Part shown: positions 1 through 64,000 of the stretch, piece after piece
How positions within the stretch are numbered: the stretch's first letter is position 1
How the letters are laid out: each line of letters opens with the position of its first letter
From: Geosiphon pyriformis uo1
Lineage: Eukaryota; Fungi; Glomeromycota
Direction: 5' to 3'
DNA length: 64,000 nucleotides
Assembly: GCA_016748015.1 (NCBI GenBank)
Contig: JAAOMT010000299.1
Location: 471,090 to 535,089, forward strand
Notes under the pieces: model-generated
Database searches by the model: none
What the model was told of the DNA's origin: nothing
The model's input: only the letters and a program-made list of their open reading frames with translations
Position numbers and translations under genes: made by a program

Positions 1-3000
1 ACAACAGAATCAATCCAAATAACCAGTTGGTTCCCCAAAATTCGGGCCAGCAAAGACCCAATCACTATTACACTCAACCCAGTTATCTTACAATACCAGA
101 GGAATCGGATTTTCAACAAACTGCACTTTTTGAAGGTGAAATTGCAGCCCCAAGATCAAACTTTTCCAACCACACCATTCCCCCAGCTCAAATTGCCCAA
201 AATGCTAATCTGTCAGATATATTTCCATTTGAATTTGAGGCAAATGAATCACCATTTCTGCTTAGTAATGCAGCAGTCAATAAACAGAAAGCAATTACTG
301 CCATGTACACAGAAGCTACAGTGGAAGGAAAACCCATTCACTTAATCTTAGATAGTGGATTAGCTGGAAGTATCATTACTTACCAGCTGATGCAACAACT
401 CAAATGAAACATAGACAGACCAGCTCAAACAGTTATTGTCACAGCTGATGGTATGAAGAAGACTCCAGTAGGAGAAATTGATGATTTCTCTTTTTCAATT
501 GATGGAATCACCATTCCAGTTAATGTTCTTGTTATGGATGCACCCCAATACCAAGCTCTAGTCAGAAATGATTGGCTTCTCAAGGCCAATGCAAACCTGA
601 ACTGGGAAACTCAAGAACTTAAAATCTTATACAAAGGACAATATACTATAGTACCTGCAACCTGTGATACCTTTAACAAACGATCAGAAAAAGCTCCAGT
701 ATTTGAATTTGAAGAGGAGAAAGAAATGCCACTTACTGAAACCTACATGGCTCTTGGATCAACATCCAATTGGGCTGAAGAAACTGAACAAAAGATTTTC
801 GAAGAATCAAGGGGATGGAAAAAAGTTAGATATTCTACACCAGAACCACAGAAACAACCATTCTATATTCCACTCAAATGCAAAGATTGCAACAAAAAAC
901 TTTTATTAATGGGAGCATGTATTTCTCCAGAAGAGGAATATGAAACTCGTACCTGTTACTTTTGCAAAGCATGCCATAGAGAACAATTTGGATCTCCAAA
1001 AAGAAGTAGAAAATGGGACAACACATCTTGCCTTACATGTGGAGAAATACTACCAGAAGAATGCAATTGGATTGATGTAGCAATGAGAAGAGGAGTATGT
1101 GATCAAACCTGTCAATATGCTCTATCAATTTCGGAAAAAGTCAGAAGAGGGACACCATTTGATGCAGCATACAACAGTGCTTTCAATAAACTTTATCACT
1201 ACCCTCATGATGCTGAAATGATTTTTGACCTAGCAATGGCATTAATCAATGGAGCCACTCAAAAAGATGTCTGCCAAATGAAAGAAGCTGAATATATTGA
1301 GTACACCATAAAATTAGCTGGATTTGATTATGAAGATGAAGTAGAAACCTACCACCAAATTGCAAGCCACACATATCCGACCAAAGAAGCTCAAATTCAA
1401 TGATTAGAGCAAATAAACATTCAATTGTGTGAAGAATATGTTATGCTTTGTGATGACCAATGGTGTTTAGAATGTTATGCTCTTAGAATTCCTCTGCCAG
1501 ATGAGAATAATGAAAATGAAATCGAATTTGGAGTATCTGAACAAGTAGAAGAACTACCAACCACTCCCATTTATCTTCTTGAAAAGCAACCACCTTTACA
1601 ACTTAAATATTTTGACAACCATGGCCAAGGAATCAGACCAGAAAAAGCACACGAAATTGATGCTGGATATGACTTGAGATACCCAGGAAAAGATACTTTG
1701 ATTCTCCAACCAAAGTCTTTGACAAAAATCAATCTAAAAATTGCTCTTGAAATTCCACCAGGAGCAATGGTTCAAATTGTCTCCAGATCATTATTGGTAA
1801 GCAAAGGAATTAATATTAGAGGAGGAGTTATAGATGCAGGATACACTGGAGACATTACCATCATGTTACAGAATGAAACAGACAAACCATTCAAAATTGA
1901 ACATGCTGAAAAAATTGCTCAAGCAATTTACTTACTCTTAATCAACATTTCGGGTTTACAATCAGTAAACAACAGAGAACAATTGAGAAAAAATGAAAGA
2001 GGAACTCAAGGTTTTGGTTCAACTGGACGATTTACAGTTCCAGTAAACATAGTTCTTAATACACAAAATGAATCTCACCAGATTCTTCAACTTCCTCAGC
2101 CAATTACCATTTCACCTTTTAGAAAACATTACGAAATTTACACTTGCTCAAAACCCACCACTACACAACAAATCTTTGAATCCAATGAACAAATCTGTTT
2201 GAAGCATGAAATATCAATTCCAAACGTTTATATTCCCAAAGGAATGAAAAAATTTTGAGTTACATTCTACAACCCCAATAATTACCCTATTGTTTTATTA
2301 AACAAATTAGAAATTGGAATCATACACAGCAATATCTTTCAAGATGAAAACTCTCAAATTGTCTCTAATTTCATCGAAATTATAAAGCACACTCTACTCC
2401 TAAATCCAAATATTATTCCCACTACTGAAAACTACCACTTGTTGAAAGAAAAACTCTCTCGAATCAATATGGGTTCCTTAGAACCTCAACAACAAAGACA
2501 ATTGAAACAATTGATAGCTGAATTTGCAGATATATTTGCAAAAGACAATAATAACTTGGGAAAAACAGACATTGTTCAACATCAGATCCATACAGGAGAT
2601 GCTCTACCAAAACATCAACAAGCTTATCGAGTGCCACCTGCCAGCCACCAATTTATCAGAGAAGAGATCCAAAGAATGCTCAATAATGGATTGATTCAAC
2701 CATCAAGAAGTTCTTGGGCCTCACCAGTAGTTTTGGTTAAAAAGAAAAACGGAAAAATTAGATTCTGTGTTGATTATAGACAACTGAATAGTGTTACAAT
2801 CAGAGATGCCTACCCTCTTCCAAGAATTGATGACATGCTAGATGCTCTGGGAAAAGCCAAGTTTTTTTCAACTTTAGACTTGGAAAGTGGATACTGACAA
2901 GTCGAAATAGATCCAAAAGATAGACCCAAAACAGCATTCACCACTCAAGGAGGAAATTATGAGTTTAATGTTATGCCTTTTGGACTCTGCAATGCACCAG

Positions 3001-3875
3001 CAACATTTCAGCGACTTATGAATGTTGTCTATGAAGGGCTCTTGTGGCAATCAGTAGTTGTTTATCTTGATGATACTAATATATACTCACCAAGCTTTGA
3101 AGCCCATCTCATTCACCTGCGAGAAGTTTTTCAATGATTACGGAAAGCAGGATTAAAGTTAAATATTGAGAAATGTCACTTTGGAAAAACAAGTTTGATC
3201 TTTCTTGGACACATAGTTAGTAAAGATGGAATCAAACCAAATCCAGGAACAATCAATGCTGTCAAAAACTTTCAAACCTCCAGAAATACTACAGAACTAA
3301 GAGGATTTGTGAAATTAGTCTCTTACTATCGAAAATTCATAAAAGGATTCTCAGAAATTGCCAAACCACTCAATTATCTTACCAACAAAAACGTACCATA
3401 CAAATGGACTGAAGAACAACAAAAAGCTTTTGAAATTCTTAAAACAAAATTGACAACAGCCCCAGTTCTTGCTTATCCAGACTTCAACAAACAATTCCAA
3501 TTAGCCACTGATGCTTTACACATAGCATTTGGTGCCATCTTATCACAATTGGATGAAAATGGCCAAGAACAAGTTATTGCTTATGCCAGCAGAACATTCA
3601 AGCCAACAGAACTCAAATATGGCTCAACTGAATTAGAAGCTGTTGCAGTTATTTGGGCTCTTAAACATTTTCAACAATATCTGAAAAATGGAAAAAAATT
3701 TGACATAATAACGAACAACATTGGCCTCAAATGGCTCAATAAAAAGAAAACTGAACAAAGTGCCAAACAGTCTCGATGGAATAACTTCCTAGCAGACTAC
3801 AGATATATTGTACACCACAAACCAGGAAAACTACATACCAATGTTGATAGCCTCTCAAGAATGAGACAAGATTAG
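1..3875 (+). pseudogene. Element A ORF1: end of Gag, aspartic protease, Cys-rich domain, dUTPase, RT, RNase H; several premature stops
   Basis: ORF pieces 27, 453, 1425, 2439 and 3195 are all in one frame, separated by single stops (e.g. TGA where R or W is expected). Motifs: [32 protein letters not shown]...GAILSQ, ending at DSLSRMRQD*. Confidence 0.93.
1602..2027 (+). other. Trimeric-type dUTPase domain within element A ORF1
   Basis: All five dUTPase motifs are present: DAGYDL, SRS, GGVIDAGYTGDI, KIAQAI, RGTQGFGSTG. Confidence 0.95.
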
Positions 3876-3932
3876 TACCAACAACAATCCCACCACAACT
3901 TACCAACTTACCAACAAAATAACCAAACAAGA

Positions 3933-5100
3933 ATGGATCTCAGAAACTACAGCAATCTTAAAAATTATTTGGAGACCTTTATTATGCCAGAAAACTGGTC
4001 TCCAAGTGAAAAACACCACTTACAACACCAATCAAAACAATATTTCATACACCAGAACAAAATTTATTATAAAAATCACAGAAAACCAAACCAGCCACTC
4101 AGATTAATACAAGAGAATGAAAAAGAAACAATTTTATACAATATGCACACAGATCCGTCTTTAGCACACTTGGGAAAAGAGGGAACAATTCAAAGAACCC
4201 TTGAACATTATTTTTGGCCTCACATGCAAAAAGACATTTGACAATATGTAGAATCTTGTAATAACTGCCAAAGAAGAGGAGAAACTCGCCCCACAGAACC
4301 TTTAAATCCAATCAAAGTTGGACAACCTTTTGACAGAGTTGGAATTGATTTAGTCAGACCATTACTTATCACAACCCAAGGAAATTGTTATATTGCAGTT
4401 GCAGTGGATTATCTTACCAAATGGCCTGAAGCTAGAGCCATCCAAAGAGCAGATGCAAAATCAGTAGCAAAATTCATCTATGAAGACATTATCTGTAAAC
4501 ATGGATGCCCAATTGAACTCTTATCTGATCAAGGAACACATTTTGTGAACAACTTGATACAAGAAATTTGTGAATGGTTCAATGTCAAAAGACCNNNNNN
4601 NNNNNNNNNNNNNNNNNNNNNNNNNNNNNNNNNNNNNNNNNNNNNNNNNNNNNNNNNNNNNNNNNNNNNNNNNNNNNNNNNNNNNNNNNNNNNNNNNNNN
4701 NNNNNNNNNNNNNNNNNNNNNNNNNNNNNNNNNNNNNNNNNNNNNNNNNNNNNNNNNNNNNNNNNNNNNNNNNNNNNNNNNNNNNNNNNNNNNNNNNNNN
4801 NNNNNNNNNNNNNNNNNNNNNNNNNNNNNNNNNNNNNNNNNNNNNNNNNNNNNNNNNNNNNNNNNNNNNNNNNNNNNNNNNNNNNNNNNNNNNNNNNNNN
4901 NNNNNNNNNNNNNNNNNNNNNNNNNNNNNNNNNNNNNNNNNNNNNNNNNNNNNNNNNNNNNNNNNNNNNNNNNNNNNNNNNNNNNNNNNNNNNNNNNNNN
5001 NNNNNNNNNNNNNNNNNNNNNNNNNNNNNNNNNNNNNNNNNNNNNNNNNNNNNNNNNNNNNNNNNNNNNNNNNNNNNNNNNNNNNNNNNNGAACACTTAA
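3933..5100 (+). pseudogene. Element A integrase, a separate ORF interrupted by an assembly gap
   Basis: ATG at 3933; HHCC zinc motif (MHTD..AH / CNNC); GIDLV, DYLTKWPEA and SDQG. The C-terminus ...NT* after the gap matches the integrase end of element E. Confidence 0.88.
4595..5090. other. Assembly gap (N run)
   Basis: 496 consecutive N. Confidence 1.
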
Positions 5101-5243
5101 ATTTTACAATAATTCTCTACTAAAAACACAAAGACAAAAATAGTAAATAATTACAAAACACCCAAACCCAAAAACAAATAAAAACCTCATATCCAAAAAA
5201 TAATTTTCTTTATTCTCTCTTTTCATAATTAGTCAATTTTATC

Positions 5244-5951
5244 ATGATTATTCCCCGAAATATTCAACAAATATCCCAAAAATTAATGTTAGCCTTGAAA
5301 ACACTCCCTGACTTATCTATAACAATTAATGGAAGTCAAATTAAATACATTCAGAAAGAAACCACAGCCCCAGTAGCAAATCATTTACAGAACTATCACC
5401 CCTATAGAAGAGAAACAAAAAGTCACTCTGAGAATAGATTACTAAGACTTTTGAAACAGGCACTAAAAGAAAATCTGCTAATTGCCCCTATTGACATTCC
5501 ACCAAATACTACAATACAACAAAAACTACTACTACTTCTTAATGAACAGAACAATGAACACACCCCTATCTATAGATACTTTCAAATTGGAAAAACACTT
5601 TATGAACGAAAACTGGAACTTGAAGCAACAAATCTTACTCTTGAAGTTATACAAAAACAAATCTACAATGAATTCAAAACAGCAGCTGAACCAACAAACA
5701 CTTGCTACAAACTTAGAGCAGCTTTTAGACTCTATGATTTGTTTAATACTTGTGAAAATGTTCTACAAAATCCAATACTGCAATCAATAAAAGTCCAATA
5801 CATTGGCAAACTCACAGAACTGAAATTTCAACAATTTTCAGACCAAATTACTTCAATCATTTTAGATCACTATCTCAATATTACAGATAGTGCTTGGACT
5901 TTGATGGAGCTTAGTCTTAAGGAGGAGATTATGTTACCAGTAGAATTTTAG
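5244..5951 (+). CDS. Element A ORF3, 235-aa protein of unknown function; intact frame overlapping the PPT and LTR start
   Basis: Open ATG-to-TAG frame; homologous ORFs sit at the same position in C, D, E and F. Confidence 0.8.
   Translation: MIIPRNIQQISQKLMLALKTLPDLSITINGSQIKYIQKETTAPVANHLQNYHPYRRETKSHSENRLLRLLKQALKENLLIAPIDIPPNTTIQQKLLLLLNEQNNEHTPIYRYFQIGKTLYERKLELEATNLTLEVIQKQIYNEFKTAAEPTNTCYKLRAAFRLYDLFNTCENVLQNPILQSIKVQYIGKLTELKFQQFSDQITSIILDHYLNITDSAWTLMELSLKEEIMLPVEF
5919..5931 (+). promoter_or_regulatory. Polypurine tract of element A
   Basis: AAGGAGGAGATTA immediately before the LTR TG. Confidence 0.85.
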
Positions 5952-6901
5952 CTATTAATTAACATGAAATTACCCTTATAATTCTTATAATTCATTAGTA
6001 TATTAATATCATTTCAAATTATCATTTATTATTTAATCAATTATCACATATCACGATTCAATTAAAATAATCTAATTAGTATAACAGAAAGTAAGATGAT
6101 CAAATTACACAATACTCTGAACTTTGTAACATTCAAAAATTCGCCGAAATTTACAGAAATTCGCCGAAATTATGAATAGTTCACCCAAATTAATCAATAG
6201 TTCAGCAAAATAACTTGTAGTTCATCAAAATGTATCTTTAGTTTGCCGGAATTTGGGCAAAGAAAAAAAGTGCAAGTTCATAAACTAGTACTACAACAAG
6301 TTGTATAAAAGAAGAGCTTTTCTCTTCTGGAAAATGTATCTTACTTTAGATTTATCACTTAGAACCATTCCTACACACACAAAAGAAATAAATATCAAAT
6401 AATTTGAAAAACCAAATTCTTTAATTATTACACTTGGAAAATCCCCAAAACCCAACTAACATTTTGAAATTGATTAGCTACCAATTTTAGTAAACTGTTA
6501 GTGACTTCAGGCTTGGATAAAAAACGTTTCTCTTGACAAAATTCTATTTCTTTTACATTTTTTTTATTTTTTTTTATTTTTCTTATTACAATCATTAGGG
6601 TAGCCTACAGACAAGATTCCTGTAAAAGAGTTGACTTTCACAGCAAAGTAACTACACATTTTTAGTGAGCTTCCAGATGAACAATTCCTGGGAAAGAGTT
6701 GACGTTTACTACAACATAACTACATAAAGTAACTGGCAAGAAATTGGCCATTCCACTTATAAGCCCAGCAGTTCAAATTATAAGAGATAATTTGAAAATA
6801 AATTCAGTTATTGGAGGTTCAACTACTTTCTGAAAATGTGAATTCACAGCAAATCAACATTACCAACATTTAAGAAAAGAGACCAAAAACCTCCAGTAAC
6901 A
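5932..6901 (+). repeat. 3' LTR of element A (970 bp)
   Basis: TGTTACCAG...CCAGTAACA termini; homologous to the LTRs of B and E in reverse complement. Confidence 0.95.
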
Positions 6902-9900
6902 GCACTAATTTTTCCAGGGTCCGGTTTGATTCCATCTTTACTAACGATATGACCAAGAAAAGCCAAGCTTGTTTTTCCAAAGTAGCATTTTTCGATGTTG
7001 AGTTTTAGTTCTGCTTTTTGTAATCATTGAAAAACTTCTTACAGGTGTTTTAAGTGTAATTCGAATGATGAAGAATAAACATCAGTATCGTTAAAATAAA
7101 CGACTACTGACTTCCAAAGAAGTTTTTGATACACAACATCCATTAATCTCTGAAATGTTGCTGGTGTATTGCATAATCCAAAAGGCATTACATTGAACTC
7201 ATAATTTCCACCTTGGGTGGTAAATGCTGTTTTGGGGTGATCTTTGGGATCCATAACAACTTGCCAGTAACCACTTTCTAAATCTAGCATTGAAAAGTAT
7301 TTGGATTTTCCAAGAGCATCTAACATGTCATCAATTCGGGAAAGGGAGTAGGCATCTCCAATTGTAACACTGTTGAGTTGTTAATAATCAACACAAAATC
7401 ATATCTTTCCATTTTTTTTTAATTAGCACTACAGGTGAAGCCCAAGAATTCATGGAGGGTTGGATAAGCCTGTTGTTAAGCATTCATTGTACTTCTTCTC
7501 GGATGAATTGGTGGCTTTCTGGAACAACTCGGTAGGCTTGTTGTCACCTTGGTTTGGCGTCTCCTGTGTAGATTTGATGTTGAACCAAATTGGTTCTTCT
7601 TAAGTCATTGTTGTTTTCGGCAAAGATATCAGCAAATTCTGCAATTAGTTTTTTGAGCTGGTTTTGTTGTTGTGGTTCAAGTTGTCTCATGTTGATTTAA
7701 GATAGTTTTTCTATGACAACATGGTAGTTTTCAAAGCTGAGATTTGGGTTGATTTTTGATAGTGAATGTCCAATAATTTCAGAAAAATCGGGGACTGTTT
7801 GGGGTAATTCTTGTTGAAATATGTTACTGTGAATAACTCTAATTTCTAAATTATTTAATAAAACTATGAGGTAATTATTGGGGTTGTAAAAAGTAACTCG
7901 GACTTTCTTTGTTCTTTCTGGAACATAAATGTTTGGGATCAAAATATTATGTTCTAAGCAGACTTGTTCATTGGACTCAAAAATTTGTTGTGTGGTTGTT
8001 GGCTTTGAGCAGGTGTAGATTTCCGGATGTTCTTCAAAGGGTGAGATGGTAATTGGTTGTGGAAGTCTGAGAATCTGGTGGGATTTGTTCTGTGTTTTAA
8101 GGGCTATATTAACTGGAACTGTGAATCATCCAGTTGAACCAAAATCTTGGGTTTCTCTATCACTTTTTCCTAATTGTTCTCTTTGATTAACTAGTTGCAA
8201 ACCCGAAATGTTGATTAGGGGTAGGTAAATAGCTTGGGCAATTTTTTCATGTTTGATCTTGAATGGTTTGTTAGTTTCATTTTGAAGCATTATTGTTATG
8301 TCTCCAGTATATCCAGCATCGATTATTCTTCCTCTGACATTGATTCCTTTGCTTGCCAGAGAGGACTGGGAGGCGATTTGAACCATTGCTTCTAGTGGAA
8401 TTTTGAGTGCAATTTTGAGGTTGATTTTTGTGAGAGATTTGGGTTTGAGAACAAGAGTATCTTTGTTTGGATATTTTAGGTCATATCCAGCATCAATTTC
8501 GTGTGCTTTTTCGGGTTTTATTCCTTGTCCATTGTTGTTGAAATATTTGAGTTGTAAGGCAGGCTGATTTTCGATAAGATAGATGGGTGTTGTTTCAATT
8601 TCTTCCATTGCTTTAGGTTCTTCAAATTCAATTTCGTTCTCATCACTTTTGCTGGGCAAGGAGATGCTAAGAGTGTAGCATTCAGGATACCACTGTTCAT
8701 TACAAGGCATAATGCATTCTTCACATAGCCTAATGTTCATTTGCTCTAATCATTGAATTTGAGCTTCTTGGGTTGGGTAGGTGTAACTTGCAATTTGGTG
8801 GTAGACTTCTACTTCATCTTCGTAATCAAATCCAGCTAATTCCATGGTGTATTCAATGTATTTTGCTTCCTTTATTTGACGGACATCTTCTTTGGTAGCT
8901 CTATTAATTAATGCCATTGCTAGGTCGAAAATCATCTCAGCATCATGGGGGTAGTGATAAAGTTTGTTGAGAGCACTGTTGTATGCTGCATTAAAGGGTG
9001 TTCTTCTTTTTACTTTTTCTGAAATTGATAAAGCATATTGGCAGGTCTGATTGCAGACTTCTCTTCTCATTGCTACATCAATCCAATTGCATTCTTCTGG
9101 TAGCATATCTCCACAAGTCAAATAAGGGGTGTTATCCCATTTTTCACTTCTTTTTATTAGATGGCCCCATCATTCTCTGTGGCAAGCCTTGCAGTAATAA
9201 CAAGTATGATTTTCATATTCTTCTTCAGGTGAAATACAGGCTCTCATTGATAATAGTTTCTTGTGGCAGTCCTTACATTTAAGAGGAATATAGGGGCATT
9301 GTTTCTTTGGTTCTGGCTTTGAGTATAGGATATTTCATCCAGAGGTTTCAGGTTCAGAGTGTGGTGTAAAATGTTCTTGTTTAGTTTCATCGGCCCAATT
9401 GGACATTGATCCAAGAGCCATGAATGTTTCAATTATTGGTTTTTCTTCTTCTGATTCAAATTCAAAAGCCAGGGCTTTTTCAGAGCATTTGTTAAATGTA
9501 CCACAAGTGGCAGGTACTTGGGCATGTTGTCCTTGGTAAGAGATTTATAGTTCTTGGGTTTCTCAGTCTAATTTTGCATTGGCTTTCTGGAGCCAATCAT
9601 TTCCGACAAGAGCTTAGTATTGGGGAGCATCCATGACCAAAACTTTGACTGGAATGGTGATTCCGTCAATTGTGAATGGAAAATTGTCAATCTCTCCTAC
9701 TGGAGTCTTTTTCATGCCATTGGCAGTAACAATGATTGTCTGAGCTGGTCGGTCAACATTTTTTTTAGCTGCTGCATCAATTGATATGTGATGATACTTC
9801 CAGCAGATCTACTGTCTAGGATCAAGCGAATTGACTTTTCTTTTACTTCAGCTTTTGTGTACATTGTAGTGATGGCTTTTTGTTCATTAGCCACTGCATT

Positions 9901-11934
9901 GTTAAGCAAGAATGGTGATTCATTTGCTTCAAATTCGAATGGAAATATATCTGAAAGGTTGGCATTTTCAGCAATTCTGACTGGTGGGATTGTGGTAGAA
10001 GTATAGAAAGAGTTTTGTTGTTGTGCTGCAGCTCTACCTTCCGAGAGTGCAGTATAGTGAAAATTCTGTTCTTCAGGTATTGTTAAATAACTAGGTTGAG
10101 TATAATAGTGATTAGATCTTGGTTGAGTGGAATTTTGGGGGACCAATTGGTTGTTCAAACTAATTCTATTGTTGTTTACTTGGTATCGGTTTTGTGGTGT
10201 AAATTGGTTTTGTGTAATCAGTCTTCGAGCAGGTACTTGATAATGTTGTGTAGGTGGTTGTTGGTATTGCTGTTGGATTGGCTGTGATAATAGTTACTTG
10301 GATATTAGGGTCTTGGTGGATAGTAAGCTGGTGGTGGTGGTTGATAATAAGATTGCTGTGGTAGAGGGTAATGTTGATTACTCCTATTTTGTTGGTCTCA
10401 TTGTAGCTTTCTGCAATCTCTTTTTCAGTGGCCAAAGATTCTACAATAATGGCAATTCTGAGGCTGGTTATTAGGAAGTAGTGCAAAGTTATTTTGATTT
10501 CGTTTTTGGAGTGGTTGATATCTTTGGGGTTGCTGTTGTTGTTGATTGGTGAAATAGTTTTCAACCTTCTTTGTGAGTTGATCAATTTTTTTCTTAGCTG
10601 CTGAGCTGGTTTCTCTAATTGCCAAATTTACAAGTTTTGTGCAATTGGCCTCTTCTATGGCCATTTTGTATCTTTTCGCATGCTGTATGGCAGAGTTTAA
10701 ATCTTCTGGGGCATGTGGGCAAACCTTTTTAATTAGTTTATCTTTGAGACCAGCAATAAATTGATCCAAAATTTGAGCATCGGAGTAATAATCATTTGTT
10801 TTAAGTTGGCAAATTCATCTGAGAAGTTTGTTGAATCTTCTAATATAAGTCATGACAGATTCGGAGGATTCTTGTTTGATATTATGAAAACAATTTTGAA
10901 GTGTAATTGAGGTGTTGTTATTAGTGAATTGTTTTAGGAAGGCAGTTTTGAAAGCTGTCCAGTCATTAAAAGGGGTGGTCAAGTTTTCAAACCATTTACC
11001 TGCTGTTCCTTTGAGGAAATAGGGAATTGTTCTTAACATTCTGGCAGTATTCTATCCATTTGCATCTCCAGCTTTAGTAACTTGGTCGAGCCATTCTTGG
11101 GGACTGGCCTCAATGTCTTTTCTATTGAATTCAGGGATTTTTGCGATGTATACTGTTATTTCGTCTTCCTCGTTTTCACTGTCTATTGATTCTCCTTCAG
11201 ATATTTCAGAGTCGTTTTCTTTGTTCACTGCTGTCTCAGAGTGTTCACTTTGATTTTCAGCTAGAAAGTCAAGGAGATTGGAACTAGTTTGAAGGGGTTC
11301 TTGTTGTCTGGTGGCACTTCTGGATAATGTAAAATCTTCTAGTCTTGTAAATCAATTTAAAAGTGAATTAGATGTTTGTGCTTGTGCAAGTAAAGCTGGA
11401 AAAGATGTGATAGTAAGTGGAAGTTTTGAACTGGTCTCTTGTTCAGGTGTTTGTAAATGTTTGGCAGTTGTTTTTGGTAATATTGGAGTATTTGGGGTGG
11501 TTTTTGAGTATTGCTTCAATTTTTGTTTGCCTTTGTTGCTTGTTTCTGTTTTTGATTCAAAATCAATGAAGTATTGAGACTGTACTGGATATGTTTCTTC
11601 ACAGTACTTGATAATGTTAAAGTTAAGTTCTTGAAAGTAAGTGGCAAGTGTTTCACTGTTAAAGTTTTCAGTTTTCAACTGTGAATAGTGTACTAAATTA
11701 TTGTAAAGATTGCTTCTGACTTCTGAGATATTGTAATTTCCAAAAAGATAATTGTTGATGCAGTTTTCAATGTATTGGTATACTGATTTCTTGACAACTT
11801 CAATTCCGTCTGGAATGTTGAATTTTTGCTTGCAGTGGGTGTAAATTGACTGGTAATATTCTAAAGTTGTTGCATCTAGTGTGGTTGCCACTTTGAAGTT
11901 GTTTTTGCTGTGTTGTTTCTGTGGGAGAGCACCA
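6902..11934 (-). pseudogene. Element B Gag-PR-Cys-rich-dUTPase-RT (partial), decayed
   Basis: Minus-strand ORF fragments from 11352..11891 to 7039..7326 are near-identical to the element E proteins. Confidence 0.92.
11917..11934 (-). promoter_or_regulatory. Primer binding site of B (TGGTGCTCTCCCACAGAA)
   Basis: TGG 2 nt after the 5' LTR CA; complementary to a tRNA 3' end (...GGAGAGCA-CCA). Confidence 0.85.
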
Positions 11935-11936
11935 AA

Positions 11937-12919
11937 TGTTACCAGAGGTTTTTGGTCTCTTTTTTTTAATGTTGTTGATGGCTGTTTGCTGTAAATTCAC
12001 GTTTTTTGGATGTGGTTAAACCTCCAATAACTGAATTTATTTTCAAATTATCTCCTATAATTTGAACTGCTGGGCTTATAAGTGGAATGACCAATTTCTT
12101 GCCAGTTACTTTATGTAGTTACATTGTAGTAAATGTCAACTCTTTCCCAGGAATTGCTTGTCTGGAAGCTCACTAAAAATGTGTAGTTACTTTGCTGTGA
12201 AAGTCAACTCTTCTACAAGAATCTCGTCTGTAGGCTACCCTAATGATTATAATAAGAAAAATAAAAGAAAAGTAAAAAAAATGTAAAAGAAATTGAATTC
12301 TGTCAAGGGAAGCGTTTTCTATCGAGGCCTGAAGTCACTAACAGATTACTGAAATTGGTAGCTAATCAATTTCAAAATGTTAGTTGTGTTGAGAGAATTT
12401 CAAGTGTAATAATTAAGGAATTTGGTTTGTTTTCAAATTATTTGATTTTTATTTTTTTTTGTGTGTATAGAAGATAGTTCTAAGTGATAAATCTAAAGTA
12501 AGATACATTTCCTTGAAGAGAGAAGCTCTTCTTTTATACAACTTGTCATAACACTATTCTATGAACTTGAACTTTGCTATTTTCTATAATTTTGCTGAAC
12601 TAAAGATACATTTCGGCAAACTACAAGTTATTTCTGCAAACTATTAGATATTTTGGTGAATTATCAATTATTTTGGTGAATTTCTTACAAATTTCGGCGA
12701 ACTTTTTGAATGTTACATAGTTCGGGTATTGCATGATTGATCATCACAATTAAGTTACATTTGTGTTATGTACAAATTGAGTTATTAATTAAATGATAAT
12801 TTCGGATATTTTATTAATATAATAAGTGATAATTTGAAACAATAATATATGCTAATTAATGATAAGATTTATAAGGATAATTTCATGTTAAACAATGTTT
12901 CTAATTTCATCTGGTAACA
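11937..12919 (-). repeat. 5' LTR of element B (983 bp)
   Basis: TGTTACCAG...CTGGTAACA termini; highly similar to the E LTRs. Confidence 0.95.
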
Positions 12920-14728
12920 GCAGAAAAAGAAATTGTTGACCAAGGAGAAATTATCTCAATGGGTCAAACAATTTCTATTCCACCATATGGCCAATACATA
13001 ATAGGAATAAAGTGAAAGGTAAAAGAACAGAATCAGATTTTTGAAGCAGAACCAACCCTTTGTGAATTAGGAGAAATTGGATTTATCAATCTACACATAC
13101 CAGCCAAGAGCCATAACTATATCAAAATTTCTATCTACAACAACACTGGAAATATTGTAGAAATACCAGCCGGAACCACTATATGATACTTAAGCACTGA
13201 AATAGAGAATCAACTACCAAGCACCATTCTAAACTTTCCACAGTTTTGTGAATATGTCAATATTACATCACAAATGATATATGGACAAAGTGAAGGTTAT
13301 TTGCTCCAACCAGAACAATTGGAACAAATGAACATAGGAAACTTGGATCTATTCCAAAGTATGCAACTTAAGATGTTGCTCAACAATTTCAATGACATCT
13401 TTGCCAGCAAAAATGAGTTTGGCCGAACTGACATCATCCAGCATCAGATCAAGACTAGAGATGCAATGCCAATTAAACAAAGAGCATACAGAGTACCACC
13501 AGTTAGCCATGAGATTATTCGGTAAGAGATAAACCGAATGCTTGACAACGGGCTAATTCAGCCATCAATGGGCCCATGGTCATCACCAATGGTACTCATT
13601 TGTAAAAAGAATAAAAAGATCCACTTTTGTGTGGATTATAGAAAACTCAATGGAATAACTTGTGGAGATAGCTACTCCACTCCATGGATCCAAGAATTAT
13701 TCGATGCTTTTGGTAGAAACAAATAGTTTTCAACATTAGACCTAGACAGTGATTACTGGCAAGTAGCCATGGATCTAGCCAACAAAGAAAAGACAACATT
13801 CACCATCAGAGAAGGGAATTTTGAATTTGAAGTAATGCCATTTGGCTTAACCAATACACCAGCCACTTTCCAATGGCTAATGGAAATTGTTTATACTGGC
13901 TTATTGTGGAAATCAGTAGTTGTATACTTGGACGACACCAATGTATTCTCAAAAACATTTGATGATCATCTTTATCATCTTCAACAAGTGTTCGAAAAAC
14001 TAAGAAGAGCAGGACTAAAGTTAAATGCAACAAAGTGTTTTTTTGGTAAAACAGAACTAAAATTCTTGGAACACATAGTCAGCAAAAATGGCATCAAAAC
14101 GGATCCAGAGAAAATAGAGATAGTAAAGAACTTTCCAGTGCTGACAAATATGACAGAACTGAAATCATTCTTGGGATTCGCCAGCTACTATTGATGTTTT
14201 ATCAAGAACTTTTCCAAGATAGCGCAGCTACTCAACCAACTGCAAACCAAAAATACAAAATATGAATGGACAGAAAGTCAACAAAAAGCTTTTGATATTC
14301 TGAGAAGAAAGTTCATTTAAACTCCAGTACTGATCTATTCAGATTACAGCAAACTATTTATCATTACCACCAATGCATCTGGCCAAGCATTGAGAGCAGT
14401 ACTATCTCAGAGAGAACTAGACGGCAGGGAACATCTAATAGCATATGCTAGCAGAAGTTTAACACCAGCCGAAAAGAACTATAGAACACCGGAACAAGAA
14501 CACTTAGCGATATACTGAGCAGTCATGAAATGGAAAGAATACTTGAGCCAGAAGTTTGAGATGTATACAGATCACAAAGGATTAACATCACTCCAAAAAC
14601 AAGAATTTGGAGATGGAAGACAATCAAGATAGAAAATGGCACTTGCACTATATAATTATACAATACATTATAAAAAGGGAAAAGACAACAAAAATGCTGA
14701 CAGTTTATCACAAATGAGACAAATTTAA
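12920..14728 (+). pseudogene. Element C pol (linker, RT, RNase H), ending at ...MRQI*
   Basis: FCVDYRKLN, FEVMPFGL, YLDD, AYASRSL and NADSLS motifs, with stops. Confidence 0.92.
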
Positions 14729-14789
14729 GGACATTTCAACCCAAAAATATAACAAAACCAAAACAATACTCACAAAAATATAACAAAAG

Positions 14790-16172
14790 ATGAACACACA
14801 AAAATATTAACAACTTTAACATTATATAAATACTCAACAGTTCAAGGAGAATTTATCTCAAACGGAATGAAAGAGTATCAAACAACAATCAAAATATTTT
14901 ATCACTCACCAAAATATACTTTATCGGAAAAATAGAAGGGATCCAGATCAACCAACCAGAGTAATTACAGAGCCAGAAAAAGAGACCATATTATTTAACA
15001 TGCACTCAAATCTAACAGCAGAACATTTTCACAAAGAAGCAACCATAGAAAGAACCAGAAAAAGATACTATTGGCCATCAATATATCCAGACATCATTCA
15101 ATATATTCAAAATTGTGATGCTTGTCAAAGAAGAGGAAGAACAAGACCCAGCAAACCATTGAGACCAATCAAAATGGAACAATCATTTGATCATATTGGA
15201 ATTGATTTAGTTGGACCATTAACAATTACCAGCAGAGGAAACAGATACATAGCAGTAGCTATGGACTATCTCACTAAATGGCCAGAGGTAAAAGCAATTC
15301 AAAGAGCAGATGCAAAATCTGTTGCTGAATTCATTTATCAGGATTTGATTTGTTGACATGGATGTCCAAAAGAATTATTATCAGACCAAGGAACTCATTT
15401 TGTAAACAAAACATTAACAGAATTGAGCCAAAGATTCGGAATTAAGAGACCACTATTATCACCATACCATCCACAAACCAACAGATTAGTCGAAAGATTC
15501 AACAGAACATTGTATGAAGCAATAGCTAAGCTCAACCAAGAAAATCAGAACGATTAGAACATGTTGATACCATCAGTACTATTTGTTTATTGAACAATGA
15601 AGCAAGACACTACACAAGCAACACCATTTGAATTAGTATATGATAGAACAGCAACATTACCAGTGGAGATAGAGGTCAACACATATCTAACTGAACCAAT
15701 AACAGAAGAGAATTTCCAAGAAACATTGTTAAGAAGAACATATGACTTAATGGAAACAGTGGAAAACAAACGAAAAAAAGCAGCTGATAACATACAAAAG
15801 TTACAAAAGAAACAGAAAGAAAGACATGATAATCAACTACCAGACAAACCAGTTGAATTCAAGATTGAAGACAAAGTACTCTTATATTGTACCAAAGCAG
15901 AAAAACAATGGAGTAGAAAATTTGACTCCAAATAGGACAGACCATTTCACATAGAAGAAATTCTAGGAAATGGAGCTTACAAATTAAAACTGGACAACAA
16001 AATCTTAACCAAAGCAGCACATGGAGATCAACTGAAACCATACCACAACACCATACCACCATTTACCAGTAATATTCTACAATTAGAAGTACAGAGAATA
16101 CTAGTCCAACCAGATCAGATTCCACGAAATCTGTAACCAATCATTATTATTGACAACAACACGTCAAATTAA
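14790..16172 (+). pseudogene. Element C integrase (separate ORF)
   Basis: ATG at 14790; MHSN..EH / CDAC, GIDLVGP, SDQG, ERFN and a GPY/F-like C-terminal module. Confidence 0.9.
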
Positions 16173-16226
16173 TCCATCAAAAGAATATATAAAGACAAGG
16201 TAGACGCGACAGGAAATATCAGAAAA

Positions 16227-16850
16227 ATGGAAATTACAGACAACATTTACTTATTAGCACAACAATTCTTTCAATTAATCCAATACCAGGAAATGAAGAT
16301 TACAATCAATCAACAAACCATTCAATATCAAAATACCAGAAAAACATTACAACCCAAAACACAGAAGAAAACTGAAAATACTGTGGACAAAATTATTGCA
16401 AAAGTAAAATTAGCAATAAAAGAGTCGACAAAAAAGTCACTATATCAAGAGTTGACTAAAGAAACTTGGAATTGGTGGATACAACAATTTTCATAAAACT
16501 ATTGTTATTTTTACTTGGGACAACATGTAAATATCCAGAATCTATATACGGATAAAACAAAGCAATTATTCGACAAAAAAATACTACAAAAATTAGAACA
16601 TTTTGTGAGAAAGAACAACTTATTCACACAGGCCCAAGCTATATACCAAATACACACAGCATTTCAGGATAGACCAGAAATATTACTCAACAAAGCAATG
16701 GATATGGTTACCAGTAATCAATTGGAAAAGATTACCAATGCTCAATTTGAAAAATTACAGACCCAAATAACACAAATAATTCTCGAAAACAAAATCCAGG
16801 AAATACTTCAAGAAGAAGAATTAAACAAGTTGGATTTTGATAAAGCTTAA
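16227..16850 (+). pseudogene. Element C ORF3, unknown protein, one premature stop
   Basis: ORFs 16227..16496 and 16515..16850 are in the same frame; motifs YCYFYLG, AIYQIHTAF and ITNAQFEKL are shared with the other ORF3s. Confidence 0.8.
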
Positions 16851-16869
16851 TATTAAAAGGAGAGAATAA

Positions 16870-17747
16870 TGTTACTCATAGAAATATAGAAAATATATTA
16901 GCATAATTATTAGCCAATCAGAAGTAGGCATAATAAATGTGAAATTCCAGGATTTCTCTCAGGAATTACAGGATTTCAGAAATTTCAGGATTCCCCAATG
17001 AGAAATCACAGAATTTCAGAATTCCAGAATTCCTCTCAAAGAAATCGCAGGATTCCAGGAATTCCAGGATTCCTGTCATGAAGAATCGAGAAATTGAAGA
17101 ATCTTAATTATGTATATATAGCAGCAGAATTAAAAGCTGAAAAGACAGACCTCTTAGTTTAGATTTAATCTAAGCAATTCTCCAAATCACAATCATTTAA
17201 TAAATAACTATTTGTTATCTCAAACTCCTTTCCACTATCAACATAAAGTGTTGATAGTAATTGATACTTAACCACACTAGAACAATAGCTCTTGATCATG
17301 GCTATTGATGGAATATTAATTTGCAAATTGCCTTGGCTTATTTCTTTTCTTTCTTTATTTTATTTTCTTTTCTTTATTTTTCTTGCTTTGATTTTATTGT
17401 TGTTTACTAACTCTATTGAGGATTAATGTGCAGGGCACTGACGTCAGGATAAACGTGACTGGTAAAAGACCCAGAAATAAGAATAGAACACTCGATTGAG
17501 GATAGCTTACCAGAAAGAATACCAGCCATTAAGCTGAGAAAGAAATTGACGAAACTGCAGTTTCAGGAAGCTATGGATAAAACTATCACCATTGAATCTC
17601 TGTCTATTATACAAAGAACTCAACCAAATCCTTCAAATACAAAACCTTCAGATACTAAACCTTTAGATCATCGACAATGAGAATAGCTTTAAGCACCAAG
17701 TTACGGGTTTGTATTTAATTCAACACCAGAAATTGTTACCTGTAACA
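16870..17747 (+). repeat. 3' LTR of element C (878 bp)
   Basis: TGTTAC...TGTAACA termini; U3 tandem GGAATTCCAGGATTCC-like repeats, TATATATA near 17114, AATAAA at 17199. Confidence 0.92.
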
Positions 17748-20700
17748 ATGTCCAACTTTTGGACTTGTTAATACATGCTCTTAGATTATGTTAATAATGG
17801 TGTCTTTTTTGATGTGATAAAAAAGATTGATATAAAAGAATTGTCTTTGGTTGTTAATAATTTGCTAAATAATAAGACTGCCAGGTTGTCAGAGATACCT
17901 AATAAACTTTGAAAACATTGTGATAGTAAGATGTTAATTTATTATTTGAGGCTGTTGAATTTGTGTTTAATTTTAAGTAAAGTTCCAATTTCTTAAAAGA
18001 GAGCATAGGTTTCAATGATCCTAAAATTTTATAAATGGAATGGCATTTTGATAAATACTAAGTCTATTGCATTAATTGAAACAGCTTGAAAGATATTGTC
18101 TAAGATTTTTTTTGATAGAATCTTATTAGCATATAACAAATTTAATGTTCTTTATGATGATAATTTTTTAGTATTAAAAAGTACTTCAATTCAGTCTTCT
18201 ATTTTTGCCATTAGATCAATTGTTGAGAATGCTTTAGAAAAAAACAAAGAGCTTTGGTTAATATTATAAAATATGTACAAAGCTTATGATTTGGTAAACT
18301 GATATTATTTGAAGACTAATTTGCACTATATTAAGATATGTAGTTAGTTTATCAGATTTTTTGGCAGTATTCATGAAGATCAGATCAATAAAATAATAAC
18401 AAATTTTGAATTCTTAAATAATTATAAAGTACATGATAACTTGGATCAGAATGAGGTTTTTTTTTTACTTTTTTGGAGGATTTTTTATAATCCACTTTTG
18501 TATAAAGTGAGAAGACATAAACATTTGTGTAGATATTGTATTGATACTAGATTTGTGGCAAAAACTAACAGGTTTAAGACTATTAAAGGAAAGATTTTCT
18601 TTTTAGCAGCTGATGTTTTTATTGATGATACAATTTGAGTTAAAAGTTGTTAAGCTTTTATATAATATATTTTAAATATTGTTAATAAGTTTTTTGATAT
18701 TAATAATATTTTAATTAATAATGATAAGACAGTGGCTATTTTTATCAATCAAGGTGTTAAGTATGTATTTCTGTTAATTAATGATTTATCTATCTTAATT
18801 GCTAAAAAAAATAAATTACATAGATATTTGGGTATTTTTTTATTTACTGAGGATTTTTTTAAGTCTAGTTTGGCTTAAACTTATGCAAATATTAGGTTTT
18901 TTTTTAATGTGCTATTAAAGAAAGCTATTATGAATAAACAATTTTTTTATTTGGTTTCAGCTGTTCTGCAGTTTATAGTTAGCTATTAAATACAGTTTAG
19001 TTTTGTTTCAGTGGGTGTATGTTGCAAATAAGATGTAATAGTCAGAAAGTGTCTTAAGACCAAAACTGGTCTATTACATGACTTTTTTAATAAGATTTTG
19101 TATTATTCATTACTGTATAATTTAAAATCTTTTAAGCAAGTGCAGTTTAAGAAGAAGTTGGCTTTATTGGTTTTTTTTCCAATATTTGTGACATTCTTAG
19201 ATGTTTTTTTAAGCATAAATTTTTGGATCTGCAGGTTTTGGTGTGGTCTTCTTTAAATTTTTTACAGTTTTTTATTAAATTGTGTGTTAGTTCTATGAAT
19301 AATTTCTTGGCTGGTGCAGTGAAAATTTTTTTGGAAAATAAATTGTTTTTGACAAACCACTTGTCTAATGCCTTTTACAAGTTAAATAAGTTTCTGATGT
19401 CTAACATCTTAGAACAACTCTTGTATTACAACTCTGTTTTTTCTTTAAAACAGTTTGGTATTAGGTTTGGTAATAGACTTCTGGACAAAAAAAAAATATA
19501 ATGGACTGGAAAACATTTCAGTGGTGGAAAAAATTGGATTTAAAAGGCCTTGTGTTTTACTGATTTATGCTAACACTTGATTTTATGAGCAAAAATGGTT
19601 TTTTGCAGACCAAGTCTGCTGTTATTTCTAAATTGCCTGTGCTGAATGTCTTGAAATTCAAGCAGTTTTGTAATGTTCATAATTATTTATTAGAAATTTG
19701 GTCTGATTGTATTGAAGTCTATACAGATGGGTTTTTGAAAGATACTGGTTCTATTGAGATAACATATGAAATGGCTGCTTATTTTTTGGCTGCAGATGTG
19801 AGTGTTGGAATTAGAGTATATAGGCTTTTATCTTCTACTTTGACTGAATTGCAAGCTGTTGCTTTAGCTTTGGAGTGTGTTTTGTTTTTATGTGCTGTAG
19901 TTCTGTATTTGGATAGCCAATCTGCAATTAATGCTTATGTATCTGAGACTTTGTTTGCAGTATCTGATTTCTGTAATCAATGTTAAATTGGATAATTGCA
20001 TATAATTAATCTTATTAGGGATAAAAACATTTTGGTTAAGTAAGTAAAAGTTAAAAAACATTCAGAAATTCTAGGCAATATTAAGGCTAATAAACTGGTT
20101 GACAAAACCACTTCTTTTTCTTGTTCTTTGCAAGTAGAGATTTGAGAATGGTTTTTGGTTACTAAGAATACTGTTGTGTTTAGTAACATTTATCATTTTG
20201 TTTGTAATCTGTACTGTTCAATTTGCCATGCTTATTAAGAAGCTGGTTCTGGTTTTAGTGTTGTTCTGAGTGTTATGATCAGGAAAATAGATTGGGCTAC
20301 TATTATGATAATTTGGCATTCTAATTTGTATATGCTTTCTGAATTTACTAGTAGAAAATTGGCTAATCTATATACATATATAATGAAAGCAGTACATAAA
20401 TGACAGTTAATAACAGTTAAAAAGAGATTATATAATAAGAATTATCTTGAAGTACTGTGCTTATTATATGACAAAGTAGAGTTGTCTGACCATGTTTTTA
20501 CTTGTTTTAGTAATATTGGTCTTCATGAAGACATTTTTGCTAAAACTACTAAGAAGTAGATATTATTAAAAGATTTTTTTGCTTGCCTACTTCTGCTGTT
20601 TTGCATTTACTTTTGATGTGTGCTTTGAATGTGATTCTGTACACTATAATTTACAAAGGCTTTGTGTTAAGAGATTGATATGCTAAGACTGTTCTGGTCT

Positions 20701-21125
20701 TTGAGGAGAAAAAAAAGACTTTTCTAATTTTGGTTAAATATGTTTAGTTTGTGATAGAGTTATATTACACTAAAGTGTAGTTAATTAGATCTAAATATAA
20801 GGTAAATATAGAAAAAGTGGGTTTGATCAAGGATAATGGCTTGGTTGTGAACTTATTTTATTGTGTAGTGTCTATATTGTTAAATGAAATAGTTTATATG
20901 CTTAGTATTATGAAATTTTTTCTATTAGTTTTGGTAAACATAAGTTGTGTCATTTCTTTTTTGGTTTAAATAGTGATGTTTTTATTAGTATAGATATATA
21001 ATATTGTTTTAACTGGCCTGAGTGGCTGGCTACATATAGTTAATATATAAGCTGTATTTAATTTGATTCTATATACTAGATAGCAGTTGGGCTTTATTTA
21101 TTAAATCTTATAATAATAATAAAAA
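17748..21125 (+). mobile_element. Non-LTR retrotransposon LINE-1, 3' part of ORF2 (RT, RNase H, C-terminal Cys/His motif), 3' UTR and (TAA)n/A tail; heavily decayed
   Basis: Collinear with LINE-2 ORF2; FIDDT, VYTDG, TELQAVALAL, DSQSA and DHVFTC motifs; shared 3' UTR motif GG(C/T)CTGAGTGGCTGG. Confidence 0.9.
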
Positions 21126-23818
21126 TTATATAGTTATTTTGTAATAAATATCAATTTTTTACAGAAATTTTTTGTTTATAAGCTTTTCAAAATATTAATA
21201 ATTATTTTGTTGTAAAAATCAACTCTTTTATAAAAAGTTTTAACTATAAACTATTTAATAATATGAAAAAATAAAAAAAAATAAAAAATAAAAAATGTTT
21301 AAAAAAGTTATTTTCAGTTTAAACTTAAAAGTTTTTAATAATTATTAAAATTAATAACTAATTAATTTTAAATTATTAAGTATAATAAGTAATATCAAAA
21401 CAATAATAATTAAAAATTTTTGTGTTTTCAAAATAAAATTTATTAAATTAATTTATAATAGCTAATTATTAATTTTTATTAAGATAGAAAATAAAAAATA
21501 TATTCTAATAAAGATATATTTTCTTAAAAAAAAACTTTTTTTTATACAATTTATTATAGTACTATTTTATGCTTTAATACTTTTTTTTTGATTATTTTAG
21601 CAAATTAAAAATATATTTTATTAAATTTTAAATATTATATAGTTTAAAAAATATATAATCTAATTATTACAATTTAATTATATTTGTGTTTTTTACAAAT
21701 TAGATTATTAATTAAATTATAATTTGTTAATTTTAATAAAATAATAAATAATAATTTGAAATAATAATATATACTAATTAATAATAAAAATTATAAAAGT
21801 AATTTTATGCTAATTAATAGTTCAAATTTTTGCTAATAATACTAATTACTTAAGCCAATTAAAACAATATTACTTAATTATATCTATTATTATATTTTTA
21901 TTTAAATTACAAAAAAAAACAAGATTTATGCAAACCAAAATTAATTGTAAATGTTTTAACAATACTAATTATATAAATTATACTTTTTAAAAACCTAACA
22001 AACAAATAATTTTATAAATATAATATAATATTATCATTACTTACTAATTTATTTAATTTTTTTATTACTTTAAATTTAGATCTATATATTTAAATTTTAT
22101 TTTTGTAATTTATAACTAATTAATAAACAAAAATTATTAACTTATTATCTATTTATTTTATATTTTCAAAACTAAAGCAATATTATTATACTAATTTTTT
22201 AAAATTATTTTTTTGTAAATAATAATATACAAATTATTATTAAATACACTAAAAATTAATATTTACAAAACAAATAATAATAAAACACAAATATTAGTTA
22301 AAGTTTTCTAATAATTAATGTGTTTTAATAAAATATTTTTACATTTTTTAAACATATAAAAACATAATTTAAAAATTTTATTTCTGTATAATATAAATAT
22401 TAAACATCTAAATACAATTTATTATAAACTTTTTTTTTAATTGTTATTTATAAAACTAAAAAACATATGTGAATTAAAATATTATACTAATGTTGTATAT
22501 TTTTAATTTATGTTTTAAATAAATAATCTAATTATTATTTTTAAACCAAAATTTAATTTTCAATAAACATATATTACAGATTTATATATATTTTTAATAA
22601 AATGCTAAATATTTTTAAAAACAATATATTTATTTGTCAAAATATTTATTTTCAAACAAAACAGAAAAGTATAAGAATAAAAAAGTTATTTTATCTATAA
22701 ATATATCTATTTTCTTATTTTTATTAATTTTAAAATAATTTTAAATTTTAAATTATATAACTAAAATATTTTTATTATTTAATAAATTAGTTATATGCTG
22801 TTTTTTAATCTAACAATAATTATAAAAATTTAAAACAATTAAGTAAAATTTAATATTATAAATATTTAAAGCTATTTAATTATTTAAATAAATTCTTATT
22901 ATATTAAATATATATTTTTTATTAAGTTTTATGAGTGCAGTTCAATTACTACTTAAAAACATACAATCAAAAAAGATTTTAAATTAAGTATGATTTATGT
23001 TTTTTCTACATATAATCAGTTACTCAAGTTAATTAAAACAATACTATACACTTATATTACTCACTACAGAAAAGTTCTGCATAAAACCAAAATACAAACT
23101 AGTTAAAAAAATATGTAGTTCAAAACAAACATGTATATTCAATCTAATACCAAAATTATAAATTATTTTAAGAGTTTACAAAAACAATAAATCCAAAATA
23201 GATAAAATAATTAATCTATTATAAAACAAGAGACCACATCTTTTATAATGTGTTCTTAGTTATATGTCTAGCAATCAAATAGCAACTCTATAACTTTCAA
23301 CAAAATTCCAAACCAAATTAATAACTATCATATTACTATTAAATTTAACATCTAACAAATATACTATTTTAGTCATCTATTTCTTTAATACAAAGTTTTT
23401 AGCCAGTAATATATATAAGCAACTAAAAAATTCAATCTTATATAAAGATCAGATTACTTTATAATTAGCAGCACAAGCACTCAGCAAATCAATTTATTTT
23501 TGAATAGTGTTTAAGATTAGGTTTTTTCTAATATAATTGTTATAAATATATAAAAATATGTAATCAGAGTTTTTGATTAGTCTACACTAAATACATAATA
23601 TACTAAAATAATTTAAGTTATATAGTCTTTTTTTCTTGGCTACAGATAAATAGTAATATAAGATCTTTATAAAGTAGAATCAAAATATTGCAAAAACAGA
23701 GCTAATAAAACCAAATTTAACATAATTATTAGAATATTATATGTTAAAGATTTTGTACATATTAAAAAGATTATAAAACATCATATTTACAGTACTATTA
23801 ATGCATTTGGATTTTTAG
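21126..23818. other. Extremely AT-rich degenerate DNA, probably an old repeat relic
   Basis: Almost no G/C over 21126-22930, no long ORFs; slightly more complex from 22930 to 23818. Confidence 0.6.
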
Positions 23819-24261
23819 TATTACAGATAATTATTTGGAGTCTTAAATCAAATAACAAAACTTGTAACTTGGTGCTCAGAAGCTATTTACAATAATGGTA
23901 ATCTGAAGGTATTGTTATCTGAAGGTTTTTTGTTGAGTTTTTTGTATAATGAACAGAGATTCAATAGTTGTTTATCTATAGCTTCCCAGAATCACAATTC
24001 TGTCAATTTCTTTTTTTAGCTTAATGGTTAGTACTCTTCTGGTAAGTAATTTGTAATTCTTTTATATGTTTTACTTACTCACAGAGGTCTTTTATCAGGC
24101 AATCCTTGACATCAATAACTCAGTGCTTTAATCTTTTAATCGATTAGTACACAACAAAAGAAAAATAAAAAGAAAATAAAAAGAAAATAAAAAAAAATAA
24201 AAAAAATAAAAATAAAGAAATAAGCTAAGATGATAAAAGTTAATATCTCATCAATAATTGT

Positions 24262-25054
24262 TGTTATAGTTCAAGAATTTAATAGAAATTATAAATAATA
24301 TAAATTAGTCAATCATGAAATAGCACAGTAACAATTTATAAAAAGAAATAATTTACAAATAACAGTAAGTACTATTTTACAATAGTATCAAGCACTATCA
24401 TGCAATAGTAGCAAGCACTATTTAGAAATAACGGAAATAGAGTATTACAAGACATTATTTTGTAAAACAATAATTATATATATATACAATAGTTTTTAAT
24501 GATGAAAAAAAACAAGCTTTAACTAAAAGCAACAAATATCTAAATAAAATCTTATTCAAAAAAAAAAAATTAATAAAAATAATAAATTAGATGAACATTA
24601 CAATTATGAAATTAACAATAGAATTCACATACCCTCTTTAGTGAATGAAACTATCATTCCATCTTTAAACTCTTTGGAAAAATAATTCCTGATCAAGATT
24701 ATTCATGTAATTACTAATTAAATTGAAAAAGCTTATTATATACTTAGGGAAATCACGAAAAAACCATTAACATTCCGTGTTTTTAGATTAGAGAAACACA
24801 TCAGACAATTGCAAGGATAGCCTTAGAGAAGACCCCAGACAGCAGGTAAATTTCAGATTAGCTTCTGAGAAGAAGTACACAACATACAAAGACAACTAGA
24901 ACTAGAGAAAAGACTTACATTACAACATCAAAAGAAAACCTTTAGTACATTATCATTAATATCCAACACATAATAGAAGAACTTATGAGAGACTGATTTC
25001 AATTAAAACAGGAGATCAACAATTAAAATATACCAAGAAAACCATCCCATAACA
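24262..25054 (+). repeat. 5' LTR of D (793 bp)
   Basis: TGTTA...TAACA termini; direct repeat of 33035-33850, lacking one 23-bp tandem unit. Confidence 0.95.
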
Positions 25055-25056
25055 TT

Positions 25057-25074
25057 TGGTAAACCCTACGAGGA
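25057..25074 (+). promoter_or_regulatory. PBS of D (TGGTAAACCCTACGAGGA, decayed)
   Basis: TGG 2 nt after the 5' LTR. Confidence 0.75.
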
Positions 25075-28000
25075 AAAAAAATCAAAAAAAAATAATAATT
25101 AACAATAATTTATTGCTAAAAAAAAAGAAACAAAAGTGGTGACAAAAACCCCTACCCTTACTGTTCTTGAATTTTGCCATGCTATTTACACACAAATCAA
25201 AGTGATCTTAGATTACCAGAAGAGTGTTGTCCAGCAAAATCTGCTCTTACTTATTATATCAATGCCAGAATAAATTACCACATAGGAAAGGAAGAAGAAC
25301 CACATGATGCAAAACTTGGATTGTATAGAGAATTATTACAATACACTACAAAAAAAGTAGCAGTAATAGCCGCAACTATTGTCAAAATCCATCAAGAAAT
25401 TGAGCAATATGCCAACAAAAATTTTCTAATATTCACAGGAAACACTAGGGAAAGTACCAACAAAACCAAAGAAAATTTAGAAACTAATCAAGAAAGTAAC
25501 CAGCAAAAACTAGAAACATCTGCTCAAACACTAAAGAAAACTGTCACTCAATTAATAAAGAAACAACATATTTATTCACCAGAAAATAAATCATACCATT
25601 TTTCACCAGAAAATAAGATACAAATTCTATTAGGAGCTGCATCATCATCAACATCAACTCCACAAATGCCAAAAACTAGTTATACTGTAAAATTAAATAA
25701 CGTAACTAAAGAAACATACCAATTACAGAAGGATATTTATTACTATTCCAAAACTCTTTTTTTCAGCCAAAATTCGGAATGGGTTTGAAAACCATAAAAA
25801 AAAGTCTGAATCAGAATCTGAAAAAAAGACCAGTGAAAAAACAATCACAAAACTGGTTACTAGAACAAGCAGCCAGTCCAGAAACCAAGAAACTCATGAT
25901 TAAGAGGAAGAACCAGATATAAGGAAAGCCACCTTTAGGAATGCTCAAGGAAATATTATCCCTCTTCCTCTTAGACCAATAAGCCCACCAGCAGAAAATG
26001 GCAACAAAATAGCCATACTATATATCACAAGACTAACAGATTTCTCAGAAAAGAAAGAAGAAATGGACATACACACATGGCTCAGAGAAGTGCAAAAAGC
26101 CATCCAGGCAAATAACTGGAATGACCAAAGAGCAATTCAAACATTATTTTCTTCTTGAAAGGCACAGCTGACTTATGATATCAAAGCCTGAAAACAAAAC
26201 TCATGAGCTTCACCGAATTTAAAAATGCACTCCTGGAGTATTTTAGCGACCCAAACACTGTAATCCAACTACAGAATGAATTCAATACTATCAAGCAAGG
26301 TACCAATGAAACTGTTACCCAATATCTTGCTTAATTCAATCAAATTTACCATTAGATTGAAGCGATTGAATAAGGATACTATACCAATTCTTAGGTTTTA
26401 AATCAATTTATTAGAAGATTAAAAAGCAGTATTTTAGGAAGAGTATGCTCTGCCTACCCTAATTCATTGCCAAAAGCCGTTACACTTGTCAGAGCTTTTG
26501 AATTGGCTGAGAAAGAAGCTAATCATAGTCAAATGATTAACATAGTAATAGAAAAAAACAAGACAGAAATGTTAGAAAAGAGAGTAACATAATTAGGGAA
26601 GGAACTCTCTAAGAAAATAGAAAGTTACTTCATCTTGGACCCAGGAAGAAATAACACATACCAAATACCTCAAAGACACAACCAGAAATTCAGCGGCAGC
26701 CAAAATAATTGCTCATCATGTTAGAACTTTAGAACAAAAACACACATCTGCCATTTTTGCAAATGCATATGACATTTGATCAGCCAATGTCGAATGCAAA
26801 TAATGCAAAAGGCACATGAAAATAATTATTATATGCCCCCCCAAATGCTCAGAAATTAATACACGCCAATACTACATTAATACTCTACTACATACCAAAA
26901 TCAAGGAACTTACCAGCAATGACTAGTGATTCCAAATCCAAACTGGCATTCAGAGTTTTAAAGCCAGCCAGTATTAGGTCAAAATGCAATTATTACTAGA
27001 AATCCTAATCACGTAGGACCTAATCAGCAAACAAATACAAACTACCCAAACTATCCAAATTTCTAGCCAACTTATCTTAATATATCAGAAAACTTAAATC
27101 TCGGAATTATTAATGGTAACATACTTGGAACCAAAATTATCACCAATAGCCAAAACTTGATCCAAACAATACCACCAGCCATTGTCACAGAAGATAGCAG
27201 CCTCACAGCTATTTTTTCTTTTAAATTAGAGGAAAAAGAGGCTATGTTTAGTGGAGCAGCATTGGACAAGGAATGTCCAATTACTGCTATGTACATGGAA
27301 ACAAAAGTAAACAACACATCAATTAAACTCATCTTAGACAGTGGATCCACCAGAAGCATTGTAATGCTTCAACTAGTAAACCAACTGGATTTCAAAGTTG
27401 ATTATGCTGTGATGTTCTAAATTATAACAGCTGATAGAAGTACCAAACTGCCTCATGGCAAAATCGACATATTCCCTTTCGAAATTAACGGCATAATAAT
27501 ATCTACAAAAGTATTAGTAATAGATGCTACACAATATTAAGCATTAGTAGGGAATGACTGGCTAACAAAAGCCAATGCCACCCTAGACTGGACCACCCAA
27601 AAGCTTTTGATCAATTATAATGGCCACCAGACCAGAATTCCAGCCACCTGTGGCCACTTCCAAAAACCCAGCACCAACCAAAGACCTACCTTCAAATTTA
27701 AGAAAAATCCAGCACTACCAGTCATTGAAACCTATTAGCTCTCTTGGGCTAATGACCAAAGAACAAAACTACCAGCCGTACCAACATGGATCAGCAAAGA
27801 AAGATCCAAATGAAACCAGATAAGTCCATAAAGAAACCACCAGTAATGTAGACCAAAGCTAGAATGCTCAGTTTGTAAAAAAAAACTCTCATCTATAACT
27901 GCATGCAGCACACCAGACAAAAACTCAAGAAACCCCACCTACTACTATTGTAACTATTGTAACAAAGAAAAATACAGTTACCCAGAAAGACATGGAAAAT

Positions 28001-30853
28001 GGGACAAGGAATCATGCCTCACTTGTGGAGAACCATTACCAAGAGAGTGCAACTGGAATGACATACTAGGCAGAAAAAGAACATGTAATGCAACTTGCCA
28101 ATACATGATTCTCATTTGTGACTGGATAAGAGGAGGAATGCTATTTGAAACAGCATTCAACAGAGCATTAAAAAGACTACAGTACTACTCACATGATGAG
28201 AATGAGTTATACAACACCACACAAGCCAAAGTAAGAGAAGGAACTGCCGAAGAAATATGACATTGGAAAGTGTCAGCTGAAATAGCCAACAAAGTTGCCA
28301 ACTACAACATGTTCGACCCAGTGGATGAATTCCAGGAAAACTACTAACAGCTATGCCCCACTTGCCAAGAGCAAGAACAGTATCTCGCCCAGATTAACAC
28401 TTACCTTTGCGAAGACTGTCTTATTCCATGCCAAAGTCAGTGATGTGAAGAGTGTCAATACAAAAAGGACTTAGAAAGAAAAATGAAAATTGAGAATCAG
28501 CAGTACCAAAATCAATCAATAAATCAACAAAACTCACCTGACAGTTCTGAGTCAAAAAATATTTTAGCCTATACCGATCTAGATCAGAAGATCAGCATCC
28601 AGTACTATGACAATGGGCACTTAAGAATAGTACCCGAAAGAGCCCATCCAACTGACACTGAATTCGATCTACAGTATCTGGAAGACCAATTCACAACATT
28701 GCCACCCAGGAGTATTACTAAAATCAACCTAAAAATAATGATTGAAATTCTGCCAGGAATAATGGTCTAAATAATGTTATGATCAAGCCTTGCGAAAAAA
28801 GGAATAAGCATTTAAGGAGGAGTAATTGACTCCAGCTATACTAAAAATTTGATAGTTTTGCTACAGAACAATTCAGAAAAATCTTATACCATTAAATCTA
28901 AGGAGAAGATTGCACAAGCAATTTTTCTACTATTAGTAAAAATTGGGAAATTTGTGCCAGTAGAAAATCGTGAGAAATTGATACAAACAATAAGAGAAAC
29001 TTTTGGTTTCAGATCAACAGGAAAATAAATTGAAGCAAATTTTGCTGAAACAATAGAAGAAAAAGGCAAATTAATTAAAACTAAGTGGTCAATTACACTC
29101 ATGCCTTATGGAAAATCAGAAATTAAAATAAAAAGAACAATAAAAGATATAAATCTAATATTTGAGCCCCACCCAAAAACTTGCCAACAGTTTTCTATAG
29201 GACTTACTAACCTTTTTATTCCAGCTAACAAAACACAATGGATAAAAATTCCTATCACAAATACCACAGAAGAGCTCATATACATTCCAGAAAACACCAT
29301 CATGAGATACCTTGGAACAGAACTAGAAAATGCATTAACACCACAAGAAATTCTAAATTTCCCAAAAATTGCCCTTTACTGTGAACTCACTTCAATAAAT
29401 TGGCAACAACCATTGGAATGCTATCAATTTACACCAGAAGAATTGGCCAAATTAAACATTGGAACAATAAATCCGGACCAACAGCAACAATTAAAAGCAT
29501 TAATTTTAAAATACTCTGATATATTTTCATGAAATGGTGAATTTGGAAAAACCAACTTGGTTCAACACCAAATTCCCACTGGGAATGCCAGACCTGAAAA
29601 ACAACGCACTTACTATGTCCCACTAATAGAGCATAATTTTATCAGAGAAGAAGTCCAAAGCATGTTAAAAAAAAAATAATTCAACCATCAATAAGCCCAT
29701 GGTCTTCACCAGTTGTTTTAATAAGAAAAAAAACAGAAAAATTAGTTTTTGCATCGACTATTGCAAACTAAACAGCAAAACAACCAAAGATTCATATCCA
29801 ATATCATTAATTGACAAAATCTTCAATGTTTTTGGAGGAGCAAAATGGTTTTCTACACTTGACTTGACCAGTGGATACTGGCAAGTAGAAATGGACCCAA
29901 AAGACAGGCATAAAACAGCATTCACAACACAAAATGGCAATTATAAGTTCAATGTAATGCCATTTGGATTGACAAATGCTTCCATAACATTCCAAAAACT
30001 AATGAACATAATTTACTCTGGAATTTTGTGGTAATCCATTGTTGTCTACTTGGATGATACAAATGTTTTCTTGCCAAAATTTGTGGATCATCTCCAACAT
30101 TTACAACAAGTTTTTGAGAGATTGAGACATGCTGGACTTAAATTAAATTTAGAAAAATGTTTCTTTGAGAAAAATAAGTTAGCATTTCTAGGAGACATAG
30201 TTAGAAAAGATGGAATAAAACCAGATCCATCAAAAATAGACAAAGTAAAAAATTTTCCAGTACCTCGAAACATTTCAGAAGTTAGAGGCTTTTTAGGACT
30301 TACATCTTACTACTGCTGCTTTGTAGAAAACTTTTCAAACATCGCCAAACCTCTTAATTATCTATTATCTAAAAATGTGAAATTTGAATGGACCAAAACA
30401 CAGCAAAAAACTTTTGAGTACCTTAGGCAAAAGCTTATTGAATCACCAATAATAATCTATTCAGATTTCAACAAGAAATTCATTTTGGCCACAGATGCCT
30501 CTGGAATGAGACTTGAAGCCATTTTGTCACAAAAAGATGATAATAGAAGAGAATGTGTAATCACTTATGTCAACAGAAGTCTCAGTACAGCAGAGCAAAA
30601 CTATACAGCACATGAACTTGAATGCTTAGCAGTAGTCTGGAGTTGTGTTCACTTTGACACATACTTATGGTACAAACTCTTTGATATTACTACAGATCAT
30701 AGAAGTCTGGTCTGGTTAAATAACAAAAAAACACTAAAAGGAAAATACACCAGATGGTTACAAATATTAGCACCATACAATTATATCATCAAATACAAAG
30801 AAGGTACCAAAAATGCCAATGCTGACTGCTTGTCATAAATAAGACACACATAA
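25057..30853 (+). pseudogene. Element D ORF1: Gag (CCHC knuckle), PR, Cys-rich domain, dUTPase, RT, RNase H; start approximate
   Basis: CHFCK..GH...C, LILDSGS, CLTCG/CQY, RAHPTD.EFDL, KIAQAI, LDLTSGYWQ, YLDD, TDASG and NADCLS motifs, with many stops. Confidence 0.9.
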
Positions 30854-30884
30854 AAACCATCAAACAACAACCAATTCATAAACA

Positions 30885-32264
30885 ATGAACAATTATCTTT
30901 ACAAAAAGCTTAGCCAATACTTGAGAATACTATAGCTAAATGAAAATACACTGATAAAAGAACTAATTAAGTTCCAGAAATTATTAAAACATTATTTTAT
31001 TCAAAACCACATACTTTATTATCAGAATCAACAAAATCCAGATAATCCATTGAGAGTTATAACCGAAAATGAAAAAGAAACCATCTTATTTAACATGCAC
31101 TCGAATATCCATTCAGGCCACTTTGGAAAAGAAGCAACTATTCAACATACAACTAGTCATTATTATTGGCCAAAAATGCACTCAGATATTATTCAATACA
31201 TAAAAAATTGTGACCTATGCCAACAAAGAGGAGGAACAAAAACAACAGAACCACTAAGACCCATAAAAGTTGGACAACTATTTAATAAAATTGAAATTGA
31301 TTTAGTTGGACCATTACCAATAACAGCAAGAAACAATTGTTATATTGTAGTAGCAATAAATTACCTCACTAAATGGCCAGAAGCTAGAGCCATTCAAACA
31401 ACTGATGCTATATCTGTAGCCCACTTTGTACATGAAGATTTAATTTGCCATTATGGATGTTCACAAGAATTGTTGTCAGACCAAGGGACACATTTTGTAA
31501 ACAGTACACTAAATAAACTCAGCCAAAGATTTGGAATTAAATGACCACTATTATTACCATACCACCCCCAAACAAATGGATTAGTTGAATGGTTTAACTG
31601 TACACTATGTGAAGCATTAGCCAAAATCAGCAATGAACATAAAAAAGAATGGGATTTGTTCATACCAGCAGTTTTATTAGCATATAGGACATTAAAACAA
31701 AATACTATATAATTCACACCATTTGAATTGGTTTATAGAAGAAAAGCCATATTACTAATTAAACTTACTATTCCAACTTATCCAAATGAAATTATTATAG
31801 AAACAATATTTCATAAAACAATACTTAGAAGAACATATGAGTTAATGGAAATTTTGGAGAACAAAAGAAGAAAAGCAGCTCAAAATATTGAACAGTCACA
31901 AGCACAACAAAAAGTAAGACATGATAACCAGTTACCAAATAATATAATTAGCTATAAAATAGGAGACAAAGTATTGTTGCATCACACCAAAGCAGAAAAG
32001 CAATAGAATGAAAAGTTTGACCACAAGTGGGATGGACTATTCTATATTCATGAAATACTTGGCAATAAAGCATACAAGTTAAGACTAGATAAGAAAATTT
32101 TAAAAAAAGCAGCACATGACAACTGGCTGAAATTATATTACAACAAACCAGTAATAACAACATAAACACTTAGAATTGGAACACAAATACTACTAGTATT
32201 ACCAGATCAGATTCCGCGAAATTTAGAACCAGTAGTTTTAATTGAACATTATATAAAAAAATAA
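30885..32264 (+). pseudogene. Element D integrase (separate ORF)
   Basis: ATG at 30885; MHSN..GH / CDLC, IDLVGP, SDQG and C-terminal IPRNLEPVV. Confidence 0.9.
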
Positions 32265-32349
32265 TTAATCTTAAATTACACCAAGAAACAGTTAACAAAG
32301 CATAAAAATGCATGCAAAAGAGCCCAAAAAGCAGTCAGAAATTAAAACA

Positions 32350-33021
32350 ATAACATATATTCCAGAAAACATTAGTAAGTTAACCCAACAACTATGTCAA
32401 AGCTTATAACAATCAAATTCAGATTTGGAAATTACAATTAATAGTTCCAAGATATCATATAAAAGAAAAATGATACCAAATTCTACGATAAATAAGAAAC
32501 CTAGTTTTGTACTATATACTACTATTGCCAAAAACAGTAACAGCTTTATTGACAAAACCATTAAAAATTTAGGAATAGCATTGGATAATACATTGATAAC
32601 AGAAGAAATGAACATAGTAGAATTAACACCAAGTATATTTGAACAGCTGAAGAAAAAATTCCCCATTAATTATTGTTATTACCAATTGGGAAAACAATTA
32701 AACATACAAACATTATACTCAAAAGATTCAGTCAAAGTATTCAGCAAAACAACAATACAACAATTGAAAAGTTTTATTGAAAAAACCAACAATATACTTC
32801 ATATAAAAGCTGTTTACAGAATTTTTAAGGCTTTCAAAAACTGTTACAAAGTACTATTGGATCCAACTATGAATCTTATAATAATTAATAGCATTGGACA
32901 ATTAACCAATTTACAATTTCAAAATTTACAACAACAAATTAATAATATAATATTAGATTATTACAGTAATATAGAAATCAATAAAGAAATTAACTTCAAT
33001 TTTGACAGAGCTCAATCTTGA
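32350..33021 (+). pseudogene. Element D ORF3; start ATG decayed to ATA, one stop
   Basis: IPENI...LEITIN, YCYYQLG, AVYRIFKAF and IGQLTNLQFQNL motifs. Confidence 0.8.
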
Positions 33022-33034
33022 AAGGAGAGGATAA

Positions 33035-33850
33035 TGTTACAGTTTAAGAATTTAATAGGAATTATAAATAATATAAATTAGCCAATCATGAAATAGCACA
33101 GCAACAATTTATAAAAAGAAATGATTTACAAATAACAGCAAGCACTATTTTACAATAGCATCAAGCACTATCGTGCAATAGCAGTAAGCACTATTTCACA
33201 ATAGCAGCAAGCACTATTTAGAAATAATGGAAATAGAGTATTACAAGACATTATTTTGTAAAACAATAATTATATATATATACAATAGTTTTTAATGATG
33301 AAAAAAAACAAGCTTCAACTAGAAACAACAAATATCTAAATAAAATCTTATTTAAAAAAAAAGAATTAATAAAAATAATAAATTGAATGAACATCACAAT
33401 TACGAGATTAACAATAGAATTCACATACCCTCTTTAGCGAATGAAACTATTATTCCATCTTTAAACTCTTTGAAAGAATAATTCCTGATTAAGATTATTC
33501 ACATGATTACTAATTAAATTGAAAAAGCTTATTATATACTTAGAAAAATCGTGAAAAGACTATTAACATTCCATGTTTCTAGATTAGAGAAACACATCAG
33601 GCAATTGCAAAGATAGCCTCAAAAAAAACCCCAGACAGTGGATAGATTTTAAATTAGTTTCTGGGAAAAAGTATACAACATACAAAAACAACTAGAATTA
33701 GAGAAAAGACTTATATTACAACATCAAAAGAAAACTTTTAGTACATTATCATTAATATCTAACATATAATAGAGGAACTTATGAGAAACTAATTGCAATT
33801 AAAATGGGAGATCAACAATTAAAATATACCAAGAAAACCATCCCGTAACA
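33035..33850 (+). repeat. 3' LTR of D (816 bp)
   Basis: Preceded by PPT AAAGGAGAGGATAA; TGTTAC...GTAACA termini; 23-bp tandem CAATAGCAGCAAGCACTATT units. Confidence 0.95.
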
Positions 33851-34318
33851 CCATGATCAAGTGCTATTGTTCCAGTGTAGTCAAGTATCAATTACTATCA
33901 ACATGAAGTATTGATAGTAAAGAGTAGATTGGAGATAGTAAATAATTATTTATTTAATATTTGTAATATGGAAGGTTGCTTAGATTAAATCTAAACTGTA
34001 AGGTCTCTTTTTTTTACTTATAATGTTACCAATATATATACATAATTGAGATTCCTTAATTCCTCAATTCTTTACACCAGGAATCCTAGAATTCTTGGAA
34101 TCCTGTAATTCCTTTAAGAGAAATCCTGGAATTTTGAAATCCTGTGATTCCTTGTATGAGAATTCTGAAATTCCTGGAATTCTGCAATTCCTTTAAGAGA
34201 AATTCTGGAATTCCACATTTACTACAGCTACTTCTGATTGGCTAATTTATATGCTAATATACTTCCTATATTTTATGAGTAACACCAGTCAACAAAACCA
34301 ATAGCCTTAAATAACTGC

Positions 34319-35178
34319 TATTACAGATAATTATTTGGGGTCTCAAATCAAATAACAAATCTGTAACTTAATGCTTAATAGCTGATATAATTGGTAATAT
34401 TTGAAGATTTTGGTATCTGAAGGTTTTGGTTAAGTCTTTTGTATAATGAACAGAGATTTAAATGTTGTTTTATTTATAGCTTCTTGGAATTGCAATTTCA
34501 TTGAATTTTTTTTTTCAGTGTGGTGGCTGGTTTATTTTGGCAGTCATGCTTTTCTGATAAGCTATTCTTAATCTTTGAGTGTTCTACTCTTGTTTTATGG
34601 GTTTTTTATCAGACTATTCTTGACATCAATAACTTAGCACTTAATTTTTAATTAATTAGTATACAACAATAAAAGAAAAATAAAAACAGAAAAGAAATAA
34701 AGAAAAAATTTAAGCCAAGACAATTTATGTTAGTATCCTATTAATAATCATAATCAAGAATTATTGTTTTAGTGTGATTAAGTATTAAAGACTATCAACA
34801 TGAAGTATTGATAGTGGAAAAGTGATTTAGATGGTAAATAATTATTTATTGATATTGATAATTCCAACTAAAATGTTTTAATAGGGAGATTTTGTTATTG
34901 TTCTTTTTTTTAATGCTCTTATTATATATATATAATTTGGGTTCTATAAGATTGCTCATATTCTCAAGTAATGTGCTATAATTTCTTAAGCAATGCTTAT
35001 ATTGCTAAGCAATATGTTATGATTTTCTAACAATGCTCTACATTGCTGAGCAATGTGCCATAATTTTTGATAATATTTCACATTGTTAAGCAATATGTTT
35101 ATGTGTTAACTACTATTCTCCTATTGGTCTATTTGTTTTTTCTACTATTTTTTTGTATGCTTTTTTCTATGAATAATA
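34319..35178 (-). repeat. 3' LTR of F
   Basis: Direct repeat of 43348-44192; adjacent PPT (reverse complement AAAAAGAGGAGATAA). Confidence 0.92.
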
Positions 35179-35197
35179 TTATCTCCTCTTTTTAATA

Positions 35198-35823
35198 TTA
35201 AGCTTCATCAAAATCTTCATTTTGAATTAGGTTCATGACTTTTTTTTTTAATATTATTTGTTCAACTCTGCTTCTTATATTTTTGATTTGTGAGTTGTTT
35301 ATTTTTTCTCACTAGTTAATGGTTATTGTCTCCATATTAGAGTGTAACAATATTTCTGAGTAGTTTTAAAATATTATGTATAGTTAATAAATTGTTCTAA
35401 TATGTAGTGTCAGATTTGTTTTTTTTCCAATAATGTCTTTAATATTTTATATTATTTCTTGATTGAATATTTTTTTGGCTTTATCAAGATATAACTTCTG
35501 AATATCCAACTTTTGTTCTAACTGATAATAGCAGTATAGTATTAGAAGTTGTTTTATCTACTGTTTTCAATTTTCCTTTGAAAGTTTTTTTGTTGAAACC
35601 ATAATGGGTATTTTTCTAAGAATGTTTTTCACTTTTTCTACTATTTTATCTGACCAATTTCTTGGTTGGTTCTGTGGCCACTGGTATGGTGTGTTTTTTT
35701 TTGTTTGGTGTTTCAATAGCAGATTGTTTGGTGGTTGATAGTAATTTTCATGTCCAATTGTTGTTGATTTAAGATCTGAAATAATTGCTGAGCTAAGATG
35801 TGAATATAATCTGGTATTTCTAT
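35198..35823 (-). pseudogene. Element F ORF3
   Basis: Translates (M)EIPDYIHILAQQLFQILNQQQLDMKITIN, homologous to C ORF3 MEITDNIYLLAQQFFQLIQYQEMKITIN. Confidence 0.78.
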
Positions 35824-35877
35824 TTTCTTTGTTGCTTTTGTTGTATATACCATGTTTTTATATACTCTTTTGATCAA

Positions 35878-37237
35878 TCAACTTGACATGTTTGAATCAA
35901 TAATTATAATTGGTTTTAGATCTTATAAAATTTTATCTGGTTGGACTAGTATTTATTGTACTTCTAGTCATAGAATATTACTGGTCAATAATAATGCTGT
36001 ATTATAATATGGTTTCAGTCAATCATTATGTATTGCTTTGGCTAAGATTTTGTTGTTCTATCTTAGTTTATAAGCTCTATTTTCTAGAATTTTTTCAATG
36101 TAAAATGGTCTATTCCATTTAAGGTTAAATTTTCTATTCTATTGTTTTTCTACTTTGGTATAATATAAAAGTACTTTGTCTTTAATCCTGAATTCCACTG
36201 GTTTATCTGGTAACTGGTTATCATGTTGTTTTTTTTTGGTTTTTTTATAACTTTTAAATATTATCAGCTGCTCTTTGTCTTTTGTTTTCCAATATTTCTA
36301 TTAATTTATATGTTTTTCTTAGCAATATTCTTTAAAAATTAGCTTCTGTTATTGGTTTTATTAAATATGTATTAATGTTTATTTTAATTGGTAGTGTTGC
36401 TGTTCTATCATAAACAAGTTTAAATAGTGTTGCTTGTGTAGTATCTTGCTTCATTGTTTGATAAGCAAATAATACTAATAGAATAACCAAATCCCATTCA
36501 TTTTGGTTTTTTTGACTAATGTTCTGTTGAATTTTTCTATTAAACTGTTTGTTTGTGGATAATATGATGATGATAATAGTCTTTTGATTCCAAATCTTTG
36601 GCTTAATTTTGCTAATGTTCTGTTTACAAAATGCATTTTTTGATCTGATAACAATTTTTTTGGACATTTGTGTTGACAAATCAGATCTTGGTAAACAAAT
36701 TTGGCTATAAATTCTGTATCTGCTTTTTGAATTGCTTTTGCTTTTGGCCATTTTGTGAGATAGTTCATAGCTACTGCTATATAACAATTGCTTTTGCTGA
36801 TTATTGTTAATAGTATGACTAAATCAATTCCAATTTTATCAAATAGTTGTCTTATTTTAATTGGTCTTAGTGGTTTACTGAGTCTTGTTTCTTTTTTTCT
36901 CTGACAAGTATCACAATTTTGAATGTATTTGATAATATCTGGATATATTAATGGCCAATAATATTTTTTTCTTGTTCTTTCTATGGTTGTTTCTTTATGG
37001 AAATGTTCTGTTATTGAATCTGAATACATGTTGTATAGTATTGTTTCTTTTTTGATTCTGTAATTACTCTGAGTGGTTAATCTAGATTTTTTTTGTTTTT
37101 CTGATATAATATATTTTGGTGAATGATAAAATATTTGGATTGTTGTTTTATGTTGTTTTGTTCTCTTTGAGATAATTTTTTTTGAACTGCTGGATATTAA
37201 TATAATGTTAGAGTTGTTGATATCTTTGTGTATTTAT
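35878..37237 (-). pseudogene. Element F integrase (separate ORF, start ATG decayed to ATA)
   Basis: ORFs 36475..37029 and 36332..36787 contain CDTCQ, GIDLV and SDQ. Confidence 0.88.
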
Positions 37238-37267
37238 CTTTTGTTATATTTTTGGGTTGAAATGTTT

Positions 37268-40200
37268 TTAGATTTGTCTCATTCATGACAAGCCATCAGT
37301 ATTTCCATTTTTTTTTCTCTTTTTATAATGTACTGTATATTTAAATGATAACAGTTCTATTTTCCATCTGATATGGTAGTTATCTCCAAATTTTTGCTTC
37401 TGGATTGATGTCAATTCTTTGTGATTAGTATATATGTTGAATTTCTGGCTTAAGTATTCCTTCTATTTCATAACTGCCCAATAGATAGCTAAGTGTTTTA
37501 GCACTAGTGTTTTATAGTTTTTTTCAGCTAGATTCAAGTTTTAGCTGGTATATACTACTAAATGTTCTCATCCATCTGGTTTTCTTTAAGATAGTATGAC
37601 TCTCAATGCTTGACCAGATACATTGGTAGTAATAATGAATAGTTTGCTGTGATTTGGATAGATTAATACTGGTGCTTGAATAAGCTTTTTTCTTAACATT
37701 TCAAAAGCTTTTTATTGAGCTTTAGTCTATTTATATTTCACATTTTTGGCTTGGAATTGGTGAAGTGGTTGAGCCAGTTTGGAGAAATTCTGAATAAAAC
37801 AGTAATAATATTCAGCAAATCTCAAGAATACTTTTAATTCTGTAAGATTCATTAGTACCAAAAAGTTTTTAACAATTTCAATCTTGTTTGAATCTGTCTT
37901 AATTCCATTTTTGTTCACAACATGTCTCAAGAATTTTAGTTTTGTTTTGCCAAAGAAATACTTGTTTGTATTTAGTTTTAATCTGGCTCTTTTGAATTTC
38001 TTAAACACTTGCTGTAAATAATAAAGATAATTATCAAATGTTTTTGAGAATACATTGGTGTTATCCAAATACACAACTACTGATTTCCATAATAATCCAG
38101 TATAAACAATTTCTATAAACTGTTGGAAAGTGGCTGGTGCATTGGTTAAACCAAATAGCATTACTTCAAATTCAAAATTTCTCTTTCTGATAGTAAATGT
38201 GGTCTTTTTTTTATCAGCTGAATTTATGGCTACTTGCCAGTAACTACTATTCAAGTCTAATATAGAGAACCATTTCTTTCCTCCAAAAATGTTAAATAAT
38301 TTTTGTATTCATGAAGTTAGATAACTATCTTTATATGTTACTCTATTAAGTTTTTTGTAATCTACACAAAAATAGATTTTTTTATTTTTTTTATGGACTA
38401 GTACTATTGGTGATAATCATGAACTCATTGATGATTGAATTAACTCATTGTCTAACATCCAATTGATTTTTTGTCAAACAATTTCATGGCTGGCAAATAG
38501 TATTTTATATGCTCTCTGTTTTATTGGCATGATATTTCCTGTCTTGATCTGATATTGAATGATGTCAGTTTTGTCAAATTCATTTTTATTGGCAAAGATA
38601 TCAGTGAAATTATTAAGCAATATTTTAAGCTGTATTTATTGAAGTGGATCTAAATTTCCCAAGTTTATTTGTTCTAATTGTTTTGATTAGAGCAAATAAT
38701 ATTTTTCTTATCCATATATTGTTTATAATGTGATATCTACGTATTTACATAGTTGTGGAAAATCTGAAATGGTGCTTGGTAATTGTTTTTCAACTTCTGT
38801 ACTTAAATAACCAATAATAGTTTCTTTTGGTATTTTGATAATCTTTTTTGTTATATTGTAGATAGAAATTTTAATGTATTTAGGGCTTTTGGCTAGTATG
38901 TAAAGATTGGTAATTCCAATTTTTTCTGATTTACAATTAGTAGCTTTTACTTCAAAAATTTGAGCTTGATTCTTTATTTTTTTTTCTATGGCTAATATGT
39001 ACTGGTCATATAATAAAATGGAAATTAATTGATGAGTGGAGATAATTTTTTCCTTGTCAATAACTTTTTTCTCTACCATATTAACTAATATATCTATTTT
39101 ACCCATGGATCCAAATCCATTTTTTTCTTTGGCTGTAATCCCTAATTTTTCCCTTGTTTTTACTAACACTAACTGAGCTATTTTCACCAAAAGTAGAAAT
39201 ATTGTCTGTGCTATCTTTTTATTTAGTTCAATAACATATTCTTTTTCTGAGTTATTTTGTAATATTGCAATAATATTTCCTATATATTCTGCATCAATTA
39301 TTTCTCCTTTGATGTTAATTTCTTTTTTCACTAAACTACTTTTAGATATTAGTTGGACCATTGTTGTTGTTGAGATTTCCAGTGCTATTTTTAAATCTAT
39401 GTAGATATGCAAATGTGGTTTCAATTTGATGGCATTTTTTCTTAGATATCTTAGATCAAATTCTGTATCAATATTATGCACATGTTCTGACATAATATTT
39501 TCATTATTATCATTGAACTATTTAAGTTCTTGCTCTTTTGAAAGATCAAAGAGTATGATATATTGTTCTGAATTTGAATTAAAGTCTAAATCATTGTTAT
39601 TGGTGTTGTTTTTTTAAACTGAACTGAAACCATTGTTTTTGTTATTGTCATCAGGGTTTAAATTGAGATTGAACAGTGATTCCAATTCTAATACACAGTT
39701 GTTGATTGGTTCTTCTTCTTTTGAAATTATGTAGATTATATGTGATGGTAAATTATAAATAAGATTACAATTATTACAATACTTAAAATCACATGGTATT
39801 AAACAATAATCACATAGTTGGGTGTTTAGCTCTTTTAAATGTTGTTCTTGCTTTTTTTATGTAGATGCCAAGTCCTGATAGTGTTCATGGAACTGCTTTG
39901 AATTGTCTTCAATATTATTAAAAACATTAAAAGTGAAGATGTATTCTGGTTTGGGTAGTAAGAGTAAATTGTTCTTAATTTCCAATAGTTCATTGAGTAA
40001 AATACTTTTAATCTTGGTGCTTGCCATTCTCCATATCTTGTGTTTGTCATGTGAGTATTTTTCTAAATATTTTAGTACTCATTTCCAGACATTGTCGATT
40101 GGAGTCTCTTTTTGTATCTAATCATTAATTAAAATCATATATTGACACATTTTATTGTATATTGTTTCTCATCTAGAAATGTTATTCCATATTTTTTTAT

Positions 40201-43200
40201 CAAAAAGAATTGTTCTACATGTAAAACAAAACTTATTGTTCTATTTTTCTTGTCTTTTTGGTCATCCAAAGCATTCAAAAATACATAGGTGGCAGTAGTA
40301 TTTAGTGACCATTGGCTATTCTTTATTGTTACTACAACAAATGTCTATTGTTGACAATTTTTTGCCATAATCAATACAAATTAGCTTGAATTGACAATAG
40401 TTTGGCTGTAGTTGAGTGGTAGTAGTGTATGGTATATATGTAAAAATAGTTGCTTGGGTTTCTTTTTCTTCTTTTTTTTTTCCTTTTTCTTTCTCTTCCT
40501 ATGTAGGTATTAATAGTAACTTATTGTGTTCTTCTTTGGCCCATAATATCTAATATGTTTCCCAGGTAGGTTTTTTTTCTTTTTCTTCCAACTCAATTAG
40601 TGGCTGTTTATTGGTGGTAGTCTTAAAATGACCACAAATAGCTGGTATTCACATGTATTGGCTATTTTGACTGAATTGTAGCTCTTGGGTGTTCTAGTTA
40701 AACACTACATTGGTTTTAAACAGTCAGTTATTACCAATGAGGGCTTAATACTGAGTAGCTTTCATTACCAATACGTTGATAGACATAATGATGCTGTTAA
40801 CTTCAAAAAGGAAGTTGTTGATTTCACTAATTAAAGTTTTTATTGCTCCATCAGCTATTATTATCTTGGCACTGGCAACACAATTAACTTGGTGACTTAA
40901 TTGGTTCATGAATTACTTGGTAATAATACTGTCTACTGAACTGCTATCCAGGATCAGTTTAATAGAATGGCCATCAACTTTTGCATTAGTATATATGGTC
41001 ATGATTGCTTTGGTATTAAAATTGGTTCCACTAAATATGGATGTTGTTGCTGGTTCTTCAAGTTTAAAAAAAAAAGTGGCTTCTAATAAGTCATTGTTGG
41101 TAATAGTTGCTGATAGAATGTTGTTGGTAGGTGGTTGCTTTTGGTTGGGCTCTGGTTTGTTGAGTGATACATTTTCTGAGTTAACTAAAAGACTTAAATA
41201 GTTTTGAGAATTTGGGTTTTGGGTGTACTCAGTTCCTGAACTCTGCTAGTATGATCTTGATAATTGGTTTAAGGAGCTTAAGATCAGCTAATAAACAACT
41301 ATTTCCAATCTTCAATTCTGGATCATTCTTGGCCTTTGGTTTTTGAGTGTCATCTGAACTGTAATGTGTGATGGTATTTGAAGTTATTGAGATTAATAGA
41401 GAATTTGTGGCTGCAACTGATATATTATTAGTGCTGAAGGCTGATAAATTGAAGGTGAATATGTTTGTTGTGTCATGAATAGGTAATAAAGTTGGTAGTG
41501 ATATTGTTTGGATGATTGATTATTGGCATAATTCGAGATTTGAAACTGGTAATTAGAGTTTCAATATTGATTTTCTGATTATTGGTTATTTAATTTTTGG
41601 CAACAATCTATTCTTATGTGTTCTTGTTTACCACAATAGTAGCAGATACACATCTTTTACTGCTATTGTTAATTTAATAAATGTGACTAATTCTGGAGTT
41701 AATTAGAATTTCTTAGATTTTCATAATGTTGTGATGGCTGATAAATTGCCTAATTGTTATTATTAGCTAAGTACCCTTCAATTTTCTGATCAATAGTATT
41801 ACTAAATTGTTTTAGCTTAAAGTCCAATTCAGATGATCTATTTATTACTAGATTAACAGCTTGGAGGTGGTTGGCTTTTAACTCTGCTAATTCAAAATCT
41901 TGGACATATATGACTGCATTTTGGAGTGTATTTGGGTACATTAAATGTACTCTTTATAACAAGCTACTATACAATCTACAGATAAACTGATTCAGAATCT
42001 GTGGTGTTATAAAATAGTCAGCTTTAATGGCTTGTATTTGGCACAGATTTTTGTAAAAGCATCCCAAGTAGGTGGTAACTGCTTTAGTATTACCTTGTTT
42101 GATTGTAGTGATACTATTGGCTAGTCGGTTAATATTATTATTATCACTAAAATACTGTAGAAATGCAGTTTTAAATGCATTAAAGATTTGTGGTTTGTTG
42201 ATGAGATTCTAATACCATAAATTGGCAGTATCTTAGAAAAAATATGGGATTGCTTAAAGTGCTTTAACATCATCCCAGTTATTTGCTGTGATTGCTTTAG
42301 TAACATTATTTAACCAGGCTTGGGCATTATCCTTTTTACTAGTAAATTTTTCAAGTTTTGCAATTGGAGTGTAGACCATTGGTTGTTATAACTGTTGTTG
42401 AAGTTGTAATAGTGGTAGTTGTTGCTGAAGTTGTGGCTGTGGTTATTGTGGTAGTATGACAACTAATGGTGGATTGATCACAATTACTGAAGGTACATTT
42501 TGCCAATTAATAATATCAGGATTTGAATTATTCTAATTTTGTTAAGTTGTAATAATTGGAGTTTGAATTTCTGGGTTTTTTGAAATTGGGTTTTGATAGT
42601 TAAATTCTTGATTGTTGTCTTCCTCTTCTTTTGATTCCATTATTTTCTAAAGACTCATGGTTTCAAAATTTGGCTAAGGTGATAGTAATCAAAATTCTGA
42701 TGGCATTGGTAATTGTAAATTAAATCTTTCAAAATAATTACTGTAGGTTCTCAATAACTTTGCTTTTTTTTGTTTACTTTGAAATGGAAATTGGGCTGAT
42801 GCTGTTTTCGCATTTAATGTGAATATGCCTGTTAATAAAATGTTGATGGTACTTCCAAGTATATAGTGATATAATAGATTAGTTGGTGATTCAACTCTTG
42901 TTTTTTTTTAAGTAAGTGATTGTATTCTTTAAGATATTACTGCTGGTGTTTGTAGCTTTCTCTTGCTCTTGTTTACATAGGTAATTAAATATCTTTGTTG
43001 AGTGTGATTTTCAATTTCTTAATTGATTTCAGTAATAATAGATGCAAAGTTATGATTTACTAATAGGCTGATGTTTTGAATTAATTTGTTGTAAAAATTT
43101 TCTCTTGCTAATTTAATATCTACTAGTGTTTTTAGAAAATAAGAAATTCTCTTGTTGACATAGAAATTAAAGGCTAATTTTGCTAATAGGTGATTGCTGG

Positions 43201-43345
43201 TTAATTTCAAGTGTTAACAATAATATTGAAATAAGGATTTGGCAAATCCTAAATGGTTTGTCTTTATTCTTTCTGATTCTGCCACTTTTGAATGGTTGTT
43301 GTTGGTGCTGGTTTTCTGTAAGATTACATTTTACAGAAAGCACCA
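37268..43345 (-). pseudogene. Element F ORF1 (Gag-PR-Cys-rich-dUTPase-RT-RH)
   Basis: RT at 37727..38254; dUTPase at 38723..39493 (EFDLRY, KIAQTI, GFGSMG); ILDSS protease motif near 40940; gag CCHC remnant near 41640. Confidence 0.88.
43328..43345 (-). promoter_or_regulatory. PBS of F (TGGTGCTTTCTGTAAAAT, decayed)
   Basis: TGG 2 nt after the 5' LTR. Confidence 0.75.
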
Positions 43346-43347
43346 AA

Positions 43348-44192
43348 TGTTATAGATGATTATTTGGGGTCTCAAATCAAATAATAAACTCATAACTTGG
43401 TGTTTAATAGCCAATATAATTGGTAATATCTAAAGGTTTTGGTTGAGTCTTTTGTATAATAAACAGAGATTTAAGTGTTGTTTTATCCATAGCTTTTCAA
43501 AATTGCAATTTCATCAAATTTTTTTCTTCAATGTAGTGACCAGTTTATTCTGATAGTTGTGCCCTTCTAATAAGCTATCCTTAATCTTTGAGTATTCTAC
43601 CTTTGTTTTATGAGTCTTTTATTAGACTATTTTTGATATCAATAACTCAGTACTTAATCCTTAATCAATTAATATATAACAATAAAAAAAAATAAAAGCA
43701 GAAAAAAAATAAAAAAGAAATTTAAGCCAAGGCAATTTTATGTTAGTATCTTGTCATTAGCTATAATTAAGAACTATTGTTCCAGTATAATCAAATATCA
43801 GAAATTATTAACATAAAGTGATAATAGTGAGAAAAGTGATTTAGATGGTAAATAATTATTTATTGATATTAATAATTCTAATTAAAATGTTTTAATAGAA
43901 AGATCTTGCTATCATTCTTTCTTTTAATACTTTTACTATATATATATAATTTGGATTCTATGAGATCACTCACATTTTTGAGCAATATGCTATAATTTTT
44001 TAAGCAATACTCACATTGTTAAGCAATGTGCCATGATTTTTTGACAATGTTTCACATTGCTGAGCAATATGTCATAATTCTTGATAATACTTTATATTGC
44101 TAAACAATATGTTTATGTGTTAACTACTATTTTTTTATTGGTCTATCTGTTTTTTTTACTATTTTCTTGTATGCTTTTTTCTATAAATAATA
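43348..44192 (-). repeat. 5' LTR of F
   Basis: Direct repeat of 34319-35178; U3 tandem units containing the quasi-palindrome ATTGCTGAGCAAT. Confidence 0.92.
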
Positions 44193-44196
44193 CTGC

Positions 44197-45366
44197 TTAA
44201 TAAAGTAATAAACATTCCTAAAAACAGATCTTTCTTTATATATTAATATATATTTTAATATCAAATTTAAAAAAAAACTTAATATTTAAGTAAGTTTTAA
44301 TTAAATTAAGTTTTAAAGTTCTTTTTTATTTACAATAAAAATTGATAAATTATTAATAAATAAAACAATATTCTTAATATATTAATTAATTAAAATAATT
44401 ATTGTTTTATTATTATTAATTAAAATATTATTGATTTTGAAAATTTATTTGTAATATTCAAAATATATTGAATAGAAATATAATTATTTTTTAATTTAAA
44501 TTGTATTATTAACATATTAGCTGTTAAATAAAAAATATATTATTTATATATATATTTACTTTTAATTATATAAAATATCTAATATTTTTTAATATTTTAA
44601 TATTTTTGAAATCTTTTAATATTTTTTAATATTACATATTTACAATTTAATATTTGATTAATATTATTGTTATTTTTGTTATTTTTTATTGGCAAAAATT
44701 ATAATTATTTGGTTTTAAATTATAAAATTTTTTTAATTTGGTTGAACTTTTTTTTTTTTTTTATTGTATTTAAAATTTTTATAAATTGGTTTATTAACTT
44801 AATATTATATATTAAATTAATGTTTTTACATATATGTAATTTTAAAAGTTGTTATAAATTTTAATTTATTTTATTAAAAATTTAATTTTATAAAATTTAT
44901 AATTTAGTTTATTAATTATTTTGTTTATTTTGTTTTTTATTATTAATAAAAATTCTGTTGTAAAATTAAATTTTTAAGTATTATTATTCAAATTACAAAT
45001 TAAAAATTTTAGTTAAACAATAATTAATATGTTTATTTTAAGTTTAAAAATAAATTTGGTAATATTTTATTATATAATATGTAAATTAAAATTTAATATA
45101 AATAATAATATATATTTAATAATTTAATAATATTAATAAATATAATAATTAAATAAAAAATTTTATTATTAAAAATAATTATTTAAATAATTATATTAAC
45201 AAAAAAAACTAAATTTGTTTTTTGTTTGATTTAAAATAGTTTAATTGGTTTAAATAATTGGTTATATATTATTTATAGCATAATTTATTTTTAATATATA
45301 ATATTTATATTGTACAAAAATAATTAATAATTAAATTACATAAAACAATTTATTAAATTATTTTGT
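44197..45366. other. Extremely AT-rich degenerate DNA
   Basis: Almost exclusively A/T with no credible ORF. Confidence 0.6.
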
Positions 45367-46133
45367 ATTAAATAATAAAAACTTATAAACTTCTTTCTCT
45401 CTTTCGTCCAAAATTCCCAAAAAAGAGTCAAAAAGTTTTATTGAAAAAAGTTTTTTAGCCATTCAGTACAACAAATCCAAACCGTTTTTTGATTTCGAGG
45501 CCACCATTGACCCTATTATTGCTGTCATGAAGGAGGTTGCAAGAAATTCTGGTGCTGGTGGTGGGTTTAGACCTGTTTTGTCAAGAAAAAAAAGAAAGAG
45601 TGGTGTTTTGGCTAAGAGTGTTTTGGTGGAAGGAGGTGTTGTTAAAACAACTGGTAATCTTTCACATCATTCTGAGACTGGTAATACTATTGAGTCTGAG
45701 AGTGTTAACATAGAGGAAGAGTGCCTTATTGAGAAAACCAGTATCGATTATGGTGAAAGAAATGTCTTTGAGGGTGGGGACTCCAACCAAACACTAAAGA
45801 GTTCAGATATCAAAATCAAGACCAAGAAAGTATTGGGCACACCACTGAGCAAAATCAACTTTGAGGATGGCTTTGATGATGGTGATTTTCTGGATAAGTC
45901 TGCTCTCCTTTCACCACCTCTTCTGCTCAAACCTTCTGTTTATGTTTCTGTTCACAAATCCTTTGCTTTGGATATTGATTTGGTGGCTGTTGCTGAGAAA
46001 TTCTCTCAAGAAAAAGTCAATTTTGTCAGGAAAATTTTTTCTGGTGTGAATGGTTTTGGGGGGGCTTCTACTTCCTCAAAATTTGGTGGAATCATCTTGG
46101 CGTCTTTCACTTCTAAACAGGCAATGATGATGG

Positions 46134-47114
46134 TGTTACCAGAGGTTTTTGGTCTCTTTTCTTAAATGTTGTCGATGCTTGTTTGCTGTAAATTCACGTT
46201 TTCTGGATGTGGTTAAACCTCCAATAACTGAATTTATCTTCAAATTATCTCCTATAATTTGAACTGCTGGGCTTATAAGTGGAATGGCCAATTTCTTGCC
46301 AGTTACTTTATGTAGTTACGTTGTAGTAAATATCAATTCTTTCCCAGAAATTGCTCGTCTGGAAGCTCACTAAAATGTATAGTTACTTTGCTGTAAAAGT
46401 CAACTCTTCTACAGGAATCTTGTCTGTAGGCTACCCTAATGATTGTAATAAAAAAAGAAAAGAAAAATAAAAAAAATGTAAAAAAAATAGAATTTTTGTT
46501 AAGAGAAACGTTTTCTATTCAGGCCTGAAGTCATTAACAGTTTACTGAATTTGGTAGCTAATCAATTTCGAAATGTTAGTTGGGTTTTTGGGGGTTTTTC
46601 CAAGTACAATAATTAAAAAATTTGGTTTTTCAAATTATTTGATATTTATTTCTTTTTGTGTGTATAGGAATGGTTTTAAGAGATAAATCTAAAGTAAGAT
46701 ACATTTTCTCAAAGAAAGAAGCTCTTCTTTTATACAACTTGTTATAACACTATTCTATGAACTTGAACTTTGCTATTTTCTATAATTTTGCTGAACTAAA
46801 GATACATTTTGGTGAACTACAAGTTATTTCTGTGAACTATTAGATATTTTGGTAAACTATTAATTATTTCGGCAAATTTCTACAAATTTCGGCAAACTTT
46901 TAAATATTACATAGTTCGGGATAATGCATAATTGATCATCGCAATTAGGTTACATTTGTGTTGTGTACAATTTGGGTTATTAATTAAATGATAATTTCGG
47001 ACATTTTTGCTAATGTAATAAGTGATAATTTGAAACGATAATATATGCTAATTAATGATAGAAATTATAAGATAATTTCATGCTAAATAATATTTCTAAT
47101 TTCGTCTGGTAACA
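46134..47114 (-). repeat. 3' LTR of E
   Basis: TGTTAC...GTAACA termini; adjacent PPT (reverse complement GAGGAGGAGATTA). Confidence 0.96.
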
Positions 47115-47802
47115 TAATCTCCTCCTCAAGACTGAGCTCCGTTGAAGTCCAAGTACTGTTTGTTATTTCCAGATAATAATCCAAAATTATTGAAAAAATT
47201 TGGTCTGAAAATTGTTGAAATTTCAGTTCTGTGAGCTTTCCAATGTATTGAATCTTCAAAGGTTGAAAAATTGGGTTTTGTAGTATGTTTTCACAGGTGT
47301 GGAATAGGTTATAAAGTCTAAAAGCAGCTTTGAGCCTGTAGTGACTGTTTGTTGATCCAGCTGTTGTCTTGAATTTGTTGTGGAGTTGTTTCTGAATAGC
47401 TTTTTTTGTGAGGTTTGCTGTTGTAAGTTTCAGTTTCTGTTTGTAAAGTGTTTTTTCAATGTGAAAATATCTATAGATTGGAGGATATTCAGTGTTTTTT
47501 TCATTGAGACACAGTTGAAGTCTTTGTTGAATTGTAGTATTTGGTAGAATACTAATCAGAGTGAGCATTAGGTTTTCTCTTAAAGCAAGCTTTAAAAGTT
47601 CTGGCAGGTGAATTCCAGTATAACTTCTTGTGTTCTTCTTATACGGGTGATATTTTCGTGAATTTGGGGCTAAATTTGTAACTACTTCTGTTTGGGTATA
47701 ATTAATGTGGTTTCCAGTAACAGTAATGGATAATTCAGGTATTGTTTTTAAAGCTAACATTAGTTTTTGGGATAATTGTTGAATGTTTTAAGGAATAGTC
47801 AT
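47083..47802 (-). pseudogene. Element E ORF3; one early stop at codon 5, otherwise open
   Basis: MTIP*NIQQLSQKLMLALK... matches A ORF3 MIIPRNIQQISQKLMLALK... Confidence 0.82.
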
Positions 47803-47923
47803 TATAAGCAATTTGAAATAACAGAAAATTATTTTTGGTGTATGGGTTTTTATGTTATTTTTGTTTTGTTTTTGTGAGATTGTTTCTAATTTATAAGAAG
47901 ATAACTATAATAATAAATTTAAA

Positions 47924-49309
47924 TTAAGTGTTCAAGTTGGGAGGCTGTTCAATGACAACTATTGGTTCTAAATTTCGGAGAATGTCTTTGAGATTGATTA
48001 AAGGGAAATGTGTACCAATTTGTGGAATTAATGGTTCAGGATTGTTTCTGGAATTATAGTGTTTCAAATGATCTCCATGTGCAACTTTTGCTAGAATTTT
48101 GTCATCAAGTTTTAGCTTGTATGATCTGTTGCCTAAAACTTCATGGATAAAGAATGGTCCATCCCATTTATTTTCAAATTTTCCACTCCATTGTTTTTCA
48201 GCTTTAGTTCTGTATAAGAGAACTTTGTTTCCAATTTTAAATTCATTGGTGACTGGAGACAATTTGTCATCATGCCGTTCTTTTTGTTGAGCTTGGGAGT
48301 GTTCAATATAGGTGGCTGCTATTCGTCATTTTCCTTCCAATATGCTAAGCAGAGTGTAGGCTCTTTGCTAAAGCATTTTTTGGAAATTGTTTTTATCGAT
48401 TGGTTGTGTTGGGTATGTTTCCACTGTGAAACTAATTGGTAATGTTGCTGTTCTTCCATAAGTTAAATCAAATGGTGTGTGTTTTGTGGTATCTTGTTTT
48501 AGTGTTCTATATGCTAGTAACACTAATGGAATAAAGAGATCCCATTCTTGCTCAAAATCAGTTGAAACTTTGGCTAATGATTCACACAATGTTCTGTTAA
48601 ACTGTTCTACAAGTCTATTTGTTTGTGAATGGTAGGGTGAAGATAATGATCTCTTAACATTAAATCATCCACAAATTTCCTGGATTAAATTGTTCACAAA
48701 ATGTGTTCTTTGATCAGATAAAAGTTCCATTGGGCATCCATGTCTACAAATGATGTCTTTGTAGATGAAGTTTGCTACTGATTTTGCATCTACCCGTTGA
48801 ATGGCTCTGGCTTTAGGCCATTTGGTGAGATAGTCTATGGCTACTGCAATATAACAATTCCCTTGGTTTGTGATAGGTAGTGGTCTGACTAAATTGATAC
48901 CAACTTTGTCAAAAGACTGTCCAACTTTGATTGGGTTTAAAGGTTCTGTAGGGCGAGTTCCTCCTCTTTTTTGACAATTATCACAAGATTCAACATATTT
49001 GTGAATGTCTTTTTTCATTTGAGACCAAAAGTAGTATTCTAGTGTTCTTTGGGTGGTGCTGTCTTTTCCGAAGTAGGCTGATGAAGGATCTGAGTGCATA
49101 TTGTATAATATAGTCTCTTTTTCATGTTCTTGTATTAATCTAAGTGGTTTGTCTGGGTTTTTGAAATTTCGATGATAAATAATGTTGTTGTGTAGAAAAT
49201 ATTGTTTGGCTTGTTGTTGTAGTCGATATTTTTCATTTGGAGACCAATCTGTTGGAATTGTTAATGTTTCCAAATATTGTTTGAGATTGTTGTAGTTTTC
49301 CGAATTCAT
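47924..49309 (-). pseudogene. Element E integrase (separate ORF, different frame from RT-RH)
   Basis: ORFs 48665..49309, 48368..48589 and 47924..48262 are in one frame; C-terminal W.GPF module, no chromodomain. Confidence 0.92.
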
Positions 49310-49361
49310 TGTTTGTTGGCTCTTTTGGTTGGTTAAGTTGAGTGTTGGTTTTTGTGTTTTT

Positions 49362-52300
49362 CTAATTTTGTCTCATTCTGGAGAGACAGTCAATATTGGT
49401 GTGGAGTTTTTCTAGTTTGTAATGTACTATGTATCGATAGTTTACTAGAAATTCTGTCCATTAGGTTTGTTTTGCATTCAGCTGAGTATTTTTGTTCTGA
49501 AGCCATTTGAGTCCAATATTATCAGTAATAATATTGAATTCTTTAGGCCTGAGATAAAGGTTGAAGTGGTGTAGGGCCCAAGAAACAGCTGCTGTTTCTC
49601 GTTCTGTGGTAGGGTAGTTTTTCTCAGCTGGTTTTAATGTTCTGCTAGCATAAGCAATTACTTGCTCATTTCTGTTGTCATCTAGTTGTGATAAGATGGC
49701 ACCAAAGGCAGTATACGAAGCATCTGTAGCTAGTCAAAATCAGTTGCTGAAATCTGGGTAGGCAAGAATTGGAGCTGTTGTCAGTTTTTCTTTGAGAATT
49801 TCAAAAGCTTTTTGGTGTTCGGTAGTCCATTTGTATTCAACATTTTTGGTGGTGAGCTGGTTGAGGGGTTTTGCAATTTCCGAGAATCCTTTGATAAATT
49901 TCCAATAGTAGGATGCTAATTCTATGAATCCTCTTAGTTCTGTAGTGTTTTGAACAGTTTTGAAGTTTTTGACAATGCTGATTTTTCCAGGGTCTGGTTT
50001 GATTCCATCTTTACTAACGATATCACCAAGGAAGGCCAGGCTTGTTTTTCTAAAGTAGCATTTTTTGATATTAAGTTTTAGTCCTGTTTTTTGTAATCGT
50101 TGAAAAACTTCTCGCAGGTGTTTTAAGTGTAATTCAAATGATAGAGAATAAACATCAGTATCATCAAGATAAACAACTACTGACTTCCAAAGAAGTCCTT
50201 GGTACACAACATCCATTAATCTCTGAAACATTGCTGGTGCATTGCATAATCCAAAAGGCATTACATTGAACTCGTAATTTCCGCTTTGGGTGGTGAATGC
50301 TGTTTTGGGGTGATTGTTGGGATCCATAGTAACTTGCCAGTAACCGCTTTCTAAATCTAGTGTTGAAAAGTATTTGGAATTTCCAAGAGCATCTAACATG
50401 TCATCAATTCAGGGAAGGGGGTAGGTGTCTTCAATTGTAACACTGTTGAGTTGTCAATAGTCAACACAAAATCGGATCTTTCCATTTTTCTTTTTAACTA
50501 ACACTACAGGTAAAGCCCAAAGACTTATAGAGGGTTGGATGAGCCCATTGTTAAGCATTTGTTGTACTTCTTCTCAGATGAATTGGTGGCTTTTTGGAGC
50601 AACTTGATATGCTTGTTGTCTTCTTGGTTTGGCATCTCCTGTATAAATTTGGTGTTGGACTAAATTGGTTCTTCCTAAGTTATTGTTGTTTTCAGCAAAG
50701 ATATCGGCAAATTCTGCAATTAGCTCTTTAAGTTGAGTCTATTGTTGTGATTCAAGTTGTCCCATGTTGATTCGAGATAGTTTTTCTATGACAACATAGT
50801 AGTTTTCAGAGCTGGGGTTTGGGTTGATTTTTGGTAGTGAATGTCCAATAATTTCAGAGAAATCGGGGACTGTTTGGGGTAATTCTTGTTGAAATATATT
50901 ACTGTGAATAACTTCAATTTCTAAATTATTTAATAAAATTATGGGGTAATTATTGGGGTTGTAAAAAGTAACTTGGACTTTTTTTGTTCCTTCTGGAATA
51001 TAAATGTTTGGGATCAAAATATTATGTTCCAAACAGACTTGTTCATTAGACTCAAAAATTTGTTGTGTGGTTGTTGGCTTTGAGCAGGTGTAGATTTCCG
51101 GATGTTCTCCAAAGGGTAAGATAGTAATTGGTTGTGGAAGTCTGAGAATCTGGTGGGATTCGTTCTGTGTGTTAAGAGCTATATTAACTGAAACTGTGAA
51201 TCGTCCAGTTGAACCAAAATCTTGGGTTTCTCTATCGCTTTTTCCTAATTGTTCTCTTTGATTGACTAGTTGTAAACCCGAAATGTTGATTAAGGGTAGA
51301 TAAATAGCTTGGGCAATTTTTTCAGCATGTTCGATCTTGAATGGTTTGTCAGTTTCATTTTGAAGCATCACTGTAATGTCTCCAGTATATCCAGCATCAA
51401 TTATTCCTCTTTTGACATTAATTTCTTTGCTTGCCAGAGAGGACCGGGAAGTGATTTGAACCATTGCTCCTAACAGGATTTTGAGTGCAATTTTGAGGTT
51501 GATTTTTGTGAGAGATTTGGGTTTGAGAACAAGAGTATCCTTGTCTGAATATCTTAGATCATATCCAGCATCAATTTCGAGTGCTTTTTTGGGTTTTATT
51601 CTGTGTCCGTTGTTGTTAAAGTATTTAAGTTGTAAGGCAGGCTGATTTTTGATAAGGTAAATAGGTGTTGTTTCAATTTCTTCCGTTGCTTCAGGTTCTC
51701 CAAATTCAATTTCATTTTCATCATTTTTGCTGGGCAAGGGGATACTAAGAGCATAGCATTCAGGACACCACTGTTCATCGCAAGGCATAATGCATTTTTC
51801 ACATAGCCTAATGTTTATTTGCTCTAATTGTTGAATTTGAGCTTCATGGGTTGGGTAGATGTGACTTGCAATTTGGTGGTAGACTTCTACTTCATCTTTA
51901 TAATTGAATCCAACTAATTCCATGATGTATTCAATGTATTCTGCTTCTTTCATTTGACGAACATTTTCTTTGATAGCTCCATTAATTAATGCTATTGCTA
52001 GATCAAAAATCATCTCAGCATCATGGGGGTAGTAATAAAGTTTGTTGAGAGCACTGTTGTATGCCGCATTAAAGAATGTTCCTTTTTTTACTTTCTCTGA
52101 AATTGATAAAGCATATTGGCAGATTTGATTGCAGACTTCTCCTCTCATGGCTATATCAATCCAATTACATTCTTCCAGTAGCATATCTCCACAAGTCAAA
52201 CAAGGGGTGTTGTTCCATTTTCTGCTCCTTTTTATTAGATGGCCCCATCATTCTCTATGGCAAGCCTTGCAGTAATAACAAGTATGATTTTCATATTCTT

Positions 52301-55025
52301 TTTCAGATGAAATGCAGGCTCCTATTGACGATAGTTTCTTGTGGCAGTTCTTACATTTAAGGGGAATATAGGGGCATTGTTTTCTTGGTTCAGGTTTTGA
52401 GTAAGGGATATTCCATCCAGAAGTTTCAGGTTCAGAGTATGAGGTAAAATGTTCTTGTTCTGTTTTATCAGCCCAGTTGGACATTAATCCAAGAGCCATG
52501 AATGTTTCAATGAGAGGTTTTTCCTCTTCCAGTTTGAATTCAAAAGCTGGGGCTTTTTCAGAGTGTTTGTTGAATGTACCACAAGTGGCAGGTATCCAGG
52601 TGTATTGTCCTTGGTAGGAGATTGTTAACTCTTGTGTTTCCCAATTCAGATTAGCATTGGCTTTTTGAAGCCAATTATTTCCGATGAGAGCTTAGTACTG
52701 GGGTGTGTTCATTATAAAAACTTTGACTGAAATGGTGATTCCATCAAGAGTGAATGGAAAATTGTCAATTTCTTCTACTGGGGTCTTTTTCATGCCATTG
52801 GCAGTGACGATTACTGTTTGAGCTGGTCAGTCAACATTTCTCTTCAACTGTTGCATTAACTGGTAGGTGATAATGCTTCCAGCGGATCCACTATCTAGGA
52901 TCAAGCAAATTGTCTTTCCTTTGACTTCTGCTTCAGTATACATAGCTATAATTGCTTTTTGTTCATTGGCGGCTGCATTGCTAAGCAGGAATGGTGACTC
53001 ATTTGCTTCGAACTCAAAAGGGAATATATTTAAAAGGTTAGTGTTTTCAGCAATTCTGGCTGGTGGAATTGTGGTGAGAGTATAGGAAGAGTTTTGTTGT
53101 TGTGCTGCAGCTCTACCTTCCGAGAGTGCAGTATGGTGAAAATTTTGTTCTTTTGGCATTGTTAAATAACTGGGTTGAGTGTGGTAGTGGTTGGGTTTTG
53201 GTTAAATGGAATTTTGGAGAACCAATTGGTTGTTCAAACTGATTCTATTGTTGTTTACTTGGTATCAGTTTTGTGGTGTGAATTGATTTTGTGTAATCAG
53301 TCTTCGAGCAGGTACTTGATAATGTTGTGTGGGTGGTTGTTGGTATTGCTGTTGGATTGGCTGTGGGGCGGGCTGATAATAGTTATTTTGGTATTGGGGT
53401 CTTGGTGGATAGTAAGCTGATGGTGGCAGTTGATAATAAGATTGCTGTGATGGAGGGTAATGTTGATTACTTCTATTTTGTTGGTCTTGTTGTAGCTTTC
53501 TGCAATCTCTTTTCCAGTGGCCAGAGATTCCACAGTAATAGCAATTTTGAGACTGGTTATTGGAAAGTGGTGCAAAGTTATTTTGATTTCGTCTTTGGAG
53601 TGGTTGATATCTTTGGGGTTGCTGTTGTTGTTGATTGGTGAAATAGTTTTCAACCTTCTTTGTGAGTTGGTCAATTTTTTCCTCAGCTGCTGAGCTGGTT
53701 TCTCTAATTGCCAAATTTACAAGTTTTGTGCAATTGGCCTCTTCTATGGCCATTTCATATCTTTTCACATGCTGTATAACAGAATTTAAATCTTCTGGCG
53801 CATGTGGGCAAACCTTTTTAATTAGTTTATCTTTTAGACCAGTGATAAATTGATCCAAGATTTGAGCATCGGAATAATAATTGTTTGTTTCAAGTTGGCG
53901 AATTTGTCTGAGAAGTTTGTTGAATTTCCCAATATAAGTCATAACAGATTCAGAGGGTTCTTGTGTGATATTTTGAAAACGATTGCAAAGGGTGATGGAA
54001 ATATTGTTGTCAGTGAACTGTTCAAGGAAGGCTGCTTTGAAAGCGTTCCAATCATTGAATGGGGTGGCCAAGTTTTCAAACCATTCTCCTGCTGTTCCTT
54101 TGAGAAAGTAGGGAATTGTTCTTAACATTCTGACAGCATTCCATCCATTTGCATCTCCAGCTTTAGTAACTTGGTCGAGCCATTCTTGGAGACTGGTCTC
54201 AATGTCTTTCCCATTAAATTCCGGGATTTTTGTGATGTATGTGGTCATTTTGTCTTCTTTGTTTTCACTGTCTATTGATTCTTCTTCAGATATTTCAGGT
54301 TCGTTTTCTTTGTTCGCTACTGTCTCAGAGTGTTCACTTTGATTTTCAGCTAGAAAGTTAAAGAAATTGGAACTAGTTTGAAGGGGTTCTTGTTGTCTAA
54401 TGGGACTTCTGAGTGATGTAAAATCTTTTGGTCTTGCAAATCGATTCAAGAGTGAATTAGGTGTTTGTGCTTGTGCAAGTGAAGCTGGAAAAGGTGTGAT
54501 AGTAAGTGGAAGTTTTGAACTAGTTCCTTGTTCAGGTGTTTGTAAATGGTTGGCAGTTGTTTTTGGTAGTGTTGGAGTATTTGGAGTGGTTTTTGAGTAT
54601 TGCTTCAATTTGTTTTTGTCTTTGTTGCTTGTTTCTGTTTCCAATTCAAAATCAATAGTGTATTGAGACTGCACTGAATATGTTTTTTCACAGTATTTGA
54701 TAATGTTAAAATTAAGTTTGTGAAAGTAAGTGGCAAGTGTTTTACTGTTAAGGTCTTCAGTTTCCAATTGTGAATAGAGTGCTAAATTATTGTAAAAGTT
54801 GCTTTTAACTTCTGAGATATTGTAATTTCCAAAAAGATAATTGTTAATGTGGTTTTCAATGTATTGGTATACTGATTTCTTGACAACTTCAATTCCGTCT
54901 GGAATGTTGAATTTTTGCTTGCAGTGGGTGTAAATTGACTGGTAATACTCTAGAGTTGTTGCGTCTGGTGTGGTTACCACTTTGAAGTTGTTTTTGCTGT
55001 GTTGTTTCCATGGGAGAGCACCAAA
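49362..55025 (-). pseudogene. Element E ORF1 (Gag-PR-Cys-rich-dUTPase-RT-RH) in a single frame, with premature stops
   Basis: ORFs starting at 54980, 53159, 52199 and 50399 share one frame; CYYCGISGHWKRDC, LILDSGSAG, YLDD; ends at SRMRQN*. Confidence 0.93.
55006..55023 (-). promoter_or_regulatory. PBS of E (TGGTGCTCTCCCATGGAA)
   Basis: TGG 2 nt after the 5' LTR; same site as in B apart from transitions. Confidence 0.85.
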
Positions 55026-56006
55026 TGTTACTGGAGGTTTTTGGTCTCTTTTTTTAAATGTTGTCGATGCTTGTTTGCTGTGAATTCACGTTTTCTGGAT
55101 GTGGTTGAACCTCCAATAACTGAATTTATCTTCAAATTATCTCCTATAATTTGAACTGCTGGGCTTATAAGTGGAATGGCCAATTCTTTGCCAGTTACTT
55201 TATGTAGTTATGTTGTAGTAAACGTCAACTTTTTCCCAAGAATTGCTCATCTGGAAGCTCACTAAAATGTATAGTTACTTTGCTGTAAAAGTCAACTCTT
55301 CTACAGGAATCTTGTCTGTAGGCTACCCTAATGATTGTAATAAGAAAAGAAAAGAAAAATAAAAGAAATGTAAAAGAAATAGAATTTTTGTCAAGAAAAA
55401 CATTTTCTATCCAGGCCTGGAGTCACTAACAGTTTACTGAAATTGGTAGCTAATCAATTTCGAAATGTTAGTTGGGTTTTTGGGGGTTTTTCCAAGTACA
55501 ATAATTAAAGAATTTGGTTTTTCGAATTATTTGATATTTATTTCTTTTTGTGTGTATAGGAATAGTTTTAAGAGATAAATCTAAAGTAAGATACATTTTC
55601 TCGAAAAGAGAAGCTTTTCTTTTATACAACTTGTCATAACACTATTCTATGAACTTGAACTTTGCTATTTTCTACAATTTTGCTAAACTAAAGATACATT
55701 TCGGTAAACTACAAGTTATTTCTGCGAACTATTAGATATTTCAGTGAACTATCAATTATTTCGGCGAATTTCTACAAATTTCGGCAAACTTTTGAATGTT
55801 ACATAGTTTGGGGTATTGCATGATTGATCATCACAATTAGGTTATATTTGTGTTGTGTACAATTTGGGTTATTAATTAAATAATAATTTCAGACATTTTT
55901 ACTAATGTAATAAGTGATAATTTGAAACAATAATATATGCTAATTAATGATAGGAATTATAAGATAATTTCATGCTAAATAATATCTCTAATTTTGTCTG
56001 GTAACA
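55026..56006 (-). repeat. 5' LTR of E
   Basis: Direct repeat of 46134-47114. Confidence 0.96.
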
Positions 56007-57205
56007 ATGGTGGTGAAAATGGCAAATGATCATGGTGTTGTGGTAAACACTGATCTCAAGCAACCGGTAAACAAACATACAGATCGGGCAATTGTGATCA
56101 AAGAAATTCCTGTTAGTATATCTATTAAGGCAGTGCACATGGTGGTTGCCGAATTTGGTGTGATCAAGTTGATCAAAATGCAACTAATAAGATTGTGACA
56201 AAAGATAATTGTCAAGATGGAAGATCAAAATCAGACTGATCTCTTGGCAGCTAAGTGGTCTATCTTCATCAGGAAAGATACGGTCCGAGTGGCCAGGACT
56301 AATATGGACAAACAAACATGGAATTCCAGAAATGCATTCAGGGCTTTGCTCTATACTCTCCCTGTGGGAACCAATGCTCATGATCTTTGGGATTTTATTG
56401 GATCAGTGGATGGGAAGACTTGTGTCATCGACCACAATTCTGTAAGCTATTCACGTGCACACTGTGCCATTGTGTGTTTTGATTCTGAAAACAATCTGGT
56501 TCGGGCCATAGTCCAAATGCCAGTTATAAAAAGTGTTAGTCTTTGTTGGTCTCGCCTGGTGTCTGTTCAGTGCTTGGTTTGCAATAGTTTTGGCCATACT
56601 TCTTTAGCTTGTTGGTCGACAGGCATGCCTGTGGTTCCTAAGGGCAAGAGAGCTCCTCTCTCAGCTCAGGATCAGTTAAGGTTGGCAAGGATCTATGAGA
56701 AGAAATCTGCTCCTGTCTCCCGTCCATTAGCTTTTGGTGGAAGAACTTGGGCTTCTGTGGTTAATAAATCACTTCCACATGTGTTCTTTGGTGATTCTTC
56801 CCAGTCTGGTTCTGTCATTGATGATAAACCTGCCCCGCACTTGAGTTTTGTCATGGAAAAGCATTTGGTTAATATTGAAAACAGTCTTACCAGCCTTGCA
56901 GAACAAATTGGTAAGTTGGCTCAGAGGTTGGATGCACTTGTGCCAGTGGTTTCCCAGCCTAGCCCTGGAAGTCAGCCACTGGTGACCCCTCTATCGCAAA
57001 ATCAGGTGGAAGATGTAGTGATGGGTGAGAGTTCGAGTGCAGCCACTGGTGGTAAGACTGTGGCAATTCCTGGTTTGATTGTTCCTCTGGAAATCAAAAA
57101 ATTGAAGTCTCTTTTAGCAGGTCTTACTGTGTCGGTTATAAGCTTAACAGCTCACTTTAATGATTTGGCCATGGCCAATGGTGTGCCCCCTATTTTGTCT
57201 TCTCA

Positions 57206-60200
57206 ATAAGTGGTTTCATTTGGAAAATTGCTATGTGCAATGTTAGAGAGATGAATAATCTTGCTAAGCAAGCTGACATTATTTGTTGGCATAAGGATAT
57301 AAACAATTTGGTTTCTATTGTTACTGAGACAAAGTTAAAGGATAGGGTGCAACCCTGGATTGCTAATAAGTTTGCCAGTATTTGTGTTTTTGTTTCCAGT
57401 TTGGGTTCTGAGTATCTTAGTTCTGGTGTGGCTATTATTATAGATATTGCTTTAGTAAAACATATGTGTAAGATATCTGAGGTTCCAGATTGGCTCCTTT
57501 CTGTCAAGATGCTTTTTAAGAATAAACTTTCTGTGTCCATTTTGGGGCTGTATACAGGTGCTTCTTCAGCTGTTTGATTTTTTTAGGCTGGTGGAATAAA
57601 CTTTCTCATTGCTAAGGCTGTGAACAAATTTTCCTTTGTTATTCTTGGTGGCAATTTCAACGAAGATGGCTCTTGTAGGTGTGTTAGCTTCAAGAAAAGT
57701 TTGGATTTGGGTCTGGTTAATTCTTTGAGTAGAAGTTCTTTTGCAAAGATGCCTACATGGTGCAATTCTTGCAGTGTTTTTAAAACTATAAACTATGTTC
57801 TAGTTTTCTCTGGCTTGGTCAATGCAGTTGTTCATCGCAGTGTAGATGATGTTGAGGACTTTTTTGATATTAATCACAGTGCAGTTTCTATTTCAGTGGG
57901 TCTGGGTGGTTTGCTGGATATACAGCTTTCCTCATTACATAAACAGGCCAACAAAAATCATTGGAAGTTTGACATTATTAATGCTGATAGGGTGAAATGG
58001 TGCAAATTTAGAGATGCAATGGCTGCTAATGCTGCTATGCTTTCAGATGACTTTGCTGTGGCTAAGAGATTCTCAGATATGGATTTGATGTAGAACATTG
58101 TTCGAAAAATTTTGGTTCTATCAGCTGGTGGAACGTTCAAAAAGAAGTGGTTCAAAGGTTTTGATTGTGTTTTTACCAAGGTGTCCTCTAGATTCTATAA
58201 GCTGGAGCTTCTAGTTTCCAAGCTAGTAAAGGCTTTTTGTGAGTCATCTAGTGACAATTTTAAGCTATTATTGGAAACATGGATCAAAATTGACCCTGGT
58301 GGTACAGCGGCAACTAATTTTCTTTTTCTCTCAGGTTTTAATTTTGATGTCATCCATTCTTTATTGGCAAAAACTAGAAAGATTTACCACTCCTCCAAGC
58401 TGCTGGAGTCCAGGCATGCTGAGGAATCTCGAATTAAACAAGCTATTAATAGAAAAATAGAGAGTTTTGAATTAGATAAAGGTCGTACTATCAGAAGTGT
58501 TTTGGAGTGACTCTTTCAGAAAGTGGTTTTGGATTATCTGATGGTTGACAAAGAGTTGATCTTGGAGCCTGAGCTGGTTAGATCTAAGATGGATGTGATT
58601 ATGAAGGGTTGAACTAGGAAGCATGCAGTGGTCTTTGACATCTTTGATAATTGGGTTCAACAATATTTGTCTTTGAGTTATGTTTTCGATGAAGCCTTTT
58701 CTGATGTGATGGGTTCAATAGATTTTGATGAGATGTTCAATGTTATTTCGAATTTGCCTGATGGCAAAGTGGCTGGTCTTTCTGGTATCTCAAATGAGTT
58801 ATGGAAGCATTGTGATAAAACAGTTTTGGATATGCTTTTGGTGCTCTTGAATTTCTGTTTGGCTCAAAAATCAGTGCCTGGGCCTTGGAAGGAAGCATGG
58901 GTCTCTATGATTCCCAAACCTTACAAATAGGAGAGCATTTTTATGAATACTCATCCTATCACTTTGATTGAAATGGCTCGCAAAGTTCTCTCTAAGATTC
59001 TTTCCAATAGAATTTCTCTAGCTTGCAGCAATTTTGACGTTCTTTGTGGTGACAATTTCTCGGTTTTAAGAGGTACTTCAACTCATTCTTTTATTTTTGC
59101 TGTAGATTTGGTAGTTGAGGATGCTCTGGAAAAAAACTGGGAGCTTTGGTTGGTTTTGCAGGATATGCGAAAAGCATATGATTCTGTTGGTTGGGAGTAC
59201 CTTGAGAAAAGTTTAGTTAAAATCAAGATGTGTAGCAAGTTTATTTGTTTCTTTGAAAATATTCATAGAGATTGCACAAATCGGGTTATAACTAATTTTG
59301 GGCTGACTGATAGATATTGGGTGCATGATGGTTTGGACCAAGGGAAGGTCTTTTCTCCCCTCCTTTGGCGTATATTTTATGATTCTCTTCTGTGTGAAGT
59401 CAAAAGACAAGAAAGTATGTGCAGATACAAATTGAACTCTTATTTCATCTCTAAGACTGGTTGTGCTGAATCTCAGGCTGGACATTCTTTCTTTTTTACT
59501 GCTGGTGCCTTTGTGAATGATACAATCTGGGTTGGCAGCAGTCAGGTTGCCACTCAGCATATTTTTAATGTGGCCAATGAGTTTTTTCAGATAAATAATA
59601 TATCTATTAATAATAATAAGACAGTTGCCATTTCAATCAATTGTTGAGTCAACATTCCATCTCTTTTTATTAGTGGTTCTCTAATTTCTATCACCAAAAA
59701 GGGCAAATTTCATCGTTATCTGGGTATCTTTCTGTTTACTAAAGGTCTTTCTAAACCGAGTTTGGCCAAAGCTCACTCAGATGTTAGATTTTTTACCAAT
59801 CTTATGCTGAAAAAGACCATCTCGGATAAACAGTTTTCTTATTTGGTTTCCTTAGTTCTTCATTTTATTGTTTGTTACAGGACTCAGTTCAGTTTTGTTT
59901 CCTTAAGTGTGTACAACAAGTGGGATACTTTGATTCATAAGGATTTGAAATCAAAATCTGGCCTGCCTCTTGACTTCTCCCATGATGTGCTTCACCATCT
60001 CTTCTTGTATAGTCTTAAAACTTTTGAACAAATTTAGGCTAAAAGCAAGCTAGCATCGGTTGTAAGCTTTGCAAATTCTGTTGGTATCTTGGGTCATCTA
60101 TTTTCTCACAAGGCACATGATTTACAGATTCTTAGTTGGCATCTACTTCATCTTTTGTGTTTTCTTGCTCATGCTAAAGTACCTCTTTTAAACAACTTTT

Positions 60201-61894
60201 TGGCTGACATAGTCCGTGTTTTTCTCGATTATAATTTGTCCTTTAGTGATTTTATGGCCAGTGCTTTTTGTTTCTGGAATGGAACCCCCTTGTCAAGTAT
60301 TCTTGGTGAATTATGTTTTATCAATTGTCAGTTGTCACTTCATCGCTATAATATTGTTTTTGTGGAACAGCTTTTTCATTGTGATAGTTCAATTTTTGAT
60401 TGGTGTACCTTCAAACAATAAAAGAGATTAGACCTCTGTGGTCCCATTCCTCACTGGTTTGATCTCGCTGTTGATTTTCTTAGGCACTCAGCTTTGTTTT
60501 CTTCACCCCCTCATGTTGTGAACAATCTTGAACCTTTGAATATTTTAGAATCTAGTCGGTTTAACATGGTTCGCAATAATCTGCTTAGTGTAAAAGCTAT
60601 TAGTCTCTCTGTATACACGGATGGTTCTGTGGCTGGTCTGGGAACTACTGGCATGAAGGCTGAAGCTGCGGCCTTTTTTGAGGATGTCAGTATGAGTCTG
60701 GAGATCAAAGTTTCTGGTTTGGTTTCTTCAACTCTGGTGGAATTGCAAGCCATTGCCTTGGCTCTCGAGTGTGTTCCCCCTTCTAGTTCGGTCAATTTAT
60801 TTTCTGATAGTCAAGCTGCCTTGGATGTATGCAAGTCGGAATTGGTTTTGGTGCATTCAGACTTTTGTAATTGTTGCTGAATTGAGCATTGTCACATAAA
60901 GAACATTATTCGAACTAAAAACTTGAGTGTTGTCTGGTGTAAAGTGAAAAGTCATTCTGGCGTTTTAGGCAACAATGTCGCAGATGTGCTCGTCAACTTG
61001 GCTTTTTTTTCTGGATGCTTTCTTCCTTCTCGTCTTAAAGAACATTTTATCTTGGCTGATGGCAGTGTGGTTTTTAGTAATACTAGGCATTTTGCTTGTG
61101 ATATCTTTTGGTCCATTCATCATGCATGATGGGAAATGGGTTCTGGTTCAAAGGTTGTTGCAGATAATTTGTTGGCTGATATAGATTGGTACAGATCTTT
61201 TCTTGTGTGGCATTCCGACTTACACATGGCTGCTGGTTTTACAAGCAAATACACCACTAGTGTTCACTCATATTTTATGAAGGCTTTACACCATCAGTTG
61301 CTGGTTGCCATTTGTAAACATCTTTATGACAAATGTTACCTTAGTGTGATGTGCCTTTTTTGTGGTAATGTTGAGGTTTTTGATCACATGTTTACATGCA
61401 TTTCTGACATGGCTGTTTGTGTTTATTTATTGAATTCTCATGTAGCTATCTGGAAGTCTATCTCTGGTTTTGCATGGTCTTTTTCATGTATTATGCAGTT
61501 AATATCACCTGGTGCTTCCAATGGGGCAGTGTACACTGCTCTCTGTAAGGGTGTTGTTTTCAATGGTTGGTTCCAAAAAGCTGTTTCCATTTTTGGTAAC
61601 TTTAAGATTGCAGGCCATTTGGTAGTTGAATTTGTGCAGGACTTTTGTCTGGCTTTTAGAGATGAAGTTTAGTTGGTCCGTACTAAGTATCGTACTCTCA
61701 TGGAGAAGAATGGATTGATTCTGAAGAATGGTTCCGTTCTTGTTTTTGTGTTTGGGTTGTCTACTACTTTTTCTGCTGGTATGGTTAAATTATTAAGTAT
61801 ATCTGAAGCTTTTGGTGTTAGTTTTGGGTTGCATAAGGCTTGTTTGTTTTTTTCTGGCATAAAAAATCTGGCTTCTGTTCATATAGGCACTTAG
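57206..61894 (+). pseudogene. LINE-2 ORF2: APE endonuclease, RT, RNase H, C-terminal Cys/His motif
   Basis: CNVR.MN, TETK and GG(D>N)FN (APE); QDMRKAYDSV, QG.VFSPLLW, FV(D>N)D and RYLG (RT); VYTDGS, ELQAIALAL, SDSQA and KVK.HSG (RNase H); CLFCG...DHMFTC. Confidence 0.92.
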
Positions 61895-62463
61895 TGTTGT
61901 CCTGATTGGTCTGAGTGGCTGGTCACGTGTAGAAAATACATGATTCACATCTAGTTTAGATCACTTAGTTTGATGTATTGTACTAGGTAGTATTTGGACT
62001 TCACTCATTAAAACTAATAAAAAAAAAATTAAATAATAAAAAATAAATAAATAAGTTAAATTAGTTAAATAAAATTAAACTTTGAATTATATTAAGTGTT
62101 TTCAATAACAAAATCTAATAAATTAAATATTTTTAAAAATGGTAAAAAATAAAAAAAATTATTATTAAAACTATTATATATTATTTAAAATTAAAATTAT
62201 TATTATTTATTGAATTGTTACTTTAAAAAGCTGTTTATAAAACTAAAATAAAAAAATTTATAAACCTATTTACAAATTAAAATAATAAAAATATCAAAAA
62301 ATTATTTCTGTAATAATATATATGCTTTATTAAATATATTAACTTAATAGCTAAAATTTTTGTGAATTTTGATGGTAACAGTATTGATTTGTTAATTGTG
62401 ACTCACCAAATAAAGATTTTTGGTTGTAACTGCAATATTAATTTTTGCCTTCTTTTCCATAAG

Positions 62464-64000
62464 ATGCACGATTTCATGGAATATTGTCTTCGTCAATATT
62501 TTAAAACAACTGGCTGGAATGAAAATAATCAATATTCAAATTTCTGCTCAGCTTCACGAGGTGAGTGCAACCCCTAAGCAAAAGTAGGTTAAGCTCAAGA
62601 TATGAGAGTATGTGGACTTTTATTTGTTCTTCGAGCCTTGAACCGCTGCTCCTTTTAGCTATTCTAGAGTTCAAAACTCCGCGTGGTTTTACTTGTACGA
62701 TGTCAAAGATGCCTGTACCACTTTTCAAAAATTCTCACTCAATTAACGCCTTACCAACACTGAGTGGCTCTATCGGATACCTTTTCACTTCACGTCCGGT
62801 TATCGTGGAGCCTAGTGCACAAATAAATATAGAAGAATTAATAGATAGATTTTATATACACTACCCTTCTCAAACACAAACATCGAATGGACCTTCAGAT
62901 ACTTTTGAAGAAAACAATAAGCAATATCAAAAAGGTTATTGTTGAATTATGAGTTTCTTGTCCTTTCTACAATTCGATTGCTAACTTTATCATAGACTAT
63001 CTGTTTTTTGGGCGTCTTTATATCCCATCGACACGTCTTGAAGCACTTTACACCAAACGATTTTCACCAAATTTACAGGGTGTGATTTCAGGTGTCAGCG
63101 ATCCGAAATCGAGAGCGGCTTCTAATGTAAAAAACCTCATATAGTCGAATGGTGTATTCACAGTTTTTATATTCTTTCTATTTTATGCAGTTATCCGCTG
63201 AGCTACATTACGATGCGGGTAAATGGTGTACAGAATTGTCTTTCTCTACAGATGGGGCCTTATTTGGCCTCAGAGGATTATACAATTTTGATGGAGATGC
63301 AGGGGAGGATACAGCGAACTCTGAGTATTGTATTGCACAAACTGATGAGTTTAAATCACCAACGATTGCAGAAATGGCTTTTTTTGATCAATCATCAATT
63401 GAACCAAATGATTACGATGAAGAAGCTGTGATTGGACTAAAAGGACAGTGGTCAGCAGGTGCAGAATTATATTATGGCGTCAGGGAGAGAAGCGGGGGAG
63501 GTGTGTAAATTTGCCAACAGGATGATTCTCAAGTTGATATTCTCGTTTTGAAGTTTTGAGGATGCAATTACATCGGAACTGGCCCATAACCCTTCATACA
63601 CCAACTAGTGTCAACTGGGGTAAGATATCGTACCCTTCCGCAAAATCCAACTCAGTCACCTCTTACCGTGACCTACCTTTTTAACCCTATTATGGGGCAT
63701 ATGTCAGCTGCTTTTGCAGCTCAAGTTTCTGATGACCTTGCTCTTTGCCCAAAATTTGATTTCAACATGTATAGCTATGAGAGTGATTTGGTGCTAGGAT
63801 GTGAATGGTGGCAAAGAGAAAAAGCTCTAAAGGTTAATAATGAGAGTCAGAGTTTATCTTCCAACGAAATTAAATCTTTGGATGAGGTCCAAGGTGTGGT
63901 CAAAGCTACTATCGGTGCATCAAAGGCAAGAAAAACTTGAGCTTTTAATTGGTGTTATGAAAATCATTAATTTATTTTAGTTTAGGGCGTTCGATTGTTG
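62464..64000 (+). CDS. MDM10: Mitochondrial distribution and morphology protein 10 (ERMES/SAM beta-barrel), truncated by the window. Exons 62464-62560, 62659-62934, 62996-63126, 63191-63500, 63609-63925, 63986->64000
   Basis: Spliced translation MHDFMEYCLRQYFKTTGWNENNQYS..., GSIGYLFTS, GRLYIPSTRLEALY, LHYDAGKWCTE, GLRGLYNF, SAGAELYYG..ERSGGVSTGVRY, NPIMGH, FDFNMYSYESD matches Mdm10 motifs. Intron phases are consistent. Confidence 0.93.

Follow-up and report, generated by a model that had tools for sequence, protein, structure and literature searches.

The locus raises the question of what a cysteine-rich segment of about 200 residues does between the protease and the dUTPase of a retrotransposon polyprotein. 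The DNA analysed, a stretch of 64,000 nucleotides from Geosiphon pyriformis (hereafter the window), is rich in AT and holds a cluster of LTR retrotransposons in decay, labelled here as elements A to F. To our knowledge, accessory domains inside Gypsy Pol are few, and they are mostly known enzymes or chromodomains.

Position of the domain and structure of the elements

The host element is a Ty3/Gypsy LTR retrotransposon, with gag followed by protease, reverse transcriptase (RT), RNase H and integrase in that order. In frame +3 of copy A, Pfam assigned the protease (residues 104-186), the dUTPase (residues 546-675), and then RT, RNase H and integrase, while no Pfam family was assigned to the interval between protease and dUTPase. 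The 203-residue domain lies in this interval, in the same frame (+3) as both enzymes, with its first Cys codon at 879 and its last at 1473-1475; the multi-cysteine domain described in the sequence-only reading is thus present as claimed. Its recurrence in elements B and E and in the divergent D and F was likewise recovered by tblastn, with 79% (B), 74% (E), 37% (D) and 30% (F) identity to copy A. All five copies in the window are decayed and every one of them is broken. The domain directly precedes the dUTPase in all five, and also in P0160, a stop-free protein fragment of 1064 aa comprising protease, domain, dUTPase and RT, whose domain is 42% identical to copy A.

Only copies D and E of the window retain all 13 conserved cysteines. 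Tyr replaces Cys at two positions in copy B and at two in copy F, while in copy A the second Cys of finger 3 is Tyr; at position 1438, 40 contigs of DNA run X1, accounting for most of the depth there, carry the Cys base. The proposed C-terminal motif CEEC..PC therefore needs correction for copy A, which reads CEEY..LC and contains a TGA stop. The domain contains 16 cysteines in 203 residues, and the remaining 1327 residues of the polyprotein contain 12 (Fisher p=4e-8). As the domain had been chosen for its cysteines, conservation is the better test.

Table 1. Location of the domain copies, predicted fingers and element features in the window.
Feature	Position	Strand	Basis or remark
Aspartic protease, Pfam-matched part, element A	312..560	+	PF13650, E=3e-9
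Cys-rich domain, copy A	873..1481	+	12/13 conserved Cys; internal TGA 1401-1403
Finger 1, CxxC-x24-CxxC, predicted treble clef	879..974	+	conservation, model, weak LIM/TRASH alignments (model residues 1-44)
Finger 2, CxxC-x19-CxxxC then helix, TRASH/MYM-like spacing	1029..1112	+	conservation; weak ribosomal-chain/GATA3 alignments
Predicted helical bundle	1113..1400	+	pLDDT >90 over first half, model of intact relative
Finger 3, CxxC-x3-C-x4-CxxC; second Cys is Tyr in copy A	1428..1475	+	conservation, pattern
dUTPase, element A	1638..2027	+	PF00692, E=3e-20
RT, RNase H, integrase zinc-binding and core domains, element A	2736..4589	+	interrupted by N gap 4595-5090
3' LTR of element A, polypurine tract ahead	5932..6901	+	LTR/PPT inspection
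Cys-rich domain, copy B	8672..9283	-	tblastn; 11/13 Cys
Cys-rich domain, copy D, second subfamily	27859..28458	+	tblastn; 13/13 Cys
Cys-rich domain, copy F, third subfamily	39764..40384	-	tblastn; 11/13 Cys
Cys-rich domain, copy E	51750..52361	-	tblastn; 13/13 Cys, one internal stop
Full-length element E	46134..56006	-	981-bp LTRs 94% alike, 4-bp target duplication, PBS-like and PPT sites
Extra 3' ORF, elements A, E, C, D, F in turn	5229-5951(+), 47083-47787(-), ~16143-16865(+), ~32242-33021(+), ~35200-35800(-)
LTR pairs compared	46134-47114/55026-56006, 24262-25054/33035-33850, 34321-35178/43350-44192

Element E has LTR ends of the TG..CA type, a site resembling a primer binding site (PBS), a polypurine tract (PPT) and a target duplication, the last being clear for this element only. 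Its gag to RNase H region forms one reading frame, the gag/pol stop being a TGA where copy B has Arg; translated in this way, the domain would be synthesized in the same amount as capsid. An FE[FI]E-like motif is present on either side of the protease, and in all six sequences a motif of the form ETY/F-hydrophobic precedes the domain by 22-62 residues. Both are candidate protease sites, uncalibrated, as no literature report on Ty3 cleavage sites was found. Between the domain and the dUTPase lies a poorly conserved linker of 35-70 aa with a candidate cleavage motif. The integrase tails of elements C, D and E terminate in SH3_Tf2-1, with no chromo family at E<=1, and thus do not show the chromodomain that marks a chromovirus. 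The lack of a chromodomain asserted in the sequence-only reading thus holds for the three integrase C-termini scanned; that of element A falls inside the N gap and that of F outside the scan.

Several other features accompany these elements. Elements A, E, C, D and apparently F carry an extra same-strand ORF of about 240 aa, located after integrase and ahead of the 3' LTR; its sequence diverges from one subfamily to another and no Pfam family matches it, so that it represents a second unnamed accessory protein. The spacer that separates dUTPase from RT (window 2031-2480, + strand; about 145 aa) shows 20-33% identity from one subfamily to another, and a comparison of A with E indicates purifying selection on it; it has no Pfam match in copy A, and our impression is that it may be a degenerate second dUTPase-like fold. 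In the gag of element E (53265-55085, - strand), the capsid domain is preceded by about 280 extra N-terminal residues, which have no Pfam match. Broken ORFs flanking element E at 56199-61672 (+), including an RT at 58931-59647 (PF00078), probably belong to another retroelement, perhaps a non-LTR one. In the region 6905-16321, the truncated element B abuts the 3' LTR of A, and element C starts right after the LTR of B, without its 5' part including the Cys-rich domain.

The window has a CpG observed/expected ratio of 0.24. In three LTR pairs, 56 of 58, 66 of 67 and 132 of 134 differences are transitions (97-99%), and they occur in all cytosine contexts, beyond CpG. This excess looks like RIP-like or broad methylation-driven mutation. 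The accessible part of one preprint reports that Gigaspora margarita and Mucoromycotina lack RIP signatures, and that transposable elements of the related Rhizophagus irregularis carry a high level of CG methylation (bioRxiv 10.1101/2021.03.30.436303).

Conservation, selection and range

A profile alignment placed 334 segments from 276 of the 277 collected proteins, many of them gene models with spurious gaps, so that residue counts vary between columns. The proteins fall into four subfamilies with 173, 36, 65 and 2 members. These are only 30-42% identical in the domain, yet 13 cysteines are common to all four, being the majority residue of each at positions 3, 6, 31, 34, 53, 56, 76, 80, 186, 189, 193, 198 and 201. 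At these columns Cys accounts for 1529 of the 1736 aligned residues and Tyr, a product of local G-to-A decay, for 120; the cysteine positions proposed from the window are therefore conserved in a larger alignment. Cys16, Cys28, Cys64 and His112 are not universal across subfamilies, and the alignment columns contain no His ligand conserved in all of them. HYPHD, listed earlier as a shared motif, is not one, since His112 is Glu in both members of the fourth subfamily. The same loss led to rejection of HYPHD as a catalytic HD motif. Besides the 13 cysteines, 44 further columns keep their majority residue across the four subfamilies, and conservation is higher in the domain than in the linkers on its two sides or in the spacer downstream. 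The domain is a genuine conserved unit.

Substitutions were counted only in codons differing at one base, leaving out stops and seven codons around an indel. At sites where B and E agree against A, transitions comprise 23 synonymous and 14 non-synonymous changes (expected synonymous share 0.34, p=3e-4), and transversions 9 and 5 (expected share 0.11, p=2e-6). The sibling copies B and E differ in the domain by 14 synonymous and 29 non-synonymous changes, with omega of about 1, corresponding to neutral decay. Purifying selection constrained the domain as the A and B/E lineages diverged, at a time when the elements were still active. Conservation and purifying selection thus bear out the earlier view of a multi-zinc-type module inside Pol lacking a Pfam family. 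The A-vs-E transition ratio is 0.48 in the domain, 0.49 in the dUTPase and 0.35 in the protease. Between subfamilies, the domain (30-42%) is less similar than the protease (45-65%) and the dUTPase (45-64%), a faster divergence that would be expected if the domain were a binding module and not an enzyme. Across 10 non-independent pairs, domain identity correlates with protease identity (Spearman 0.90), which is consistent with inheritance as part of Pol.

The 120 listed of 245 matches to the copy A domain are all G. pyriformis hypothetical proteins, as are all 24 matches to the copy D domain. A profile search of 1.84 billion representatives yielded 363 matches, the best 150 of which were listed; among these, 18 of the 20 looked up are from G. 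pyriformis, the other two, P0160 and P0257, coming from ENA assemblies. A query with the P0160 domain among proteins of 585-1862 aa returned only P0160 itself (one of 78 candidates). No relatives were confirmed among 151 pattern matches in IMG/VR, or among 299 and 122 in JGI metagenomes. The range of the domain looks narrow, albeit incompletely seen. The element family is very abundant, with 8341 contigs of one DNA run mapping on a 1.2-kb stretch.

Predicted fold and comparison with known zinc fingers

Searches of Pfam, PHROGs, NCBIfam and PDB sequences gave no significant family for the domain, and no known retrotransposon family emerged from the Pfam search. One PDB sequence search matched the dUTPase flank only, a zf-HC5HC2H match appeared in one of 46 members (E=0.002), and the best ESM Atlas scores, 0.80 and 0.82, were at the level of shuffled proteins.

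An AlphaFold model of copy A based on 18 sequences had low confidence (pLDDT 54). The model of the P0160 domain with 46 sequences reached a mean pLDDT of 77 and a pTM of 0.55; its pLDDT exceeds 90 at residues 81-140 and lies at about 50-65 in finger 3. In it, the first two cysteine groups each form short strands followed by a helix, suggesting a fold of two treble-clef C4 fingers, a helical bundle and a terminal C4 finger. From the cysteine spacing and the model, the domain is predicted to bind three zinc ions. Finger 3 shows CxxC-x8-CxxC spacing plus a fifth Cys in four of six copies; we presume a resemblance to the RecR finger, and no RecR-like match for it came from the library scans.

With the whole P0160 model as query, Foldseek returned no PDB or BFVD match at E<=0.001. 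LIM and GATA tandem fingers headed the PDB list at non-significant scores (E 0.46-0.9), and RING proteins appeared low in the lists (E 0.5-4). VIA-align against 48,161 chains gave a best Z of 4.3, none reaching 5. Model residues 1-44 align weakly with LIM halves, the ZMYM5 TRASH finger and EndoVII (Z 2.1-2.9), and residues 55-146 with GATA3 and the ribosomal chain 6xu6_CW (Z 4.0), which we take to be eL24; a PHD-like domain and GATA fingers are also among the weak neighbours (Z 2.1-2.9). Finger 3 and the last helices were barely covered, so the missing fold match does not show a new fold. On the basis of the weak fold scores and the spacing, fingers 1 and 2 are likely, but not certain, to be two treble clefs.

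Known finger classes are recognized by their ligands: C3HC4 or C3H2C3 in RING, C4HC3 in PHD, two CGxCxxC repeats in the zf-CXXC reader of CpG, CxxC..HxxC-x2-CxxC..CxxC/H/D in LIM, and CxxC-x17/18-CxxC within one finger in GATA. None of six copies (the five of the window and P0160) contains the RING C3HC4, RING-H2, PHD, LIM, zf-CXXC, CCHC or C2H2 pattern. GATA spacing occurs at residues 31-56 in three of the six; there it runs across predicted fingers 1 and 2, and it is lost where indels shift the distances. Finger 1 superposes on a LIM half with an rmsd of about 2.5 over 37 residues. However, unlike the tandem fingers of LIM and GATA, the domain has no His ligand and has 18-20 residues between its fingers instead of 2, and the LIM pattern is unmatched. 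The two identities suggested by the sequence-only reading, an E3-like finger and a CpG or chromatin reader, thus find no backing in ligand patterns, and the fold searches gave no significant match.

A further likeness is to the TRASH clan (zf-FCS/MYM, ribosomal L24e), with which finger 2 shares CxxC-x19-CxxxC followed by a helix. Structural agreement is weak, with Z 2.3 and rmsd 3.3 over 39 aligned residues for the ZMYM5 TRASH finger and rmsd 4.8 over 54 for 6xu6_CW. The spacing CX2C-X14-30-CX3C is found in finger 2 of four of the six copies, B and F having Tyr. Unlike in TRASH fingers, the third Cys of finger 2 is preceded by Val, Thr, Met or Ile and followed by Asp or Asn, there is no Pfam match, and the helical bundle and finger 3 have no counterpart. 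The zf-FCS consensus, as given in the accessible text, has this spacing with Phe before and Ser after the third Cys (PMC4047054). The domain thus resembles TRASH in finger type, and as judged from sequence would lie outside any described family.

Possible functions and relation to known elements

A dUTPase between protease and RT is also present in PosPlaTy3-5 of Postia placenta (PMC2864245). In the accessible part of that paper, the fungal dUTPase-bearing Ty3/Gypsy elements of Postia, Phanerochaete and Tuber are presented without mention of a Cys-rich domain, the term 'zinc finger' occurring nowhere; the title of its supplement describes the dUTPase-bearing elements as chromodomain-containing, in contrast to the Geosiphon integrases scanned. 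The Juno LTR elements of bdelloid rotifers are also comparable: the available text gives them a dUTPase between protease and RT, an adjoining zinc motif, and an integrase tail of the GPY/F type without a chromodomain (PMC5408684). Their single zinc knuckle, however, follows the dUTPase, whereas here a three-finger domain of 200 aa without a CCHC pattern precedes it. The portion of PMC3248453 that was available mentions neither dUTPase, nor zinc, nor PHD. The accessible literature on Geosiphon and Glomeromycota elements, on fungal dUTPase Gypsy elements and on cysteine-rich domains beside a dUTPase contains no description of the domain. It is apparently undescribed; the element table of PMC2864245 may bear on this.

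That this is a real zinc-finger accessory domain of Pol can be stated with high confidence. Its role is far less certain. The best explanation, advanced tentatively, is a non-catalytic binding module holding the dUTPase at the RNA/cDNA copying complex. The domain would be translated in frame between protease and dUTPase of the Gag-Pol polyprotein, 1:1 with Gag; the element's protease would then free it, alone or still joined to the dUTPase, and the folded domain, predicted to carry three zinc ions, would tether the dUTPase to the copying complex inside the particle. This role is ranked first because of the fixed adjacency to dUTPase, the Juno precedent, and the ability of FCS/TRASH-type fingers to bind RNA, DNA or proteins, as described in the accessible part of PMC4047054. 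Against it, the C-terminal half of the domain is net acidic in five of six copies and finger 2 carries almost no net charge, neither of which favours an interaction with nucleic acids. In addition, the linker with its candidate cleavage motif means that domain and dUTPase may part, all fold matches are weak, and the dUTPase-bearing fungal Gypsy elements of PMC2864245 are described, in the part available, without such a domain.

A bolder proposal, which we consider doubtful, is that of a three-zinc accessory factor at capsid stoichiometry that reads chromatin or disarms methylation silencing, and thereby helped LTR elements reach about 40% of the Geosiphon genome. Taken as a counter-silencing factor freed from Gag-Pol, the domain would bind element DNA or host silencing proteins, like VANC of Arabidopsis (PMC6719617, accessible part). 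The heavy host attack recorded in the LTR transitions and in a CpG content of 0.24 of expectation is in line with such a role, as are the CG methylation of transposable elements in R. irregularis (bioRxiv 10.1101/2021.03.30.436303) and the 41.2% share of LTR elements in the G. pyriformis genome (PMC11952901), both taken from partial texts. The faster divergence of the domain relative to the enzymes would fit an arms race, but no non-synonymous excess was found; family and fold searches revealed no similarity to VANC or any chromatin protein, and the separate 3' ORF is an equally good candidate. We regard this role as unlikely. Still less likely is that the domain reads chromatin or CpG and thereby guides integration, replacing the chromodomain missing from the three integrase tails, as the sequence-only reading suggested; the analysis turned up nothing that links the domain to targeting. 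Targeting outside the integrase is possible, DGLT-A using its RNase H (PMC6101501, accessible part), and the PHD-like domain and GATA fingers stand among the weak fold neighbours; nevertheless, PHD and zf-CXXC patterns are absent from all six copies, and a domain located about 870 residues upstream of the integrase would have to rejoin the integration complex after processing.

An E3-ligase-like finger removing a host restriction factor or surplus Pol products is very improbable: apart from the richness in cysteine and the RING proteins far down the Foldseek lists, nothing points to it, RING C3HC4 and RING-H2 being absent from the six copies, no His ligand being conserved, and the cysteines being spread along 200 aa in three distinct groups, unlike a single cross-braced unit of 40-60 aa. 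Equally remote is a passenger role, in which a captured fragment or structured spacer is retained solely to keep the frame intact. The very narrow known range and the broken state of every window copy would suit it, but the reading is already largely refuted by an omega well below 1, by the 13 cysteines and 44 other columns held across four subfamilies, and by conservation exceeding that of the flanking linkers and the downstream spacer. The probability left over from all these readings belongs to some other function.

Overall, the Geosiphon elements represent a known kind of retrotransposon in which an abundant family carries a selected, lineage-restricted accessory domain. Hundreds of G. pyriformis 'hypothetical proteins' are fragments of this element family, and their gene models are thereby explained as transposon debris. 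The intact domain of P0160, at residues ~341-553, makes zinc content, structure and binding directly testable. As an adaptor of dUTPase the domain would be a modest addition to what is known of such elements, whereas, if it counters silencing or steers integration, it would represent a new mechanism for LTR elements.

Follow-up and report, generated by a model that had tools for sequence, protein, structure and literature searches.

Integrase very probably has an open reading frame of its own in a clade of fungal Ty3/Gypsy retrotransposons

Retroviruses and LTR retrotransposons are modelled on the assumption that integrase (IN) enters the particle within Gag-Pol and is cut free by the protease (PR), which fixes the ratio of reverse transcriptase (RT) to IN at 1:1. 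In DIRS/Ngaro elements, foamy viruses and hepadnaviruses, a recombinase (the tyrosine recombinase of DIRS) or the whole of Pol is made separately and not as a Gag-Pol cleavage product, and the separate protein must reach the particle by an interaction of its own. The human LINE-1 element carries ORF1, a short inter-ORF spacer of tens of nucleotides that contains stops, and ORF2, which is translated by an unconventional reinitiation whose start needs no AUG; bicistronic translation is described for its RNA. Known viral stop/restart systems need an upstream cis element, a TURBS or a pseudoknot, that tethers the 40S subunit. Stop/restart is documented for the fungal viruses CHV1 and HvV190S and for the SART1 retrotransposon (PMC10275272), and the restart signal described for CHV1 is UAAUG (PMC2699510).

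The elements found in the 64-kb stretch of DNA analysed here (the window) resemble canonical Ty3/Gypsy elements (Metaviridae) in having LTRs, Ty3-capsid and CCHC domains in Gag, the order PR-RT-RH-IN (RH, RNase H), and an IN with H2C2, rve and SH3 domains, whereas their IN lies outside the Pol polyprotein and they have no chromodomain. They share a dUTPase between PR and RT with the dUTPase-bearing fungal families of the PosPlaTy3-5 type, as these are described in PMC2864245. A tblastn search within the window, using the RH-IN region of copy A read through its stop as the query, recovered five copies that retain RH as well as IN (A, C, D, F and E; Table 1). The Ty3/Gypsy order Gag-PR-RT-RNase H-IN was confirmed by Pfam domains (RVT_1, RT_RNaseH, Integrase_H2C2 and rve, in that order) in copies A and E and in the relatives L012, L015 and L025. 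The window sub-lineages share 59-75% IN identity, the LTRs of element E are 85-95% alike across the three repeat blocks found, and copies A, E and D have a third ORF after IN at a similarly short gap.

Table 1 Positions, in window coordinates, of the Ty3/Gypsy copies and their RH-IN junctions
Feature	Position	Strand	Details
Copy A, end of Gag-PR-dUTPase-RT-RNase H frame	3138..3875	+	stop TAG 3873-3875
Copy A spacer	3876-3932	+	57 nt; A51 C35 G2 T12 %
Copy A integrase ORF	3933..4594	+	ATG 3933 (MDLRNYSNLKNYLETF...); Integrase_H2C2 + rve
Copy B	6898-7023	-	E family; first 42 residues only, without RH-IN junction
Copy C RNase H end	14000..14728	+	TAA 14726-14728; ..DSLSQMRQI(stop)
Copy C spacer	14729..14789	+	61 nt, +1 frame; A59 C21 G5 T15 %, no ATG
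Copy C integrase	14790..15452	+	ATG 14790 (MNTQKY..); decayed
Copy D RNase H end	30122..30853	+	TAA 30851-30853; ..DCLS(stop)IRHT(stop)
Copy D spacer	30854..30884	+	31 nt, +1 frame; A58 C29 G0 T13 %
Copy D integrase	30885..31547	+	ATG 30885 (MNNYLY..); decayed
Copy F RNase H end	37268..37996	-	TAA 37270-37268; ..DGLS(stop)MRQI(stop)
Copy F spacer	37238..37267	-	30 nt; second in-frame stop
Copy F integrase	36580..37237	-	start decayed to ATA 37237-37235; frame break
Copy E RNase H end	49362..50096	-	TAG 49364-49362; ..DCLSRMRQN(stop)
Copy E spacer	49310..49361	-	52 nt, +1 frame; A60 C31 G4 T6 %
Copy E integrase	48650..49309	-	ATG 49309-49307 (MNSENYNNLKQYLETL..); H2C2 + rve
Copy E SH3_Tf2-1 part of integrase	47927-48325	-	
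Whole element E	46134..55773	-	LTRs 46134-46881 and 55026-55773
Element E Gag	53268-55085	-	
Element E dUTPase	within 50742-52247	-	
Element E RT	49743-50408	-	
Element E ORF3	47086-47787	-	

An earlier note on this DNA had reported that ORF1 stops shortly after the RNase H motif DxLSR in all five copies that keep the junction, and coordinates, peptide ends (SRMRQD in A, MRQI in C, RHT in D, MRQI in F and SRMRQN in E, each followed by the stop) and a DNA alignment agree: the RT-RNase H stop falls in the identical column in 5/5 copies, four residues past DxLSR (DSLSR in copy A). The spacers are likewise A/C-rich and unstructured as described, with lengths of 57, 61, 31, 30 and 52 nt in copies A, C, D, F and E, and each is followed by the M-N/D of the integrase (ATA in place of ATG in F). 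They contain 80-91% A+C, compared with 60-65% in 600 nt of flanking coding sequence, with 51-60% A and 0-5% G; their MFE is 0 to -1.4 kcal/mol (-1.3 in copy A, 0 in copy E), and none of the five, including those of copies A, D and E, contains an ATG, which G-poverty alone explains. Three of the five are non-triplet, as the note had stated, those of 61, 31 and 52 nt (C, D and E) being 1 mod 3, and the copy A spacer is in frame with both RH and IN. The claim that spacers cannot be aligned between families held only in part, since those of copies A and E are partly alignable. The copy C spacer equals that of copy F plus about 31 nt, so C and F belong to one family.

All five copies also have further stops or frame breaks elsewhere. 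In copies D and F a stop codon stands in place of the R of DxLSR, so these two have decayed just upstream of the junction as well, and the copy A integrase ORF contains an in-frame TGA (4239-4241) and is interrupted by a run of N at 4595-5090. A ciliate code with TAA and TAG read as Q was rejected, because the other in-frame stops of copy A are TGA (1401-1403, 2256-2258, 2895-2897 and the one in its integrase ORF) and the other copies would still shift frame. Because every copy has such additional damage, the window alone cannot tell design from decay; data from outside it did.

Among 120 database proteins listed of 460 matches, 77 were IN-only (45-53% identity), 12 were RT/RH-only (47-57% identity) and ended 2-11 residues past DxLSR, and 31 had both domains fused, all at no more than 42% identity; every relative at 45% identity or above among these 120 is split. 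The IN-only proteins begin M[DENS]xxx[YF] in 54 of 77 cases, and six more begin MDL(E/K)T, apparently at the same residue as judged by eye, which brings the number to 60/77. Intact split elements are present in the arbuscular-mycorrhizal fungus Rhizophagus irregularis. In the column of IN residue 1 the fused relatives usually have R, K or Q, with M in just one of the 22, and their RH-IN linker is variable, with 20-90 residues. The split elements have, in place of this linker, a stop, a short spacer that is not translated and a conserved ATG. In a further protein search the best 150 matches were mostly long fused or multi-copy polyproteins (29-44% identity), which dominate because two-domain matches score higher, and none of the 150 was closer than the split relatives. 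Matches whose alignment breaks at residue ~242 were considered as candidate splits and rejected, being canonical fused proteins with variable 20-90-aa linkers.

Of 59 soil-metagenome loci, 58 have ATG at the position homologous to IN residue 1, with an in-frame stop 1-76 codons upstream of that ATG. The intact locus L012 has three ORFs: Gag-PR-RT-RH (1621 aa), IN, separate from it and 69 nt downstream, and a third; in L012 and in L027 this third ORF lies downstream of IN after a short gap like that between RH and IN. Spacer statistics cover 30 of 36 loci, six with apparent spacers of 365-943 nt having been left out as decayed or mis-assigned; one of the six, L026, is of the family of L027, which has a 62-nt spacer. 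Across the 30 loci the distance from stop to ATG spans -20 to +163 nt (median about 48-62 nt; 2 nt in L039), stop and start overlap by 1-20 nt in seven (TAATG in L023), and the frame relation of RH to IN is not conserved, being 0, +1 and +2 in 9, 14 and 7 loci. The canonical mode, in which IN is the C-terminal part of Pol released by PR, thus differs from what is seen in 5/5 window copies and 58/59 loci, with their variable frames.

A tree placed 52 of the 53 split rows in one clade together with the 4 window rows (SH-aLRT 81), and constraining all 57 rows together gave a higher likelihood (+4.28; p-AU 0.58); the split elements can form one clade. The IN ORF has a dN/dS of 0.11-0.26 (computable for 6 of 11 pairs), and by this measure purifying selection on it is shown. 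We consider it very probable that fungal Ty3/Gypsy elements include a clade whose integrase has an ORF to itself, behind a fixed stop and an untranslated spacer and with an ATG of its own. Judged by its sequences, this clade of split-IN elements is large. The earlier note's description of IN as a separate cistron is borne out by the comparative data, with its own start ATG in 58/59 loci, and sequence comparison strongly supports the view that the split is a property of the lineage and not decay. A literature search outside subscription journals and Repbase turned up no account of a Ty3/Gypsy element with IN in an ORF apart from Pol; the accessible text of PMC5911963, PMC4427930, PMC2582038, PMC3248453, PMC13468544, PMC13465315 and 10.1101/2021.03.30.436303 describes none. 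A separately encoded IN under purifying selection raises the questions of what sets its dose, by what means it gets to the cDNA and whether it acts in trans on other copies.

Like LINE-1, these are retroelement RNAs with two long ORFs parted by an untranslated spacer of tens of nucleotides, but LINE-1 is a non-LTR element whose split separates an RNA-binding protein from an enzyme. Unlike DIRS elements, foamy viruses and hepadnaviruses, which have a tyrosine recombinase or a Gag/Pol split, they part only a DDE integrase from RT-RH. With the ORF A/B junction of CHV1 (UAAUG), the CP/RdRp junction of HvV190S and the ORF1/2 junction of SART1 (UAAUG), as described in PMC10275272 and PMC2699510, they share a long upstream ORF, a downstream ORF that opens at or close to the stop of the first, and freedom of frame relation. 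Fungal hosts are a further point in common with the stop/restart of CHV1 and HvV190S, to which the clade relatives with TAATG or 8-20 nt overlaps are similar. They differ from all three in that the window spacers are 30-61 nt long and no upstream structure was found, in being LTR retrotransposons whose downstream product is IN, and in being known from sequence alone.

In what would be the most likely route, which we put at a little short of an even chance, ribosomes would end translation at the stop of RNase H and begin again at the IN ATG, making IN by reinitiation. The ATG-depleted spacers and the stop/start overlap in 7/30 relatives favour it. In the 22 relatives' spacers of at least 10 nt we observed 6 ATG, compared with 17.8 ± 4.0 in shuffles (P = 0.0004, which is too optimistic because the shuffles were mononucleotide and the loci are phylogenetically related), and 17 of the 22 contain none, compared with 10.7 expected; with the 5/5 window spacers, these have no AUG between the stop and the IN start. 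In stop/restart systems the restart codon overlaps the upstream stop or lies within a few nucleotides of it; the window junctions, at 30-61 nt, do not fit this pattern, and in the clade 7/30 loci have an overlap of 1-20 nt and one has a 2-nt gap. A purine stands at -3 in 53/58 IN starts (A in 42) compared with 56% at other ATGs, and shuffled sequences fold better than the 90 nt that follow the IN ATG (mean z +0.66). On the reinitiation route, 40S subunits would stay bound to the RNA after termination and travel through the spacer, which is unstructured and free of AUG, to the first AUG, that of IN, or, where the ORFs overlap, shift a few nucleotides back to the IN start. IN would then be dosed by translation and not by protease release, and would presumably associate in trans with the particle or the cDNA; the earlier note's idea that IN requires a different means of loading into particles is speculative.

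Several observations count against reinitiation. In eukaryotes, ribosomes that have translated more than 1000 codons normally reinitiate with low efficiency, the window spacers of 30-61 nt exceed those of the classical overlapping stop/start cases, and the six loci with apparent spacers of 365-943 nt would, if real, argue against tight coupling. Conserved RNA structure was sought before the stop, in the spacer and after the ATG and none was found; the 90 nt before the stop had no consistent or excess structure (mean z -0.10, 30 loci). A broader proposal is more tentative: the clade may have abandoned proteolytic IN release for a polycistronic arrangement, Gag-PR-RT-RH / IN / ORF3, with reinitiation after 1,100-1,600 codons across AUG-free spacers of up to ~160 nt and an IN that is made at its own, lower dose and meets particle or cDNA in trans. 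Reinitiation, if true, would turn these elements into a compact natural system in which to study how fungal ribosomes reinitiate after very long ORFs; the polycistronic arrangement, if true, would make their integrase the first in any LTR retroelement to be translationally uncoupled, and would offer a natural model in eukaryotes for reinitiation after long ORFs where no tethering element is known.

A subgenomic mRNA with its 5' end at or before the spacer would likewise be compatible with the depletion of ATG and the favourable Kozak context. On this explanation, which we regard as unlikely but worth weighing, IN would have its own mRNA, from an internal promoter in RH or, as for retroviral env, with the 5' leader joined by splicing to an acceptor close to the spacer, and stop and spacer would be 5' UTR. 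A conserved ATG in good context, an AUG-poor, unstructured leader and low downstream structure are what any capped mRNA start would have, the variable frame relation fits equally well, and the third ORF after IN (L012 and L027; window copies A, E and D) resembles nested, retrovirus-like expression. The spliced form is opposed by the copy D spacer, which lacks G altogether and so cannot supply an AG acceptor, by the absence from the five spacers of any shared pyrimidine tract or branch-like motif, and by the intron of 4-5 kb that it requires, fungal introns being typically tens of nucleotides. A subgenomic mRNA leaves the closeness of stop and ATG, and the 1-20 nt overlap in 7/30 relatives, unexplained.

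Internal entry independent of cap and termination, with the A-rich, unstructured spacer recruiting 40S subunits in the manner of poly(A) or A-rich leaders or the (CAA)n of TMV omega, appears improbable. The composition and folding of the window spacers (51-60% A, 80-91% A+C, MFE 0 to -1.4 kcal/mol) are in its favour, although the coding strand is A-rich throughout anyway, and there is no structured IRES signal. The earlier note had offered a (CAA)-rich, omega-like leader as one possible basis, for reinitiation or internal entry, and this did not survive comparison: such spacers occur only in the window's sub-lineage, the relatives having T-rich spacers (T48% in L003, T53% in L040, C38/T43% in L044), a 2-nt spacer or 1-20 nt overlaps, so that a CA-rich spacer cannot be the conserved mechanism.

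Recoding, by which stop readthrough or a frameshift would yield an RH-IN fusion as in canonical Pol, is very improbable. Copy A, with a single in-frame TAG followed by an open 57-nt spacer, could be read in this way, and 1 mod 3 spacers are the commonest class (14/30 loci and 3/5 window copies). All three frames occur (0/+1/+2 = 9/14/7 of 30), however, which excludes readthrough or frameshifting as a general route; copies C and F differ in frame within one family, and both have a second stop in the RH frame of the spacer. Recoding would not require an internal ATG to be kept, yet 58/59 loci have one, compared with an M in 1/22 fused relatives.

There is just as little reason to expect a short intron that spans stop and spacer and joins RH to IN in frame. 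A public gene model from Rhizophagus clarus (P0014) does join them, skipping 38 residues, but in doing so it loses both the IN start and DxLSR, and the model is otherwise fragmentary. The junction of copy C has no GT, those of D and E have none outside the CLS/SLS codons, and inspection by eye found no consistent GT...AG in the five junctions; a GT...AG intron is not possible in C or D, which answers the concern that transcripts might splice RH to IN. Relatives with 2-nt spacers or overlaps have no space for an intron, and the conserved ATG would be left unexplained. Gene predictors and transposon annotators that expect a fused Pol would call split elements broken or invent introns, as the P0014 model does.

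The explanation we credit least is decay or chance, by which dead copies would have gained these stops through ordinary nonsense mutations; the other stops and frame breaks in all five copies and the stop within the LSR codon of D and F would suit it, but it is countered by the identical column of the stop in 5/5 copies and by the occurrence of the split in intact, selected ORFs in 58/59 loci and in 89 of the 120 proteins listed of 460. Where the earlier note had concluded that the split is not mutational decay, it is the relatives, the soil loci and the contigs of family E that uphold the conclusion, the window being insufficient to show it. In 87 DNA contigs from the likely source sample, the family E junction has only two variants with a share of at least 2%, both inside the spacer; no variant at that share affects the stop or the ATG and no indel reaches it, so the 52-nt spacer length is kept. 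The family E copies in reads thus retain the stop, the ATG and the non-triplet spacer and do not have the open RH-IN frame that the earlier note had named as refuting its claim. Copy E itself differs from the contigs aligned to it mostly by transitions (G>A at 105, C>T at 76, A>G at 55 and T>C at 41 places), as decay of that copy would produce.

The window is AT-rich eukaryotic DNA (GC 16–41% in 2-kb windows) made up of nested, decayed Ty3/Gypsy copies; its inter-element stretches at 20001–24000 and 44001–46000 have a GC content of 16–20%. Translated through its stops, copy A reads protease (PR), dUTPase, RVT_1 and RT_RNaseH, then Integrase_H2C2 and rve, and an assembly gap of 496 N at 4595–5090 conceals the end of its integrase (IN). 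Element E encodes Gag with Ty3-capsid and CCHC domains, dUTPase, RT/RNase H (RH), IN and one more ORF. A tblastn search of the window with the RH-IN region of copy A found both halves in five copies (A, C, D, E and F) and a truncated sixth, copy B. The RH frame ends four residues past DxLSR, at one shared alignment column, in 5/5 copies, and the spacer is followed by ATG in A, C, D and E and by ATA in F. This codon opens M-N/D...Y..L..YL, the beginning of the integrase N-terminal extension. The junction observation of the earlier note, a stop shortly past the RH motif, five spacers of given lengths and an IN start codon decayed in F, is therefore real.

Coordinates of the junctions and associated features (window positions unless a metagenome locus is named)
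Feature	Position	Strand	Detail
Element E	46134-55773	-	LTRs ~750 bp, mutually 85-95% alike
Copy A RH stop	3873-3875	+	TAG; spacer 57 nt
Copy C RH stop	14726-14728	+	TAA; spacer 61 nt
Copy D RH stop	30851-30853	+	TAA; spacer 31 nt
Copy F RH stop	37270-37268	-	TAA; spacer 30 nt
Copy E RH stop	49364-49362	-	TAG; spacer 52 nt
Copy A ORF3	5229-5951	+	240 aa
Copy E ORF3	47101-47808	-	
Copy D ORF3	32350-32973	+	
Third ORF, metagenome	L006:2735-3124		
Third ORF, metagenome	L012:6338-6826		
Third ORF, metagenome	L027:5842-6333		

The window spacers are 80–91% A+C, compared with 60–65% in flanking coding sequence, and 0–5% G; none of the five contains an ATG or folds (MFE 0 to −1.4 kcal/mol). RH and IN share a frame in A and F, and IN lies at +1 in C, D and E. 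Although C and F belong to a single family, their spacers differ by ~31 nt and hence in frame. Because further stops are present in every copy, in D and F even at the R codon of LSR, the window by itself cannot separate design from decay.

Comparison with relatives, the E-family contigs and an intact element leads us to reject mutational decay, as the earlier note had done, and indicates that the split IN is a lineage-wide, selected architecture. We searched 5.8 billion proteins with the RH-IN read-through of copy A (X at stops) and obtained 460 matches, 120 of them listed. Among the matches listed, 77 were IN-only (mostly 400–432 aa, 45–53% identity), 12 were RT/RH-only, ending 2–11 residues past DxLSR (47–57% identity), and 31 had both halves, each at ≤42% identity, so that every listed relative closer than 45% is split; the only named relatives listed were Rhizophagus irregularis and R. 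clarus (≤57% identity), which makes a glomeromycotinan or another early-diverging fungus the probable host. The start M[DENS]xxx[YF] occurs in 54 of the 77 listed IN-only proteins and MDL(E/K)T, seemingly at that same residue when judged by eye, in six more (60/77), while the other 17 mostly start ~18 residues further in, at an MPTxL-type Met. Soil-metagenome DNA was retrieved around 80 relatives, and in 58 of the 59 loci with the IN start on the contig, the homologous counterpart of the IN residue 1 codon is ATG, with an in-frame stop 1–76 codons upstream; the sole exception, L038, has ATA. When 22 relatives with RT/RH and IN fused in one protein were aligned, M stood in this column in only one; R, K or Q is usual there, as part of the motif Q|R-x-D-P-x-L.

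In a 79-row IN tree, one clade (SH-aLRT 81) took in the four window copies together with 52 split rows out of 53, and within it the window copies formed their own starred sub-clade. Metagenome locus L077 and two long-branched fused rows fell just outside, and constraining all 57 split rows to a single clade gave a better likelihood (+4.28; p-AU 0.58). The dN/dS of the IN ORF was 0.11–0.26 in six of 11 pairs of related loci, dS being saturated in the other five. Locus L012 is intact, with a Gag-PR-RT-RH ORF of 1621 aa, 69 nt, an IN ORF of 424 aa counted from the ATG (426 codons between stops) and, beyond it, a 162-aa ORF. We also placed on the E junction 87 contigs (≥80% likeness) from the sole DNA run carrying this sequence, which is probably from the source sample and so not independent, but samples all genome copies. 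At a share of ≥2% they held only two variants, at 49322 and 49342, both within the spacer, with no variant at the stop or ATG and no indels; the stop and the non-triplet 52-nt spacer length of the E family, whose fixation the earlier note had wanted checked, and the ATG are thus untouched at that share, although contigs lose rare variants and rare open RH-IN copies may exist. Across 48600–50200 (1.6 kb), 8627 short contigs from that run match at ≥80% likeness, so the E family is highly repeated; copy E differs from its matching contigs mostly by transitions (G>A at 105, C>T at 76, A>G at 55 and T>C at 41 places).

Both RH stop and IN ATG could be placed in 36 loci, of which six, at apparent distances of 365–943 nt, were judged decayed or mis-assigned and excluded. 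Stop-to-ATG distances in the other 30 were −20, −14, −14, −11, −8, −8, −1 (TAATG in L023) and 2 nt; 24, 27, 28, 39, 41, 48 and 48 nt; 62–97 nt in twelve loci; and 136, 162 and 163 nt. The RH-IN frame relation was 0 in nine, +1 in 14 and +2 in seven, and the stop was TAA in 19, TGA in six and TAG in five. The CA-rich spacer of the earlier note holds in the five window copies but not in the clade: composition varies among relatives, some being T-rich, making it a trait of the window's sub-lineage. In Ty3 and retroviruses, the protease separates RT/RH from IN at the linker between them. In fused relatives, a poorly conserved linker of 20–90 residues joins DxLSR to the N-terminal extension of IN; in its place the clade in effect has a stop codon, then an untranslated gap and a start codon.

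In one sub-clade (L012:4047-4925; likewise L027, L030, L037, L040 and L045), the RT-RH ORF extends ~215–345 residues past DxLSR, without a Pfam match, to the stop preceding IN. Two related, otherwise intact metagenome elements have a single in-frame stop also between Gag-PR and RT-RH (L015:2882-2884, 943 and 493 aa; L025:3290-3292, 1031 and 521 aa). They would then have three enzymatic or structural cistrons, Gag-PR, RT-RH and IN; the additional stop may be either read through or used as a second restart site.

We infer the expression mechanism of the split IN from these features, and among three remaining routes we tentatively favour termination-reinitiation, in which ribosomes would terminate at the RH stop and reinitiate at the IN ATG. 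We favour it because stop and start stay near or overlap, the spacers are ATG-depleted (6 observed versus 17.8 ± 4.0 in shuffles and none in 17/22, with the caveats that the shuffles were mononucleotide and the loci are related to one another), the IN start has a purine at −3 (53/58 loci), folding shows no structure in the spacer or in the first 90 nt of IN, and stop/restart is documented for fungal viruses and the SART1 retrotransposon (PMC10275272). Counting against it, a search for an upstream tethering structure found none. Reinitiation past more than 1000 codons is also normally poor. Kozak and leader features fit a subgenomic RNA equally well, but we consider this source of IN less likely. 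It would require either a cryptic promoter or a much longer intron than fungi usually have, and the copy D spacer has no AG. Internal entry on an A-rich leader, which agrees with the window but disagrees with the clade, would be more doubtful still. Readthrough or frameshifting as a general route is excluded by the occurrence of every frame relation, the second stops of C and F and the conservation of the ATG. We likewise exclude a short intron, in keeping with the earlier note, since GT is absent from the C junction and an intron would not fit into the 2-nt and overlapping junctions. The single public gene model "splicing" the junction (P0014, from R. clarus) skips 38 residues, among them DxLSR, stop, spacer and IN start, and probably reflects a gene-prediction error to which the split architecture gave rise. 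Whether made by termination-reinitiation or otherwise, we speculate that IN would reach the particle or cDNA by some route of its own.

LTRs, Gag and domain order place the window elements in Ty3/Gypsy, but they lack its canonical expression of IN as part of Pol. No description of a separate IN was found in the full-text literature searched, which lay outside Repbase and subscription journals. The dUTPase domain between PR and RT (copy A, 1638–2030, Pfam E = 3e-20; copy E, 50742–52247, 7e-20; metagenome relative L077:778-3855, 9e-24) is also described for some basidiomycete Ty3/Gypsy families (PMC2864245). A short gap separates IN from the third ORF in copies A, E and D and in L006, L012 and L027. 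Pfam gave no match for ORF3 of copy A or for the different ORF of 162–163 aa at this position in L012 and L027. ORF3 of copy A is 64% identical to that of E, 31% to that of D and 33% to that of one metagenome locus.

What the first reader, a model, noticed from the sequence alone, without database searches (positions are those of the whole stretch)
5244..5951. Conserved non-env ORF3 between integrase and 3' LTR in all families
Seen: a protein of about 205-240 aa sits at the env position in A (fully intact), E, C, D and F. The DNA is divergent, but three blocks are shared: an N-terminal P/T-x-N/Y-I...Q-Q/K-L...I-T-I-N...I-x-Y block, Y[RC]Y[FY]x[IL]G, and A-x-x-[RQ]-[LI]-[YFH]-x-x-F...[IL]-x-x-[LI]-T-x-x-x-F-[QE]. 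There is no signal peptide, TM helix or furin site, so it is not Env, and it looks soluble and helical. In family 1 it reads across the PPT into the LTR. Inference: protein-level conservation across families implies selection. Possible roles are an IN-packaging or targeting partner, a transactivator, or an anti-silencing factor.
Basis: partly seen in the sequence, partly recalled or inferred. Interest (0 to 1): 0.78.

Follow-up and report, generated by a model that had tools for sequence, protein, structure and literature searches.

The report
Selected orphan third gene in fungal retrotransposons
A group of gypsy-type jumping genes in the fungus Geosiphon carries a third gene after integrase whose protein sequence has been preserved by selection; the protein resembles nothing known and likely helps the element, possibly inside the nucleus.

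Summary
ORF3 (5244-5951, 235 aa, intact) lies between integrase and the 3' LTR of a dUTPase-carrying Ty3/gypsy element. Homologous copies sit at the same place in the other four elements of the window that keep this interval (E, C, D, F; tblastn E 1e-94 to 1e-13). It is a real, selected gene. A versus E gives dN/dS 0.20-0.35 by four methods, against 0.72 and 1.11 in shifted frames and 0.14 for pol. Of 74 common variants among genomic copies, 46 fall on third codon positions, and no common indel lies in the ORF. It is not Env: no hydrophobic segment. AlphaFold2 predicts a compact helical core (pLDDT 88). Pfam, PDB sequence, Foldseek and VIA-align gave no significant match. Named relatives are all Geosiphon pyriformis hypothetical proteins. 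Three come from unnamed metagenome records, one showing the same IN-ORF3-PPT-LTR layout. The last ~12 codons are the polypurine tract and LTR start read as protein. Function is inferred only: a non-enzymatic helper, possibly nuclear, because a PY-plus-basic motif sits in a disordered linker. No RNA data were available. This is a new member of the known class of extra ORFs in LTR retrotransposons.

The parts
5244..5951 (+). ORF3 of element A, intact, 235 aa plus stop. N-terminal helix + beta-hairpin (aa 5-37), disordered basic linker with a PY motif (aa 41-60), helical core (aa 80-212), disordered tail (aa 213-235).
5124..5243 (+). A-rich spacer between the integrase stop and the ORF3 ATG. It has stops in all three frames (2/2/3), so ORF3 cannot be joined to pol by read-through or a single frameshift.
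5919..5928 (+). Polypurine tract AAGGAGGAGA, lying inside the last codons of ORF3 (read as K-E-E).
5932..6901 (+). 3' LTR of element A (TGTTACC...GTAACA). ORF3 runs 20 nt into it.
47083..47802 (-). ORF3 of element E, 64% aa identity to A, one in-frame stop at codon 5. It overlaps the 3' LTR (46134-47114).
32359..33021 (+). ORF3 of element C, 31% identity to A, one in-frame stop, ATG lost. TGA stop directly before the PPT (33022-33031); LTR starts at 33036.
16227..16850 (+). ORF3 of element D, ATG kept, one in-frame stop.
35201..35817 (-). ORF3 remnant of element F, one frameshift and at least six stops.
408..4595 (+). pol of element A in one frame with in-frame stops: PR, a Cys-rich region, dUTPase, RT, RNase H, integrase N-part. 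Used as the selection yardstick.

Best explanation
ORF3 is a real third gene of a clade of dUTPase-carrying Ty3/gypsy LTR retrotransposons, kept under purifying selection about as strong as that on pol, and it likely encodes a non-enzymatic helper protein that is predicted to act in the nucleus. Shown: it is a separate frame with its own ATG, cut off from pol by stops in all three frames. It is homologous in five element families of the window and in one unrelated metagenome element. Its substitutions are mostly synonymous. Its product has no membrane segment. Predicted: a small N-terminal helix/hairpin module, a disordered basic linker, a compact 130-residue all-helical core with no detectable relative of known structure, and a disordered tail that is just the PPT and LTR start read as protein. 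Inferred (my odds about 0.3): it is translated from a subgenomic (spliced or internally initiated) RNA. The conserved [RHK]-x(2-5)-P-Y motif with its flanking basic residues acts as a transportin/Kap104-type nuclear import signal. The helical core is an adaptor for a nuclear step of the element's cycle, either import or integration of the cDNA complex or LTR transcription. The first part (a genuine, selected accessory gene) I hold at about 0.9.
For: Homology at the same position in 5 of 5 elements that keep the interval, and in metagenome locus L001, which shows RT-RNaseH-IN, a 316-nt spacer, an intact 230-aa ORF3, then PPT and TGTTACC. Selection, A vs E over 234 codons: omega 0.20 (bootstrap 0.13-0.30). 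Differences by codon position are 54/42/92. Shifted-frame controls give 0.72 and 1.11. LWL85, YN00 and ML give 0.31, 0.35 and 0.23. pol of the same pair gives 0.14, with domains at 0.11-0.22. Both copies have also decayed neutrally since insertion, so these values overstate omega in the active lineages. Within the genome, contigs of DNA run X1 laid at 80% or more show 74 listed common variants, 46 on third positions. 42 are synonymous, against 32% expected from the observed mutation spectrum (p 1e-5). No common indel lies inside the ORF, while indels are listed at 5195 and 6380. 81 of 179 related proteins in hand are near full-length stand-alone proteins. Across families, ORF3 diverges like Gag rather than like the enzymes. 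For E vs C: ORF3 30%, Gag CA/NC 34%, RT 60%, IN 54-55%. L001 pol is 52-58% identical to A, E, C and D (44% to F), while its ORF3 is 26-32% identical to A, E and C. Spacers have stops in all frames in A, E and L001. No TM segment. Core domain model: pLDDT 88.4, pTM 0.83. Conserved columns are mostly hydrophobic, plus K138, N152, Y164, T191 and Y210, with no catalytic-looking set. PY motif: there is a single PY at the homologous linker position in every family representative except P0150, an N-terminally divergent gene model. It is present in 89 of 141 aligned proteins; the rest are mostly LY or SY, as C-to-T decay of a Pro codon gives; 6 of 6 distant members have it. The full [RHK]x(2-5)PY pattern is in 70 of 133 proteins, against 220 of 2660 shuffled regions. 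The linker is predicted disordered (pLDDT below 50 for aa 41-60) and is the fastest-evolving segment (35% identity A-E), as expected for a short linear motif. The consensus R/H/K-X2-5-PY is taken from the abstract of PMC2408616 (seen in the listing).
Against: There is no transcript, splice junction or protein evidence for ORF3. No homology or fold match gives a handle on function. The PY motif is short. About 8% of shuffled regions carry it. In A-type copies the upstream basic residue is only a histidine at the edge of the allowed spacing. The linker's net charge is only +2. No NLS predictor or localisation data were available. Four of the five window copies are damaged, although their pol genes are damaged too. 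The dN/dS rests on one pair of copies plus a truncated variant table (40 of 196 and 40 of 47 rows shown). The deeper pairs are saturated at synonymous sites.
Confidence: 0.6

Rival explanations
1. ORF3 is a particle-associated structural or chaperone protein that works with Gag in the cytoplasm (assembly, RNA packaging or reverse-transcription support) rather than in the nucleus.
For: Its long-range divergence matches Gag's (30% vs 34% for E-C) and not that of the enzymes (51-60%). It has no enzyme-like conserved residues. It is a soluble helical protein.
Against: No similarity to Gag by profile comparison (probability 0.1). No nucleic-acid-binding motif or zinc knuckle. pI ranges from 5.4 to 9.3 between families. 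The conserved PY/basic linker is not explained.
Confidence: 0.2
2. ORF3 is a counter-defence factor that blunts host silencing (RNAi or DNA methylation) of the element, like the accessory antagonists of complex retroviruses.
For: It sits at the position of retroviral 3' accessory genes and overlaps the PPT and LTR as lentiviral nef does (recalled, not tested). It diverges fast between families while being constrained within them, a pattern also seen in host-interacting proteins. The copies show a C-to-T / G-to-A rich mutation spectrum, so the host does attack these elements.
Against: No similarity to any known suppressor. No sign of positive selection in the one pair tested (omega is below 0.4 in the four segments that could be scored; helix 61-79 was saturated). 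No functional data.
Confidence: 0.12
3. ORF3 is an integrase partner or targeting factor.
For: It is adjacent to IN. The IN here ends in an SH3-like domain (Pfam SH3_Tf2-1 at E 1.1e-05, 25.9 bits, below the 30-bit cut-off) and no chromodomain was reported for it, so a separate targeting module is conceivable.
Against: Nothing specific points to IN. Adjacency alone is weak evidence.
Confidence: 0.08
4. ORF3 is a degenerate remnant of an envelope gene.
For: It occupies the env position.
Against: No hydrophobic segment in any family (maximum KD19 1.29). No Env Pfam family. A compact helical core is predicted with high confidence. Purifying selection is as strong as on pol, which a decaying relic would not show.
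Confidence: 0.03
5. The frame is kept open by nucleotide-level constraints (PPT-proximal cis elements, an internal promoter, RNA structure) or by chance, and makes no functional protein.
For: The last ~12 codons are indeed a conserved nucleotide element, GAGCTYARTCTT-PPT-TGTTAC, shared by A, C and L001. Synonymous divergence is lower there (pS 0.34 vs 0.55-0.63 in the N-module, linker and core).
Against: Over the rest of the ORF the changes pile up on third codon positions, and omega is 0.14-0.18 in the N-module and core. Shifted frames of the same alignment give 0.7-1.1. An open frame by chance has P of about 3e-8.
Confidence: 0.04

Closest known systems
Non-envelope ORF3s / 'additional ORFs' of LTR retrotransposons (e.g. 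bdelloid rotifer Vesta/Juno/TelKA ORF3s, PMC5408684, abstract and passages read; 'add. ORF' of unknown function in a figure legend on fungal and spikemoss Gypsy elements, PMC2864245, passages read)
   Same: A separate sense-strand ORF between pol and the 3' LTR. It is family-specific and sits in elements that also carry a dUTPase domain. The rotifer paper states that such ORF3s are typically expressed from spliced messages.
   Different: The rotifer ORF3s have recognisable domains (GDSL esterase, DEDDy exonuclease, TM/coiled-coil, paramyxovirus-like fusion protein). This one has none and no fold match. Its host is a glomeromycotan fungus. Whether it relates to the fungal 'add. ORF' could not be checked, because no sequence was available.
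3' accessory genes of complex retroviruses that overlap the PPT and U3 (lentiviral nef, spumavirus tas/bet); recalled from general knowledge, not tested here
   Same: The last gene before or into the 3' LTR. The coding sequence runs across the polypurine tract into the LTR (families A and E, and L001). It is non-structural and needs its own message.
   Different: No sequence or structural similarity. One weak Pfam VPR hit (E 0.041, 14.4 bits against a cut-off of 25.5, 1 of 18 members) is chance level. The element has no env. In family C the ORF stops before the PPT.
Env of errantiviruses and other env-bearing Ty3/gypsy elements
   Same: Position downstream of integrase.
   Different: No signal peptide, TM anchor or fusion-protein family. 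About 230 aa rather than 450 or more.
Caulimovirus P6/TAV (gene downstream of pol with its own promoter); recalled, not tested
   Same: A largely helical, non-enzymatic protein encoded directly after the RT/RNase H gene of a reverse-transcribing element.
   Different: No detectable homology, a much smaller protein, and an LTR element rather than a pararetrovirus.

Membership tests
LTR-retrotransposon additional ORF (ORF3/aORF class) | Separate sense ORF between the pol stop and the 3' LTR, not fusable to pol | tested here: met
   Stops in all three frames of the spacer in A, E and L001. ORF3 is out of frame with pol in E and L001. The 'longer' search found only 7 chimeric Geosiphon gene models, and none was a pol-ORF3 fusion from another taxon.
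LTR-retrotransposon additional ORF (ORF3/aORF class) | Conserved between copies and families of the element lineage | tested here: met
   tblastn E 1e-94 to 1e-13 between five families. L001 has the same layout. omega is 0.20-0.35.
LTR-retrotransposon additional ORF (ORF3/aORF class) | Expressed from its own (spliced or internal) message | not testable with these tools
   No run on record as RNA was listed.
Retroviral/errantiviral Env | N-terminal signal peptide and C-terminal transmembrane anchor | tested here: not met
   The maximum 19-residue Kyte-Doolittle mean is 0.79-1.29 in the 7 whole proteins scored and the first 215 residues of an eighth.
Retroviral/errantiviral Env | Match to an Env/fusion-protein family | tested here: not met
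   No Pfam family at E<=0.01 for any of the four ORF3 copies scanned. None is among the families at E<=1 for 18 members.
Ty3/gypsy (Metaviridae) host element | gag, then PR-RT-RNaseH-IN order in pol, flanked by LTRs with TG..CA ends, with a PPT before the 3' LTR | tested here: met
   Pfam finds Retrotrans_gag/Ty3_capsid/zf-CCHC, an Asp_protease_2 match below its cut-off (17.5-18.2 bits vs 24.3), dUTPase, RVT_1, RT_RNaseH, Integrase_H2C2 and rve (just below its cut-off) in that order. LTR pairs are 94% (E), 89% (C) and 82% (F) identical. TGTTAC...GTAACA ends and the PPT are seen.
PY-NLS (transportin/Kap104 import signal) | C-terminal R/H/K-X2-5-P-Y motif | tested here: inconclusive
   The pattern is in 70 of 133 proteins covering the region, against 8% of shuffles. 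PY itself is in 89 of 141, and in 6 of 6 distant members. A-type copies fit only marginally. The consensus is from the PMC2408616 abstract.
PY-NLS (transportin/Kap104 import signal) | Lies in a disordered, overall basic stretch | tested here: inconclusive
   AF2 pLDDT is below 50 for aa 41-60. Basic residues flank PY in all families, but the linker's net charge in A is only +2.
PY-NLS (transportin/Kap104 import signal) | Binds the karyopherin and drives nuclear import | not testable with these tools
   Needs a localisation or binding experiment.
Closterovirus coat protein (PF01785), a lead from the ESM Atlas | Sequence or fold match to the family | tested here: inconclusive
   The Atlas score is 0.91, but only 136-142 of 256 features are shared, below the 170 typical of true members. 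The family is not among the Pfam matches at E<=1, and no such chain appears in the VIA-align lists.

The most novel reading that the evidence does not exclude
These fungal Ty3/gypsy elements are 'complex' retrotransposons. ORF3 would be a nef/tas-like regulatory gene with a previously unseen helical fold. It would be made from a subgenomic RNA and imported into the nucleus through a PY-type signal. There it would control the element's own transcription or integration, or disarm host silencing. Such a gene class is otherwise known only from complex retroviruses.
Probability: 0.15. Interest if true: 0.7.

Novelty: new member of a known kind. Interest (0 to 1): 0.45.

Why it matters
Extra ORFs in LTR retrotransposons are common, but few are shown to be under selection and almost none have a known role. 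Here a fungal example has clear purifying selection. A confidently predicted compact domain has no relative among solved structures. Copy number is high in one genome: 179 related proteins are in hand, 81 of them near full length. There are traces of the family in unrelated soil metagenome records. LTR elements expanded strikingly in Geosiphonaceae (PMC11952901, passage read), so a lineage-specific helper gene could be part of why. It also matters practically: hundreds of 'hypothetical protein' gene models in the Geosiphon annotation are this transposon gene.

Tried and rejected
RNA evidence: the look-up of sequencing runs listed no RNA holder, so expression and splicing could not be examined. 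Run X2 (kind only guessed) gave 4 short contigs on the ORF3/LTR stretch, one flanked by adapter sequence. I draw nothing from it.

Co-fold of the L001 integrase C-terminal piece with its ORF3: no verdict (score 0.04). This is not evidence either way.

Sequence families:
- Pfam at E<=0.01 on four ORF3 copies: none.
- Pfam at E<=1 on 18 members: only chance-level rows. The best was DUF1016_N at E 0.0039 in 4 of 18. VPR scored 0.041 in 1 of 18.
- PDB sequence profile: best hit FtsQ at E 0.12.

Fold searches:
- Whole model (pLDDT 68): Foldseek PDB best E 0.45, BFVD best E 0.12, VIA-align wide best Z 5.8 over 59 residues.
- Core model (pLDDT 88): Foldseek PDB best E 1.4, VIA-align wide best Z 5.1. 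These are below the level the tool calls meaningful for helical proteins. A missing match does not prove a new fold.

Other searches:
- ESM Atlas: unnamed clusters at 0.92-0.93 and Closter_coat at 0.91 with low shared-feature counts. Treated as chance.
- Gag-derived origin: hhalign probability 0.1.
- Viral contig scans with P0147 and P0001: no relative.
- The metagenome scan with alignment A2 was rejected by the tool as too divergent. The single-protein scan found only the query's own contig.
- A conserved splice acceptor or promoter motif upstream of ORF3: the spacers align only between A and E. A polypyrimidine-AG just before the ATG in A is not kept in E. No claim is made.
- YN00 on pol failed numerically.
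- Earlier findings of this scan: none.

Literature searches for a described glomeromycotan or fungal ORF3 found no description of this protein. Only listings and abstracts were seen, plus passages of PMC5408684, PMC2864245 and PMC11952901. The supplements of PMC2864245, which list the fungal element structures, were not opened.

Full report
**What the window is.** Pfam scans of all 61 stop-to-stop frames of 110 aa or more, together with self-comparison, show a nest of Ty3/gypsy LTR retrotransposons. Their pol reads PR, a Cys-rich stretch, dUTPase, RT, RNase H, then integrase.
- Element A runs from the window start to 6901 (+). It is 5'-truncated by the window, and its integrase core is N-masked at 4596-5090.
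- Element B (6905-12919, -) is a truncated copy of the E family.
- Element D lies at about 12922-17300 (+).
- Element C is 24262-33850 (+), with LTRs 89% alike.
- Element F is 34321-44192 (-), with LTRs 82% alike.
- Element E is 46134-56006 (-), with 981-bp LTRs 94% alike.

ORF3's protein is 94-100% identical to 'hypothetical protein' entries of Geosiphon pyriformis. I take that as the source organism.

**The observation.** ORF3 (5244-5951) is open for 235 codons with an ATG.
- The sequence is AT-rich, and the other five frames of the stretch carry 15-24 stops. None of 20000 shuffles stayed open.
- tblastn finds the same protein at the same place, after integrase and before the 3' LTR, in E, C, D and F. 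A-E is 64% identical (E 1e-94) and A-C 31% (8e-14). The other E-values are C-D 1e-25, D-F 1e-19 and C-F 1e-13.
- These four copies are damaged. E has one stop. C has one stop and a lost ATG. D has one stop. F has a frameshift and at least six stops. Their pol genes carry in-frame stops too.
- B lacks the interval. So the count is 5 of the 5 copies that could show ORF3.

**A separate gene, not a pol tail.** The spacer between the integrase stop and the ORF3 ATG has stops in all three frames in A (2/2/3), E (3/1/4) and the metagenome element L001 (8/7/9). ORF3 is out of frame with pol in E and L001. Searches for longer proteins returned 7 hits, all Geosiphon gene models that run from ORF3 into a neighbouring element; 3 of the 7 carry a gag domain. 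None was a pol-ORF3 fusion.

**Selection.** I threaded codons through a protein alignment of A and E. Nei-Gojobori gives dN 0.21, dS 1.07 and omega 0.20 (bootstrap 0.13-0.30), with differences at codon positions 1/2/3 of 54/42/92.
- Transitions dominate here (120 against 68), which can distort such estimates. I therefore read the same alignment in the two wrong frames as a control, and omega rises to 0.72 and 1.11.
- LWL85, YN00 and ML give 0.31, 0.35 and 0.23.
- pol of the same pair (1361 codons) gives 0.14, with individual domains at 0.11-0.22 and shifted frames at 0.77 and 1.21.
- By segment of ORF3, the N-terminal module is 0.14, the helical core 0.18 and the linker 0.38. The tail shows lower synonymous divergence (pS 0.34, against 0.55-0.63 in the N-module, linker and core; the short helix 61-79 was saturated at 0.85).

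A second line of evidence comes from contigs of a DNA run of the same organism, laid on ORF3 at 80% likeness or more.
- There were 2093 contigs on the first 441 bases and 19190 on the 1.8-kb ORF3-LTR stretch.
- The listed common variants (10% of depth or more) number 74. Of these, 46 are at third positions, and 42 are synonymous where 32% would be expected from the observed mutation spectrum (p 1e-5).
- No common indel lies inside the ORF. In that run, indels are listed at 5195 (spacer) and 6380 (LTR).
- Caveat: the tool showed only 40 of 196 and 40 of 47 rows.

Of 179 related proteins in hand, 81 cover at least 90% of the 235 aa as stand-alone proteins of 250 aa or less.

**Rate relative to the other genes.** Between E and C, ORF3 is 30% identical, Gag CA/NC 34% and dUTPase 28%. 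RT is 60% and IN 54-55%. L001 pol is 52-58% identical to A, E, C and D, and 44% to F; its ORF3 is 26-32% identical to A, E and C, with no hit to D or F. ORF3 therefore evolves like the non-enzymatic Gag and has travelled with the element lineage.

**Distribution.**
- A full HMMER pass over 1.84 billion representative proteins found 37 hits.
- The word-indexed searches found 206 and 256. Every named hit in the 120 best rows of each is from Geosiphon pyriformis.
- I looked up ten of the representative hits. Six are Geosiphon proteins.
- P0147 and P0149 come from unnamed metagenome assemblies. P0154 is a second member of P0149's cluster.
- The other two are repeat-rich chance hits.
- The one metagenome contig I could fetch (L001, 3713 bp) has RT/RNase H and integrase with two in-frame stops. 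A 316-nt spacer follows, then an intact 230-aa ORF3. That ORF3 reads through a PPT (GAGGAGAAGA) into TGTTACC.

**The tail is a cis element.** The most conserved stretch across 30%-identical proteins is 'EL[SN]LEE[EK]IMLP' at the C-terminus. At the DNA level this is GAGCTYARTCTT, the PPT and the LTR start TGTTAC. The same string occurs in A, L001 and C. In C a TGA ends the ORF just before the PPT, so the string there is not coding. The tail is predicted disordered (pLDDT 28-43). Its conservation is nucleotide-level, not evidence of protein function.

**What the protein looks like.**
- No hydrophobic segment was found: the maximum 19-residue hydropathy is 0.79-1.29, and pI ranges from 5.4 to 9.3.
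- The AlphaFold2 whole-protein model has pLDDT 68. It shows helix 5-18, hairpin 24-37, a disordered stretch at 41-60, helix 61-77 and a helical core at 91-211.
- The core folded alone (aa 80-212) reaches pLDDT 88.4 and pTM 0.83.
- Conserved columns are hydrophobic, plus K138, N152, Y164, T191 and Y210. Nothing looks like a catalytic set.
- No search gave a significant match, whether by Pfam, PDB sequence profile, Foldseek on PDB and BFVD, or VIA-align against 48161 chains. The best Z was 5.8 for the whole model and 5.1 for the core. The tool notes that helical models without true relatives typically reach higher Z than this. The core therefore has no recognisable solved relative, but a new fold is not proven.

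**A lead on mechanism.** The linker is the fastest-evolving part (35% identity between A and E) and is predicted disordered.
- Every family representative except P0150, an N-terminally divergent gene model, keeps one P-Y at the homologous spot, with basic residues on both sides. Examples are 'RKYHPYKKNTR' in the E type, 'RQSTPYTRKPK' in P0147 and 'SRPLPYQRKPK' in P0149.
- PY is present in 89 of 141 aligned proteins. The rest are mostly LY or SY, the products of C-to-T decay of a Pro codon. It is present in 6 of 6 distant members.
- The pattern [RHK]-x(2-5)-P-Y is in 70 of 133 proteins, against 8% of shuffled regions.
- This matches the C-terminal consensus of proline-tyrosine nuclear localisation signals, which are read by transportin/Kap104 (abstract of PMC2408616).

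It is a short motif and I could not test it. I use it only to choose among otherwise equal hypotheses.

**Most likely working model.**
- Shown: a separate, selected, soluble, non-Env protein gene that is part of this retrotransposon lineage.
- Predicted: its domain layout.
- Inferred: translation from a subgenomic RNA, because the ORF is isolated from pol by stops; nuclear import through the PY linker; and an adaptor role of the helical core in a nuclear step of the cycle.

Rivals are a Gag-associated particle protein, a counter-silencing factor, an integrase partner, an Env relic and a non-functional frame. I weigh them in the rival list. The last two are disfavoured by the data.

**Comparison with what is known.** Extra ORFs after pol are a known feature of LTR retrotransposons. 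The bdelloid rotifer study (PMC5408684, abstract and passages) describes dUTPase-bearing lineages with diverse ORF3s, but those have recognisable domains. A paper on fungal Gypsy elements lists dUTPase domains, and its figure legend mentions an 'add. ORF' of unknown function (PMC2864245, passages). By position and its PPT/LTR overlap, ORF3 recalls lentiviral nef or spumaviral tas/bet (recalled, not tested). No search of the held literature turned up this protein. I file it as a new member of the class of retrotransposon accessory ORFs, of an undescribed protein family.

Noticed in passing
5932-6901 vs 55026-56006 and 11937-12891: The LTR of element A is 85% identical to the LTRs of the E/B family. 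Yet the coding regions of A and E differ at 57% of synonymous sites (nt identity 73-77%). Non-coding LTRs should not be better conserved than silent sites. This suggests recent LTR exchange or recombination between the two families, with a breakpoint near the PPT.
   Followed up: partly
408-1400 (A); 8753-9169 (B); 52251-52691 (E): Between protease and dUTPase, pol carries a ~330-aa stretch with several CxxC pairs (zinc-finger-like) and no Pfam family. It is conserved between A and E with omega 0.15.
   Followed up: partly
1404-2255, 8129-8749, 38726-39517, 50742-52247: A dUTPase domain (Pfam PF00692, E 1e-15 to 1e-21) sits between PR and RT in the A, B, E and F copies. dUTPase-bearing Gypsy elements were described from basidiomycetes and Tuber (PMC2864245). 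Here the host is a glomeromycotan fungus.
   Followed up: partly
whole pol of A (408-4592) and of L001 (1-2139): pol stays in a single reading frame but is interrupted by in-frame stop codons, with few indels. The variant spectrum of genomic copies is dominated by C>T and G>A (51 and 46 of 179 places). This is a deamination-type (RIP-like or methylation-linked) decay pattern.
   Followed up: no
62565-63937 (+): Three consecutive frames match Pfam MDM10 (mitochondrial distribution and morphology protein 10), positions 33-327 of the profile. This is a host gene split by introns at the edge of the transposon nest.
   Followed up: no
18000-20000 and 56199-61672 (+): Frames with RVT_1 and cellular-type RNase_H (PF00075), but no integrase or LTR pair. 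These are probably non-LTR (LINE-like) retroelements, and they carry no ORF3 homolog.
   Followed up: no
53271-55085 (-): The first ~280 residues of the E-family Gag frame, upstream of the Retrotrans_gag domain, have no Pfam match and do not align at all with the C or F family Gag. This copy has no in-frame ATG at the expected start next to the primer-binding site.
   Followed up: partly
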